Origin: Candidatus Latescibacterota bacterium
GTDB lineage: Bacteria > Latescibacterota > UBA2968
Reading direction: 5' to 3'
Assembly: GCA_965204375.1 (NCBI GenBank)
Contig: OZ241986.1
Location: forward strand, 4,480,001 to 4,544,000
Length of the DNA stretch: 64,000 nt
Of this stretch, positions 1 to 64,000 are shown piece after piece. Below the pieces are notes generated by a model. It searched no databases. It saw nothing but the letters and a program-made list of their open reading frames with translations, and was not told where the DNA came from. Within the stretch, counting starts at the first letter, position 1. Each line of letters opens with the position of its first letter. Position numbers and translations under genes: made by a program.

Positions 1-540
1 GAAAGCCAGATAAAGGACAAACGCATGGTGGGAACCGCATTCCGGATAATGCCCGGAGACGTGGCATTCAAAGGGGCAGAAATCGCGTTTATCTATCCTC
101 CTGATCATCCCAACATAGACAAGCTCGGCATCTATAAATGGAACGGAAGAAACCACTGGACTTTTGTCGATATGGAGCGCAATTCAAAGCAAGGTACTAT
201 AACGGGAAACGTGCGAAACTTTGGCGTATTTGCATTGCTCGCCGACACTGTACCCCCCAGAATTGCCAGCATAACCCCTGCCAACGGCACAGTACTCACA
301 CAGCGCCAACCCAGAGTTGCAGCTTCTGTGTGGGATACATCTTCGGGTATCTGGCGAGAGAAAGATATGATCATGCGCATCGACGGCAAAGCGCTCATTG
401 TGGAATACGACCCGGAAGAAAATCGCATCTTTGCCAAACCGCGAAAACCCCTGCCTCCCGGATCGCACAAACTGGAAGTTATCATACGCGACATCTGTGG
501 CAATGAATCGCGGCGCACCACCACATTCAGGACCAAATAG
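1..540 (+). CDS. C-terminal part of a protein ending in an Ig-like domain (possibly an M23 peptidase-type envelope protein); 5' end outside window
   Basis: Frame open from base 1; DTVPPRI...P.NG...DTSSGI...G.H.LEV..RD..GN Ig-like (Big) pattern. Confidence 0.55.
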   Translation, partial: ESQIKDKRMVGTAFRIMPGDVAFKGAEIAFIYPPDHPNIDKLGIYKWNGRNHWTFVDMERNSKQGTITGNVRNFGVFALLADTVPPRIASITPANGTVLTQRQPRVAASVWDTSSGIWREKDMIMRIDGKALIVEYDPEENRIFAKPRKPLPPGSHKLEVIIRDICGNESRRTTTFRTK

Positions 541-542
541 CC

Positions 543-1229
543 ATGATGATCCCCCTCAAAGACGAACACCCTTCGGGAAGCGTACCCGTATTGGTGATCG
601 GCATATTGTTGGCCAATGTGGGCATCTTTGCGTACGCCTGGTCATTGGGCGACATCGGATTTCACGTATTTACCGCGCGATATGGGACAATCCCCTTTGA
701 AATCATGCACGGTGTTGACGCAATCTCTCCCACACCCATCCCCCTGTATCTCACGCTATTATCGTCGATGTTTATGCACGGCGGCATATTACATCTGGGC
801 GGCAATATGCTGTATCTGTGGATATTTGGGAACAATATAGAAGCCGCGCTGGGACGTACGCGATTCTTGTTTTTCTATTTATTTTGCGGCGTGATCGCAA
901 CACTATCACATGTGATTTCCGAACCGGAATCCACCATACCGATGGTGGGAGCCAGCGGCGCGATAGCGGGAATATTGGGAGGCTATCTGGCGGCATTTCC
1001 CGGCACGCGAATACTGGTACTCGTATTTTATTTCATCCTCCGCGTACCCGCCCTGATCGTACTCGGCGGATGGTTTGTCATTCAGTTGCTCAACGCCTCA
1101 AGTGCCAGCGGCACAAGCGACGTCGCCTGGTTCGCCCACATTGCCGGATTTGTCGTAGGCTATATACTCATGCGCCAGTGGAAAAACAAAATCCCGGCCA
1201 AAAGAGTATATGAGCAGTGGGAGTATTGA
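543..1229 (+). CDS. Rhomboid family intramembrane serine protease
   Basis: HGGILHLGGNMLYLW, GASGA catalytic Ser motif, AHIAG His motif, multiple TM helices. Confidence 0.93.
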   Translation: MMIPLKDEHPSGSVPVLVIGILLANVGIFAYAWSLGDIGFHVFTARYGTIPFEIMHGVDAISPTPIPLYLTLLSSMFMHGGILHLGGNMLYLWIFGNNIEAALGRTRFLFFYLFCGVIATLSHVISEPESTIPMVGASGAIAGILGGYLAAFPGTRILVLVFYFILRVPALIVLGGWFVIQLLNASSASGTSDVAWFAHIAGFVVGYILMRQWKNKIPAKRVYEQWEY

Positions 1230-1236
1230 AAGCGGA

Positions 1237-1269
1237 TCAGGATGATCGGGATTAAAGGATGATCAGGAT
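1237..1269 (+). repeat. Short degenerate 9-bp tandem repeat (CAGGATGAT-like)
   Basis: caggatgat cgggattaa aggatgat caggat just after the rhomboid stop. Confidence 0.5.
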
Positions 1270-1311
1270 ATTTCTCAGCGGTCAGCAAAGCAGGTGCTGT
1301 ACATAAAAACC

Positions 1312-1344
1312 GTCATTGCGGCATGGTTTTGAGCCGCAATCCAG
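1312..1344 (+). repeat. REP-like palindrome, GTCAT...ATCCAG family, copy 1
   Basis: gtcattgcggc atggttttga gccgcaatccag; same family at 41043, 41232 and 59046 (reverse). Confidence 0.8.
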
Positions 1345-1355
1345 AAGGTTTTTTG

Positions 1356-2618
1356 TCATTCCGCTTGTGAAAGCGTTTCTCCCCACGTTGCAAGGGGAGC
1401 AGCGAGCGCGTCAATAATACATTCTTCGAGTTCTCCCCTATCCTCCAAATCAATTACTGTACTGAGATTCAATTCCCGAGAGACCAAGAACCCCGGTACG
1501 ACATTGAGGCTCTGCCGTTTTGTATTATTGAACTCGGCTTCAATTTTCTCACGATCAGCCGAACGGATAAGATGCTTGCGCTCCCATTTTTTGACCAAGC
1601 GCAATAATTTGTCCCGATCCATTTTCCCATACAACGACCTATACCCATCGGCAAAGTAGTCAAAGTAGTCAAGTGTTTCCCAGGTGGTTTCAGCCCAAAT
1701 CAAGTGCTTGCTCGCAAAGGAGAAATGGAGATTGGGCATGACCTTCCAATCGTTGGACGCTTGCAAGGCAAGAAAAGCATTCTTGTTAACGGTGGCAAAA
1801 AAACGACTGGCCTGTCCGACTGTGTCTGCCGGAGCAAGCTCTACCTTGAGTTTCCCGGATTCCACATGAATCATAATTCTCTCAGCAATTTTATTCGGGC
1901 GAAATAGATAGGCCCCCTTATTATCCTCCCTGCTTTCTATGCGTAACTTCTTGACCAAATCATATACTAGAATGTTTTTCCGCCTACGTAGTGCTTCAGG
2001 TCTCTTACCACAGAGCTTAAAGGTGCGGTAGGGAGTCAATTTAGGATGGACATTTTCCATGAAAGACAAAAAATCGCGAGCAATTCCGCGGGTACAAAAA
2101 CACGCGCGATCAGAGTCGGCATAATTGAACACCCATTCCAGAATCTCCGACCACTCCAAGCATACCGCCGAATCATGTAATCTGATATCGTTAATATCAC
2201 CCCGTAACGAATTTCGGTTCGGCGACAACTGCTCTCTCCACACATTACCATGAGCAAGTTTGTTTTCGATGATCAAGGTCATGCGATCTGGATACTCAAT
2301 AATCCCATCGTATATGGGATCACGCTCTGACCACTCAACCCTTATTGTCTCTTGAATTAGGCTATCGGTAAGTAAAACAGAAACAAAGGGACTGGTAGAA
2401 GATTCAATCCACTTAGTCTGCGTTGAGACGTTCACTGGTTCCCAAGTATTGTTGTAATGCCGGAGTTCGGGAGGTAGCCGAGATTCTATCAGTTCACGCA
2501 GAAAGTTCTGTAAGAACGAATCGTATCTGAGAAATACCAGAAATGCCCAGGTCAAGCGATCTTCATGATGCCTAGACCGTGAATCAAAGGGATTAAACAG
2601 GTTTATGCGGTTCATCAT
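1356..2618 (-). CDS. Hypothetical protein with N-terminal PD-(D/E)XK nuclease-like domain
   Basis: HEDRLTWAFL...YDGIIE...LIIENK matches the E..D..ExK nuclease core; 420 aa. Confidence 0.6.
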   Translation of the reverse strand: MMNRINLFNPFDSRSRHHEDRLTWAFLVFLRYDSFLQNFLRELIESRLPPELRHYNNTWEPVNVSTQTKWIESSTSPFVSVLLTDSLIQETIRVEWSERDPIYDGIIEYPDRMTLIIENKLAHGNVWREQLSPNRNSLRGDINDIRLHDSAVCLEWSEILEWVFNYADSDRACFCTRGIARDFLSFMENVHPKLTPYRTFKLCGKRPEALRRRKNILVYDLVKKLRIESREDNKGAYLFRPNKIAERIMIHVESGKLKVELAPADTVGQASRFFATVNKNAFLALQASNDWKVMPNLHFSFASKHLIWAETTWETLDYFDYFADGYRSLYGKMDRDKLLRLVKKWERKHLIRSADREKIEAEFNNTKRQSLNVVPGFLVSRELNLSTVIDLEDRGELEECIIDALAAPLATWGETLSQAE

Positions 2619-2694
2619 TTATTTTTCCTAAAAAATTGTGAAATTTTTTATAAATTCAACGCTTGAGCAGAATTGTCGTCCGATGCAGTCCTGA

Positions 2695-3804
2695 TTAGAC
2701 TCCTTTTTCTTTTAAGCTTAGACGCTTTTTGAACTCACTCATTACATCCTCTGGTGACGGAATCTCGCCGCCAGAATCAATAAATAGTGTCGCAAGTGCC
2801 GCAATGTATAGTTCACCAAGTGCAACAGTGAGCGTAGTGGCGGTAGTTGCTGAAATCGCTCCTCCGGCGAAAGTGCCTGCAGCAGGAACGATCTTCAACA
2901 GATTGGCAACGATAGCCCGACCAGCAAAAGTAGCACCTGTTGTACCAGCCATAGTTGCAACGAGAGTGCTAAGGAAGGCGGCAGAGAGTTCCAGCCCGAA
3001 GGCAGACGATATACTGGCAAGCATTCCAATCTGAATGGGGATTAGGAGCGCTGCATCAGCAAATGGTATAGGTGCTGCGCCTGTCGCACCTGCCGCTACT
3101 GCCGCTGCAATGACAATCTTGTGTGCTTCACTCTTTTTCTTTTCGACCGACGCCTTTTGAGCAGCCGCAAATGCACGCCGAACAGCGTCCGGAATTACCT
3201 CCATCGTCAATTCCACAAGCTCAATCAAACCCATTGGTGGAATAACATGGCCATCGTCTAATTTCTCAGCTAAAGCGCGAACCCGGACAACATTTTTTGT
3301 CTCTGGTAGAAGGCGCTGAACTTCATCTCTAAAGCCCTGGTCAGCGCGTGCTTTTGTGATGACACCAATGACTGGCATATGGTTTGCCAAGGTCTTATGA
3401 AGCTCAATCTCTGCCTCTTCGACGCGCCTGCCATCTTCATGAATGCACAACCATGCAACGTGGATATGCCTTTTAAAGTCTGTTTCTCCTGCACGTGAGA
3501 TTACAAGTTGCTCCAGTTCATCTATGGTTTCTTTAAAATCTTTCAATTCCAGCCCTCTGGTATCCCATATCGCCAATGGAATACCTTCTTTTGTTATCTC
3601 ACGAGTAAATTGGGTAACCGGACGTCCTTGCCCTGTACTGGCCATCTTTCCTTGAAATATCTCATTTATCAATGTGCTTTTCCCGACGCCAGTGCGACCA
3701 GCAATCAGAACATTAACCTGGCCGAGTTCTCCTCTGGTTTTTTTTAATGCCTCTTCAATCATCTCCGCTATGTTTAAATCTGAAAAGTCCTTTGGGCGTG
3801 TCAT
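2695..3804 (-). CDS. TRAFAC GTPase (MMR_HSR1/YcjF-like) with hydrophobic DUF697-like C-terminus
   Basis: G1 GRTGVGKST, G3 DTRG, G4 TKAR; APIPFADAALL..IQ motif; AAGGAG RBS before ATG at 3804. Confidence 0.85.
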   Translation of the reverse strand: MTRPKDFSDLNIAEMIEEALKKTRGELGQVNVLIAGRTGVGKSTLINEIFQGKMASTGQGRPVTQFTREITKEGIPLAIWDTRGLELKDFKETIDELEQLVISRAGETDFKRHIHVAWLCIHEDGRRVEEAEIELHKTLANHMPVIGVITKARADQGFRDEVQRLLPETKNVVRVRALAEKLDDGHVIPPMGLIELVELTMEVIPDAVRRAFAAAQKASVEKKKSEAHKIVIAAAVAAGATGAAPIPFADAALLIPIQIGMLASISSAFGLELSAAFLSTLVATMAGTTGATFAGRAIVANLLKIVPAAGTFAGGAISATTATTLTVALGELYIAALATLFIDSGGEIPSPEDVMSEFKKRLSLKEKGV

Positions 3805-4158
3805 TGGATATTTCTCCTTAATAAACGTCATATGTGACTTCAAATCGACCAAGTTTAGGTTGTGCAATTAGACACACGTTTGCGTTAGTATAAAAAAAAT
3901 ATATATCATGTGCAACTTTGAAATTGTAAAACATCATACCATCGCTGTCTGGATCAATGGCCTTCACCAATGCATGCCATCGAACTCTGGTCCTGAGACA
4001 GGACCGATAAGACATCCGTGTAAAGACTTGTATAAGATTGTAAATCAAAAAATTTCAAATGATGTTTCTATTTAGAGTCAAAGAGGTTTCCAGACACCAG
4101 CTATGTTCAGCTATCTATATGAAAATGCCTCATATAGAGTGTCGCAGGTTAATCTCTA

Positions 4159-7100
4159 CTAATCATAAAAAATATCACGCTCAGCCTCACGCTCCGCTTC
4201 TCGTTCGTATCTTTCGGCAAATTCTCGCATAGCATCCGCAAAACGCGAATAGCCCTTAGAGCGAATAGCCTTAGCTTTGTCATGATTTAGCTGTGCAAGT
4301 TCGCGTTCCTCTCTTCCAGCAGTATAGCTATAAACGCCTCTTTGATTAAACAACTCCGTAGTGAACCCCGAGCGCATCTCTTCCGCATCCCTACCATCCA
4401 GCACCGAAGCGACAGCCTCGTGAATCCAAAGTCCATCAGGGCCATCAAGATCAGCGGGTGCATGTGTTAATATATGACCAATCTGAAGTTGTGCCACCTC
4501 CCCGTGTCCTGTCTCTTCAGTAATTCTCCTGGCCTCGTTTATCCAAGTGTTAAAGGCATCGACATCCAGCGTACCGTCGGGCAGAGTCCCAGGACACTTT
4601 TTCCACTCTCTCAGTAAATTATATGCGTTGCGGCCAAAATTCTGCTTTTGTTCATCCGGTTCAACATCTTCCTCTTCATCGTTCTTTGAATGAAAAACAA
4701 TCTTCACAATTTCTGCAAAGAAAGCTGGGTCTGAAGCAAGGTGTTTCTCAAGTGTAATTGGAGAACCGGAGGAGAACCGGTCTAACCAGGGTAAAAAGTG
4801 CCATTCGATTTTGAATAAGGCATCCTGGTCGGTATCTGGCGATTTTTGAAGGCGTTTGATTAATTCGACTGTAGTGTAGTAGTCCAACTGGTCAGGGGCC
4901 GACGAGGCTTCGAGCAAGGCTAACAATGCCTCTGTAGCAAGACTCACGTCGAACTGGTTATCGTATATCGCAGTTCTCGAAATACACTCGACGGCAGCAT
5001 TTGCTCGCCCATATTTGAGGAATTTTTGGATCGCAATCGTCGGATTTTGGTCAAAGCCTACTCTCGTCTTCTGCCAATAGAGCTTCTCATTTTGTTTGCC
5101 CAAATGTACGGAAACCCTATGCCAGACTTTTTCCTCAAAAGGCAAGAGCATGAGGAATGTAGCTTTTTGTTCTGCATTCCAATTTCTTTTAAGAACAGCG
5201 TCAACCCAGGTCCACTTAAGTTCTCGATACCGCATCCACACGAAGCCAGCTACAACCTGCCTCATCGTTTCATCCTCAGTATTCAGTTGCGTCGGTAGAA
5301 TCTCGTCCTCTACCTCCGTCGGGGCTATAACACCCAGCGCTCGTCCAACCTCATAGGGTGCCGGTACGCTTTGTGCAAACGCCAGTACGGCAGGCAAACC
5401 TCCCGTTTCAAAGATAGTTTTCACAGCAGACTGGCGGGCTTCGTCAAGACGTTTTTGTTGTTCGTCATAATCACTATTTTCGTCGAATAGATCGAAATCC
5501 CGATCACTAAAAAGATAGTGATACTTTAACTCCGGGGCTTGCGGCACCAACGCATTCGCGGTCTCTTCAATTTTTTTAACTACTTCCTCAGGAAGTGCCC
5601 AATCAGCGTCAGAAAACCTTCGGTGGTGTCGCACTAAACTTTCGAGTTTCTCCCAAATCGGGAGTCGTTCAGCCTCGGGTAATGCCACAACTTCTTCTGA
5701 TGTGAGATGGAGAAGAATTCTCTCCTGAGCAGGCTCTGACAAATCCGAAAGACGGTTTATCAGTTCACCTAATTTCTCAGTATCTTTCTTTCCGAGATCA
5801 ATCGCAAGTTCAGTGTAGGCTGTGATCTGTTCCCAATACTCGCTCAGGAGGACACTATTCTTCCAGTCGCGAGGAATATATTCTTGCCAGGTAGGACGAT
5901 GGCATCCGCTTGTAAATTCATGACTATGTGGTAAGAGAGATAAAAGCAGATGCCAGCCGATCAGCGGTTGTTCACGGAGCACAGTTTTAACCGCAGTCTT
6001 TCGTTCCTCAAAGGAGGCTACTGTCTGCACAAGCCACGGTATGAAGATGGTGGCTAACGAATTGGCGGGACGATTCCCCCAGTTTCCGCCCGGATCAATT
6101 GATGCAAGATCGGCAAGGATCAGCGCCACCCGCGACAGGTAATCGGGGTTCCAGACCAATCCTTCAAGTGCCCACAGAAGACCACTTATGTAAGTTCCAC
6201 CGTCAAAACTACCACTTCCTTCTTGAGCAAAAATCTCATGAAACGGAGTATTCTTCAGATCGACCAGAGCCAATTCGACCGCTTTGAGAAACTCGTCAGG
6301 CGCAGCTTCTGCCAGCAATGGTAAAAGCAAATCCAAGCTACTCCATTGGTCCCAACTTGCGTTGCGCAGCAAGCATCGAACAACACGATTAGCCGTGTTT
6401 TCAGCTTTATGGAGCGAACAAGAAGAAAGAAATTTTGGCCGACTCCCGACTAATGCGAGTGTTTCAGCAAGACCTTCTCTCAAAAGGCTGGAGTGTTTCA
6501 GGGTTTTGTTATGAATAGCGGCGGCGTATCGTTCTTCTTTCGGTAAGTCGAACTGTGGGTCCCGTTCTCCCAACACGACAACTGCAGTCTCTTCAAGCCT
6601 ATCCAGATCGTCATCCGTGATGCGATTGCCCAGTGCGTTCCACGCTTCACCACGCGCAACGAACCGCCACTTCTCATCGGATTGAATCAGGGGAGAGTCC
6701 GAGCGAATTACATCAGGTCTCAGAGTCTCGATCCACTCCCCGTATCCTTTTCCCTGCAACATCTCCAAAGCAGACCGATCCGCCTGATTTTTTGCATCCC
6801 ATTTTCCAGCAAGCCCGGCTTGTGCAAACCGATCTGCATTTTCCCAGTTCGCATACGGAGGCAGTGTCCCAAGGCCCTGTAAATGTCTCCTCAGAGCGGA
6901 AAGTCTATCTCCTCCTGCTCTCGCCAGTTCTTGAGCACGAATCTCTGGATATCCTGCTTCATTAAGTACTGCCTCGATCTGCGATTGCGTCGGGCTTCGT
7001 AGTTTGATGATTTCAGGGTTGTTGCCTGACCAAGCCCCACATAGTGGAATGATTACAGCATGTCCCTTCTGTCGGGCTTTTGACAGAAGGTGGGATCCCG

Positions 7101-7977
7101 CATCGGTCTCCAGTCCGAGCTGCGGATCAGCTACCAATACATGTGATGTTCGTAACTCCACGACGCTTAGCCAAGCGTCCTCTTCGTTGATGTAAAGACA
7201 TCGGTTGGTGTAGTTTTGCGCCATCTCCAGATCTATTGTCTCAAGATATGCCGCAACAAAATCGGCTACATCTTGACGGCTCTCGGCAAACAATAGCAGT
7301 GGCGTTTGAGATGTGTCTTCAAACAATTTTTGTAAGGCTTCGTAAGCATTGTCGCGGCCTAACGTGAATAACTTAGCAGGCAAGGGCGGATCGCTTTTGT
7401 CGCCTTCCAAACATATCAGATCCCAATGCTCAGATGGGGTAGTAATTGCGCCTAAATTGGAGGCAATGCCGATTTTTTTCGCTATCCACCTACCGATAGC
7501 TGGAAACTCTCTAACCCAATCGGCGAGTTTATCGCCGTCAATAATGTGAATCCGTTTCCAGCCTCTATCTTTTCTTTTTTCCTTCCATCTTGTTTGTCCA
7601 GGCTCATTCCATCCACCGGAAGCAGAAGATCGTGGCGTCACAAAAACAAATGATGCCTGTGATCGATCTGCCTTGGTAATCGCCGCTGTTCTTTTCTTAA
7701 AGTCCTCAGTCGCCTTGTTCTGCGGGTTTCTCTCTGTACTGATCTCCCAATACGATTTTCCTTTCGGAACGAATTCAAGAAACGACTCTTCGATTTCGAC
7801 GATCCCATCCCAACCCGGCTGATTAACCTTATCCCCGTAAGGAATGCGGCAAACATAGGGCGGCGGCTCCGATTGTTTCACAAGCCAATAGATCAATTCT
7901 GGGATAACTGCCTCGCTATCTCGAGTATCCGAGTATCGATCCAAATCGTTGACCGTAACGATATGGGTATGATCCAT
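4159..7977 (-). CDS. Large putative defence protein: restriction-endonuclease-like N-domain, degenerate NTPase-like region, ~900-aa helical body
   Basis: PGWDGIVE...WEIST...KATEDFKKRT nuclease-like motif; paralogous to 53570..56893; GAGGA RBS before ATG at 7977. Confidence 0.7.
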   Translation of the reverse strand: MDHTHIVTVNDLDRYSDTRDSEAVIPELIYWLVKQSEPPPYVCRIPYGDKVNQPGWDGIVEIEESFLEFVPKGKSYWEISTERNPQNKATEDFKKRTAAITKADRSQASFVFVTPRSSASGGWNEPGQTRWKEKRKDRGWKRIHIIDGDKLADWVREFPAIGRWIAKKIGIASNLGAITTPSEHWDLICLEGDKSDPPLPAKLFTLGRDNAYEALQKLFEDTSQTPLLLFAESRQDVADFVAAYLETIDLEMAQNYTNRCLYINEEDAWLSVVELRTSHVLVADPQLGLETDAGSHLLSKARQKGHAVIIPLCGAWSGNNPEIIKLRSPTQSQIEAVLNEAGYPEIRAQELARAGGDRLSALRRHLQGLGTLPPYANWENADRFAQAGLAGKWDAKNQADRSALEMLQGKGYGEWIETLRPDVIRSDSPLIQSDEKWRFVARGEAWNALGNRITDDDLDRLEETAVVVLGERDPQFDLPKEERYAAAIHNKTLKHSSLLREGLAETLALVGSRPKFLSSCSLHKAENTANRVVRCLLRNASWDQWSSLDLLLPLLAEAAPDEFLKAVELALVDLKNTPFHEIFAQEGSGSFDGGTYISGLLWALEGLVWNPDYLSRVALILADLASIDPGGNWGNRPANSLATIFIPWLVQTVASFEERKTAVKTVLREQPLIGWHLLLSLLPHSHEFTSGCHRPTWQEYIPRDWKNSVLLSEYWEQITAYTELAIDLGKKDTEKLGELINRLSDLSEPAQERILLHLTSEEVVALPEAERLPIWEKLESLVRHHRRFSDADWALPEEVVKKIEETANALVPQAPELKYHYLFSDRDFDLFDENSDYDEQQKRLDEARQSAVKTIFETGGLPAVLAFAQSVPAPYEVGRALGVIAPTEVEDEILPTQLNTEDETMRQVVAGFVWMRYRELKWTWVDAVLKRNWNAEQKATFLMLLPFEEKVWHRVSVHLGKQNEKLYWQKTRVGFDQNPTIAIQKFLKYGRANAAVECISRTAIYDNQFDVSLATEALLALLEASSAPDQLDYYTTVELIKRLQKSPDTDQDALFKIEWHFLPWLDRFSSGSPITLEKHLASDPAFFAEIVKIVFHSKNDEEEDVEPDEQKQNFGRNAYNLLREWKKCPGTLPDGTLDVDAFNTWINEARRITEETGHGEVAQLQIGHILTHAPADLDGPDGLWIHEAVASVLDGRDAEEMRSGFTTELFNQRGVYSYTAGREERELAQLNHDKAKAIRSKGYSRFADAMREFAERYEREAEREAERDIFYD

Positions 7978-7989
7978 CTTGTCCTCTAT

Positions 7990-8070
7990 TGGTTGTAACT
8001 TAACGACCATTGCCCCTTACTCAGATTTGGGTGGCAACGGAATATCGAACTATTTTCATTTGCCCAATTC
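7990..8070 (-). pseudogene. hsdS (type I R-M specificity subunit) relic
   Basis: Translates as K*K*FDIPLPPKSE*GAMVVKL, resembling the conserved HsdS IPLPP..EQ..IV.KL motif with stops. Confidence 0.55.
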
Positions 8071-8151
8071 AGGGTTTCTTTTTGTGCATATAAAACCGTT
8101 TTCAGGCGCAATTGTATTCATCTATGACATCGAGGAAAACGTAACGTATTT

Positions 8152-8275
8152 TCATAAAGATTCAAGCAATTTTTGTGTGTTTTTATCGGACCAGCTCAAT
8201 TGTTGCGACAGCGTAGCAACTATTTCTCCTTTTGGAATGACGACTTTTACGCGAAGGTTGCGGTTGATGGCTGGA
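8152..8275 (-). pseudogene. DUF1016/YhcG N-terminal fragment
   Basis: RNLR...P..EIVATLSQQLSWS is the DUF1016_N motif; ORF stops shortly after. Confidence 0.6.
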
Positions 8276-8558
8276 ATTGGCGCATCAGATTGAGTTACTT
8301 CTTTGATTCCGCTGGATTGCGGCTCAAAATCATGCCGCAATGACAATCGCAAGATCAATATGAACAGCCTTTTTTCCCGCGATGCAGTAATTTCTAATAA
8401 AAAAGGGATGCGGATAGGTTCGCATCCCTTTGTCAATACAATCTTTATGGTTGGATACCGGATTGGGCGAGTTCGAGGAGGTCAAGCGGTGCGCTCACAA
8501 AACTCGTGCTGGAGAGGTTGTTTGAGAGGACTCAAGGGCAGAATGTGAGGCCAGTTCA

Positions 8559-8583
8559 ATTGTCGTATCAGTGATACGACAAT
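8559..8583. promoter_or_regulatory. Perfect 25-bp palindrome, putative repressor operator
   Basis: ATTGTCGTATCA G TGATACGACAAT (12-bp arms, 1-nt centre). Confidence 0.55.
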
Positions 8584-8710
8584 CTAGGAACCACACCAGA
8601 CGATTATTAAAAAATCAGAAAGGTGAGTGTAAAAGCAAAAAGACCTGTAGGCACAAAAGTCTGTACTATATTTTTTTAGGGACCTTACGCTTACAGGCTT
8701 ATTGGTAAGT

Positions 8711-8736
8711 AAAAAGGCTACCTTGTTCGGTAGCCT
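8711..8736 (-). terminator. Intrinsic terminator at left end of cassette
   Basis: Stem AGGCTACC/GGTAGCCT, 6-nt loop, T-run on minus strand. Confidence 0.7.
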
Positions 8737-8989
8737 ATTTGTTAAGTAAATCAAACATTTTATCGAAGAGCATTTTGATAATGCTTAGTAGTCCTACAAC
8801 AACCACGAAAATTACGCCTATTGTCCCTCCGTAGATCCAATTCTTTATTTTTTGGACCTCTTCTCTCGTGGCAAAATAATTGGTAAGTGTTTCTAGGGAG
8901 GTCAGGCGACGTTCGGTCTCAAGTTCTACACTTCTAGGGGCAGTCCGATTATCAGGATTATCAGGATTTGAGGAACTACTTTTATCCAC
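8735..8989 (-). CDS. Small coiled-coil protein with single C-terminal TM helix
   Basis: GTG start at 8989 with GGAGGG RBS, overlaps upstream stop; RLTSLET..FATREEV then hydrophobic helix. Confidence 0.7.
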   Translation of the reverse strand: MDKSSSSNPDNPDNRTAPRSVELETERRLTSLETLTNYFATREEVQKIKNWIYGGTIGVIFVVVVGLLSIIKMLFDKMFDLLNK

Positions 8990-9314
8990 GACCTTCCCTC
9001 CGTGCTTCAGCTCTATCCATCCAGTCCCATATAGTCCTATAACTATAACCAGAATAACTGCCATTTAACTTAAAGACAATACCATTAGCACCTTCAATAC
9101 GATTCGTTCCTTTAAGCCCTATGGAAGTTGCTACTTCATCTGAAATTTCTGTACTTGAAATAAGAAAACAATTATCTGCTATTCGGCAATAATCGTGGTA
9201 TGTATTCGCAATCTTCACTTTAACAGCTTCTTGGTTTGTTTCTGCTAAAATAATGACAAACGTGCTCCAATCTTTTTCAGATAGTAATATTCTCTCTAAT
9301 TGGCTTCTGTCCAT
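8982..9314 (-). CDS. Small putative ferredoxin-like (Cas2/VapD-like) protein
   Basis: GGAG-type RBS; C-terminal G.VFKL..SYSGY....WDWM motif shared with 49449..49751. Confidence 0.6.
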   Translation of the reverse strand: MDRSQLERILLSEKDWSTFVIILAETNQEAVKVKIANTYHDYCRIADNCFLISSTEISDEVATSIGLKGTNRIEGANGIVFKLNGSYSGYSYRTIWDWMDRAEARREGRG

Positions 9315-9421
9315 CTCCTATCTCCTCGCTCCATTTTTGACATCATGTCTTGTTTTGAAATGCTATTATAATATAAAGAAAACAGGGGACAATACAAATC
9401 GCCCTCGTTAATCACTCGATT

Positions 9422-9584
9422 TTACTCAGCTTCATCTCTCTCGGCACGCATTAGGGCGAAATACTCAAAAGGATACGATCTATTTGAAGTTGCAGAAATT
9501 ACGCTGAAATCAGTGGCTAAGAAGCCATTTGAGCCGTGTATATCTAACTGCTCTTTCAGGTCTTCAGGACTTGTAGCTCTCACC
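9422..9584 (-). pseudogene. 3' fragment of a small protein truncated by IS256
   Basis: VRATSPEDLKEQLDIHGSNGFLATDFSV...YFALMRAERDEAE* runs up to the IS left end. Confidence 0.5.
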
Positions 9585-10913
9585 GATAGCGTCCGTATAT
9601 TTCTGTAAAATTAAAAAAGTCACCGTAGCTCCGAGAAAAATCTTAAAATAGGGGTGAACGAAGTAATATAAACCCTAACCTTGGAGGCTACGATGACTCA
9701 CCCCAAAGATATACAAATAACCGCGCCAGAGCAATTCGTACTTTTGAATGACCCTGATTTTCTCAATCAGGCTGTGACCCGCTTCCTCCAGCAGTTTATA
9801 GAAGCGGAGATCACATCGTTTTTACAAGCAGACCCTTATGAGCGAACCACACAGCGAACGGGCTACCGTAACGGGTATAAACCTCGGATTGTCAAAACGC
9901 GCGTAGGTCGTATCGAGCTTAGCGTTCCTCAAGATCGAGAAGGGCGATTCCACAGTGGCTTATTTGCACGCTTTCAACGCAGTGAAAAAGCGCTTATTCT
10001 TGCCCTTCAAGAGGCGTATCTGCAAGGGGTCTCCACACGCAAAGTAACCAAGATCACAGAACAGTTATGTGGTACCAGCGTCTCAAAGTCTCAGGTCTCT
10101 GATCTGTGTCAAGAACTTGATGCAGACATAAACGCATGGCGCGATCGCCTCCTCGAACAGGCATACCCTTATCTGATCATTGATGCGACCTATCTCCACA
10201 TCCGCTCTGGCGGACAGGTCGCTACTCAAGGCGTCTTAATCGTTTCTGGGATCGCAGAGAGTGGACATCGAGACATCCTATCCATAGATGTGGCGCACAC
10301 TGAGACAGAAGCCACGTATGCTGATCTGTTTAAAGACCTTAAAAAGCGTGGGTTAAAGGGCGTGCAACTCGTCATCTCTGACCACCACGAAGGCTTACAA
10401 AACGCCATCAAACGACACTTTCAAGGGGCCTCTTGGCAGCATTGTCAAACCCATTTTCACCGAAACATCAAAGGCATCACACCCCCCAAGCATCAACGTG
10501 AGGTTGCCGAGGCACTTAAAGACGTTTTCAATGCACCAGATTACAACACCGCACAACAGCGCCTATCGCTACTGATGGACACCTATGAAGAGATACTGCC
10601 CAATGTGGTGGACAAAATAGACCAGGATATTATCCATTGTCTGGCCTGCTTCCACTTTCCAAAGAAGCACCAAAGACGCATCCGGACCACCAACCTGTTG
10701 GAACGACTCAATCGGGAGATCAAAAGACGGGCTGATGTGGTGCAGATCTTCCCCAATCAGGAGGCTTGTCAACGTCTGATCGGCGCCTTGTGTATGGAGT
10801 GGTCTGAAGAGTGGATCACCGGCAGACGCTATCTGGACATGAGGTATTTGAAATAAAAGCTCTGACCCCTATTTCACGGAACTACCTTTTTACAGAACTT
10901 TGGTCGGACTTGG
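9585..10913 (+). mobile_element. IS256-family insertion sequence (right end approximate)
   Basis: Left end GATAGCGTCCGTATATTTCTGTAAAA resembles the IS256 IRL; imperfect IRR TTTTACAGAACTTTGGTCGGACT; no TSD found. Confidence 0.8.
9681..10856 (+). CDS. IS256 family (Mutator-type) DDE transposase
   Basis: YRNGY.PR, GVSTRK, IDA, ISD.H.GL, WQHCQTHF, TTN.LERLNREIKRR motifs. Confidence 0.95.
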   Translation: MEATMTHPKDIQITAPEQFVLLNDPDFLNQAVTRFLQQFIEAEITSFLQADPYERTTQRTGYRNGYKPRIVKTRVGRIELSVPQDREGRFHSGLFARFQRSEKALILALQEAYLQGVSTRKVTKITEQLCGTSVSKSQVSDLCQELDADINAWRDRLLEQAYPYLIIDATYLHIRSGGQVATQGVLIVSGIAESGHRDILSIDVAHTETEATYADLFKDLKKRGLKGVQLVISDHHEGLQNAIKRHFQGASWQHCQTHFHRNIKGITPPKHQREVAEALKDVFNAPDYNTAQQRLSLLMDTYEEILPNVVDKIDQDIIHCLACFHFPKKHQRRIRTTNLLERLNREIKRRADVVQIFPNQEACQRLIGALCMEWSEEWITGRRYLDMRYLK

Positions 10914-11103
10914 AAGCGAGGAAGATATTATAGCAGTGAGGGCAAACTTTACAAAGTCCAGCAGAATGCAACTCAAAAAGGTTGGAGAATTAGAAAGAGG
11001 GGATGATTTAGTAGTTGAGTGTGTCGTTGCAGGAATTGACAAGGACAACAATATTCATCTCAACGAATCTCGCATTATAGTCGAAGGTGTTGTCAGAAGG
11101 TAG
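10900..11103 (+). pseudogene. C-terminal fragment of an OB-fold (tRNA_anti-like) protein truncated by IS256
   Basis: VRANF...LERGDDLVVECVVAG...IHLNES pattern; no proper start, abuts IS end. Confidence 0.45.
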
Positions 11104-11176
11104 AAGTTGAATGTGTAAATTTTCTCTTGTGCATTAGAGAGAGTTTGTCTAAATTCAAAGAAACAACAATTATAGT

Positions 11177-11207
11177 GGGATCGACCGAGCACCATTCGGT
11201 CGATCCC
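11177..11207 (+). promoter_or_regulatory. 12-bp perfect hairpin in 5' leader of cargo genes
   Basis: GGGATCGACCGA gcaccat TCGGTCGATCCC. Confidence 0.6.
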
Positions 11208-11259
11208 GTTTGCCATTTTGAACCAATCTCCTTAGAGGAGACCCATAAAGGGATCAAAA

Positions 11260-11436
11260 ATGACAAATAAACAAGAGATTATCAACTTTTACTGTGACAG
11301 TCTGAGCCATCTGGCAATGATGCTGAAAATTAATAGAGCGAAAGGATACCAACTAACAGACTACAAAATTGTAGAGAAACAATTCAGTTACGGAATCCAG
11401 GTCGATCACTACATCCAGATGAAATTACAAAATTAA
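11260..11436 (+). CDS. 58-aa hypothetical protein (below ORF-track cutoff)
   Basis: MTNKQEIINFYCDSLSHLAMMLKINRAKGYQLTDYKIVEKQFSYGIQVDHYIQMKLQN; AAGGGA RBS. Confidence 0.55.
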   Translation: MTNKQEIINFYCDSLSHLAMMLKINRAKGYQLTDYKIVEKQFSYGIQVDHYIQMKLQN

Positions 11437-11529
11437 CTGTCGGACGGACGGGAAGCCAAGCCTTGCGAGATATGTAGTTAGAAAATCAAACATTTGCAGA
11501 GAGTAAATTAACCTGAGAGGAGAACAGTA

Positions 11530-11754
11530 ATGGCTAAGAAATTTGACCATACGTTAAAATACGTATGCTTTGAAGTAAAAACAGAACCACCTGAATTCAT
11601 ATCACATACGGGACGAAACCAAACTTTAGAAGAAGCCTTAAGAGGGTATAGAGAATACAAAGTAATACATATAGAAAGTATGCCAGGAGATCACAAAAAT
11701 GAAAGAATATACTTCGTTGTTATGGAGTATGAAGGTGTAGAGGAGGAAGTATAA
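11530..11754 (+). CDS. 74-aa hypothetical protein
   Basis: GAGGAG RBS, AT-rich coding, followed by terminator. Confidence 0.7.
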   Translation: MAKKFDHTLKYVCFEVKTEPPEFISHTGRNQTLEEALRGYREYKVIHIESMPGDHKNERIYFVVMEYEGVEEEV

Positions 11755-11815
11755 TAATTATAAGAGAGATAGCAAGCAGTAGAAACAACTAAAATCAATC
11801 AAATAAACAACGCGG

Positions 11816-11847
11816 AGGTCGTCTCAGACAGGAGACGACCTTTTGTT
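11816..11847 (+). terminator. Intrinsic terminator at right end of cassette
   Basis: AGGTCGTCTC/GAGACGACCT stem followed by TTTGTT. Confidence 0.75.
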
Positions 11848-11907
11848 AGTAAGTGACTGTGAACTAATAATTTAGAGAATAAGCCTGTAAGCGTAAGGAC
11901 CCTTTTT

Positions 11908-12087
11908 TTAATTCTTTTTCTCGTCTGAATCCTTTTCCACGCCATTATTGGCATGAATGATTGACAAATCAATCTCGGGATATGCTTTTTTGATGGCGTC
12001 AAGAATTTCTTGACGGCCTTCCTGGAGACCTTCTTGACGACCCTCTTCACGACGTTTTTCAAAGAAACGTTCCAGTGCCCAATTCAT
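11908..12087 (-). CDS. Small protein with EG(R/L)QEG repeats (Rpn C-terminal-like)
   Basis: EEGRQEGLQEGRQE; GAGGGGAG RBS; its stop codon lies in the TSD. Confidence 0.55.
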   Translation of the reverse strand: MNWALERFFEKRREEGRQEGLQEGRQEILDAIKKAYPEIDLSIIHANNGVEKDSDEKKN

Positions 12088-12146
12088 GGTATCTCTCCCC
12101 TCAAAACTATCGAGACAATTATTGCGACAGTGTAGCAACAATCTCC

Positions 12147-14516
12147 TCACCGCTCAACAGACCCCATACTATCTGCCTCTCTCGGCGGCGTCCCCAATTT
12201 CCATCTGTCTATAAGCCTGCGTATATCTTCGGGATTTTCAAGCGGTGGACCCAGGCGGAGCAGGTTTTCAAGCGAAGAAACAGCACGAGTTATATCACCC
12301 GACTCGTAAAAATAGATAGCCAGCGCGTGATAGTGTGTGCCAACGAGTTGCCATGTCTCTGGGAAATCGAGCGCGTATGGAGGCACGCGTTTTTCGACTT
12401 CCAAGAGAACATCATAAGCCTCTCTGTGCATACCCAGCCGAATGTACGCGCGGACAAGCCCATCAAAGAGAATCAAGTAATTGCTGAGCAAACGGCGAGC
12501 AACCGGGTCTTTGTGAACCGTACTATCCGCAACGCCGGTGTACCGATAGACATCGAGCAAATTGCGCCTGATCTTTTCCTCCTCAAACTGCTCGGGTCCC
12601 CGGGTCCTGACCAATTTATACGCCATCCCCTCCATAGACAAATAAGACTTCAAACCCGCCATATTAATATCGGGTACGGTCACGGCAAAATAAATGGGCC
12701 GCTTTTCCCAGTTGTGTTTCACAACGCGCCATATCATCAAAGTATGGGGTTCCAGAACCGGCACCGTCTCTCTGCCTCTGCCCGTGGGATACCCGACTAT
12801 GGGAAGATCCCCCCCCTCGAGTTTAAGACCTGCTACCTCTACGCTTCTGTCGTAATCCCAGGGAAGAGCCCCAAGCCATTCTTCAATCTCATCATCCTCC
12901 AGATCAAATTCAATACCGAGCCTCTTCAGCTGTTTAATGTACCACGAAGTCTTAATCAAACTGAGATTGACAATTTGAATATCGTTTCGCACGCCCTCAA
13001 CGCCCTGCAAAAACCACAGAGGATACGTATCGTTATCCCCATTGGTAAACAAAATCGCATTCTCCTCACAGGTAGCCATAATATTATAGGCATAATCATA
13101 GGACACAAAATCGCCCGTGCGATCGTGTACGTGATAATTTTTCACCAGAATACCCGATGGCACCAGAAGCATGAGGATCGCCGCGACACCTGCCAGTGAT
13201 GGCGTCTTCATCCAGGCGATAAGCCCCGCAGCACCAATACCCATCCATACACCAAAAAATGTATAAGCCCCCACAAAGATATATTCGCGCTCGCGGGGTT
13301 CTGGATCGGGCATATTGAGATAAAGCACAAGCCCCACGCCCATCAGGGCAAACATGGCAAAAAGGGAAGCAAAGCGTTTCCAATCCATACGCAGGTGATA
13401 CACAGCACCGCCAATGCCGAGCGCGAGCGTAATCAGAGAATATTGAATGATCTGATATCGGCTCATATAAACATCTACGGCACGGCGAAAAACTGCGGAG
13501 ATCCCATCAAAAAACGGAAACTGCTGGAGAAAATATTTGATAAAAATATTAAACTGAAAAGCCCAGGGTTCGGCGCGGCGTGGAAAAACAAGGTGGATCC
13601 CGTATTGCTGGCGCCCCATAAATGCTTTGAAATTCTCCCAGGTCTCGGGATCGTTCATATCAATCACAGGATTGAGACCCGAACGGATAAAAAGGGCGAA
13701 ATACGTGGAAAAACCCAGCGCACCGATGACAACTCCCAAAACCCAGAACTGAGGGCTGCGCCACTCAGGTCTCAAAATGAGCAACCCGATGATGACAGCA
13801 CCCGTCAGGAGTGCGGCGACACCAATGGGAAAAACAATAGATAAGAAAGGATAGAGGGTAAGCCCCACGACCACGAGCACCTGATGCTTAAGTGGTCGAT
13901 CTTCCATCAAATCGGTAAAAAGCAGAATGAGAATACCGGGAATGGTGAGCAAACACTGGAGATGTACACCTGCGCCGAGTCCAAAAAGATAGGCAATAAA
14001 GAGCAAGAGGCGATCGCTATTGTGGTCTTTGTGCGCGTCATCCCAGCGCAGAGCCACCCACACCGCCAGCATGGTAATACACATCGACAGGCCATAAACC
14101 TCGGCTTCGATGGCGTTATTCCAAAAAGAAAAAGAGAAAGCCGTGCTGAGGGAGGCAACCACACCACCAACAAGGATAGCGACTTGTTGGATAGTATCTT
14201 CGCGATCCAACCAGGAGGAGAGCAAACGGACAGTACACAAATAGATGAGAACAACTGTGGCAATACCAGCAGCAGCCGACAGGAGATTCACGCGAAAAGC
14301 GATTTCTCCAAAAGGCAACATGGAAAAGATACGCCCCAGCAAAGTATAGAACGGCGCGCCGGGGGGATGGGGAATGCCCAGAGTATAAGCAGTGGTGATG
14401 AACTCGCCACAGTCCCAAAATGCAACAGTAGGTGCCAGTGTCGAGAGATAGATAACAGTCGTGACAAAAAATACCAGACCAGCGACGATCTTATTGCGCT
14501 GTCCAAATCCGTTCAT
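12147..14516 (-). CDS. DUF2723 / GT117 (TMEM260-like) membrane glycosyltransferase
   Basis: WDCGEF, HPPGAP, EAEVY, RERE/YIF, TNGDNDTYPLW motifs. Confidence 0.9.
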   Translation of the reverse strand: MNGFGQRNKIVAGLVFFVTTVIYLSTLAPTVAFWDCGEFITTAYTLGIPHPPGAPFYTLLGRIFSMLPFGEIAFRVNLLSAAAGIATVVLIYLCTVRLLSSWLDREDTIQQVAILVGGVVASLSTAFSFSFWNNAIEAEVYGLSMCITMLAVWVALRWDDAHKDHNSDRLLLFIAYLFGLGAGVHLQCLLTIPGILILLFTDLMEDRPLKHQVLVVVGLTLYPFLSIVFPIGVAALLTGAVIIGLLILRPEWRSPQFWVLGVVIGALGFSTYFALFIRSGLNPVIDMNDPETWENFKAFMGRQQYGIHLVFPRRAEPWAFQFNIFIKYFLQQFPFFDGISAVFRRAVDVYMSRYQIIQYSLITLALGIGGAVYHLRMDWKRFASLFAMFALMGVGLVLYLNMPDPEPREREYIFVGAYTFFGVWMGIGAAGLIAWMKTPSLAGVAAILMLLVPSGILVKNYHVHDRTGDFVSYDYAYNIMATCEENAILFTNGDNDTYPLWFLQGVEGVRNDIQIVNLSLIKTSWYIKQLKRLGIEFDLEDDEIEEWLGALPWDYDRSVEVAGLKLEGGDLPIVGYPTGRGRETVPVLEPHTLMIWRVVKHNWEKRPIYFAVTVPDINMAGLKSYLSMEGMAYKLVRTRGPEQFEEEKIRRNLLDVYRYTGVADSTVHKDPVARRLLSNYLILFDGLVRAYIRLGMHREAYDVLLEVEKRVPPYALDFPETWQLVGTHYHALAIYFYESGDITRAVSSLENLLRLGPPLENPEDIRRLIDRWKLGTPPREADSMGSVER

Positions 14517-14543
14517 AGTATTTCTACTCGCAAGTATGGGTTC

Positions 14544-15224
14544 TCACTCTGGAAGGTCTTCGGGTCGCTCAATTTCAATATCGACAAACGTGCCGTCAAC
14601 CCGTGCCATAACATAAAAAACCTCATTGCCCCTCAAGACCCATACTGAACTACCTGTACCGTGCATGAGAACGGGTTCAGAGGGACCATAGGTATTGGGA
14701 GGCAGGTCTTCGGGTCCATAAATCTGCACACTCCCATACGTGGGATCCCATTTCAAAAAAAAGAGACTATCGCCCTTCAAAACCCAAGCTCTGGACCCAC
14801 CACCAGCCATCATAATCGGTTCCGATCCAGCATCTGAATCCGGAAGTTCTTCAGGACGCTCGACTTCCAGTCTCACAAACGTACCTTCGCGTTTTGCAGC
14901 GACAAAATAGACATCGTCGCCCCGCAGTATCCATGCAAAATCACCCGTGCTTTGCAGGATCAGAACTTCTTTGATATCCTCACCACCGATTTCCTGGGGA
15001 CCGTAAATCTGCGCTTGTTCAAACTCCCTATCCCATTTGAGATAGTAAATTTTATTGCCTTTCAAAATCCAGGATGTCACCCCGCTACCGCCTATCATAG
15101 CGGGTTCGGGTTCTTCTTCATCCTGGGCAAAAACAGGCGCGGGTTTAGACAGCGATAAGCTTGTGCAAGCAGTGGAAAGTAAAAACAGAGCAAGGAGCAC
15201 ATAGAAAAAACGCCGATTAGACAT
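14544..15224 (-). CDS. Putative lipoprotein with four ~45-aa beta-rich repeats
   Basis: Signal peptide ending LLSTAC; W(I/V)L(K/R)G..(Y/F) repeated four times. Confidence 0.7.
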   Translation of the reverse strand: MSNRRFFYVLLALFLLSTACTSLSLSKPAPVFAQDEEEPEPAMIGGSGVTSWILKGNKIYYLKWDREFEQAQIYGPQEIGGEDIKEVLILQSTGDFAWILRGDDVYFVAAKREGTFVRLEVERPEELPDSDAGSEPIMMAGGGSRAWVLKGDSLFFLKWDPTYGSVQIYGPEDLPPNTYGPSEPVLMHGTGSSVWVLRGNEVFYVMARVDGTFVDIEIERPEDLPE

Positions 15225-15376
15225 GTGTGATCCTCCGGTTGAGATAAAAAAATTTTTAGACGGACAAATGTATGGGTTATGGAAGAATGAGTCAAGGGGC
15301 GGCGAGACGTGAATGGCTCCCCCCTCTTACCTCTCACCTTTAAACTATACACCCCAGCAAACCAAAAGTTCTAACC

Positions 15377-15421
15377 AAAAAAATAATAGGCCACATCGGG
15401 CGAACCCGTTTGTGGCCTATT
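15377..15421 (-). terminator. Intrinsic terminator after sigma factor gene
   Basis: AATAGGCCACA...TGTGGCCTATT stem and T-tract on minus strand. Confidence 0.75.
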
Positions 15422-15437
15422 GGAATAGCGGTCCGTA

Positions 15438-16295
15438 TTAATGCAAATAAGATTTCAGCGGACGGCTGCGCGAAGTATGGCGCAATCGCCGAAGTGCTTT
15501 CTCTTTAATCTGACGCACGCGCTCTCGAGTCAATCCAAAACGTTCGCCAATTTCCTCGAGGGTAAGTGGCTGTTCGCGATTGATGCCAAAATAAAGTGTA
15601 ATAACTTCGGCTTCACGAGGGGTGAGGGTAGCGAGGGCTTTTTCTATTTCTCGTCTGAGTGCGTCATCGAGAAGTGGATCGTCGGGAGGGGGTTGCATGC
15701 CGTCTTCGAGCACATCGAGCAGATTATTGTCTTCGCCATCTTTAAATGGCGCATCCAGTGAGAGATGCCGGCTCGAAATTTTGAGTGTATCGCGCACTTC
15801 AAAATCATTCATGCCGAGTTCATCGGCAATTTCACCTGGACTGGGTTCGCGACCATACTCCTGTTCGAGACCACTCGATGCCTTGCCAATTTTGTGGAGC
15901 GCGCCAACTCGATTCAGCGGCAGGCGCACAATGCGAGATTGCTCGGCCAGAGCCTGTAAAATCGCCTGTCGGATCCACCACACGGCATAAGAAATAAATT
16001 TGAAACCCTTAGTTTCATCAAAACGTTTGGCAGCTTTGATAAGCCCAAGATTTCCTTCATTTATCAGGTCGCCCATCGAAAGGCCCTGATTCTGGTATTG
16101 TTTGGCGACACTTACCACAAATCTCAGGTTGGCTGTGGTCAATTCTTCCAGGGCACCTTGATCGCCCTTTTTTATTCGTTTGGCCAGCACGACTTCCTGG
16201 TCTGCTGTAAGCAACGCGACTTCGCCAATTTCTTGCAAATACTGATCCAGTGATTCGTCTTCACGAGCATAAGGTCTTTTAGATAGTCTTGGCAC
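15438..16295 (-). CDS. RNA polymerase sigma-70 factor, RpoD/SigA family (no region 1.1)
   Basis: [40 protein letters not shown]...[12 protein letters not shown]; GTG start with RBS. Confidence 0.95.
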
Positions 16296-16393
16296 TTCGT
16301 CAACCTCTCCTTCTTTGCACAGGGGATTTGCGCAGGTAGATAACACCTGCAAGGATAAAGGACAAAGGTCTGTGAAACGACAAAGGGAGAATC

Positions 16394-16410
16394 TTACATG
16401 AATACCTCCT
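16394..16410 (-). promoter_or_regulatory. Strong SD followed by ATG-TAA start-stop element in sigma factor leader
   Basis: Minus strand AGGAGGTATTC ATG TAA. Confidence 0.5.
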
Positions 16411-16496
16411 ATCTTTACCCGATTGCCATGCTAAATCCCTTCCCTTTCTCGACACGGCAACGAGGCTCTAACTTCTGGTGGGGCCAGAAGAAGTTT

Positions 16497-16814
16497 CTAA
16501 TCTTCTCTATCTGATTCTTGTAATGTTTTGAATTGCGCTTCCTGATTTTGCAATTGCTCTTCGAGCTTGCCAATAGTCGCGATTTGACCTTGAACCGCTT
16601 CAGTTTGTGCCTCAATGGCGGCCTCATGATCTTTGAGTTCCTCGTATATTTGTCCGCCAAGTTCAGTAAATGCATCGTGAATATCGTGGCGGGTACGTGC
16701 AATATCGAGGCGTGCGCGGCCGAGTTTGCCCAGATGTTCGGCTTTTTCCGCAGCTGTAGCTGCGCCATCGCGAAGACCTTGCTTGATTTTTTCCCAAAGA
16801 GTTTCGGAATTCAT
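16497..16814 (-). CDS. Coiled-coil hypothetical protein
   Basis: GGAG RBS; LWEKIKQGL..GA..AAEKA..LG...ELG..IY heptad pattern. Confidence 0.75.
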   Translation of the reverse strand: MNSETLWEKIKQGLRDGAATAAEKAEHLGKLGRARLDIARTRHDIHDAFTELGGQIYEELKDHEAAIEAQTEAVQGQIATIGKLEEQLQNQEAQFKTLQESDRED

Positions 16815-16830
16815 TGTGTTTGCTCCAGCA

Positions 16831-17286
16831 TTAAGCGTCAGTTTGATTTCTTTTTGCACTGCGAAGTTCGGATAGCAACTGCGCTCGATTTGCGCGTGAA
16901 ATCTCCCGCCCCTGAATATTAATACCCGGCGTTTCACGAGCAATCTGGCGCAGGCGATGTACCGGCAGATTTTCGAGATCCTCTTCGTTCTCTTCGCCTA
17001 CTTCATCCGCTTTTTCCACCAACCCAAAAACATCGACGAGATCTTCGTGTGGATTCGGGATCACGTGATGCGCCACCAGAGTGCCCACCTGTTGCGCAGC
17101 CTGCACACCAGCTTCAACCGCAGCCTGCACTGCGCCAACATCGCCTAAAACGCGAATCGAAATAATACCACCTTCTATTTGTTCAACAGCAGACAACTCA
17201 ACAGCCGCGGCTTTGGTTGCTGCATCGGCAGCTTCTGTAACGCCGACAAAACCCAGCGTTTCAATGAGTCCGAGGGCAGGTTTCAT
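16831..17286 (-). CDS. BMC-H shell protein with C-terminal Rho-N-like extension
   Basis: ALGLIET.G..AADA..KAA.V, GDVGAVQAAVEAG, HVIPNPH; tail LRQIARE...ISRANRAQLL. Confidence 0.9.
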   Translation of the reverse strand: MKPALGLIETLGFVGVTEAADAATKAAAVELSAVEQIEGGIISIRVLGDVGAVQAAVEAGVQAAQQVGTLVAHHVIPNPHEDLVDVFGLVEKADEVGEENEEDLENLPVHRLRQIARETPGINIQGREISRANRAQLLSELRSAKRNQTDA

Positions 17287-17586
17287 AAATGCTTATTTCC
17301 AAACAAAGAAAAGCGGCTACTCAAAACGCCATGTGCGTATGAACAGCCGCCGAACAAATCTATTCAACGGTGTGTATTTTTGGCAGAGAAAATGAAAATG
17401 ATGGTATGATCCAACGGAAGGTTCATTAGACTTGCCAATCTACTAATGTGTGGATTTATATGGATACCGCGAGAGTCAAAAGTAACAAATTTAAGGCCAG
17501 ATGTCACGCATTTTTTTACATGTGAAAGCTGTCCTAATGTTATGTATTGTAATATAGTTACATAGCTTATAAAATATATCCGCGAG

Positions 17587-19023
17587 TTACCTGCGAAAAC
17601 GACTCAGCCCCTCAGCAGTGCCAAACCAGACATATCCGCCATCTCGAAGAACAACCTGTACCCGCGTGTGTGCAAGACCATCGTACATCGTGTAATGTGT
17701 CCAGAGGTGGCGCGGCACATCCAGAAGAAAAGCTCCTGCGCTCGTGGCAACCCACACCTCATCGTTATTGGCCTCAATTGAGACGCGGTCTCTCCCGCCT
17801 ATCTCGGAGAGGGGATATTCGCGCCAGGTATTATCTCCCGGTCTATATCGCACGGCTGCTGATGGGACGTTTGTAGCAAGCCACAGATCATTGTTGTGCA
17901 TAGCCAGCGCGCGTACCTTTCGTTTGGCAATATTATGGGCCACAGGCCGCCAGGTGCGATCTCCTCGGGCACATTGAAAAAGACCGCTCTCAGTACCTGC
18001 CCATATATAATCGGGACCCGCAACCAGAGCATTGATAATCGCGTATTCGCTACCCTGCACATAGTCGAGCGAGTCTGCTTTAATATCCAGCATCGCCAAA
18101 CCGCGTTCCGATCCAATCCAGAGAATGTCGTTATCGCGTGCCAGTGCCTGCACCTGTCCCCAAAGGCGGGTCTCGCGATAAGTAAACCATTGTCCAGTGC
18201 GTCTGTAATACCGCATCAGACCATTGTGGGTGCCAAACCACACATTCTCACCCCCGGGTAATATCGTAACAATCTGAGGATCATCCAGACCGATGATGCG
18301 GTTAGCCTCAAAATATTCCCACGTATTCGTACCAGAGCGATATCGGGTAATGCCTCGCGCAGGTGCGCGATAAGTGTCCGCACCCCCAATCCACAACACA
18401 TCGCCATCGCGTGCAATAGCAGTGACGTTTTCTTCCAGCGGACCATAAGTGAGAAATGAAAGCTGACCATCGAGGAGTTCGGCCTGCCCCACGCCCAGCC
18501 CCCACGTGGCGATCCAGAGATGGCGCCACGAGTCAATCAACACATCTGTAATCGCATAGTTGCGCCGGGGACCTATGACCTGGTGCTCATCGACATAATA
18601 CCCAAAAGGCGGAAAAATCGGTGGAATTTGGGGAACTGACCGCGGATTGTGGAGATGTGCAGGAGGCCTGCCCCCCGGCATGACGCTCTGTACACCAGTA
18701 AGCCATCGCCCCACACCCGAAGGCGTTTCAAACCACAGGTCACCTGTATCGCTATCATAAGCAATCCGCTGCACCCTATTATCCGGCAGGCCATCGCGGG
18801 TTGTTACCGGGCTCAACCATGTCTTGGCAAACCGATCATAACGGCGAATGCCCCCAGTCGTCGCCACAAAAATGACCGTCGGGCTTTCCGCTATGGACGT
18901 GACGTAATTCATGCTGGTAAAATTTTCCCAGCGATCACGGTCATACGCGGATGAAGGCGCGGAGAGCAGAACGGTCAGAAGCGCGATAGAGAATCGCACT
19001 GCACGTCGGTAAATTAAAAACAT
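17587..19023 (-). CDS. Secreted beta-propeller protein (two-component regulator propeller-like repeats)
   Basis: Signal peptide; repeated (V/L)W(F/I)(G/A)T..GL and DGLPDN motifs. Confidence 0.75.
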   Translation of the reverse strand: MFLIYRRAVRFSIALLTVLLSAPSSAYDRDRWENFTSMNYVTSIAESPTVIFVATTGGIRRYDRFAKTWLSPVTTRDGLPDNRVQRIAYDSDTGDLWFETPSGVGRWLTGVQSVMPGGRPPAHLHNPRSVPQIPPIFPPFGYYVDEHQVIGPRRNYAITDVLIDSWRHLWIATWGLGVGQAELLDGQLSFLTYGPLEENVTAIARDGDVLWIGGADTYRAPARGITRYRSGTNTWEYFEANRIIGLDDPQIVTILPGGENVWFGTHNGLMRYYRRTGQWFTYRETRLWGQVQALARDNDILWIGSERGLAMLDIKADSLDYVQGSEYAIINALVAGPDYIWAGTESGLFQCARGDRTWRPVAHNIAKRKVRALAMHNNDLWLATNVPSAAVRYRPGDNTWREYPLSEIGGRDRVSIEANNDEVWVATSAGAFLLDVPRHLWTHYTMYDGLAHTRVQVVLRDGGYVWFGTAEGLSRFRR

Positions 19024-20258
19024 TACAACTCATCCAAATCAATATAGGCGTCTTTATTTCCTTGTTCTCTGTCTTTTTCTGCACGACGTAAATCTTTAAT
19101 AGCTTTGTCATCCAATGGGATCTCGAACATAGCACTCGCCGCCTCAAATTCGGGTATCGATGTCTTGCCATTGAGACTGAGTTCAGACAAAATGCGCCCC
19201 GTGAGCGGCCCGAACTTAAAACCGTGCCCTGAAAAGCCCGCGCCGATAACCACATTGGGATTATCTGGATGGACATCCAGAATAAAATCCTCAGTACCCG
19301 TATTGGTATAAAGACACGTCTCCCAATCGAGAAACCGCTCAACCGGCGGAACAAATTGCTCTTTAATAAATACGCGAAGATCCTCAATCGCGTCTTCCGG
19401 CATCTGCGTGGGCACATCGTCGGGGTCGTCGTCAACGCCACTGACAATATGTTTGGCCAGCTTGATCCCCTCGCGTCCAAATTGCGGAAGACCGTAATAA
19501 CTAATATCGCCTTTTTGCAGAAGATAACCCCAAACCGGAAAAGCCCCGGGTTGAAATTCCTCCCGCGCCCCCTCAAGCTGGAAAAACCCAACCGTCTGAC
19601 GCGCCACAGCAACCCGCGACTTGAGAACCGGAAGCAGGTGAGACACCCAAGGACCAGCCGTCACAATCAGGCGTTCCGTCTCAAAATCCCCCGCAGAAGT
19701 CTCTACGCGAATGGGATCTCGGGTAATGTCAACGCACTGCACAGTCGTATTTTCCCGGATCCCCCCATCCCAACTGCGAATCAGATCGATAAGAGACTGA
19801 ACAGCCTGCGCGGCAGCCACAAGCCCGGCTGTACGATCGTACAGAACACCCGCAGCATCTTCAAAGCGAAAAACCGGAAAGCGTTTCCGCCCCTCTTCGG
19901 GCGTGAGAGTTTCAACATCCACACCCACCTCTGTCACAGCCTCGGCATAGCTCGTGTATTTTCCCCCAGGCGGACCAAAAAAACAGCCCGGCGTGGGATA
20001 GATAAGCTGAACGCCAGCATCGCGCTCGAGTTGGGGCCACGACTCCCCGTGTGCAATTTGCATAAGACGCACATAATCTGCATTCACATAAGCACTGCGG
20101 GTAATGCGCGAATCCCCATGTGAACTGCCCCGACCGTGAGCGAGTCCAAATTGTTCAATCAGCCCAACATCGCGTATGCCCTGACGCAAAAGATGATAGC
20201 ATGTACACAGGCCATTAATCCCCGCGCCAATAATAAGTGTGTGGTATGTAGAAGACAT
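19023..20258 (-). CDS. FAD-dependent oxidoreductase, sarcosine / N-methyltryptophan oxidase family
   Basis: GAGING, GSSHGDSRITR, CLYT, GFSGHGFKFGP. Confidence 0.88.
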   Translation of the reverse strand: MSSTYHTLIIGAGINGLCTCYHLLRQGIRDVGLIEQFGLAHGRGSSHGDSRITRSAYVNADYVRLMQIAHGESWPQLERDAGVQLIYPTPGCFFGPPGGKYTSYAEAVTEVGVDVETLTPEEGRKRFPVFRFEDAAGVLYDRTAGLVAAAQAVQSLIDLIRSWDGGIRENTTVQCVDITRDPIRVETSAGDFETERLIVTAGPWVSHLLPVLKSRVAVARQTVGFFQLEGAREEFQPGAFPVWGYLLQKGDISYYGLPQFGREGIKLAKHIVSGVDDDPDDVPTQMPEDAIEDLRVFIKEQFVPPVERFLDWETCLYTNTGTEDFILDVHPDNPNVVIGAGFSGHGFKFGPLTGRILSELSLNGKTSIPEFEAASAMFEIPLDDKAIKDLRRAEKDREQGNKDAYIDLDEL

Positions 20259-20467
20259 CGTTTTCTCGGGAAGAACCAAATGTTTATCCTCTCCAATATA
20301 CCGAAACCCGCAACGCGTTTCCAGCGTGAAATAACATCAGTCTGAGCGTGACACACCTGCCATTATGACTGAAATCGGGTAGCAAAATCGGCACCCCTTG
20401 GATTAAATATTGGAACAAAAATTGGTATTTAGTTGTAAATAAAGTAATTAGCTAAATTTAAAATTTC

Positions 20468-20483
20468 AGGCACGGATATTGCT
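20468..20483 (+). promoter_or_regulatory. Putative sigma-54 (-24/-12) promoter upstream of lon
   Basis: AGGCACGGATATTGCT versus consensus TGGCACG-N4-TTGC; AT-rich upstream tract. Confidence 0.6.
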
Positions 20484-20531
20484 TAAAAAATGGTAAAGTT
20501 AATACACCACCATTCCAAGGAGCATCTGATC

Positions 20532-22934
20532 ATGCCAAACGACAACCCCCTCACAAGCGTAAACGCAATCGAAGCGTATAGCATCCCCTCTGAATTACCC
20601 ATGCTCGTAACATCAGAAGTGGTGATTTATCCCCTGATGGCTGCCCCCTTGTTATTGGAAGACGAACGCGCAGTAAAAGCCGCGCAAGCGGCAATAGACG
20701 CCGGGCACAAAGTACTCGCCATCTTTGGAGAACTGGAAGAAAGCGATGCCGAAGAAGACATCCGCCGAGAGTCTCTATATCCCGTAGGCACTGCAATCTA
20801 CATTGCGCGATCGGCGGAAATGCCCGATGGCCGCATGCAAGTACTCGTACAGGGCATGGCGCGACTGGCACTCGTAGATGTATTGCAATCGCAACCTTAT
20901 CCCGTGGCGAAAGTCGAGAAGGTAGCGTCAGACATAGAACACAACACAGAACTGGAAGCTCTCGCGCGCAACATATTCGGCCAGTTCAAAAAAGCCGTAG
21001 CACTCGCCCCCAATGTACCCAGAGAAGTCGGGGAAGCCCTGGACGCCCTCTCAGAAATATCCCACAAGGCAGACTTCATCGCCTCACAACTCAATGTGGA
21101 TTTTGAAGAGCAACAAAAAATACTAACCGAGCGCAATCTGTACCGACGACTGGAAGCCATCAATCAATGCTTAAATCGCGAAGTTGAAATTCTGGAACTG
21201 CGGGAAAAAATCAGCTCGGAAGCCGCGGGATCCATGGAAGATGCACAAAAAGAGTACTTTTTGCGCCAGCAACTGCGGGCAATTCAAGATGAACTGGGCG
21301 AAGGAGAGGATATCGGCGTCGAAATCGAAGAACTGCGCGAAAAGATCGAAGCCGCCAGCATGTCCGAAGAAGCAAAAACAGAAGCCGAGCGAGAACTAAA
21401 ACGCATGGCGCGCATGCCCGAAGCCTCTGCCGAATACACCGTATCGCGCACCTATCTGGACTGGCTCGTCGAACTCCCCTGGAACAAAAAGACAAGCGAT
21501 CAATTAGACATCGCAAAAGCCGAGCGCGTCTTGAACGCAGACCACTATGGATTGGAAAAACCCAAAGAGCGCATCCTGGAGTACCTGTCCGTGCGCCAAT
21601 TAAAAGACGACATGCGCGGGCCTATTTTGTTACTCGTCGGCCCCCCGGGCACCGGCAAAACATCACTGGGCAAATCCGTCGCACGCGCACTCAACCGCGA
21701 ATTTGTCAGAATGTCATTGGGCGGCATCCGCGACGAATCGGAAATCCGAGGACACCGCCGCACCTACATCGGCGCACTGCCCGGACGCATCATACAGGGC
21801 TTGCGACGCGCCGGCACAAAAAACCCTGTATTTATGCTGGATGAAATCGACAAACTCGGCACGGATTTTCGCGGCGATCCCTCCGCAGCACTGCTGGAAG
21901 TCCTGGACCCGGCGCAAAACAACACCTTTGTGGATCACTACCTCGACGTCGCCTTTGACCTCTCAGAAGTCTTATTCCTCGCCACTGCCAACTCGCTCCA
22001 CACAATCCCACCGGCACTCATGGACCGGATGGAAGTACTGGAAGTCTCGGGATATACCGAGGCCGAAAAAATGGAAATCGCGCGTCGGTATCTGGTCAAA
22101 CGCCAGATCTCAGAACACGGATTGACCCCCCAAAAAGCATCCTTCGACAAAGCCGCCCTGCAAGAAGTGATCCAGCACTACACCCGCGAGGCCGGCGTGC
22201 GAAATCTGGAGCGCGAAATTGCAACCGTAGCGCGCAAAGTAGCCCGCAAATTCGCCCAGGGCCGCAAACGGCGCGTACACATCCATCAAAAAAACATCGC
22301 CGAATATCTGGGACCACAAAAATTCCGCCACGAAGTAGCCGAAGAAGATCACGAAGTGGGAGTTGCCGCTGGCCTGGCCGTAACATCTACCGGTGGTGAT
22401 GTCCTCTTTGTCGAAGCAACAGTCATACCCGGTAAAGGCGAGTTAAATCTAACCGGACAGGTCGGCGACGTAATGAAAGAATCTGCGCATGCAGCCATGA
22501 CCTATGTGCGATCGCGCTGGCATGAACTGGGCCTAAACGCGCAGTTTAACGAAAAAAAAGATGTACACGTCCACGTACCCGCAGGCGCCGTGCCCAAAGA
22601 CGGCCCCTCGGCAGGCATTACCATGGCAACCGTACTCGCATCGGTATTCACCAATCGGCCTATCCGAAAAGACGTGGCAATGACAGGCGAAATTACACTG
22701 CGCGGCAAAGTACTGCCCATCGGCGGCGTACGCGATAAAGTCCTATCAGCACACCGCGCAGGTGTAAAAACAGTAATCCTACCCGAAGAGAACCGCAAAG
22801 ATACACACGAAATACCCGACACAGCGCGCAAAGACATAAGAATAGTATTTGCATCTCACATGGATCAAGTTCTGGAAACCGCCCTCATGAAACGCCCCCG
22901 CAAGCCAATGGTCGATGTGGTGAGTATGAATTGA
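20532..22934 (+). CDS. lon: ATP-dependent Lon protease
   Basis: GPPGTGKTS, RGHRRTYIGALPG, PKDGPSAG, MTGEITLRGKVLPIGG; AAGGAG RBS. Confidence 0.97.
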   Translation: MPNDNPLTSVNAIEAYSIPSELPMLVTSEVVIYPLMAAPLLLEDERAVKAAQAAIDAGHKVLAIFGELEESDAEEDIRRESLYPVGTAIYIARSAEMPDGRMQVLVQGMARLALVDVLQSQPYPVAKVEKVASDIEHNTELEALARNIFGQFKKAVALAPNVPREVGEALDALSEISHKADFIASQLNVDFEEQQKILTERNLYRRLEAINQCLNREVEILELREKISSEAAGSMEDAQKEYFLRQQLRAIQDELGEGEDIGVEIEELREKIEAASMSEEAKTEAERELKRMARMPEASAEYTVSRTYLDWLVELPWNKKTSDQLDIAKAERVLNADHYGLEKPKERILEYLSVRQLKDDMRGPILLLVGPPGTGKTSLGKSVARALNREFVRMSLGGIRDESEIRGHRRTYIGALPGRIIQGLRRAGTKNPVFMLDEIDKLGTDFRGDPSAALLEVLDPAQNNTFVDHYLDVAFDLSEVLFLATANSLHTIPPALMDRMEVLEVSGYTEAEKMEIARRYLVKRQISEHGLTPQKASFDKAALQEVIQHYTREAGVRNLEREIATVARKVARKFAQGRKRRVHIHQKNIAEYLGPQKFRHEVAEEDHEVGVAAGLAVTSTGGDVLFVEATVIPGKGELNLTGQVGDVMKESAHAAMTYVRSRWHELGLNAQFNEKKDVHVHVPAGAVPKDGPSAGITMATVLASVFTNRPIRKDVAMTGEITLRGKVLPIGGVRDKVLSAHRAGVKTVILPEENRKDTHEIPDTARKDIRIVFASHMDQVLETALMKRPRKPMVDVVSMN

Positions 22935-22941
22935 TCTCTTC

Positions 22942-23433
22942 TCACCCTTCAAAATACTCCACAAACTTCTCAAAAACAGGTTCCGGAACATAGCGTCTCA
23001 CAACATCTTGCCAGCCATCGGGCCCCACCAGCCCTTTGATAAAACTGGAACTGATCTCCGCAATCTCGCGCGGGGGCATCAAAAAGATAGTCTTAATCGT
23101 ATCGTCGAGATCGCTATTGATATAGCGCATCCTGCGTTCAAACTCATAATCGCTCTGCGTGCGAATACCCCGCACAATATAACCCGCCCCAATGCCGCGT
23201 GCATAATTGACCAGGAATTGATTTTCGTAACTGGCGACCGCGACATTGTCGAACTGCGACGTGGTCTCACAAAGCAGATCCAGCCTTTCCTCAAGTGAAA
23301 ACGTATAGTCTTTATCCGGATTGATCCCAATAGCGACAACGAGCTGATCGAAAAGCTGCGCAGCCTCCTGAATAACCCACAAATGGCCGTGAGTAACCGG
23401 ATCAAAACTGGCGGCATAAACGGCTTTTTTCAT
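22942..23433 (-). CDS. coaD: Pantetheine-phosphate adenylyltransferase
   Basis: [27 protein letters not shown]. Confidence 0.95.
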
Positions 23434-23441
23434 CGTTTTCC

Positions 23442-24146
23442 TCATGAAATATCGGTGAGTGCCCAGGCAATAAGGCCGAAAGTAATGAGTTGTGGTCGGC
23501 GGTCTTCATCCAGCAAATAGTGGACGGGCAAGATACCTTCGCCAGATTGAACAAACGTTTTATAAGAGCTGGTAGAGAGTTCAACTGACCCGTCGGAAAC
23601 GAGCTTGTGATTGGATCGCAAGAGGGACAGATCTTGAATCAGATCAAATTCCATTGGCAGGGGATGCTTTCCACATAGCAAAATGTGGGGAAGTGTCCAA
23701 TGGCTGAAGACCGAACGCATTGCGCGGTATTTGTATGCACCATCTCCCGACTGGATATGACCATTGTTATTTTCCCAGCTTTCGCGCAGTTCAGAAATCG
23801 GAATCGGCTTACCCTCGGCATCGGCGCGATAAGTGTGCAGCGTCCAGGATTTGAGGGTATCGTCGGGATTGCAGATCACATCCGCGTCAAAAATAGTCGG
23901 CTCGCCGCCAATGCGGGTTTGCTGGCGGATGCGATACGCCCCGCCCTGTCCGCGCCCAATAGTCACCGAGCCATACACGCTATTGGGACAAGGCGGCGGT
24001 TGCGCGGGCGCGAAGGACCAGTTGAGAATATCGTAAGTGAGCGTGGCGCACTCGGCATCCACGATAGACGTCTGGACCGGCGTGAAACCCGCGAGAAAAT
24101 CTCGGATAGGTTGAACGGCATAGGGGCCAATAGTGTCAATTGCCAT
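23442..24146 (-). CDS. Hypothetical protein
   Basis: Tightly packed in the operon between sulfatase and coaD; GAGG RBS. Confidence 0.65.
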
Positions 24147-24150
24147 GGGG

Positions 24151-25458
24151 TCAGGCCTCGTTGAGAACGGAAAGATACCAGTCGATATAGTCGCGATAGA
24201 CATTGCCGCGCTTCAGCCTGCCGAGATCGTTTTCTGGTTCGGGATACATTTCAATTTGGGATATGTACTCGCGAAAATGTGCCCGATGGCGTGCGACAAT
24301 ATCTGCACAGTGCGCTTCATCGGCGAGGTCTTGTGTTTCGAGCGGATCGTTTTCAAGATCGTAGAGACGCGTATTATCCCGTTCAATAATACTTTTGTAG
24401 CGCACATCGCGCACGGCAACCGATAGCCGACCAATAGAAGTCTCACCGATGACATAGGTGCGCCACGGGACATCGCGCCGTTCAAAAATGGGACGCAATG
24501 AACGCGCAATAGTGGTCTTAGGCAAGGGCGGCGCGCCAGCATAGTCGCATATCGTGGCGGGAATATCGACGCCAGAGATGAGGTGCTCGGCATCCCGCAC
24601 GCCTTCGGGAATACGCCCGGGCCACCACGAAATGGTGGGAACGCGAAACGCTTCTTCTTCGAGAAAGCCCTTGCTGGTATTGCTGTGAAAGCCGAGGCCA
24701 TCGCCGTGGTCAGAGGCAAAGATGACGAGGGTATTGCCAGCGTAAGGCGATGCGCGAAGGGCGTGCATAACGCGGCCGACTTCGGCGTCAACCATCTCGA
24801 CCATACGATAATACTGATAAATGTAATACTGCCAATCGCGGCGCGACCAGTGGCGAGTACTGGGCCGACCGCGCCCGGCATATTCGTCATCGAAATTGTC
24901 CGGAAGAGGCGGGAGATCGCCCTCAATTTTCGATGCAAAACCGTATTTGCCCGGGCCGCCGTGGGACATCGCGGGAAAGCAGCAATCGTGCGGGTTGAGA
25001 AATCCAACGCTCAAAAAGAAGGGTTTATCAGACGTGCGATTTTTCAGATAGGCGACAGCTGATCGGGCGACATTGCCGTCGTTGAGTTCTCCCATACCGT
25101 GCTGGGGTTGCAACACGTCAAAACTCGCGTGCAAATCGCGTCCCGTGACGTGCCATTTGCCCGTGTACACACACTCATAGTCTTCGCGGCGCAGCCACTG
25201 GCCCAGATCTGGAATATTGGGATCAATGGGATAGGAATTGACGACAACGCCGTGTTCTTTGGACATGCGCCCCGTGTACCAACACGCGCGCGATGGACAA
25301 CACTGGGGCATGGCGCAATAGGCATTGGTGAACGTATAGCCCTCGCGCACGAGTTCGTCAATAGCAGGCGTGTGTACGTATTCACAGCCGAGCGCAGAGA
25401 TCGCATCGGCGTGCATTTGATCGACGTGTATAAAGAGAATATTGGGTTTCATAAGCAT
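24151..25458 (-). CDS. Sulfatase
   Basis: PNILFIHVDQ, CCPSR formylglycine motif, GKWH, SDHG. Confidence 0.92.
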   Translation of the reverse strand: MLMKPNILFIHVDQMHADAISALGCEYVHTPAIDELVREGYTFTNAYCAMPQCCPSRACWYTGRMSKEHGVVVNSYPIDPNIPDLGQWLRREDYECVYTGKWHVTGRDLHASFDVLQPQHGMGELNDGNVARSAVAYLKNRTSDKPFFLSVGFLNPHDCCFPAMSHGGPGKYGFASKIEGDLPPLPDNFDDEYAGRGRPSTRHWSRRDWQYYIYQYYRMVEMVDAEVGRVMHALRASPYAGNTLVIFASDHGDGLGFHSNTSKGFLEEEAFRVPTISWWPGRIPEGVRDAEHLISGVDIPATICDYAGAPPLPKTTIARSLRPIFERRDVPWRTYVIGETSIGRLSVAVRDVRYKSIIERDNTRLYDLENDPLETQDLADEAHCADIVARHRAHFREYISQIEMYPEPENDLGRLKRGNVYRDYIDWYLSVLNEA

Positions 25459-26909
25459 TATTGTTGAGCCACGAGGCGGTCTTCATTGAGCAAATTGCCA
25501 TCCACCCCAAAATGTCGAAAAATGAGAACGGGAACATCGTTCTCGCGATCCACCACACCCTCCAGAAAACCACCGATAACATTGAGATAGCGGTGCTCGG
25601 GCAACCGCTTATCATTAGACCATCCGCCGGCGTGTTCATCGCTGGCAGGACCACAGGAATATTCTCGCACACCTGTTTCCCCATCAACAGAAACGTATTG
25701 CCAGTGCCGGTCTCCGCAAACAACGACCATATTTTTTTGCCCGGCGATAAACTGGCGCAACTCATCCCCTTCATGCGAGAACCCCTCATTGGCGTGATTG
25801 TCATTTTTTCTCTCGCGGTCGGGACCAACCACTGGCGTGGGACTAATGAGAACGCGGAACGTGGCATCGGAAGCTCGCACAGTATCTTTAAACCAGGCCT
25901 TTTGCTCCTTTCCCCAGATGGTCTTCTCAGGACCATCTGCCATAGGATTGGGGCTTCGAAAATCGCGGCCCTCAACCATCCAGATCTGCAAATCTTTACC
26001 CCAGCGCACCGTTCGATACGTGCGGTCACCCATCCCAACCTGCTCCCGAAAAACAGCCAGACCCTGCTCAAAGGTAAATTCGCCCATAAATAGCGTCTGT
26101 TGCCCCGGCCAACAATCATTCATCCAGGTATCGTGATCGTCCTTAATAAAATAACTGGCAACCTCCCGGTGAAATGCGACATTGGTAGGCAGACTGTACA
26201 TCCGCGCCCAGTGCCACCGCGCCAGAGACAGATTCTTTGCCCGGCTGTCGTAATAGACAATATCGCCTGCATGCACAAAAAAATCGGGATCGCGCTTTAA
26301 TATACTCGCGTAAATGCGATAGCCCCCCTCAGGTGCATCTTGATCGCCATAAGCCTGACAGGTAGAAACGTGAAAAACAACACGGGCAGATTGATCTACA
26401 GAAGGTGCCGTGCGAAAACGCCCCGAGACCATTTGTCCATCTGTCGCTCCGCGAGACTGCACCTCAATTTGATAGCGCGTACCCGGCTTTAGATCCATCA
26501 GCTTGATCTGCCGCGTAAAATCGCGACCGGGATCCACAGCCCCCCAGGGCGTACTCTTCCAGTCATCGGACCCTTCAATCGCATACCGCACGCGCACATC
26601 CCCCAACGTACCGGGAACCGCCCCCTCAATCGTATGGATATCGGAACTATCGGGAAATAGAACAACGGGTTTCAGAGAACGTCGCCCCTGGCGCCGTTCC
26701 AATTCACCCGTCTCGGGATTTCGATAGCGCACAGTGGGCCTGGGATGACTTTTATCCATCCGCTGTGGAATTTTGGTCAAACGCGTCCAGACAATCGCAC
26801 TGGTCTGATCCACCTCGCAAATTTTAATCCCCGTAGCCTGATAAGGACCACTACCATAGCTATTGGCAAACAGTGCCAACATGCAAAAACCGGCAAATAG
26901 CGTCTTCAT
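25458..26909 (-). CDS. Alkaline phosphatase D (PhoD) family protein
   Basis: Signal peptide; GDIVYYD, DDHD, GDRH metallophosphatase motifs. Confidence 0.88.
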   Translation of the reverse strand: MKTLFAGFCMLALFANSYGSGPYQATGIKICEVDQTSAIVWTRLTKIPQRMDKSHPRPTVRYRNPETGELERRQGRRSLKPVVLFPDSSDIHTIEGAVPGTLGDVRVRYAIEGSDDWKSTPWGAVDPGRDFTRQIKLMDLKPGTRYQIEVQSRGATDGQMVSGRFRTAPSVDQSARVVFHVSTCQAYGDQDAPEGGYRIYASILKRDPDFFVHAGDIVYYDSRAKNLSLARWHWARMYSLPTNVAFHREVASYFIKDDHDTWMNDCWPGQQTLFMGEFTFEQGLAVFREQVGMGDRTYRTVRWGKDLQIWMVEGRDFRSPNPMADGPEKTIWGKEQKAWFKDTVRASDATFRVLISPTPVVGPDRERKNDNHANEGFSHEGDELRQFIAGQKNMVVVCGDRHWQYVSVDGETGVREYSCGPASDEHAGGWSNDKRLPEHRYLNVIGGFLEGVVDRENDVPVLIFRHFGVDGNLLNEDRLVAQQ

Positions 26910-26927
26910 TCATTCTTCTCCTGTGGT

Positions 26928-29336
26928 TCACCTCGCCGCCTCGGGCAACGTATCCCTCACCCTCTGAACACCTGATGGTTCAACGAGCACCGAGGCATTG
27001 GACGCGCAGTGCCGTTCTCCGCCTACCGCAAGGACATCCACACCAAGGGCAACATCCTTGTCCCCATGGCGAATCTCAAGCGCGGGACCTCGACCGGGAT
27101 TTAACTCTCCCCGAATAATCCAGTCACCAATAGAAACACAATCATCTCTCTGAACAGGATCTCGAAACCGCGTTTCATCTTCCCGATCACGCACCTGAAA
27201 AACAGCGAGAAAACGCATAATACGACACACCCTCTCAGGCGAAACCGCGACGTGCCATTGATCGGGAAAAATCGCCATATTTTGTCCTAAAAAAGTCTTA
27301 TTACCTCCCCAGTTGACAGCGGGTGGATCAAAAACCGTATCGATATCAATATGCAATTTTTGCGACCCAAAAATATTCACCTGACTGCGCGCAGTACGAG
27401 TCTGAGTATGCAACCGCTGATGGCGAACATCAGCAATAATTTCCCGATCCCCGTGGACGAGCCATTGCCAGCGGGCGTCGTGGTCGGCTTCCAGATCATC
27501 GTAAACCACCAGAATATTGGGCCTCAAAAGTACCAGATGCCGGCAAAAACGCCTGAGACCCGCATCCCCATACGCATTGGACGCATCCCCGAGCGCGTAA
27601 GCGATGTATTTTCCATCGAGGAAACGGGAAATTATACCATAGCTCTCAGCACCTCGGGGCTGGCCCTTGCCATCTATGAGAACCGAATTGTGTCCGCGCG
27701 TGGCCCTGTACCATTGCTTTGAATGATCGTCACCCGCAGACGTGTAATAGCCCGAATTCCTGAAAAGAGGCTCCCCCCCATAAAAAATATTGAACCCATT
27801 CTGACACTCGTGAGAATGGAGAAGCGAGCCATAGGGACTGGACCGCATGCCCACCATGAGATCTCGTTGGGTATTTGCGAGATCCGTATGCAGTGACACA
27901 ATACCAACATCGGCAAAACACCTGCCCTGCGGCAATGTCCTGGGCGAACGCGGGCACAGTCTTACCTTTTGATCTTTGAGCTTGTGCCAGACGAGCAACG
28001 GATTGCGCTCCTCTTCTACCTCTTCCCTCCACTGCTGCACATACCACGCGGCATAAGGATCGTCAAACCGGACAGCCATATCCTCGACAAAATCGAGATG
28101 ATTACCCGTCGGACGCGCCTTCAGTTCCGTACCATCGCCAAAGCCGTCCGAACGCGAATGGGGCGGCCATGTATAAAGCAAAAAACTGGCACTATTTTTA
28201 TACCATGCATCCTGAAAAAGATCCACACCGCTAAGCTGTCCAATACGCGACGGGAGAACCAGCAGCGTTTCGACATTCGTGCCAAAATAAGAATTGCCAT
28301 TTGCCCAGCCCCCATCTGCACCTCCCATAAGGGGAAAGCGGGCAATCCACAGCTCGTACACAAAGCGCACCCACTGTGCCGCATCGGGATACGCGTGCAA
28401 AATTGCAAAAGCGACTTCGGAAAACTCGATAAGCAAATGTTGCCAAAAATGGCTGCGAAAAACCAGCGTCTCGATCTTATTCGTCTCCTCCCGAAAAAAC
28501 CGCTCTGCCCGCACAACCATTGCCGCGCGAAGGCACGTGCGCTGGGATTCCGTAAGCAAGTCAAAACAAGAATCGTAAACACCCGCCATAACGCGCATAC
28601 AAGACCCATCGGCAAAATCGCTAATAACGGGATTGGTGTACCCATCCGCATCCCAATTCGCAACGTGAAGCCCCCGGCGTATCGCCTCCCGAGCATAGCA
28701 TTCATCACCCGAAAGCAAATAAGCCGGAATAAGCCATTGCACAGCCGAAGCCATACCACCCGCAAGCGCTTTGCTACCCCACCTGTGAAATTTGAAAACC
28801 TGATACTCGTCCTCCCCTTTATCCGGCGGCATCGCATCATCCTTGAGCGGCGCATTGAGAAACTGATCCGCACGCGACGTAAACCGCTTGCTATGGCCTT
28901 TGAGATCCGCACCCCCATCTGGCAACACCCAGAGACGCGGATGCGTCTTCGGACAAGCCGCAATCACATCTATTGCCGGCGGAGTCTCCATGCACCGAAC
29001 CGAATCAGCAATCTCAAAATCATACCTATCAGACCAGCAATAGGGACCACCATCTATTGACGTACCGTATTGCCAATACCAGATTCCAGACGCGAGTATT
29101 TGATGCGGATTGAACATCGCCCAGGGAAAACCCTCTTCCGCGACAGTACCGCACTCTGGAAAACCGGAATCTTGAGACAAACGAACCGCATATCGCACAT
29201 CCTCACCCCTCTCAGCGGGCCAGAGCAGTGGTGGGGGATTGCGGTCAACGCGCTTATTATCAATCGGAAATGGCGCAATGCGCGGTTGGGCGTGAATGAC
29301 TCTCATAACAATGGACTCGCAGCTTTTGGTGATCAC
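26928..29336 (-). CDS. DUF4962 / heparinase II-III family polysaccharide lyase
   Basis: HPRLW, GGW..G.SY, FGDG, H.H..QN.F, HNSVLIDG.GQ. Confidence 0.85.
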   Translation of the reverse strand: MITKSCESIVMRVIHAQPRIAPFPIDNKRVDRNPPPLLWPAERGEDVRYAVRLSQDSGFPECGTVAEEGFPWAMFNPHQILASGIWYWQYGTSIDGGPYCWSDRYDFEIADSVRCMETPPAIDVIAACPKTHPRLWVLPDGGADLKGHSKRFTSRADQFLNAPLKDDAMPPDKGEDEYQVFKFHRWGSKALAGGMASAVQWLIPAYLLSGDECYAREAIRRGLHVANWDADGYTNPVISDFADGSCMRVMAGVYDSCFDLLTESQRTCLRAAMVVRAERFFREETNKIETLVFRSHFWQHLLIEFSEVAFAILHAYPDAAQWVRFVYELWIARFPLMGGADGGWANGNSYFGTNVETLLVLPSRIGQLSGVDLFQDAWYKNSASFLLYTWPPHSRSDGFGDGTELKARPTGNHLDFVEDMAVRFDDPYAAWYVQQWREEVEEERNPLLVWHKLKDQKVRLCPRSPRTLPQGRCFADVGIVSLHTDLANTQRDLMVGMRSSPYGSLLHSHECQNGFNIFYGGEPLFRNSGYYTSAGDDHSKQWYRATRGHNSVLIDGKGQPRGAESYGIISRFLDGKYIAYALGDASNAYGDAGLRRFCRHLVLLRPNILVVYDDLEADHDARWQWLVHGDREIIADVRHQRLHTQTRTARSQVNIFGSQKLHIDIDTVFDPPAVNWGGNKTFLGQNMAIFPDQWHVAVSPERVCRIMRFLAVFQVRDREDETRFRDPVQRDDCVSIGDWIIRGELNPGRGPALEIRHGDKDVALGVDVLAVGGERHCASNASVLVEPSGVQRVRDTLPEAAR

Positions 29337-29464
29337 TCAAGTAGCACTGTCATAATAATCGGCACACAGACGTAATACAAGGAGGAAATAAAGTCCCACA
29401 TTGACCGGCTATAGTGATTGTGGTATATTTTTTTTACATTACACACAAAATAAAGGGATAAGAC

Positions 29465-29758
29465 ATGGCCCAGATGATACAGTTGCAGAACAGCGATGAA
29501 ACATTACGCCGGATGGTCGAAACGTGTCGGAACCAAAATGAAGAATGCGTAATTCAGGATAATCAGAATCGTCCTGTAGCAGTTATGATGCCCATTGAAC
29601 GCTATGAATCCTATCAGGCTTATCTGAAGCAGAAGGAGAAAAATTTTGTGATTCTTGATAAAGTAGCTGAAGATTTAAAAAATTATGAACCTGATTTTAT
29701 AGAGAATCAGATCGAAAAAGCAATGCAGGAAGTAAAAGCTGAGGCTAAAGAACAATAA
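29465..29758 (+). CDS. Phd/YefM-like antitoxin (orphan)
   Basis: VI.....PVAVMMPIERYE motif; no toxin downstream. Confidence 0.65.
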   Translation: MAQMIQLQNSDETLRRMVETCRNQNEECVIQDNQNRPVAVMMPIERYESYQAYLKQKEKNFVILDKVAEDLKNYEPDFIENQIEKAMQEVKAEAKEQ

Positions 29759-29774
29759 AACGAGAGAGAATAGC

Positions 29775-29811
29775 AAAAGCCGATGTCGTTTAGATAGACA
29801 TCGGCTTTTTT
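29775..29811. terminator. Bidirectional intrinsic terminator
   Basis: AAAAGCCGATGTC...GACATCGGCTTTTT between convergent genes. Confidence 0.85.
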
Positions 29812-29826
29812 ATTTTTAGGCATCAC

Positions 29827-30270
29827 TTATTCTTCTGCTTCGGTGGATTCACGCATCTCTATTTGTGTCAAAAAATCATCAACCGTTATAATTTCAATTC
29901 CTCGAAATGGATGTAAAGCCAGCAAGTCATTGTCACCACTAATGATATAATGCGCCTTACCACTCACCGCCAGTTCGAAAAATTTGTCGTCTTTAGGATC
30001 GCGGCACACCTGAATCCGTTCTGTTGATGTGATGAATTTTGCACGCTCGACGAAGGAGTCGAGAAATTCCTCCCGTTCTTTTTCCGAAACGTAGCGTTCA
30101 AATTTCTCGCGGCTTAAAACGTCATTCAATTCTTCCAAAACTTGAAGGGACAACAAAACTTGACCGGTATCAAGTGCCCGTCGAAATGCTCGACCAGGTC
30201 TTGAATGTTCGAATATGAGTGCGCTGATCAATACATTGGTATCGAAGACGTATCGTTTGGGATCATTCAT
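29827..30270 (-). CDS. PIN-domain toxin (PIN_3 type)
   Basis: VFDTNVLISA, CRDPKDDKF, ISGDNDLL. Confidence 0.9.
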   Translation of the reverse strand: MNDPKRYVFDTNVLISALIFEHSRPGRAFRRALDTGQVLLSLQVLEELNDVLSREKFERYVSEKEREEFLDSFVERAKFITSTERIQVCRDPKDDKFFELAVSGKAHYIISGDNDLLALHPFRGIEIITVDDFLTQIEMRESTEAEE

Positions 30271-30487
30271 TGAGAATGGAATCTAAAATATCTGGTGTCA
30301 TTCCCCGCTGTTGTGCTTTGCGACTGATGTCACTCATAATTTCTTCAAGAGATCGTTTCCCTCGGTTAACTTCGCTGAGTTTGAGACTGAGCAGTGCATC
30401 CAGCTTGCGCTGTTGTTCGTTGGGGGCTGATTCATAAGTCTGAGCCGCTTCTGGGCTTACGCGAATCCGGATGGTTTGTGTTTCCAT
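30263..30487 (-). CDS. Putative antitoxin partner of PIN toxin
   Basis: AGGAG RBS; overlaps toxin start; A..RG.TP.IL C-terminus. Confidence 0.7.
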   Translation of the reverse strand: METQTIRIRVSPEAAQTYESAPNEQQRKLDALLSLKLSEVNRGKRSLEEIMSDISRKAQQRGMTPDILDSILNE

Positions 30488-30556
30488 ATCTACTCCTTTG
30501 TCGTTCAGAGCTTTTATATTTTTGGGCATCGCTCAAATCTTACTGCGTCTGGCACA

Positions 30557-30811
30557 TTACATCCTTTCACGCTGTCGGCGGAGCATAAGGCTAATCATTA
30601 CAAGTGTATCCGAAGAACTGACTTCGAAAGTACCGTGTTTTACAGGGTGAACTTCAACTGAAAACTCTGGACGATTGACCAGTGTCTCTATCAGATCTTT
30701 GACCATAACATATGCTTCTTTTTTCGTATATCCCTGAGTCATAGCGTCGAGCATTGGGATTTCCGCAAGCCAAAATTTTCCATCCTTATAAACTTTACCT
30801 TGAAACCGCAT
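30557..30811 (-). pseudogene. HicB-like antitoxin, probably truncated before its HTH
   Basis: WLAEIP.LD..TQG.T..EA..M..D; ends at LRRQRER. Confidence 0.6.
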
Positions 30812-30825
30812 GTCAATTTCTCCTT

Positions 30826-32169
30826 TTAAAACCGCAACGTAAAAACAGTTTCTTCTTCAGGCTTAGACTGAACACTTATCGTACCGCGATGAACGCGCAT
30901 AATCTGGCGGGAAAGTGCGAGACCAATACCCGAACCATCGCGTTTGGTCGTAAAAAAGGGAATAAAAATCCGCTCCTGCACATCCTCTAAAATACCTGGC
31001 CCATTATCCTGCACGCGGATGACAACCCGGCCTCGCCCATCGAGTTGCGCTGAAAGATCCACGCGGGCATTGGAACGACCTGCAAGAGCTTCCACAGCAT
31101 TCCGCATCAAATTGATCAACACCTGCTCGATGAAATCGGGATCGGCAGTAAGCTCGAGCGTCCTGGGATCAATTGCCGTATGAAGAGCAATATTATTCTT
31201 ATCGCACTCACCCTGCATCAGAAAAACAACGCGGGCAAAAAGTTCGGAAATCTGAAAAATTTGAAAATCCGGACGCGATATATTCGTAAGTTGGCGATAC
31301 GCCTCGACAAAATGGAGAAGCCCTTCGCTGCGCGACTGAATCGTTTCCAGAGCAGTGTGAACATCGGGCAGCGTATCGGGATCAAGCGATGACGCGCGCT
31401 CAGAATCGGGCAAAAGACCGCGCACTGTGGAAGCCAGAGAAGAAATCGGCGTGATCGAATTCATGATCTCATGGGTCAACACCCGAATCAGCTTTTGCCA
31501 CGCCTCCATCTCCTGTTCTTCGAGTTCGCTCTGGATATTTTGAACAGACGCCAGAATAAAAGACTCGCCCCGCATCCGCAGTTCGGTCGCATAGACGATA
31601 ATCTGGAGCAATTCGTCCTCATCCTGAATTTTGACCAGCGTCTTATCGCCCGAGCGAAGTTTGAGCAGTGCCTCTGAAAACGCCTTACTAACCGTCTCCA
31701 ACTCGCGCACATCGCGCATATAGGGTTTGCGAAGCAAACGCTGCGCCGCCGTATTCATCAGCTCAATACGACCTTCGGGCGTATAGCAAATCAGACCAAT
31801 GCCCACATGCTGGACAACGGTCTGGAGATACTGAAAATTCTCTTCTCTCTCTGCGCGCGTCTTGCGAAAAGCCTCGAGCACCTCGTTAAACGCATCCTTG
31901 AGATTGTTGTACGCCGACCCCAACCCGGCACCCGTAAAAGACTGGGAAAAATCCTCATAGCGAATCGCCTGCAAAAACCGCGTGAGATCGCGCTGCGTGC
32001 GCTCCACATAGTGTATAAGCGCCCATGTCTGATAGACCACACACGCACCAATAATAGCAAGCGTGGCGTAGTATTCACTAAAAAAAAGACAATAAAAGAA
32101 AAGACAGGTCGTGATGCACAGAAGGGCCACGCGCAAAATACATATCAGGCGAAAGTGTTTATAAACCAT
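30826..32169 (-). CDS. Sensor histidine kinase (NtrY/NtrB-like)
   Basis: LTHEIMNS H-box, NLMRNA, DNGPG, FFTTK, GSGIGL. Confidence 0.93.
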   Translation of the reverse strand: MVYKHFRLICILRVALLCITTCLFFYCLFFSEYYATLAIIGACVVYQTWALIHYVERTQRDLTRFLQAIRYEDFSQSFTGAGLGSAYNNLKDAFNEVLEAFRKTRAEREENFQYLQTVVQHVGIGLICYTPEGRIELMNTAAQRLLRKPYMRDVRELETVSKAFSEALLKLRSGDKTLVKIQDEDELLQIIVYATELRMRGESFILASVQNIQSELEEQEMEAWQKLIRVLTHEIMNSITPISSLASTVRGLLPDSERASSLDPDTLPDVHTALETIQSRSEGLLHFVEAYRQLTNISRPDFQIFQISELFARVVFLMQGECDKNNIALHTAIDPRTLELTADPDFIEQVLINLMRNAVEALAGRSNARVDLSAQLDGRGRVVIRVQDNGPGILEDVQERIFIPFFTTKRDGSGIGLALSRQIMRVHRGTISVQSKPEEETVFTLRF

Positions 32170-33541
32170 GCTTTTCGAGCCTGCGATAAAGCGCGCTACG
32201 CGTGAGACCGAGTTCACGCGCTGCGTGACTGATATTGCCGCGGTGCTTCTCAATCGCTTTGCGAATAACGGTTTTCTCCACGTATTCGAGATTGAAGTCG
32301 TCAAAATGAATATCGTCACCTGCGGCGGGTTCGGAAACGCTGAGCGGAAAATCCAGCGGTTGAAGGATACCATTTTCATTCATAATCACAGCCCGTTCAA
32401 TCGCGTGCTGCAATTCGCGGATATTGCCCGGCCATGTGTAATTTTTGAGATGCTCAAGTGCTGCTGATTGAATGGCAATACCCGGTTTATTGTACTTCTG
32501 ACCGTACGTCTCGAGAAACACCTCAACGAGCAAGGGAACATCGTCAAGGCGATCGCGCAGAGGCGGCAGATGGAGTTCGACAGTATTGATGCGATACAGA
32601 AGATCTTGCCGAAAATCATTGCGGGCCACCATATCGTGAATCGGCATGTTGGTCGCACAGATCAGGCGCACATCAATATCAATAGGTCGGTTGGTACCCA
32701 GGCGAATAACCGTGCGATTTTCAAGTGCCGTGAGCAGCTTTGCCTGGAGCGGCAGCGAAAGATTGCCAATCTCATCCAAAAAAAGCGTACCACCCGACGC
32801 GATTTCAAAACGCCCGGCGCGGTCTTCTCTCGCATCTGTAAAAGCACCTTTTTTGTGCCCAAAAAGCTCGCTTTCAAAAAGGCTCTCTGAAACAGCACCG
32901 AGATCAACGCGGATAAAAGCCTCTGTAGCACGCCGAGATCGACGGTGCAGGGCGCGGGCAACAGCATCTTTCCCGGTCCCATTCTCTCCAAGGATCAGCA
33001 CATTCGCATCCGTAGCACCCACTTTTTGAATGGTATCAAAAACCTCGCACATCGCGCGCGATGTGCCCACCATATCGGGAAATTGACCGTCGAGATCGGC
33101 GCGTAGCTGTTCTTGTTCGGCGCGCAACTGATTGACCTCGAGCCGCGATCGCCGCAACCGCACAGCAGAAGAAAGGGTCGCGAGCAACTTTTCATTTTGC
33201 CACGGCTTGAGCACAAAATCCGTCGCGCCTTCTTTAATCGCTTGCACAGCCGTTTCAACACCGCCATAAGCCGTAATGAGAATCACCACCGCCGAAGAAT
33301 CAATCTCCAGAATCCGACTCAGCCAGTGAAACCCCTCTTTGCCCGACGTGGCGTCCTGTTCAAAATTCATATCGAGCAAAATCACGTCATAAGTATCATT
33401 TTGCAGCAGACCGGGAATGCGATTGGGATCTGCCTCAGTATCAACGCGTTCGGCATACTGCTTAAGCAAGAGTTGCGCGGCCACCAGAACATCGCGGTCA
33501 TCGTCAACAATGAGAATTTTGTTGAAGGATTTCGATTCCAT
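32159..33541 (-). CDS. Sigma-54-dependent response regulator (NtrC family)
   Basis: Receiver ILIVDDD, GENGTGK, GAFTDA, WPGNIREL, Fis HTH. Confidence 0.95.
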   Translation of the reverse strand: MESKSFNKILIVDDDRDVLVAAQLLLKQYAERVDTEADPNRIPGLLQNDTYDVILLDMNFEQDATSGKEGFHWLSRILEIDSSAVVILITAYGGVETAVQAIKEGATDFVLKPWQNEKLLATLSSAVRLRRSRLEVNQLRAEQEQLRADLDGQFPDMVGTSRAMCEVFDTIQKVGATDANVLILGENGTGKDAVARALHRRSRRATEAFIRVDLGAVSESLFESELFGHKKGAFTDAREDRAGRFEIASGGTLFLDEIGNLSLPLQAKLLTALENRTVIRLGTNRPIDIDVRLICATNMPIHDMVARNDFRQDLLYRINTVELHLPPLRDRLDDVPLLVEVFLETYGQKYNKPGIAIQSAALEHLKNYTWPGNIRELQHAIERAVIMNENGILQPLDFPLSVSEPAAGDDIHFDDFNLEYVEKTVIRKAIEKHRGNISHAARELGLTRSALYRRLEKHGL

Positions 33542-33554
33542 AACAGCCTCAACC

Positions 33555-33617
33555 GGGCGACCACAGAGGGTCGCCCCTACAAATAACACCACCGTAGGAC
33601 GGCCCCTGTGCCGTCCC
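33555..33617. repeat. Pair of GTAG-type REP palindromes
   Basis: GTAGGGGCGACCCTCTGTGGTCGCCC (minus) and GTAGGACGGCCCCTGTGCCGTCC (plus). Confidence 0.7.
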
Positions 33618-33636
33618 GCTCGCTTCTCGCCCCTTT

Positions 33637-34746
33637 TTAATTTTCGAGCTTGAGAATCATAATCCACATCGGTTGCTCACCCACATGATAGACCTTGAGA
33701 GGTGTGAGACCGCCCGTCTCTTTATCGATGCGATACCCGGCCATCTTGTCTGACTGTTGACCCGCTGCAAAGAGGAAATTGCCTTCGGGATCGAGATTGA
33801 AAGGACGGGGGATAGGCTCCGTAGGCGTTTGCCCCAATGATTCGAGAGAACCGTCGTCCTGCACAGCGTAGCCCGCAATGCTATTGTGCCCGCGATTGGA
33901 TATATACAGAAACTTGCCCGAAGGATGAATATGGATTTGGGCACAGGTATTGCGCTCTGTAAACCCCTCTGGCAGCGTTGAAAGAGTTTGGCGGGGTGCA
34001 AGCGTTCCATTATCCGGGTTAAAATCATACACCGTAACACTGGACCCATTTTCATTCGCAACATAAACCACATCTAAAGACGGGTGAAACTCGTAATGCC
34101 GAGGACCCTCCCCATAAACCGCATCGACTTTCACCACCTCATTAGGAGCCAACTCACCTGTGGTCTCATCAAAGGTAAATTGATAAATAGCATTGACCGG
34201 CATCGTATGCGGTACAAACAAATAACGATTGGAAGGATCGGAAAAAAAACAATGCGCGTGTTCATCCGTGGGAATCCACTGGCGATGCGGCGCAAGCACA
34301 GCCCCATCTTTGTCAATCGCATTGATAGCGACCGCGCCCTCGCCGTAATATGCAGAAAAAAGATACCGTCCAGTTTTATCCGTACTGATATAACAAGAGC
34401 CGCCATCAAAAGGCGCAGTGGCAACATGCTCGAGCGCGCCCGTTCCGGGATCAATTTTGTAAGTAACGAGCTCTTTGGACTGGCGCAAAGCCGCATAGAG
34501 ATATTTTTGTCGCGGATCCGTGCAAAGCGGACCAATGCCGCCTTTGGCGGGAAGTTCTTCAACAAGTGTGAGGTCGCCGGTATCGGAGTCCATATCATAA
34601 CGCAAGAGCTTCTTGTCTTTAGATACAGCGACGTACATATGATACTTCATACTCGGTTCCTTTCTGTTGGATTGTTGGGCAAACAAACTGCCCGTGAACA
34701 TGACAAACGAGATGGTAAGTGCAAAAAAAATTATTTTCATGGACAT
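33637..34746 (-). CDS. 6-phosphogluconolactonase-family beta-propeller lactonase
   Basis: HAH, GPRH, SNRGHNSI, PR.F motifs; GGAGGT RBS; alternative start at 34650. Confidence 0.88.
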   Translation of the reverse strand: MSMKIIFFALTISFVMFTGSLFAQQSNRKEPSMKYHMYVAVSKDKKLLRYDMDSDTGDLTLVEELPAKGGIGPLCTDPRQKYLYAALRQSKELVTYKIDPGTGALEHVATAPFDGGSCYISTDKTGRYLFSAYYGEGAVAINAIDKDGAVLAPHRQWIPTDEHAHCFFSDPSNRYLFVPHTMPVNAIYQFTFDETTGELAPNEVVKVDAVYGEGPRHYEFHPSLDVVYVANENGSSVTVYDFNPDNGTLAPRQTLSTLPEGFTERNTCAQIHIHPSGKFLYISNRGHNSIAGYAVQDDGSLESLGQTPTEPIPRPFNLDPEGNFLFAAGQQSDKMAGYRIDKETGGLTPLKVYHVGEQPMWIMILKLEN

Positions 34747-34872
34747 ACCTCCGAAAAAGTGGTGATTATTGCCACAATATAGCATTCGATCAGGCGAATA
34801 GAAAGTAGAAAGGGAGACACCATTTTGCAGGCTTGACATTGTGTCAAGAGAAGCGTTTATTGCTCGGCAAAA

Positions 34873-34969
34873 GAAGTGTGAAGTGAGAAGGTAGAAGTGA
34901 GAAGTCCACCCAACACCACCCCAGATCGGGTGCTTCTTCACCCTTCACACTTCACCCTTCACACCTTCC
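34873..34969. repeat. Inverted pair of 7-bp tandem arrays (GAAGTGW / WCACTTC), empty
   Basis: gaagtgt gaagtga gaaggta gaagtga gaagt ... cttcacc cttcaca cttcacc cttcaca. Confidence 0.8.
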
Positions 34970-34982
34970 TCAGGAGAAAAAT

Positions 34983-36377
34983 ATGAGCAAACAAAAACCC
35001 AACATCCTCTTCTTTTTCACCGACGACCAGCGATTTGACACCATTCGCGCGCTGGGCAATACAGATGTGCAAACACCCGTACTGGATCGCCTCGTGGCAG
35101 AAGGCACGACATTTACACACGCGCACATACCCGGTGGAACATCGGGCGCAATATGCATGCCCAGCCGCGCCATGTTGCACACGGGACGCACGCTCTTTCA
35201 CCTCGACGGCGCGGGCCAGGGCATTCCCAATGACCACATAATGTTGGGCGAACATCTGCAAGCCAACGGCTATCGCACATGGGGCACGGGCAAATGGCAC
35301 AATGGACCCGCATCTTTTGCACGCAGCTTTTCAGACGGCGCAGAGATCTTTTTTGGAGGCATGGACGACCACTGGAACGTGCCCGCATTTAATTATGACC
35401 CCACCGGCAAATACGACTCCGTACTCCTGCAGTGCCCGAACCCCAACCAATCAAACACCTTGAAAATACGCAGAGGCGACCACGTAACCGCGGGCAAACA
35501 CTCCAGCGAATTATTTGCCGAAGGCGCAATTGACTGGCTGGAAAAATACGACACCGACAGTCCATTCTTTATGTACATCTCATTCATGGCGCCCCACGAC
35601 CCGCGCACAATGCCGCAAAAATATCTGGACATGTACGACCCCGAAGACATCCCACTCCCCGAGAACTTTATGGGCGGGCATCCATTCGACAACGGCGACC
35701 TGAAAGTCCGCGATGAAGTCCTCGAAGATTTTCCCCGCGACCCCTACAAAGTGCGGCAACACATTGCCGAATACTACGCCATGATCACCCATTTAGACGC
35801 GCAGATGGGACGCGTACTCGACACAATAAGCGCGTGCGGAATGGCGGATAACACCATCGTAGTCTTTGCCGGGGACAATGGACTCGCCGTGGGGCAGCAC
35901 GGGCTTTTCGGCAAACAGAACATGTACGAACACAGCGTGCGCGTACCCCTGATATTTTCCGGACCGGGCGTACCCGCGGATCAAAAACGATCCGCCTATG
36001 TGTATCTGCACGATATTTTCCCAACCCTGTGCGACTTAATCGGCACCAGCACACCGGACTCCGTGGAAGGCACCAGCCTGTTACCCGCACTCAACAACGG
36101 CGATGAACAGGTGCGCGACACCCTGTTCTCTGCATATCGCGAGTGGCAACGCATGGTCAAAGACAAACGGTATAAACTCATTGAATACGCGGTAAATGGG
36201 CGTCGCACAACGCAGCTATTCGATCTGGAAAACGACCCACTGGAACTGCACAATCTCGCAGACGACAAAGCACACGCCAGCAAAGTCGCTGACCTGCGAG
36301 AAACCCTGTTCCAATGGCGCGACGACTGGGATGATGCGAAAAGCGAATGGGGAAAAACATTTTGGGAAGCGTTTTAA
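34983..36377 (+). CDS. Sulfatase
   Basis: PNILFFFTDDQ, CMPSR, GKWH, GDNG, KQNMYE. Confidence 0.93.
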   Translation: MSKQKPNILFFFTDDQRFDTIRALGNTDVQTPVLDRLVAEGTTFTHAHIPGGTSGAICMPSRAMLHTGRTLFHLDGAGQGIPNDHIMLGEHLQANGYRTWGTGKWHNGPASFARSFSDGAEIFFGGMDDHWNVPAFNYDPTGKYDSVLLQCPNPNQSNTLKIRRGDHVTAGKHSSELFAEGAIDWLEKYDTDSPFFMYISFMAPHDPRTMPQKYLDMYDPEDIPLPENFMGGHPFDNGDLKVRDEVLEDFPRDPYKVRQHIAEYYAMITHLDAQMGRVLDTISACGMADNTIVVFAGDNGLAVGQHGLFGKQNMYEHSVRVPLIFSGPGVPADQKRSAYVYLHDIFPTLCDLIGTSTPDSVEGTSLLPALNNGDEQVRDTLFSAYREWQRMVKDKRYKLIEYAVNGRRTTQLFDLENDPLELHNLADDKAHASKVADLRETLFQWRDDWDDAKSEWGKTFWEAF

Positions 36378-36399
36378 AACAAGCGAAAAGGAGACAGCC

Positions 36400-37245
36400 A
36401 TGAATGCTTCATCTCTGGCGCATAGCCTGACAGAAGAAGAGCGATTGCAGTTTGAACGCGATGGGTATTTAATTGTCGAAAATGCTCTCGACCCCGATCA
36501 CGCCGCACGCCTGTGCGCTGTGGTCGATCGCATAGATGCCGAAATGCGTCCCAAAGAAGGCATAGATAAGCTCGGACGCTTGAGCGTCAGAGACTTCATC
36601 GGCCTCGACTGGGAATTTGTCGAACTGGTAGATTGGCCCAAGACCATCGCAAAAGTGTGGGATATTCTGAGCTGGAACTTGCAAATCTACCACTCGCACC
36701 TCAACGTCACCCCCCCGGTATCAAACGGAAGTGGTGGAAAAAATCTGCGCTGGCATCAAGACAGTGCCCTGCTCAATCAGGAATTAGAAACAGATCCCCG
36801 ACCCCGCATTTCAATCAAAGTAGCCTACTTTTTAACGGATTGCAGCGAAGATGGCCGGGGCAACTTTTACATTATACCGGGCAGTCACCTGACCAACGAC
36901 TACGACTTTCCCAATGGCGACCGCACAACTGAACCCAAAGATGCAATACCCGTACTGGTCAAGCCGGGAACAGCCGTGTTTTTTGACCGCAGACTCTGGC
37001 ACTCGGTCAGTGCAAATTACTGGACAGAAGCGCGTCGGGCACTGTTTTACGGATATAGCTATCGCTGGTTCCGCCCCCGCGACGATGTAACAATGGATCA
37101 CTGGTGGGACCGGTTAGATCCCATTCGCAAACAATTATTTGGCAACGCCCCAACCGGCGGGTATGGATTCACATCTCCAACTGACGAAGACGTACCGCTG
37201 CGCGGATGGCTATCTGAACACCTAGGCGAAGAAGCCATAGCATAA
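36400..37245 (+). CDS. Phytanoyl-CoA dioxygenase (PhyH) family protein
   Basis: F.RDGYL, WHQD, PGSH, WH; AGGAG RBS. Confidence 0.9.
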   Translation: MNASSLAHSLTEEERLQFERDGYLIVENALDPDHAARLCAVVDRIDAEMRPKEGIDKLGRLSVRDFIGLDWEFVELVDWPKTIAKVWDILSWNLQIYHSHLNVTPPVSNGSGGKNLRWHQDSALLNQELETDPRPRISIKVAYFLTDCSEDGRGNFYIIPGSHLTNDYDFPNGDRTTEPKDAIPVLVKPGTAVFFDRRLWHSVSANYWTEARRALFYGYSYRWFRPRDDVTMDHWWDRLDPIRKQLFGNAPTGGYGFTSPTDEDVPLRGWLSEHLGEEAIA

Positions 37246-37261
37246 CAATGAGGATCGGATT

Positions 37262-38020
37262 ATGGAAAGAGATCCCATCTTTCACGATTTCACATTCGGC
37301 GAATCCGAACGGGAAGAAATGGACCGCGACGGACATATCGCTTTTCCGGGACTGCTGAAAGACGACGCACAGGAAAAATTGACAAAATCCCTGTCCTATA
37401 TCGAATCACTCAGACCACAAGCACAAGAAGGACATGAACCCAATCGGTTCGCAGCCGAATTTGACTGGTATCTCGAAAGCCTGATCGGCCACCCCCAAAT
37501 GCTCAGACTGGCGCGAGATATTCTGGGCGAAAATATTCGGTATGATCACTGCGTCAGCCTGAACCGCCCCGGAGGCAATCGCGGAACACATTGGCACACG
37601 CATGGGTATGGAGAAGAAGACCCCAGCCTGGGATTTATTCGCATCTTCTTTTACGTCAACGGATTTGAACCCGACGACGGTGGGTTAAAAGTCGTACCCG
37701 GCAGCCATCTGTTCCGCGACCGCATCGGACGTATTAACTCGGACAAAACATTGCAAGAACAATGGCTCAGCGGAAAAACCCATCCGAAAACGGGTGAACC
37801 CCTCCAGATACACGCGCTCTCTATGCCGCCTGGAACCGTAATCGCCATGTGGACATTTGCCGCTCACGGCGTAAACCCGCGACAGCCGAGCAGTGATACC
37901 CGTTGGTGCGTAGTATATGCCTATCGCAATCCCGGCCTGCCGTCAAATGCGCGATGGATATCCGAAGAATACGAAAAACGCCGCATTCCCGGCACCGAGG
38001 GATTGTTGAGTCTTTATTAA
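37262..38020 (+). CDS. Phytanoyl-CoA dioxygenase (PhyH) family protein
   Basis: WH.H, GGLKVVPGSH, HG. Confidence 0.82.
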   Translation: MERDPIFHDFTFGESEREEMDRDGHIAFPGLLKDDAQEKLTKSLSYIESLRPQAQEGHEPNRFAAEFDWYLESLIGHPQMLRLARDILGENIRYDHCVSLNRPGGNRGTHWHTHGYGEEDPSLGFIRIFFYVNGFEPDDGGLKVVPGSHLFRDRIGRINSDKTLQEQWLSGKTHPKTGEPLQIHALSMPPGTVIAMWTFAAHGVNPRQPSSDTRWCVVYAYRNPGLPSNARWISEEYEKRRIPGTEGLLSLY

Positions 38021-38319
38021 CCAGAACGGATCGGCCTTTGTATCGATCTCTGTCGTGTACGCGCCAAAGTCCTGCGATAGTCGGCTTCAAGATTGGTCCA
38101 GAACTGCGCGTCAATCCCGAGTACCTTCTCCAGCGCGATTGCTATATCCGGAGTAAGGGCCTTTTTCGCCTTGATAATCTGGTTTATCGCCTGTACAGGC
38201 CAGCCGAGTTTTGCCGCGAATTCCTTCTGGGTCACTCCCCGAGCTTCGAGTTCCTCCGCCAATACTTCGCCGGGGGGGATCGCCATGTCCGAAAATGCAC
38301 GCGGAGTCTTAGTCGTCAT
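38017..38319 (-). CDS. HigA-family HTH antitoxin (orphan)
   Basis: PPGEVLAEEL..RG.TQ..FA..LG...FW.NL. Confidence 0.85.
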   Translation of the reverse strand: MTTKTPRAFSDMAIPPGEVLAEELEARGVTQKEFAAKLGWPVQAINQIIKAKKALTPDIAIALEKVLGIDAQFWTNLEADYRRTLARTRQRSIQRPIRSG

Positions 38320-38397
38320 AATGGTTGCTCACCTCTTCTATGGTTCGGTGAATATATTCAAACGAACAAGCACTTGTCAAACAGAAAGGAAAAACAT

Positions 38398-39063
38398 ATG
38401 AACATCTTATTCCTACGACATTCAGCGGGATTTGAACACAGCTATTTGCCCGACGCAGAAGTGGCATTAAAAGCAATTGGCAAAGAAAATGGATGGCGGG
38501 TTTTAACCACGCATCGGTTGGACCGCATCTCTGCTGAGAACCTGGAAAAATTTGACATCCTCGCATTTGCGACAACCGGGAACCTGCCCTTTACTGACGA
38601 ACAAAAAACCGCGATCCTGGATTTTGTCCGCAACGGCAAATCATTCCTCGGCATACACAACGCAACCGACACATGCTATGACTGGCCCGAATACGGCGAA
38701 ATGCTCGGCGGATGGTTCAACGGTCATCCCTGGCACCATGAAGTGGGAATAATAGTCGAAGACACCAATCACCCTGCGACAAAAATGCTGGGCGACTATT
38801 TTCGGGTAACAGATGAAATCTACACCTTTAAAAATTACGACCGCAACAAGACACATGTCTTAATGCGGATCGACAACGAAACCGTAGATCTGGAAAAAGG
38901 CAACCGCGAAGATAACGACTACGCCATGGGCTGGTGCCACGAATACGGCAAAGGCCGCGTCATGTACACCGCCCTGGGACACCCCGATGCCCTGTGGCAC
39001 GAAGACTGGTTCCACGCGCACATCACGGGATGTATCAAATGGGCTGGGAGATTGGAGGATTAA
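38398..39063 (+). CDS. ThuA-like domain protein
   Basis: AGFEH, GIH.A.D, F.GHP, DEIY, G.GRV.YTALGH. Confidence 0.9.
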   Translation: MNILFLRHSAGFEHSYLPDAEVALKAIGKENGWRVLTTHRLDRISAENLEKFDILAFATTGNLPFTDEQKTAILDFVRNGKSFLGIHNATDTCYDWPEYGEMLGGWFNGHPWHHEVGIIVEDTNHPATKMLGDYFRVTDEIYTFKNYDRNKTHVLMRIDNETVDLEKGNREDNDYAMGWCHEYGKGRVMYTALGHPDALWHEDWFHAHITGCIKWAGRLED

Positions 39064-39064
39064 A

Positions 39065-40030
39065 ATGCCAAAATTTGTATTCATGCCGCCGCAGGACGAC
39101 CTCAAGCGATCATTCGCCGTCCGCCTGTCGGACGAACTCCCCGAATACGACGTCCTATCGCCCGAAACCGACGAAGACGCCATAGAGGCAATACGCGATG
39201 CCAACGCCGCATTCGGCTGGATACCGCCCGACGCGCTCGCCGTCGCCGAAAAACTCGCCTGGCTACACAATCCAGACGCAGGTCCCTTCTTCGGCTACTA
39301 CTACAAAGAACTGACCGAACACCCGCTAACCATAACAAATCCCCGCGGCATATACTTCGACCACATATCCCACCACATCCTGATGTTCCTGCTCGCACTG
39401 GCGCGCGGGCTACCGTGGTACATGGACGCACAGCGGCGCAGAATATGGGACAAAAACGCGCGCAAATCCCCGTACATAGACCTCGCTGACGCAACAGCCC
39501 TCATCAACGGCGTCGGCGGCATTGGACACGAAACAGCCCGCCTGTGCAATGAACTGGGAATGACCGTCATCGGCATCGAACCGCGACCCGAATACGAACT
39601 GCCCTACGTCGAATTCCACAACCCGGACGAAATTGACGCACACCTGCCACTCGCGGACTTTGTGATCACCACCGTCCCACACACACCCGAAACCGAAGGC
39701 ATGTTCGACGCGCGACGATTCGCCCTGATGAAACCCTCGGCGTACTTCATCAACATCGGCCGCGGCAAAGTGTGCAAAATAGACGACCTCGCCAACGCCA
39801 TCGAATCCGGCACAATAGCTGGCGCCGGACTGGACGTATTCGAACAAGAACCGCTGCCGTCCGACCACAAACTGTGGGGATTGCCCAACGTACTGATGAC
39901 CCCTCACATTGCCGTCAGAGACGCCGGCAACATAAACGAGCGACGTTACGAAATACTCATCGACAACGCCCGACGCTTCCTCGCGGGCGAAGAACTGACC
40001 AACGTCGTGGATAAATCAAAGTGGTACTAA
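39065..40030 (+). CDS. D-2-hydroxyacid dehydrogenase
   Basis: G.GGIG, INIGRG, LDVFEQEPL, TPH. Confidence 0.92.
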   Translation: MPKFVFMPPQDDLKRSFAVRLSDELPEYDVLSPETDEDAIEAIRDANAAFGWIPPDALAVAEKLAWLHNPDAGPFFGYYYKELTEHPLTITNPRGIYFDHISHHILMFLLALARGLPWYMDAQRRRIWDKNARKSPYIDLADATALINGVGGIGHETARLCNELGMTVIGIEPRPEYELPYVEFHNPDEIDAHLPLADFVITTVPHTPETEGMFDARRFALMKPSAYFINIGRGKVCKIDDLANAIESGTIAGAGLDVFEQEPLPSDHKLWGLPNVLMTPHIAVRDAGNINERRYEILIDNARRFLAGEELTNVVDKSKWY

Positions 40031-40031
40031 T

Positions 40032-40928
40032 CTACCCCAACCCCTTTCGATCGGTACGCGCGCGGTACAAATACCCATCTATAGCCGTGACATAGAGCGA
40101 CTGCAAATCTTCATCGCCAAACGCGCAATTGGTCGGATTAATCGGAAAAGGATGTGCTTCGAGCACCTGTCCGTCGGGCGCAAAAACGTAGATCATCGGA
40201 CCGGGACCGCTATCCGGCCAACCCGCACTCGCGACAATATTGAGATCCTCATCCAACCGCATACCATCTATACCCCGATGGGCACCAAAATCGTGTAGCA
40301 CTTCACAAGCACCCAGCGACCCATCTTCCTCAATCGGATAAGCGCGCAATTCCCGGGCAGTTTCCGGTAGATAATCGCTCTGCGCCACATACAGGGTCTT
40401 CATATCGGGTGTAACAATCAGACCATTGGGCTTTGTCGTATCAAAAGTCGCACGCACAGTCGTGTACGTACCATCGTCCTGGGGATCGGCGCGATACACC
40501 GACTCGTGACCGATATCCATACATGACTTATCATCGCCATATCTCGGATCCGTGAACCACACGCGGCCCTTTGCATCCACCACGAGATCATTGGGGCTGT
40601 TAAACCGGTTCCCCTCAAAATTATCGGAAATCACAGTCGTCGAACCATCGCTCTCGTACCGCGCAATGCGACGCCCGGGCCCATCCACGTATTTGTCACC
40701 CACAGGATTGAATGTCCCCTCTGCGCCATAGACCCGATCCTGTGCATCCGTAGTCAGACCATTTGCCCGATTCGTACCCGTGCGCCACACATCGCAAACA
40801 CCCGTCTTATGATCATAGCGCATCGCGCGATCCCCCGGCATATCTGTAAACAACAGCACATCACCTACCCACACTGGACCTTCCGTAAAACCAAACGGAC
40901 CCGCCACCTGTTCAAAATTCCATTCCAT
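40032..40928 (-). CDS. SMP-30/gluconolactonase family protein
   Basis: TEGPVW, NSPND, PNG, DG, TNCAFG. Confidence 0.92.
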   Translation of the reverse strand: MEWNFEQVAGPFGFTEGPVWVGDVLLFTDMPGDRAMRYDHKTGVCDVWRTGTNRANGLTTDAQDRVYGAEGTFNPVGDKYVDGPGRRIARYESDGSTTVISDNFEGNRFNSPNDLVVDAKGRVWFTDPRYGDDKSCMDIGHESVYRADPQDDGTYTTVRATFDTTKPNGLIVTPDMKTLYVAQSDYLPETARELRAYPIEEDGSLGACEVLHDFGAHRGIDGMRLDEDLNIVASAGWPDSGPGPMIYVFAPDGQVLEAHPFPINPTNCAFGDEDLQSLYVTAIDGYLYRARTDRKGLG

Positions 40929-40998
40929 AAAACGCTCCTTTGCTTCTCGTAAAATTGTGCGATCTCATCCCCAACATACGCGATTGCCAACACGAAGG

Positions 40999-41037
40999 AA
41001 AGTGAGAAGTGTGAGGTGAGAAGTGTGAAGTGAAAGG
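40999..41037 (+). repeat. 7-bp tandem array (GAAGTGW)
   Basis: aaagtga gaagtgt gaggtga gaagtgt gaagtga; degenerate complement near 41098-41116. Confidence 0.7.
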
Positions 41038-41042
41038 CACTC

Positions 41043-41075
41043 GTCATCGCGGCATGATGTTGAGCCGCGATCCAG
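41043..41075 (+). repeat. REP-like palindrome copy 2
   Basis: gtcatcgcggc atgatgttga gccgcgatccag. Confidence 0.8.
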
Positions 41076-41231
41076 TTGTGGGGATGTGTGGGGGCGTCTC
41101 ACGTTTTACATCTCACCGCTTTTAACCGCCAATTGCAATATGAAGGGTGGCGCGATTTCGCATGATTCAGTACATTAAATTATCGAAGATACCCGCTGTG
41201 CAATATCGATTACCCTGAGTAAAGGACCACC

Positions 41232-41263
41232 GTCATCGCGGCAGGCTTAAAGCCGCGATCCAG
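41232..41263 (+). repeat. REP-like palindrome copy 3
   Basis: gtcatcgcggc aggcttaaa gccgcgatccag. Confidence 0.8.
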
Positions 41264-41279
41264 TAATTATAGATAAACA

Positions 41280-42263
41280 ATGAAAATCGAAAAACCACCA
41301 TACACAATCACGCCGGACATTCTCTTTCGCATCGAAGAAATCGGTGAAGCAATTGGCCGCGCGACGGGCATCTCGCAGGACTTGCGCCTGCGACGAATCA
41401 ATCGCATCCTCACGATTCGCGGATCCCTCGCCATTGAAGGCAATATCCTCAGCGAAGAACAAGTCTCCACAATACTCGACGGCAAGCCCGTTATCGCGCC
41501 ACCCAGAGACATACAGGAAGCCCGCAACGCCATCAAAGCCTACGATCAATACCCGCAGTGGAACCCCGCCAGCGAAGCCGACCTGTTGCGCGCTCACGAA
41601 GTCCTGATGATCGGACTATTGGATGCGCCCGGACAATATCGCCACAAAGACATTGGCGTTATGGGCGGCGGCGAAGTCCATCACATTGGCCCGCCTCCCA
41701 ATCGCGTACCGCAACTCATGGCAAACTTGCTGGCATGGCTGGGCAGCACCGATGAACACCCGCTAATTGCCAGTTCGGTCTTCCATTACGAATTCGAATT
41801 CATTCACCCCTTTGAGGATGGCAACGGACGAATGGGAAGGCTCTGGCAGACCCTGATCCTCACCCGCTGGAAACCCCTGTTCGCCCACATCCCCGTAGAA
41901 AGTCTGGTCCATGCCCGACAAAGCGACTACTACAAAGCCATCAGACAGAGTTCGTCAGAAGGCGAAAGCACGCCATTCATTGCGTTCATGCTGGAAATTA
42001 TTCTGGATGCTCTCCGGACAACCGACCAAGTAACCGATCAAGTAACCGATCAAGTAGCGCGGCTACTCGCCGCCTTGCAGACAGGTCCAAAAACCACCGC
42101 TGAACTCATGGTGGAACTGGGCCTGTCGCACCGTCCCACATTCCGCAACAACTACATTCGTCCGGCACTGTCCGCAGGACTTGTGGAAATGACACGTCCC
42201 GAAACGCCCACCGCAAGAAACCAAAAATATCGCCTCACCGCACGCGGTAGGGAGATGCAATGA
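41280..42263 (+). CDS. Fic family protein with C-terminal winged-helix domain
   Basis: HPFEDGNGRMGR catalytic motif; SLAIEGN inhibitory motif. Confidence 0.93.
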   Translation: MKIEKPPYTITPDILFRIEEIGEAIGRATGISQDLRLRRINRILTIRGSLAIEGNILSEEQVSTILDGKPVIAPPRDIQEARNAIKAYDQYPQWNPASEADLLRAHEVLMIGLLDAPGQYRHKDIGVMGGGEVHHIGPPPNRVPQLMANLLAWLGSTDEHPLIASSVFHYEFEFIHPFEDGNGRMGRLWQTLILTRWKPLFAHIPVESLVHARQSDYYKAIRQSSSEGESTPFIAFMLEIILDALRTTDQVTDQVTDQVARLLAALQTGPKTTAELMVELGLSHRPTFRNNYIRPALSAGLVEMTRPETPTARNQKYRLTARGREMQ

Positions 42264-42311
42264 GGGGCAACATGATGAAGTTGTAGAAGCATCTTACGAC
42301 CAAAGGTCAAT

Positions 42312-43829
42312 ATGAACAAAACATCACTCTCCAACATAATCGCCCTTGGCGAAGGTTTTACCACAGAGTTCAAACGCTCCATGTCCTCCAACCTGGGCCG
42401 TGAAATCTGTGCCTTTGCGAACGCGACCGGCGGCGTCATACTGATCGGCGTAACAGACGACGGCGAGATCATTGATGTTGCGAACCACAACAAGCTGAAA
42501 TCGCAGGTTCAGTCCATCGCACGATCAGCGGATCCTCCCATAGCAGTGGAAATGGACTCTGTCAATGGTGTGCTCTGCATCACAATACCAGAGCAACATG
42601 GCAAGCCCTACTCCTTTGGCGGCAAGTATTACATCCGCGAAGGCGCGAGTTCGCAGCAAATGTCACGAGACGAAATCCGCGAGTTCTTCTTCAAGGAAGG
42701 CCTGATACGATTCGACAAAACACCATGCCATAACTTCAAGGTAGATAGAGACCTGACACCGGAAGCATGGGCACGGTTCGCCAAGCGGGCGTATATCCCC
42801 GACGGAATGGACCCAATCGTGGCATTGGAAAACCTGCACCTGCTCGAAGGTGGGATCATGACCCATGCCGGCGCGTGGCTATTAGCAGAAGACATCACGC
42901 GCTACACATTGACAGCAGGCGTGACATGTGCGGTTCTTCGCGGCGTGACCAATACGCATATCATCGACCTCAAGAACTTCACGGGCGATATATGCTCCAT
43001 CTACGATGACTGTATCGCCTACATGCAGGCGAAATTGAACACAGCACTGATTCCCCATGCTCACGGACGCGACGAACGGCTTGAGTTGCCGGAAGACGCA
43101 CTCCGCGAGGCAATGGTCAACGCCATCGCGCATCGAGACTATCGATCCTCCGCTAAAGTGCAGGTACACATATTCTATGATCGGCTGGAAATCGTCACAC
43201 CGGGCGGGTTGCCAGCGGGAATGCGGGAAGAAGATTTGGGAATCAGAAGCGTACCGCGAAATCCACTCCTGTTCGGAATGTTTCACCGCATGGGAATGGT
43301 AGAGCAGATCGGCAGCGGCATCCGGCGCATTCGACAGGAATGCCGTGACTACGGAGTGGAAGAACCTGTGATTGAGGTCTCGGATAACTGGGTAGTCACG
43401 ACATTCAAACGACAGGTTGAACATGGCGGGCAGATACCCCCACATGTCACCGAGCAAGTTCCCTACAGATACCCTACAATTCCGGAACAAGTCACCGCAC
43501 AAGTCAAAACAAATAAGTCTTTCAACGAAAAATCAAATGATAACAATGATTTAAGAATACTAACAAAGAAAACAAAAGACCTGACCGCACAAGTCACCGC
43601 ACAAGTCATCGCACAAGTTGTCCTATATTGTCGAGAACCACGCGCAACGAAAGAAATCATGGGTATTTTGGAGCTGAAACACTGGAAAACTTTCCGTTCC
43701 AACTACCTGCAACCCCTCCTTGACGATGGATGGCTGGAAATGACCGTTCCCGACAAGCCGACCAGCAGCAAACAGAAATACCAATTGACAGTCAAAGGGC
43801 GAAAACTCCTGGCTGAACTGGTAGATTGA
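42312..43829 (+). CDS. Schlafen/AlbA_2 + HATPase_c_4 (RecG-C-like) + wHTH protein
   Basis: GEG.TTEFK, AFAN..GG.ILIGV.D, REA.VNAIAHRDY, PRNP, GSGI. Confidence 0.9.
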   Translation: MNKTSLSNIIALGEGFTTEFKRSMSSNLGREICAFANATGGVILIGVTDDGEIIDVANHNKLKSQVQSIARSADPPIAVEMDSVNGVLCITIPEQHGKPYSFGGKYYIREGASSQQMSRDEIREFFFKEGLIRFDKTPCHNFKVDRDLTPEAWARFAKRAYIPDGMDPIVALENLHLLEGGIMTHAGAWLLAEDITRYTLTAGVTCAVLRGVTNTHIIDLKNFTGDICSIYDDCIAYMQAKLNTALIPHAHGRDERLELPEDALREAMVNAIAHRDYRSSAKVQVHIFYDRLEIVTPGGLPAGMREEDLGIRSVPRNPLLFGMFHRMGMVEQIGSGIRRIRQECRDYGVEEPVIEVSDNWVVTTFKRQVEHGGQIPPHVTEQVPYRYPTIPEQVTAQVKTNKSFNEKSNDNNDLRILTKKTKDLTAQVTAQVIAQVVLYCREPRATKEIMGILELKHWKTFRSNYLQPLLDDGWLEMTVPDKPTSSKQKYQLTVKGRKLLAELVD

Positions 43830-43855
43830 AGCCTGTATCAACGGAGACACGAAAA

Positions 43856-45895
43856 ATGGATACTCAGCAAGGCATGATATTCGGCGACGCCAGCGAGAGC
43901 CAGATGTCATTTGGAATAGATGACAGAAGTGGCCTTCGTGTGGTCAGCGCGAAATTCAACTCAGAAAAGAAATTCGACTGGGACGTCTTCGATGGATTCG
44001 ACACCCTGCGGGTATTGACCTATTCAGTGAGCGTGGATGCCATCGTTAGAATGCTCGATAAATACGCTTTCACGACCTTCGAATGCGTATTCGGCTATGA
44101 AGGCATTATCCGCGACATGAAAGACATTCTCGCATTTCAGAAGACAGTAGTCGGCAATACCCGCGCCGCAATCATGGGCCTCAAAGACGAACGGCACATA
44201 CAAATTCTCGAAAAAGTACACGCGGGACAAGCCCACTTCAGAGTCCTGAGAAAGTCCATAGCTCACGCAAAGCTCTACCTGCTGTCTAATTCGGATGGAC
44301 AGAAACGAGTAATAATCGGATCTGCCAACCTCTCGGAACGGGCATTTTCCGGCGACCAACCAGAGACACTGGTCATGTTCGACAATGATGAGAACGCCTA
44401 TGAACACTACAATAATATGTTTAACACCATCCGGGATTCCGCATCAGATGAAATCGAGCTACCCGATGAAAAAATAACGCGAGCGGAAATAGAGATCCAG
44501 GAAACCCCATCTATGAACAACGGACCGACCACACTCATAATTGAGCCACCTGCACCGGATGAAGTCGAAACCTCCTTTCCGGCTCAAGTAGAGCGCGTAG
44601 AGAAGGTACTTGCCTCTCTTGGTCCCGCGCTATCGTCGGTCATGCCTCCCATACGCAATGGCAAGCAACGCATCACCCAGAACATCAAACGACAGATCAA
44701 TCGCGTGGTCCTCGTCAAGTCCGCCGAAGAAGTCGATACGCGCAACTTCCATATCGACAGAACCACGCGCCAGGCCACCCTATCGGGCGAGACATTCCCG
44801 CTGGAATGGGATGATGATTCGGTAAAAACAGATGCGCGTCTGCTCCTGGAATACTTCGAAAACTACGCCGCCTTTGAGGGAGATGTAAAACGGCTGCAAC
44901 GGGATTACTTCACCTTGATGGCGTGGTTGTATTTCTCCCCCTTCATGTGCGACATGCGATCACTTGCCCTGGTGCGGGACAGCGATGTGGTCCGCTTTCC
45001 TTCCTTTGGCATCGTCTTTGGGAAATCCAACTGCGGCAAAACCAGCCTAATTGACACGCTTATGACATCCATGTTCAGTTGTACCAACACAGTGGAAAAA
45101 CGGAGTTTCACAACATCTCGGCTTCGCGGATTGCAGGCGTCTTACAAACGCTTTCCCGTTGTGTTTGATGATATAGGGCAACGCGCCTTCAACCAGTATG
45201 GCAAGGATATGATCAAAGAAGAATTACAACCCCCTGTTTCTGAATATCCGTGCTTCATACTCGCAATGAATGCCGAACCCCAATCATTTCCCGACGAAAT
45301 CGTCAAGCGCAGCCTGATGATATACACCACAACTGCATTACCCTCTCACGAAGAGGAAACCCGGCAGCGTTTGCAAGGCGATGTACAGAAGATACGTAAC
45401 AGCCTGACGGGACATCTCTATAAACGATACCTCGCTGAAATTATGGATCGCATTGACCCCGGACACCTTCCGGATGACTGGCTGGCGATTTCATCTCAAG
45501 TTATAAGCGACATTATATCAGAGGGAACAGACAAAACACCGCCCGAATGGTGCCGCCAGGTAACCTGGCAAAACTATGCGGAAAAGCGATACGACAGAGT
45601 CAAAGCAGCCCTCGAAAGTCTATTGCGTCCGGCGTCCTATGTAAAAAAAGAAGGCGATGCATCCAAAGGATGGACGATTGACGGAGAGAAAATCATCGTC
45701 TGGGAACCACGCGATGCCTTTGGTAGGCGTGCATTCAACTGGGAAGATATTCCCTCTACACTAATTGACCAGGACGCCAGCCACGGCGACACAACGATCT
45801 TGCATAAGACCAGCTTGCAGAAATTTATAGGCCACAGACTTTACCCACCTGGCAAACTGAACACAATAAAGAGGCTGTTCAATTACCGTCCCTGA
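43856..45895 (+). CDS. PLD-family (HKD) nuclease fused to P-loop ATPase
   Basis: HAKLYLL...IIGSANLS; Walker A GKSNCGKT; Walker B VVFDD. Confidence 0.8.
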   Translation: MDTQQGMIFGDASESQMSFGIDDRSGLRVVSAKFNSEKKFDWDVFDGFDTLRVLTYSVSVDAIVRMLDKYAFTTFECVFGYEGIIRDMKDILAFQKTVVGNTRAAIMGLKDERHIQILEKVHAGQAHFRVLRKSIAHAKLYLLSNSDGQKRVIIGSANLSERAFSGDQPETLVMFDNDENAYEHYNNMFNTIRDSASDEIELPDEKITRAEIEIQETPSMNNGPTTLIIEPPAPDEVETSFPAQVERVEKVLASLGPALSSVMPPIRNGKQRITQNIKRQINRVVLVKSAEEVDTRNFHIDRTTRQATLSGETFPLEWDDDSVKTDARLLLEYFENYAAFEGDVKRLQRDYFTLMAWLYFSPFMCDMRSLALVRDSDVVRFPSFGIVFGKSNCGKTSLIDTLMTSMFSCTNTVEKRSFTTSRLRGLQASYKRFPVVFDDIGQRAFNQYGKDMIKEELQPPVSEYPCFILAMNAEPQSFPDEIVKRSLMIYTTTALPSHEEETRQRLQGDVQKIRNSLTGHLYKRYLAEIMDRIDPGHLPDDWLAISSQVISDIISEGTDKTPPEWCRQVTWQNYAEKRYDRVKAALESLLRPASYVKKEGDASKGWTIDGEKIIVWEPRDAFGRRAFNWEDIPSTLIDQDASHGDTTILHKTSLQKFIGHRLYPPGKLNTIKRLFNYRP

Positions 45896-45942
45896 CATCA
45901 TAGTGTGCGTTGCAAACTTAAAAACAAAAAAGGAAAAGAACC

Positions 45943-48015
45943 TTGCCACAACTCGAACACATTGAAGTCATTGAAAAACGCCTCTGGGGAGCAGCCGATA
46001 ACCTGCGCGCCAACTCCACTTATGCCAGCAACGAATACTTTCTCCCGGTCATGGGCCTGGTATTCCTGCGCTATGCGTACAGCCGCTACCTATCTGTAAA
46101 AGACGCCATTGAAGCCAATCTGCCCACCCGCGGCGGTAAGAAACGAGCACTCACCAAAGAAGACTTCTCGCAGAAAAACGCCATCTACCTCCGGCCCAAC
46201 GCGCAATTTGACCACCTCGTCGCCTTGCCCGACAGCGAGGATCGCGCCAAAGCCGTCATCACAGCAATGGAATCCATTGAAGCCGACTACGAAAGCCTCC
46301 GGGGGGCACTGCCCAAAAGCGAATACCAGGAACTGGACAACGACGTTCTCGGCCAACTCCTCCGCACGCTCAACCCCGACGAACTAAAACAGGTCTCTGG
46401 CGATGTCTTCGGGCGCATCTACGAATACTTTCTCACCCAGTTCGCCGACGAAAAGGCTCACGACGACGGCGAATTCTTCACCCCCGTCTCACTCGTCTCC
46501 CTAATCGCCCATGTACTCGAACCCGACTGCGGCACAGTACTCGACCCGGCCTGCGGGTCTGGCGGCATGTTCGTGCAAAGTGCGCGTACCGTCGAGGAAC
46601 AAGGGCAACATCCCACCGAACAACTCACCTTCCGCGGCATAGAAAAAAACGCCACCACCATCCGCCTTGCCAGAATGAACCTCGCAGTGCATGGCCTTGA
46701 AGGCGACATCCGCCAGGCCATCACCTACTATGAGGACCCACACGAATTACTCGACAAAGCCGACTACGTAATGGCCAATCCGCCCTTCAATGTCGATGAG
46801 ATCGACGCCGACAAAGTCAAAACCGACCCACGCCTACCCTTCGGCCTGCCCGGCGTCAATCAAAACAACAAAGTCAGCAACGGCAACTACGTCTGGATCA
46901 GCTACTTCTATGGCTACCTGAACGAAACGGGCCGCGCAGGCTTTGTCATGTCCTCCCAAGCATCCAGTGCTGGCGGCAGCGAAGCCGAAGTGCGCCGAAA
47001 ACTGGTAGAAACCGACGATGTAGAAGCCATGATCGCCATTCGCTCCAACTTTTTCTACACCCGCACCGTCCCCTGCGAATTGTGGTTTCTCAACCGCGCC
47101 AGACCCGAAGCCCACCGCGACAAAGTACTGATGATCGACGCCCGCAACATCTATCGCCAGGTCACGCGCAAAATATACGACTTCAGCCCCGAACACGAAA
47201 AAAACATCCTCGCCATTGTCCATCTCTATCGCGGCGAAACCGAGCGATTCCGAGACCTGGTATTCAACTACCTGCAGAGCATTCTGGAAGAGAGCCATGC
47301 GTGCTTCAAGATCAACGATGGTGAAACCATCCACCCCCTACCCGACTTCGTCAACGCACTCATCCAATTGCACGACCTGATCGCGCTATCCCTGAAAACC
47401 CTGCCGAAAAACGGACAGCATACCGAAATCCTCACCGAGTACGACAAAGCGCGAACAGCGTTCCCCGAGGCCATTGAACAATTCCGCACCGCCATCACAG
47501 AAACCGCACCCAATACCAGCACCGACCTGAACAACCAGGTGGCAGAATTCGCCCCCCTGGTCGAAATTAGTCGCAACCTATCCGAACGCACTGACAGCCT
47601 CTACAAACTCGCCATCCGCGTAACCGATATCTGCGAAAAGGCAGGCACAACCAATAACAGAAGCGAAATCACCCGCGCCCGCAGAACAGCAGACGAGACG
47701 CGGCAGACCACAGTCGAACAACTCAAACAGGTAAACTACTTCTACCAGCAAGCGCAATGGCTCATTAGACGTTTCCCCGAAGCGAAACTATGCGACGTAG
47801 AAGGCCTGGTCAAACTGGTAGATCGCGCCGAAATCGAAGCCAACGACTGGAGCCTCACCCCTGGCCGCTACGTCGGCGTTGCACCCGAAGAAGAAGACGA
47901 AAATTTCGACTTTGCAGAGACCCTGCGCGAAATCCACGACGAAATAGAAGAACTCAACATCGAGGCCGTATCATTGGCAGCCACGATCAAGCGGAACTTT
48001 GAAACACTACTTTGA
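45943..48015 (+). CDS. hsdM: Type I R-M methyltransferase subunit
   Basis: LW.AAD.LR, GEFFTP, DPACGSGGMF, ANPPFN. Confidence 0.95.
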   Translation: MPQLEHIEVIEKRLWGAADNLRANSTYASNEYFLPVMGLVFLRYAYSRYLSVKDAIEANLPTRGGKKRALTKEDFSQKNAIYLRPNAQFDHLVALPDSEDRAKAVITAMESIEADYESLRGALPKSEYQELDNDVLGQLLRTLNPDELKQVSGDVFGRIYEYFLTQFADEKAHDDGEFFTPVSLVSLIAHVLEPDCGTVLDPACGSGGMFVQSARTVEEQGQHPTEQLTFRGIEKNATTIRLARMNLAVHGLEGDIRQAITYYEDPHELLDKADYVMANPPFNVDEIDADKVKTDPRLPFGLPGVNQNNKVSNGNYVWISYFYGYLNETGRAGFVMSSQASSAGGSEAEVRRKLVETDDVEAMIAIRSNFFYTRTVPCELWFLNRARPEAHRDKVLMIDARNIYRQVTRKIYDFSPEHEKNILAIVHLYRGETERFRDLVFNYLQSILEESHACFKINDGETIHPLPDFVNALIQLHDLIALSLKTLPKNGQHTEILTEYDKARTAFPEAIEQFRTAITETAPNTSTDLNNQVAEFAPLVEISRNLSERTDSLYKLAIRVTDICEKAGTTNNRSEITRARRTADETRQTTVEQLKQVNYFYQQAQWLIRRFPEAKLCDVEGLVKLVDRAEIEANDWSLTPGRYVGVAPEEEDENFDFAETLREIHDEIEELNIEAVSLAATIKRNFETLL

Positions 48016-48049
48016 AGTGGGAAGTGGGAAGTAGGAAGTGTGAAATGTG
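48014..48049 (+). repeat. 7-bp tandem array directly after hsdM stop
   Basis: gaagtgg gaagtgg gaagtag gaagtgt gaaatgt. Confidence 0.75.
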
Positions 48050-48057
48050 CTGCCGCC

Positions 48058-48235
48058 TGGGATGACCGCCAAATTGTGCAAGAGATACTTGCACAAATCC
48101 CCTGAAATCATTGCTTGATGCGCCATCCCGACGATGCTTTGATGGGTGAAGCGATGTATGAAGGCGAGTAATTCGAGCATGACTGGTTGCCTGCCAAGCC
48201 AACTGTGCAGCAACTCGCTGCACAATTTCCATTGG
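48058..48235 (+). pseudogene. DUF1016/YhcG fragments
   Basis: WDDRQIVQEILAQIP*NH and VQQLAAQFP resemble the DUF1016_N IVQQLVAQIPW.H motif. Confidence 0.5.
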
Positions 48236-48295
48236 TCGAATCGCTGTTGACCGTTGAAAAGACAGAGCAGGAGCTAAAGGGCACTGGGGAGATGC

Positions 48296-48829
48296 ATGAA
48301 CGCCAAGAAAATCATTATTATCGCGGGGCCAAACGGAGCTGGCAAAACGACTTTTGCACAGGAGTATTTGCCCAACGAAGCGGATTGCCCTATTTTCGTT
48401 AATGCCGACCTGATAGCAGCGGGACTATCTCCCTTTCGTCCTGCTGACGCGGCCATCCGCGCCGGGCGGCTGATGCTGGAGGAAATTGACAACCACGCCC
48501 GCGCAGGCAGAACTTTCGCCATTGAAACGACGCTATCTGGACGGGGTTATGTGAGAAGGATCCGTCAATGGCGCGCTGATGGTTACACCGTAAAGCTCAT
48601 ATTTCTGTCTCTTGCAACGCCCGAAGAAGCAATCACGCGCGTAAAATCGCGCGTAAACCAGGGCGGGCATGATGTCCCAGAAGCCGTTATACGTCGTCGT
48701 TTTCACGCGGGCTTGCGGAACTTTCAGGACATTTACCGACATTGCGTTGACGATTGGTTTTTGTATAATAACAGTGGCACAATACCCATCCTTCTGGAGA
48801 AGAAAAACGATGATGAAACAACCGTCTGA
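48296..48829 (+). CDS. Zeta-toxin-like P-loop kinase
   Basis: AGPNGAGKTT, VNAD.IA, ETTLSG, RV.QGGH.VPE. Confidence 0.88.
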   Translation: MNAKKIIIIAGPNGAGKTTFAQEYLPNEADCPIFVNADLIAAGLSPFRPADAAIRAGRLMLEEIDNHARAGRTFAIETTLSGRGYVRRIRQWRADGYTVKLIFLSLATPEEAITRVKSRVNQGGHDVPEAVIRRRFHAGLRNFQDIYRHCVDDWFLYNNSGTIPILLEKKNDDETTV

Positions 48830-49001
48830 AAAAGAGCTAACAAAGCCCGACAATGATGAAGAAGGCATGACTGCCGCGCTTATACGAGCCGCCAAACGCG
48901 CGCACCAAATCGCGCATCAGACCGGCACCAAAGTTGTGGTCATGCGTGATGGCAAAGTCGTGGAAATTGATCCAGATCCAAAGATGTACAACGACATTTG
49001 A
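48810..49001 (+). CDS. Small partner protein of zeta-like kinase
   Basis: Overlaps kinase stop; AA.RA...G..VVV.RDGKVV motif. Confidence 0.7.
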   Translation: MMKQPSEKELTKPDNDEEGMTAALIRAAKRAHQIAHQTGTKVVVMRDGKVVEIDPDPKMYNDI

Positions 49002-49004
49002 GAT

Positions 49005-49145
49005 TGAAGGGCGAGTATGTAAAAGACAATGCCCACTTCAATTCTATCGAATCGTTGTGGGCACTGGTCAAGCGCGTATATGTCGGGATACACCACCACT
49101 GGAGGCGGTCCCTTGTTTTTTTACGTGCCGTTCAAAGTGCCTAAA
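49005..49145 (+). pseudogene. IS1595-family (ISXO2-like) transposase C-terminal relic
   Basis: GEYVKDNAHFNSIESLWALVKRVYVGIHHHW matches the H.N.IE..W...KR...G..H motif. Confidence 0.8.
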
Positions 49146-49459
49146 TAGGTCACTATACTGACTATTACACCAATACCGATAAGAATTATCGTTACAAGTT
49201 TAGTCACGAAGTCTCGCCTGTCTCTGGTGTCATCTTTTATTTCATTTTTATACTCTCTAATGGCTTCTTCTTTTGTTTGAATATCTCTGACTGTTTTTTC
49301 TACCTCATCAATTTTATCGCGTATTTTGTCAACTTTATCTTCAAGTCGGCGCAGCCCCTCCATAATCCAATTCAAAGGCCCCAATTTGTCGCCATCATCT
49401 TTGGGCAAGGCATTTGATTCGTTGGGTATTGTGGAATCATTTTCATGATCAGGCATCAT
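49121..49459 (-). CDS. Coiled-coil protein with single C-terminal TM helix
   Basis: Heptads LRRLEDKVDKIRDKIDEVEK; hydrophobic C-terminus; overlaps upstream gene. Confidence 0.75.
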   Translation of the reverse strand: MMPDHENDSTIPNESNALPKDDGDKLGPLNWIMEGLRRLEDKVDKIRDKIDEVEKTVRDIQTKEEAIREYKNEIKDDTRDRRDFVTKLVTIILIGIGVIVSIVTYLGTLNGT

Positions 49460-49751
49460 AAACCTCTAACCATTCCCAAAGGCTTTTCTTGGCATAACCA
49501 AAATGGCTACTAACGCGCATAACCACACCAGAGCCTATCTTGGAGTCCTCTTTGCCATATCCGAGTTTATTGCTTAATTCTCGCGCTGTCCCCTCATAGG
49601 TTAAAAAATAGATGTCCGGGGCATGTTCGTCATACACATGAACAGGGGGAAGCAGAGCCGCACTGTCTCGGTTTAATAATTTTTGCACCTCTTCCTTTAA
49701 TGCCAAAGATTCATCTTCGGTAAGGTGCACGGGCACAATAGCATAAAGCAT
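49449..49751 (-). CDS. Small putative ferredoxin-like (Cas2/VapD-like) protein
   Basis: AAGGA RBS; GVVMRV..HFGY...LWEWL motif shared with 8982..9314. Confidence 0.6.
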   Translation of the reverse strand: MLYAIVPVHLTEDESLALKEEVQKLLNRDSAALLPPVHVYDEHAPDIYFLTYEGTARELSNKLGYGKEDSKIGSGVVMRVSSHFGYAKKSLWEWLEVYDA

Positions 49752-50179
49752 TTTAATATTCCTTTGATTACTTGACTTTATGGCAGTAACTTTTTTGAAA
49801 ATATACGTACGTGAACAGACAAGGACAACCCAAAAGGACCATGTCCACGTACCTTTTTTGTGCTATTTTCTCCTCGTACAGAGCCAGACGTACCCGTTCA
49901 TCTGTACTACTTTCCTCAGATTCATCGTACATCGGTAAATGAATACCAGAGCATATTATACCCTAAGCAAAACCAAAGCAAATATCAGGCCAATATCACA
50001 GCATCGCGTGACAAATTGCATGGATAGCGATCAAATACCTTTATTATGCCTTCAATATGCTGTATTGCCCCCTTTTTTTCAACTCGAATTTACGGATCGC
50101 CTGTTTGGCGCAGAACAATCTCTGTATATTTTGAGCGATACAGGGGCGATAATGTGAAAGATATGTACCACTTGCCTAT

Positions 50180-50290
50180 ATGTCCGCTACGGTGTAAAAC
50201 GCTCAAATGAGATAGAGTATTTCTGCCCATATATGCAAAGGTGGCACGATTTCGCATGATTCGCTACATTTATTGCATAGGGAGATCGAA
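50180..50290 (+). pseudogene. Possible decayed RelE/HigB toxin 3' end
   Basis: VRY and LPIYAK fragments in shifted frames directly before the HTH antitoxin. Confidence 0.35.
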
Positions 50291-50291
50291 A

Positions 50292-50564
50292 ATGAATGAA
50301 AGAAATAGAAATATCGGTCAAGAGATTCTATCTGGCCTACAGGAAATCAAGCGCGGCGAACACGGTCGTATCATTACAGTACCTGATATTGCCCAAACGA
50401 GAGCGAAAGTGGGTCTTTCTCAAACTCAGTTTGCCCAATTGATGGGTGTATCTGTTCGAACGCTGCAAGATTGGGAGCAGGGTCGCCGTCGTCCATCGGG
50501 TGCTGCCCGGACACTATTGATAATCGCAGACAAAAACCCGCAAGCGATATTAGATGTGATGTGA
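50292..50564 (+). CDS. XRE-family HTH antitoxin (HigA/NadS-like)
   Basis: GLSQTQFA.LMGVSVRTLQDWEQGRRRPSGAA. Confidence 0.9.
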   Translation: MNERNRNIGQEILSGLQEIKRGEHGRIITVPDIAQTRAKVGLSQTQFAQLMGVSVRTLQDWEQGRRRPSGAARTLLIIADKNPQAILDVM

Positions 50565-50683
50565 GAACCTGTAATCCCTTTGCTGAGTATCTCCGGGAAT
50601 ATTGGGGGACTGTTGAAATTGAGCACCTATGGTAGAAGTGTGAAGCGGTGTATATTGTTGCCTCGTGGAAAAAAGGAGGATAT

Positions 50684-51178
50684 ATGAAAACTCAACAATT
50701 GAAAGTCTGGAGGTGGACATCAACGGGATTTCGAAGAACAGATGGTGCTTCGGTTATCGCAGAAGGGCAGACCACGACTTATGCGACATCGGCGGGGTGG
50801 CGTTTTCAAAACCGATCTGAAATGATTGCAGCAATAAAAGAAGGATTGCCAGTAGCGACATTTGACGCATTAAAAAATGCTATGGGCATTTCTGAACAAG
50901 CTCTGGCCTCTGTGACTAAAATTGCGATACATACACTGACACGTCGAAAAAAAGAAGGACGGTTGCATATTGATGAATCGGAACGACTGCTGCGTATTGG
51001 TCTGCTGTATGATCGGGCTGTAGAGGTCCTGGGAGGACAGGAAGTTGCTCGTCAATGGTTTGCAACGCCATTAACTGCCCTTGGGCGCGTTTCTCCACTG
51101 GATTATGCAGATACCGAACCAGGTGCTCGAGAAGTTGAAGACCTTCTGGGACGCATTGAGTACGGGGTATTTTCATGA
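50684..51178 (+). CDS. Xre/MbcA/ParS-type antitoxin (DUF2384)
   Basis: GLP, ESERLLR, A..W...P..ALG..SPL...TE.GAREVE.LLGRIEYG. Confidence 0.9.
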   Translation: MKTQQLKVWRWTSTGFRRTDGASVIAEGQTTTYATSAGWRFQNRSEMIAAIKEGLPVATFDALKNAMGISEQALASVTKIAIHTLTRRKKEGRLHIDESERLLRIGLLYDRAVEVLGGQEVARQWFATPLTALGRVSPLDYADTEPGAREVEDLLGRIEYGVFS

Positions 51179-59129: not shown

Positions 59130-62100
59130 ATGAACCCAACCCCCTACACCGAAGACACCCTCGTTCAACAGACCACAGCCGAGTACCTCGAACAGCAACT
59201 CGGCTGGGAATCCGTCTATGCCTACAACAGCGAGGACTTTGGGCCGGACAGTCTGCTCGGTCGCGCCTCTGACCGCGAAGTCGTACTCACGCGCTATCTA
59301 CTCACCGCGCTGCGAACGCTGAACCCCGGCCTGCCCGAAGACGCCTACAACGACGCAATCCGACAAATCACATCCACCACTGCTTCACAGAGCATCGTCG
59401 CAACCAACCGCGAAAAGTACGATTTCATCCGCAACGGCGTACCCATCAAATTTCGCAACGCCAATGGCGAATGGGTGCAGGAACGCCTCCGAATCTTCGA
59501 TTTTGAAACCCCGGGAAACAACCACTTCCTCTGCGTACGCGAACTATGGATAAAAGGCGACCTCTACCGCAGACGAGCAGACATCATCGGCTTTGTCAAC
59601 GGCCTGCCCCTCCTCTTCATCGAATGCAAAAACATCCACCGGGACCTGAAAGCCGCGTACAACGGCAACTACTCGGACTACCGCGACACCATCCCCCACA
59701 TCTTCCACCACAACGCCATCGTCCTGTTTGGCAACGGCGAAAAAGCAAAACTCGGCTCCATCACCAGCGAATGGGACCACTTCCACGAATGGAAACGCCT
59801 ATCCGAAGAAGAACCCGGCGTCGTCGATATGGAAACCCTCCTCAAAGGCGTCTGCAACAAACGCGACTTCATGGACATCATAGAAAACTTCATCCTCTTC
59901 GACGACACATCGGGTGAAACAAAGAAAATCCTCGCCCGCAACCACCAGTTCCTCGGCGTAAACCGCGCAATTGAAGCCGTGCGCGACCGCAAAGTACGCC
60001 AGGGCAAACTCGGCGTCTTCTGGCACACACAGGGCGCTGGCAAAAGCTACTCCATGGTACTCTTCACCCGCAAAGTACACCGCAAACTCGGCGGCAACTT
60101 CACCTTCCTCGTCCTCACAGACCGCACAGACCTCGACACGCAAATCTACAAAACCTTCGCTGGCTGCGGCGTCGTAGATCACGACCGAGACCCCTGCCGC
60201 GCAGCAGACGGGCCACACCTGAACCAGCTATTGACCGAACACAAATCGCACATCTTCTCCCTCATCCAGAAATTCAACCAGGAAGACATAGATCCCAAAA
60301 AAGGCTACACCCAGCGCGACGACATCATCGTCATCACCGACGAAGCGCACCGCACCCAATACGGCAAGTTAGCAGATAATCTGCGCGTCGCCCTGCCCAA
60401 CGCAGCCTACATCGGCTTCACCGGCACACCCCTGTTCAAAGACGACCAGATCACGCGCCGCGTCTTCGGCGAATACGTCTCCACCTACGACTTCCAGCGG
60501 GCAGTAGAAGACAAAGCCACACTACCCCTCTACTACGACGCGCGCGGCGACAAACTGGGCGTAGCCATTGATAATTTAAACGAACGCATCGCCGAAAAAT
60601 TGGAAGAAGCCGAAATCAGCGACATCGACGAGGAACAGCACCTCGAACGAGAACTCAAACGCGCCTACCACATCATCACCGCAGGCAAACGCCTCGACCA
60701 ACTGGCGCGGGACTTCACGCGACACTACTCAGCCGCCTGGGAAACCGGCAAAGCCATGCTGGTATGCATCGACAAAATAACCTGTGTGCGAATGCACAGA
60801 TTGATTGAATTCTACTGGCAAGAACACATCGGAAAACTGGAAACAAGGCTATCGCGAATAACGGACGAAGAGGAGAAAACAGACCTTCAGCGGAAGATCG
60901 AATGGATGCGCGAGACCCGCGCAGCAGTCGTAATCAGCGAAGAACAGGGCGAAATCGAAAAATTCAACAAATGGGAACTGGACATCCTCCCGCACCGCAA
61001 ACTCATCAAAGAAGGCATAGACTTGCCCGAAACCATGAGAAACAAACCGCAGTATCGCAACAAGCAACGCATGGAACTGGACGAAGCCTTCAAAGACGAA
61101 GAACACCCATTCCGCATCGCCATAGTCTGCGCCATGTGGCTAACGGGTTTCGATGTCCCGTGCCTATCAACACTCTACCTCGACAAACCACTCAAAGCAC
61201 ACACCCTCATGCAAGCCATTGCCCGCGCCAACCGCGTGAACGAAAACAAAAACAACGGCCTGATCGTAGATTACTGCGGCGTCCTCGTACACCTGCGCCA
61301 GGCACTCGCAACCTTCGCTGGCACGCAACCGGATGGAGATAACGCACCGACCGACCCCGCAAAACCCGAAGAAGAACTCCTATCAGACCTCGCCGAAGCC
61401 ATCGCCCTATTGCGAGACTTCCTCGACAAACGCAACGCACCACTGGATGACATCATTGAAAAAACGGGCTTCCTCCGCAATGCGGCTATCGTAGCCTGCA
61501 AAGAAGCCGTCAACGAAAACGACGAAACCCGCAAACGCTTCGAAGTCATGTGCCGCGAAGTATTCAAAAAGTACAAAGCCTGCGTCAACGTGCCAAACGT
61601 CAACATCCATCGCGAAGATCGCGACGCCATTGACATCGTGTACAAAAGCCTCCAGCAAGACCGTGTTCAGGCTGACATCTCAGAAATCATAATGGAATTA
61701 CAGCGGGTAGTAGATGCGGCCATTGAACCGAGGCTCAGTAATGTGGCTGAAAATCCGCATCCTGATGAAGATCGACGTCCTTACGACATCAGCCAGATAG
61801 ACTTCGAGCGTCTGAAGCGAGAATTCGCGCGTATCCAGGAAAAAAACACCACCGTTCAGAACCTCAGACAAGCAGTAGAACAAAAATTGCAACGACTATT
61901 GAAGCAAAACCCATTACGCACGGACTTTCAGCACCACTACGAAGAAATCGTCGCAGCGTACAACCGCGAAAAGGACCAGATAACAATAGAGCGCACCTTC
62001 GAAGCATTGCTCAAACTGGTGCAGGAATTGGATGAAGAAGAAAACCGGGCTGTTCGTGAGGGACTCGACGAAGAATCTCTCGCAATCTTCGACCTCTTAA

Positions 62101-62390
62101 AAAAACCCAACCTGAACGCGGGCGAAATCGCACAAATCAAAAAAGTGGCCGTCAGCCTGCTCAAAAAACTAAAAGTTAGCAAACTGCGCGTTCACCAATG
62201 GTGCGAAAAAGAAGCGACCCGGGACGCCGTGCGGACATCCATCTATGACTTTCTCTTCAGCGACGAAACCGGCCTCCCTCACAAATACACAGAAAAGGAC
62301 ATAAAAACAAAAACCGAAGACGTCTTCCGCCACATCTACCGAGCCTACCCCAAATTACCATCGCCATATTACGACAATGCTGCCGCTTGA
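59130..62390 (+). CDS. hsdR: Type I R-M restriction subunit
   Basis: RADIIGFVNGLPLLFIECK, HTQGAGKS, DEAHR, FTGTP, MWLTGFD, QAIARANR. Confidence 0.95.
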   Translation: MNPTPYTEDTLVQQTTAEYLEQQLGWESVYAYNSEDFGPDSLLGRASDREVVLTRYLLTALRTLNPGLPEDAYNDAIRQITSTTASQSIVATNREKYDFIRNGVPIKFRNANGEWVQERLRIFDFETPGNNHFLCVRELWIKGDLYRRRADIIGFVNGLPLLFIECKNIHRDLKAAYNGNYSDYRDTIPHIFHHNAIVLFGNGEKAKLGSITSEWDHFHEWKRLSEEEPGVVDMETLLKGVCNKRDFMDIIENFILFDDTSGETKKILARNHQFLGVNRAIEAVRDRKVRQGKLGVFWHTQGAGKSYSMVLFTRKVHRKLGGNFTFLVLTDRTDLDTQIYKTFAGCGVVDHDRDPCRAADGPHLNQLLTEHKSHIFSLIQKFNQEDIDPKKGYTQRDDIIVITDEAHRTQYGKLADNLRVALPNAAYIGFTGTPLFKDDQITRRVFGEYVSTYDFQRAVEDKATLPLYYDARGDKLGVAIDNLNERIAEKLEEAEISDIDEEQHLERELKRAYHIITAGKRLDQLARDFTRHYSAAWETGKAMLVCIDKITCVRMHRLIEFYWQEHIGKLETRLSRITDEEEKTDLQRKIEWMRETRAAVVISEEQGEIEKFNKWELDILPHRKLIKEGIDLPETMRNKPQYRNKQRMELDEAFKDEEHPFRIAIVCAMWLTGFDVPCLSTLYLDKPLKAHTLMQAIARANRVNENKNNGLIVDYCGVLVHLRQALATFAGTQPDGDNAPTDPAKPEEELLSDLAEAIALLRDFLDKRNAPLDDIIEKTGFLRNAAIVACKEAVNENDETRKRFEVMCREVFKKYKACVNVPNVNIHREDRDAIDIVYKSLQQDRVQADISEIIMELQRVVDAAIEPRLSNVAENPHPDEDRRPYDISQIDFERLKREFARIQEKNTTVQNLRQAVEQKLQRLLKQNPLRTDFQHHYEEIVAAYNREKDQITIERTFEALLKLVQELDEEENRAVREGLDEESLAIFDLLKKPNLNAGEIAQIKKVAVSLLKKLKVSKLRVHQWCEKEATRDAVRTSIYDFLFSDETGLPHKYTEKDIKTKTEDVFRHIYRAYPKLPSPYYDNAAA

Positions 62391-62439
62391 AGTGTGAAGG
62401 TAGAAGTTAGAAGTTAGAAAAAGGAAAGAGAAAGGAAGA
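62389..62439 (+). repeat. Purine-rich 7-bp array upstream of four-helix-bundle gene
   Basis: gaagtgt gaaggta gaagtta gaagtta gaaaaag gaaagag. Confidence 0.75.
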
Positions 62440-62441
62440 AT

Positions 62442-62798
62442 TTGAAATCGGATCTGCCAGAACGATCATTTGAGTTTGCAAAACGCATCGTAAAACTATG
62501 CCAATACCTGGATAAAAAACCAGGCGTTTCTCGAACGCTGGGGAACCAGCTATTGCGTTCGGGCACCTCAATTGGCGCAAATGTCGAAGAAGGGCAGGCC
62601 GCACAAAGCCAAGCAGACTTCATCAACAAATACAGCATCGCCTGTAAAGAAGCACGCGAAACACACTACTGGCTACGCATCCTAACCGCAACCAACCTGC
62701 TGCCATCAGACCGAATGGCTAAAATAGAACAAGAATGCAATGAACTCATCGCCATACTGACCAGCATCATAAAAAAAATGAAAAGCAAACAACCCTGA
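62442..62798 (+). CDS. Four helix bundle protein (23S rRNA IVP / Avd-like)
   Basis: QLLRSGTSIGANVEEG...S..DF..K..IA.KEARET.YWL. Confidence 0.93.
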   Translation: MKSDLPERSFEFAKRIVKLCQYLDKKPGVSRTLGNQLLRSGTSIGANVEEGQAAQSQADFINKYSIACKEARETHYWLRILTATNLLPSDRMAKIEQECNELIAILTSIIKKMKSKQP

Positions 62799-62939
62799 CT
62801 TTTCACTTCACCCTTTCACACTTCACACTTCCTACTTCACACTTCTCACTTCACACTTCCTACTTCACACTTCTCACTTCACACTTCTCACTTCACCCTT
62901 TCACACTTCACACTTCTCACTTCTCACTTCCCACTTCAC
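62799..62939 (+). repeat. Pyrimidine-rich 7-bp array (about 19-20 units of CACTTCW)
   Basis: cacttca cacttcc tacttca cacttct ...; reverse complement of the upstream array. Confidence 0.9.
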
Positions 62940-62940
62940 C

Positions 62941-64000
62941 ATGCCCAAAACCACCAACCGAAAAACCATCATCTCGTGGATGATGTATGACTTTGCGAAC
63001 TCGTCCTTTGCCAACAACGTCACCACATTTATCTACGCGGCGTTCTTCACCAAAGTCATTGCTGAAAATGAAATCATCGGCACGGCTTTATGGTCTCGCG
63101 GCGTCGGCATCATCATGCTCGTCGTCGCACTGCTATCGCCACCCCTCGGCGCGCTATCTGACCAGGGCGGCTATCGCAAACGCTTTTTAATATTCTTCAC
63201 ATTCCTCGCCGTCATCTTCACCGCACTCCTCTATTTCCCGCAAAAAGGGCAGGCCATCTATGCAATGACCCTGTACATCATCGCCTGTATCTGTTTTGAA
63301 ATGGGCATCGTATTTTACAACGCCTTCTTGCCCGACATTGCCCCGCCCGAACGCATCGGCCGCATATCGGGACAGGCCTGGGGCGTGGGATATTTCGGGG
63401 GCCTGCTCTCAATGGCCGTCCTCATGGTCGGCTTTGTATCCGCAGAAACCCCGTGGTTTGGCCTCACCAAAGAAACCCATGAACACATCCGGGCGACAAA
63501 CATCGGCGTTGCAATCTGGTTTGCCATCTTCAGTCTCCCAGCCCTCTTCTATTTACCCCAAACACCTGCGCGACAAACCGGCGACAAACTCAGTTTGGCT
63601 ACATCCTACCGACGCATCCTGCAAACCTTCCGCGAACTCCAGCGCTACCGGGAAATCTTCAAACTCCTGCTCGCGCGCTTGGTCTATAACGACGGCCTGA
63701 TCACCGTCTTTGCTTTCGGCGGCATTTACGCGGCAGGCACATTCGGATTCACATTTGAAGAAGTCCTCTTCTTCGGCATCATCGTCAACATCGCAGCAGG
63801 CATCGGCGCATGGTGTTTTGGGTACCTGGACGACCGTCTCGGCGGCAAACTCACCATCCAGATCACCCTCGTCGGATTCGTCATCGCAGCAATCATCGCC
63901 GTCCTCCCTCCTGAACTCTTCCGGATCTGGATTGAATTTGCATTATGGGATACAGGCCGTTTGATCGGCCTTTTTGTCGATCCAAACCAATCCGCCAGCC
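62941..64000 (+). CDS. MFS transporter, UMF1/ATG22-like (3' end outside window)
   Basis: SW.MYDFANS.F, FYNAFLPDI, GRISG.AWG.GY.GG, YNDG. Confidence 0.88.
   Translation, partial: MPKTTNRKTIISWMMYDFANSSFANNVTTFIYAAFFTKVIAENEIIGTALWSRGVGIIMLVVALLSPPLGALSDQGGYRKRFLIFFTFLAVIFTALLYFPQKGQAIYAMTLYIIACICFEMGIVFYNAFLPDIAPPERIGRISGQAWGVGYFGGLLSMAVLMVGFVSAETPWFGLTKETHEHIRATNIGVAIWFAIFSLPALFYLPQTPARQTGDKLSLATSYRRILQTFRELQRYREIFKLLLARLVYNDGLITVFAFGGIYAAGTFGFTFEEVLFFGIIVNIAAGIGAWCFGYLDDRLGGKLTIQITLVGFVIAAIIAVLPPELFRIWIEFALWDTGRLIGLFVDPNQSAS

Follow-up and report, generated by a model that had tools for sequence, protein, structure and literature searches.

The 64,000-nucleotide stretch of DNA analysed here (the window) carries two large genes, P0001 and P0002, and we judge it likely that both encode single-chain anti-phage sensor-effector proteins of one Avs8-related superfamily, with the ATPase dead or gone (Table 1). 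As proposed in the initial annotation, they are paralogues with a common C-terminal body of ~900 aa: BLASTP aligns P0001 390–1273 with P0002 168–1059 at 385/900 identities (43%, 728 bits, E=0), and all the motifs listed in that annotation are found in the alignment. The N-termini of the two proteins are unrelated. The body (~890 aa) consists of a winged helix and a HEAT/TPR-like alpha-solenoid, and P0001 and P0002 are the sole two copies of the family in the 6.34-Mb genome.

The P0001 open reading frame (4159..8010, minus strand) encodes 1283 aa; starting at the ATG at position 7977 yields 1272 aa, the length of its database copy P0003, and an in-frame ATG lies further upstream at 8010. A Pfam scan of P0001 returned no match. 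Residues 12–480 yielded a confident structure model (pLDDT 92.1, pTM 0.89), in which ~11–170 adopt a PD-(D/E)xK restriction-endonuclease fold (AF1548 1y88, Z 9.4, rmsd 2.7 over 111 residues), with further matches to the FokI cleavage domain (Z 8.8) and to BspD6I, MspJI, AspBHI, Can2 and Card1 (Z 6.8–8.7); the restriction-endonuclease-like start that had been read from the sequence is thus borne out. D68 does not vary across 54 sequences, and E89 and K99 reach a conservation of at least 90%. The PADLOC model PD-Lambda-4_A gives a weak, co-linear match at the nuclease end (E 0.0064 over 77 residues). The modelled residues 175–372 form an AAA+/STAND-like nucleotide-binding domain (NBD), with Avs4 as the best Foldseek match (8dgf, E 1e-5), followed by Avs3, Cdc6 and EfAvs5, and with VIA matches to ClpB, RFC, Cdc6, ZAR1 and MalT (Z ~7–8.4). 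All 54 aligned P0001-type members lack a Walker A GK[ST] where the P-loop would be, so the earlier description of a degenerate NTPase-like segment was correct; the Walker B aspartate is variable among them. As judged from the predicted fold, P0001 carries a STAND-type module in an NTPase-dead form.

P0002 starts with a Schlafen/AlbA_2 domain, again in agreement with the initial annotation (Pfam SLFN_AlbA_2, E 5.5e-13, 49.9 bits against a cut-off of 25.3), which is fused straight onto the body without the middle NTPase-like segment of P0001. Within the motif E19-T-E21-W-L-E24-F-K26, residues E19, E21, E24 and K26 are kept in 13/13 close homologues. The Schlafen part of the structure model is poor (pLDDT <50), and the putative active-site motif was read from the sequence; the body is modelled as a HEAT/ARM-like solenoid.

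Table 1. Features of the window discussed in the text
Feature	Position	Strand	Remarks
P0001 gene	4159..7977	-	nuclease, predicted dead STAND NBD, winged helix, putative alpha-solenoid sensor
P0001 N-terminal PD-(D/E)xK (Mrr/Cap4-like) nuclease-fold domain	7471..7977	-	residues ~12-180 (1283-aa numbering)
P0001 middle module, AAA+/STAND-like nucleotide-binding and helical domain without Walker A (pseudo-NTPase)	6844..7470	-	residues ~181-389
P0001 shared body, winged-helix-like start then alpha-solenoid	4162..6843	-	residues 390-1283
IS256/Mutator-family transposase	9681..10856	+	~1.7 kb upstream of P0001, separate from the protein
hsdM of the type I R-M operon holding P0002	45943..48015	+	
Cargo between hsdM and hsdS	48296..52024	+	
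Zeta-toxin-like AAA	48296-48829	+	hsdM-hsdS cargo
HTH/MqsA-like	50241-50564	+	hsdM-hsdS cargo
Xre/MbcA/ParS-type antitoxin	50648-51178	+	hsdM-hsdS cargo
DUF488	51359-52024	+	hsdM-hsdS cargo
hsdS	52521..53573	+	stop overlaps P0002 start by 4 nt
P0002 gene	53570..56893	+	1107 aa; Schlafen/AlbA_2 domain, shared body, C-terminal tail
P0002 SLFN_AlbA_2 domain	53624..53983	+	residues 19-138
P0002 shared body, winged-helix-like start and HEAT/ARM-like solenoid	54071..56746	+	residues 168-1059
P0002 C-terminal tail, long helix then low-confidence end	56747..56890	+	residues 1060-1107; outside P0001 similarity
PIN-domain gene	56890..57279	+	start overlaps P0002 stop by 4 nt
HipA_C-like kinase gene	57338-58267	+	hsdS-hsdR cargo
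HIRAN-domain gene	58264-59016	+	hsdS-hsdR cargo
hsdR of the same operon	59073..62390	+	

A search of 1.84 billion representatives returned homologues of the body in 5715 protein clusters at E<=1e-3 and in 2907 at E<=1e-30, and in a species-genome collection 595 of the 600 stretches listed as pattern matches contained relatives, which span bacteria and archaea. Sixteen representatives with other N-termini were scanned: 13 displayed an N-terminal Pfam domain of the kind that immune effectors carry, from 12 families (SIR2_2, found twice, TIR_2, PNP_UDP_1, Trypsin_2, Metallophos, SMEK_N, NNH5, GT4-conflict, FRG, Abi_C, DUF4062 and SLFN_AlbA_2), and three had no Pfam domain there. PADLOC effector models (pAgo-associated SIR2, bSEFIR, CBASS PNP effector, RT-protease) match the N-termini of representatives and never the body. 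The swap junction is constant, at P0001 residues ~385–398, or at ~141–182 where the middle module is retained. This catalogue and the STAND fold in P0001 uphold the comparison made at the outset with Avs/STAND proteins, in which effectors are swapped on a conserved sensor. The body itself is not covered by any Pfam, NCBIfam or PADLOC model, and its sole family label is phrog_18693, 'unknown function'. Structure searches with it returned generic solenoids only, with Foldseek TM-scores of 0.09–0.17 and a best VIA Z of 8.1, which is under the level that VIA deems meaningful for helical repeats.

Kinship with Avs8/PD-lambda-4A becomes visible only when profiles are compared with each other, pairwise BLAST between the P0001/P0002 family and Avs8 being marginal. 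With hhalign, the P0001 family matched Avs8 at a probability of 96.4% (E 1.3e-9, 864 columns), the P0002 set at 96.3% (E 1.7e-9, 633 columns) and the commonest architecture class at 96.3%, three comparisons that share one body and are not independent. The P0001 homology is co-linear, beginning in the linker behind the nuclease and continuing across the NBD into the sensor, and P0002 residues 177–890 align with 430–1126 of the first Avs8 homologue. As controls, the body profile gave a probability of 0.3% (E 0.21) against three PADLOC-verified Dsr1 proteins and of 0.4% against two PADLOC-verified Dsr2 proteins. On this profile evidence, we take the body to be distantly homologous to the winged-helix and sensor region of Avs8/PD-lambda-4A, and the family to be a branch of the Avs8 lineage in which the NTPase is dead or missing, a counterpart to the Avs7/Dsr1 case.

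P0001 shows the parts of Avs8/PD-lambda-4A in equal order (PD-(D/E)xK nuclease, STAND-type NBD, winged helix, long helical sensor) and a like length, with 1272 aa against the 1283 positions of the PADLOC model, and the N-terminal domain is swapped among Avs8 homologues too. In contrast, the Walker A motif GLSG[VL]GK[TS] is found in 7/7 Avs8 homologues covering the P-loop and in 0/54 P0001-type proteins, and the NBD is absent from P0002 and most other architectures of the family. Likewise, the PD-Lambda-4_A model fails to recognise the family, with no match in P0002 and no hit at E<=1 in the genome of a known carrier of a family member. Avs8 itself is an antiviral STAND protein that senses the HK97-fold major capsid protein and then cuts DNA; Avs8A, a Mrr nuclease with a P-loop NTPase, is reported to be switched on by the lambda gpE capsid protein and to be ATP-dependent in vitro (10.1101/2025.07.02.662641). 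The reported ATP need stands against ATP-free assembly of a STAND-derived receptor. The Walker motifs of one Avs8 homologue, KpAvs8, are described as degenerate (10.64898/2026.01.04.697583).

The same source describes reuse of an Avs sensor without the NTPase, the Avs7 sensor recurring in the NTPase-less Dsr1 (10.64898/2026.01.04.697583). In that account, a single large helical sensor follows a STAND module in some proteins and is attached straight to effectors such as SIR2 in others; its N-terminal domains are numerous and it has spread widely by horizontal transfer, as in the P0001/P0002 family. The family initially annotated as undescribed is therefore new in that no model covers its body, but neither its remote homologue nor the principle of NTPase-less reuse is. 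Dsr1 nevertheless has a different sensor, the SIR2-plus-body protein P0142 matches no Dsr1 model, and SeAvs7 has a working Walker A (Thr291/Lys292). DSR2, a SIR2 domain joined to an alpha-solenoid sensor of the phage tail tube protein, is similar as a single chain with an N-terminal effector, a long alpha-solenoid sensor and no NTPase, but has no detectable homology to the body. Bacterial Schlafen domains are reported as tRNA-cleaving defence effectors on diverse sensors (PMC13056530; 10.64898/2026.05.29.728809), and P0002 resembles such pSlfn proteins (e.g. pSlfn5; SLFN-pAgo) in that an N-terminal SLFN_AlbA_2 domain precedes a large putative sensor among defence genes. The published proteins are described as cleaving tRNA once the fused sensor binds a phage protein; their sensors, however, are Ig-like, histidine-kinase, DUF262 or Argonaute, and a ~900-aa solenoid is not named in the accessible part of PMC13056530, although the P0002-type fusion may be among its 1,020 'unannotated fusions'.

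P0002 lies exactly between hsdS and hsdR, overlapping the hsdS stop by 4 nt, just as the latent RNase gene prrC is placed in its type I R-M operon. The anticodon nuclease PrrC, from the EcoprrI type I R-M locus, is set free once a phage anti-restriction factor has put the R-M enzyme out of action. By analogy, P0002 and the other copies lying between hsdS and hsdR could use their solenoid to dock on or monitor the R-M complex and free their RNase upon such an attack, sensing no phage structural protein, a reading that we hold to be unlikely. It would be in line with the Schlafen domain being a tRNA-cleaving effector in other bacterial systems and with the reported exchange of Schlafen modules with type I R-M specificity subunits (10.64898/2026.05.29.728809). 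In a BLAST test hsdM, hsdS or hsdR was detected in the flanks of 16/80 homologous loci, mostly with the gene between hsdS and hsdR, and all seven loci with the three hsd genes have the order hsdM-hsdS-gene-hsdR; the 16 span distant phyla (including Syntrophaceae, Anaerolineae, Desulfuromonas, Spirochaetaceae, Bacteroidales, Belliella, Cryosericum and one archaeon, of the Methanosarcinales) and several N-terminal classes. Against this, BLAST found no type I R-M gene in the other 64/80 loci, P0001 too has none nearby, homologues stand alone on plasmids, and the sensor to which the body is related makes direct contact with capsid protein. PADLOC PrrC models match neither protein at E<=1, and size and architecture differ. 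Besides, unrelated defence genes are known to settle in type I R-M operons, as the toxin-antitoxin-like genes have done in the P0002 operon, where the cargo between hsdM and hsdR has a GC content of 45.5–47.6% versus 51–55% for hsdM and hsdR.

The initial annotation had placed both genes directly downstream of hsdS and associated the family with type I R-M loci, which holds for P0002 and the 16 loci, but not for P0001 and most family members. In the interval upstream of P0001 (8011–9680), tblastn with the window's HsdS and stop-to-stop frames gave nothing HsdS-like, and none of the 20 genome-wide Pfam Methylase_S matches (E<=1) falls there; it holds small unassigned ORFs up to the transposase. 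P0001 is otherwise flanked by a GTPase/DUF697 gene, with no obvious defence island, and the transposase is a sign of mobile, lower-GC surroundings. When 116 nearest-neighbour ORFs from 29 loci of the family were compared with PADLOC models, even the most frequent families were matched by only 3–5 members each. The PIN-domain gene next to P0002 has a homologue immediately behind the SLFN-type gene in two further loci (L011, L067). The P0002-PIN complex prediction scored 0.54 versus 0.01 for the best control, a mark reached by 58/80 solved complexes and 2/110 mismatched pairs, with only 7 of those 80 solved complexes and both mismatches at 0.60 or under. The runs agreed in at least 91% of contacts, with a partner pLDDT of at least 83, which hints that the PIN protein may be a partner of P0002.

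We consider it improbable that the family is non-immune, its solenoid acting as a scaffold or regulator (e.g. a transcription-linked or housekeeping adaptor) and its N-termini in ordinary nucleic-acid or nucleotide metabolism. HEAT/ARM solenoids are indeed generic interaction scaffolds, P0001 is without defence neighbours, and plasmids of Rhizobium, Aminobacter, Thalassospira and Acetobacter encode distant full-length homologues that have an extra N-terminal stretch and bear the annotation 'helix-turn-helix transcriptional regulator'. The fused domains, however (SIR2, TIR, PNP, trypsin, SMEK, NNH5, GT4-conflict, Abi_C, Schlafen, REase), are the repertoire of conflict systems. Moreover, family homologues are found on conjugative plasmids and in transposon cargo, presence is sporadic (11/401 sampled Enterobacterales genomes, two copies in the genome studied here), and members from unrelated phyla share 60–70% identity, which together argue for mobile accessory rather than housekeeping genes. 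Finally, there is very little to recommend P0001 as a decayed, non-functional Avs8-like gene whose ATP-competent relatives alone work: the lost Walker A, the variable Walker B aspartate, the IS element nearby and the reported ATP dependence of Avs8A would fit, but the frame is intact over 1272 codons, D68, E89 and K99 are conserved, the Walker-degenerate KpAvs8 is listed among Avs8 models with target proteins (10.64898/2026.01.04.697583), and a Walker A loss common to all 54 aligned members, with 60–90% identical homologues in Desulfitobacterium, Acetobacterium, Vibrio, Shewanella, Idiomarina and Verrucomicrobiota, points to purifying selection on the dead-NBD form.

For the sensor-effector reading that we prefer, we infer that the solenoid of P0001 or P0002 would wrap a conserved phage protein produced in infection, and that binding would trigger a rearrangement and self-association by which the N-terminal domains are brought together. 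The PD-(D/E)xK nuclease of P0001 would then cut DNA and the Schlafen domain of P0002 tRNA or other RNA, either cleavage aborting the infection. P0002 would be transcribed together with the rest of its type I R-M operon (hsdM ... hsdS-P0002-PIN-HipA-like-HIRAN-hsdR) and so add one layer to a defence island, with the adjacent PIN RNase as a possible accessory partner. Altogether, these data strongly support a very large, unnamed and horizontally mobile superfamily that combines one helical sensor with freely exchanged N-terminal effectors, and the P0001/P0002 family probably serves in anti-phage defence.

Two genes of the window share a C-terminal body, and residues of P0001, the minus-strand protein, are numbered here in its 1283-aa frame. 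BLASTP aligned residues 390-1273 of P0001 with 168-1059 of P0002, the plus-strand protein, at 385/900 identities (43%, E=0), while the N-termini gave no alignment to each other and P0002 carries a C-terminal tail of 48 extra aa. A whole-genome search returned these two copies only in the 6.34-Mb genome. Because their mutual identity is only 43%, against up to 90% between P0001 and its closest homologues and up to 97% across the N-terminal 175 residues of P0002 and its closest homologues, the two are old relatives acquired separately rather than products of a recent duplication.

Coordinates of the two sensor genes, their neighbours and related loci
Feature	Position	Strand	Remark
GTPase (MMR_HSR1) gene with DUF697, and 420-aa ORF	1356-3867	-	downstream of P0001 on the same strand; ORF without Pfam match
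P0001, full ORF	4159..8010	-	1283 aa
P0001, database copy	4159..7977	-	start ATG 7977; 1272 aa
Three small frames	8152-9317	-	between P0001 and the transposase: 109-aa stop-to-stop frame (8152-8481), 109-aa ORF with hydrophobic C-terminus, 110-aa ORF; no family
Cargo genes between hsdM and hsdS	48296-52024		zeta-toxin-like AAA, HTH/MqsA-like, Xre/MbcA/ParS-type antitoxin, DUF488
hsdS	52521..53573	+	overlaps P0002 start by 4 nt
P0002	53570..56893	+	1107 aa
PIN gene	56890-57279	+	overlaps P0002 by 4 nt
23S rRNA-intervening-sequence protein gene	62442-62798	+	PF05635, E 9.6e-26; directly after hsdR
PIN homologue, locus L011	11246-11608		directly after Schlafen-type sensor gene
PIN homologue, locus L067	11276-11638		directly after Schlafen-type sensor gene
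Region of the HTH-extended homologue, locus L004	5656-13683		Rhizobium plasmid NZ_CP022669.1

P0001 had no match in Pfam, in NCBIfam or by sequence to a solved structure; sequence searches of solved structures were likewise empty for P0002, and the family profile returned two chance-level matches only. An AlphaFold2 model of P0001 residues 12-480, built from 54 sequences, was confident (pLDDT 92.1, pTM 0.89). In this model, residues ~11-170 are predicted to adopt the PD-(D/E)xK fold, with matches to AF1548 (1y88, Z 9.4), the FokI cleavage domain (Z 8.8), BspD6I (8.7), MspJI (8.0) and AspBHI (7.7), and lower ones to Can2 (Z 7.1) and Card1 (Z 6.8). D68 never varies, and conservation of E89 and K99 is at least 90%; D68 opens core strand 2 and E89 sits in strand 3, positions which we take to be the usual catalytic sites of this fold. 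Residues 175-372, the middle module, are modelled as an AAA+/STAND-type nucleotide-binding domain (NBD), for which Foldseek ranked best Avs4 (8dgf_A, E 1e-5), Avs3, Cdc6, RFC, EfAvs5, AVAST5 and SAMD9, and VIA matched ClpB, RFC, Cdc6, DnaA, ZAR1, MalT and a STAND-TPR protein (Z 6.6-7.0 for the last three). By fold, P0001 has the STAND layout of NBD, helical domain, winged helix and repeat sensor, of which P0002 retains only the winged helix and sensor. No Walker A GK[ST] occurs at the P-loop position in any of the 54 aligned P0001-type proteins, and the Walker B aspartate is variable.

Pfam recognises an SLFN_AlbA_2 domain at residues 19-138 of P0002 (E 5.5e-13; 49.9 bits, cut-off 25.3), and E19, E21, E24 and K26 of the motif E19-T-E21-W-L-E24-F-K26 are kept in 13/13 close homologues. 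The P0002 model has a pLDDT of 77.4, with the body mostly at 70-96 and the Schlafen part below 50. E19 and E24 are spaced exactly as are E15 and D20, the residues mutated in RorSlfn5 (PMC13056530), a likeness of spacing between two unaligned proteins with the P0002 domain poorly modelled. Two papers (PMC13056530; 10.64898/2026.05.29.728809) establish bacterial Schlafen domains as defence effectors that cleave tRNA and occur in fusion with many sensors; the passages covered name no solenoid sensor of the P0002 kind. The initial annotation had proposed a shared C-terminal body behind different N-termini, and every motif it listed for the body is present in the BLASTP alignment; its description of the N-termini, a restriction-endonuclease-like domain plus a degenerate NTPase-like segment in P0001 and a Schlafen/AlbA_2 domain with no such segment in P0002, was likewise correct.

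The body of P0002 is modelled as a winged-helix-like start followed by a long solenoid. Fold searches of the PDB returned karyopherins, CAND1, Pds5, PP2A-A and the like, all with low TM (best VIA Z 8.1), and the HEAT/ARM likeness of the predicted body is generic; no defence protein stood among the matches listed, which is no evidence that the fold is distinct from that of any family. In PADLOC, PD-Lambda-4_A (PDLC03991) was the sole match to P0001, weak and co-linear (E 0.0064, 12.2 bits, 77 residues), while at E<=1 this model matched neither P0002 nor anything in a genome with a family member; as a family profile for Avs8 it fails to recognise P0001 and P0002. Two preprints (including 10.1101/2025.07.02.662641) describe PD-lambda-4A, or Avs8, as an Mrr nuclease joined to a P-loop STAND module that binds HK97-fold capsid proteins and then cuts DNA. 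The Avs8 system is a two-gene operon, with Avs8B as the partner. Of the two proteins in the window, P0001 alone has such an Mrr-type PD-(D/E)xK N-terminus, by fold and by D68/E89/K99.

For a profile-profile comparison (hhalign), eight Avs8 homologues were collected with the PD-Lambda-4_A model from 401 Enterobacterales genomes and aligned. The P0001 family matched them with a probability of 96.4% (E 1.3e-9) over 864 co-linear columns, which run from the post-nuclease linker through the NBD and winged helix to the sensor and place the dead P-loop of P0001 opposite the Avs8 P-loop. The P0002 set reached 96.3% over 633 columns (177-890 against Avs8 430-1126), and the most frequent class of the family, with a ~287-aa N-terminus, also 96.3%; E values across the Avs8 comparisons ranged from 1.3e-9 to 1.7e-9. 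As controls we used PADLOC-verified Dsr1 and Dsr2 proteins, against which the body profile gave 0.3% (E 0.21, from a Dsr1 alignment of 3 rows) and 0.4%, respectively. By profile only, the winged helix and sensor of the body are remote homologues of those of Avs8A. Walker A is intact in the 7/7 Avs8 homologues that cover the site, against 0/54 P0001-type proteins; the functional P-loop of Avs8 is thus absent from the P0001 type, and P0002 lacks any NBD. Within the same bacterial order the family is separate from canonical Avs8, because in the Enterobacterales sample it occurs in 11/401 genomes and Avs8 in 8/401, and the sole genome shared carries both at separate loci. In three of the eight Avs8 homologues (L089, L091, L092) the family-model match starts only at position ~165-222; the N-termini of L091 and L092 have an alpha/beta-hydrolase-like 'FVHGLGG' motif, so Avs8, too, exchanges effectors.

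Relatives of the P0001 body form 5715 clusters at 50% identity, 4584 of them at E<=1e-10 and 2907 at E<=1e-30. A word-indexed search gave 1322 matches among 8000 candidates scored; they come from Firmicutes, Proteobacteria, Verrucomicrobiota, Gemmatimonadota and other groups, and all are 'hypothetical' and lack Pfam domains. At least 595 stretches encode relatives (595/600 among the pattern matches listed, with one genome per species); Methanoperedens and a Methanosarcinales archaeon are among the matches listed, of which the nearest loci come from Latescibacterota MAGs. The ESM Atlas returned unnamed 'hypothetical protein' clusters only. The family aligns with phrog_18693, of unknown function (P0001 at 3e-159, 18-1278 against 4-1248 of 1258; P0002 at 2.7e-119, body only), and despite this PHROG label it is not evidently phage-borne in the phage genomes searched, which gave one weak partial match.

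The regions preceding the body fell, in 152 sequences, into the ~287-aa class (54), the P0001 class of ~372 aa (53) and many small classes. In 16 representatives, Pfam recognised SIR2_2 (twice), SMEK_N, PNP_UDP_1, FRG, NNH5, GT4-conflict, SLFN_AlbA_2, Abi_C, TIR_2, DUF4062, Metallophos and Trypsin_2, and none in 3/16; PADLOC matches in the swapped-effector representatives fell in the N-termini alone, never in the body. The Metallophos, SIR2 and trypsin forms keep the P0001 middle module and replace only the first 140-180 residues, and in other swapped forms the effector meets the body at P0001 residues ~385-398, so the architecture has three modules: an effector, an optional dead NBD and the body. 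Classes of loci were assigned by best BLAST match, with 4 loci unparsed and five labelled 'Metallophos+mid' that probably match through the shared middle module; ten loci have no N-terminal extension, being fragments or short forms. The ~287-aa N-terminus (for example in P0158) matched nothing in Pfam or PADLOC, and its consensus over 47 proteins, GGGG..FE ... TDD ... QIKHS, looks like another D...QxK, PD-(D/E)xK-like nuclease.

In the R-M operon of the window, hsdM and the toxin-antitoxin-like cargo precede hsdS and P0002, after which come the PIN gene, a HipA_C-like gene, a HIRAN gene and hsdR; several small modules have found a landing site in this operon. No RES toxin was seen beside the Xre/MbcA/ParS-type antitoxin gene. 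The initial annotation had placed both sensor genes directly downstream of hsdS, which holds for P0002 and fails for P0001, upstream of which lie small family-less ORFs and an IS256-family transposase. No hsdS remnant was found there by tblastn, in stop-to-stop frames, by whole-genome Pfam Methylase_S matches or by Pfam on the 109-aa stop-to-stop frame, whose reading as a DUF1016/YhcG remnant was unsupported by the Pfam search as well. The GTPase/DUF697 gene and the 420-aa ORF did not recur in the 80 homologous loci, which were chosen by likeness to P0002. Both cargo regions have a lower GC than their surroundings. The genome holds unusually many type I R-M specificity genes, with 20 Methylase_S matches at more than 10 places in 6.3 Mb (Pfam); by a rough estimate, a random 19-kb stretch would rarely contain Methylase_S.

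By BLAST with the HsdM, HsdS and HsdR of the window, 16/80 homologous loci, or 9/44 of those of at least 15 kb, are flanked by type I R-M genes. The 16 belong to distant phyla and several N-terminal classes, and all 7 loci with the three hsd genes have the order hsdM-hsdS-gene-hsdR. Among 116 nearest-neighbour ORFs of 29 loci, the top PADLOC families were mad2 (5), MTase_I (4), REase_I (3), Specificity_I (3) and PDC-S05 (3), a weak indication of defence islands. Elsewhere, a homologue stands alone on a conjugative Shewanella plasmid, and that of L004 adjoins Mu-transposase, TniB and recombinase genes. The L004 protein, of 1372 aa, is related distantly (31% identity) but along its full length; it has additional residues at the N-terminus and an annotation as HTH regulator, and its gene is followed by one for a 1281-aa hypothetical protein. 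The placement between hsdS and hsdR recalls PrrC for P0002, but not for P0001, and a PrrC-like role of the embedded copies as guards of the R-M enzyme would fit that order; PADLOC gave no PrrC family among the P0001 and P0002 matches at E<=1, and we hold this role to be improbable.

The PIN gene of the window stands immediately 3' of the Schlafen-type sensor gene, an arrangement repeated at two further Latescibacterota loci, both devoid of R-M genes. In all three, the acidic residues D5, E46, D94 and D113 are intact and no VapB-like antitoxin gene precedes the PIN gene. A complex prediction of P0002 250-1107 with the PIN protein scored 0.54 against 0.01 for the best control, a mark reached by 58/80 solved complexes and 2/110 mismatches, of which 7 of the 80 and both mismatches scored 0.60 or under; across runs at least 91% of the contacts agree and the partner pLDDT is at least 83. 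The prediction lends weak support to a P0002-PIN complex. Members of the Schlafen subclade may in addition govern a PIN RNase to which they are translationally coupled; the C-terminal tail could be the means.

From the fit to a published description, the family had been suspected to be the same as Dsr1 and so to share the sensor of Avs7. At the level of the comparisons made, this is rejected: hhalign gave 0.3% against three Dsr1 proteins, through which the Avs7 sensor too was judged, and PADLOC Dsr1 models did not match P0142, a SIR2-plus-body protein. Nor was any similarity to Dsr2 found. The SeAvs7 entries 9YIX, 9N01 and 9N00 were not in the search outputs, and the copies searched may lack them. 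A survey of Avs proteins (10.64898/2026.01.04.697583) describes an Avs7 sensor shared with NTPase-less proteins such as Dsr1 and an Avs8 homologue, KpAvs8, with degenerate Walker motifs; the text covered here makes no mention of NTPase-less Avs8 relatives. Literature searches by homologue identifiers and by the topics of NTPase loss, Schlafen/R-M and effector/solenoid found no prior description of the family, whose proteins may already be listed in the supplements of that survey or in Supplementary Table 2 of PMC13056530. The family had been called undescribed, and to that extent this stands; it is, however, not an orphan but, by the profiles, a deep branch with kinship to Avs8 and for the most part without an NTPase, parallel to the published Avs7/Dsr1 case. 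The proposal of a sensor-effector anti-phage family was right in kind, with effectors swapped on one body and 13/16 representatives carrying Pfam effectors.

The family shuffles its effectors, has spread widely by horizontal transfer and is found on plasmids as well as within R-M operons, all hallmarks of an active immune family. Beside these, the generic HEAT/ARM likeness of the body is what a non-immune scaffold would also show, a reading to which we give very little credence. That P0001 is a decayed gene is the least credible reading of all, its dead P-loop standing next to conserved D68, E89 and K99. We consider it probable that P0001 and P0002 act in defence by pattern recognition and belong to an Avs8-related lineage: their solenoid would bind a phage protein, and self-association would then switch on the N-terminal domain with no ATP switch, the P0001 nuclease acting on DNA and the P0002 Schlafen RNase on tRNA. 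That the ligand is a capsid protein is a guess by analogy with Avs8, and rather unlikely. More tentatively, and with somewhat less than even confidence, the family may represent a giant ATPase-free STAND branch in which an Avs8-like winged helix and sensor, its NTPase shed or killed, directly drives at least 12 effector types (nuclease, Schlafen RNase, SIR2, TIR, PNP, protease, phosphoesterase, glycosyltransferase and others) by nucleotide-free assembly on a phage protein, with a subset settled as lasting cargo between hsdS and hsdR of R-M operons and with PIN control possible.

The usual account of STAND/NLR-type receptors is an ATP-driven switch that turns monomers into oligomers. The sensor lineage described here, which profile homology ties to the capsid-sensing Avs8, is mostly devoid of that switch, with a dead P-loop or no NBD, yet has the hallmarks of an active immune family. 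Annotation pipelines built on Pfam, NCBIfam or PADLOC 2.0 would miss its 5715 clusters, since none of these libraries holds a model for it. Since one genome carries both copies, they make a natural experimental pair, with the same kind of sensor on a putative DNase and a putative Schlafen RNase, which could address how effectors are activated with no NTPase, what is sensed and why genes of this type come to lie between hsdS and hsdR. If the proposed branch is real, NLR-like receptors could dispense on a large scale with the nucleotide switch that is regarded as central to them.
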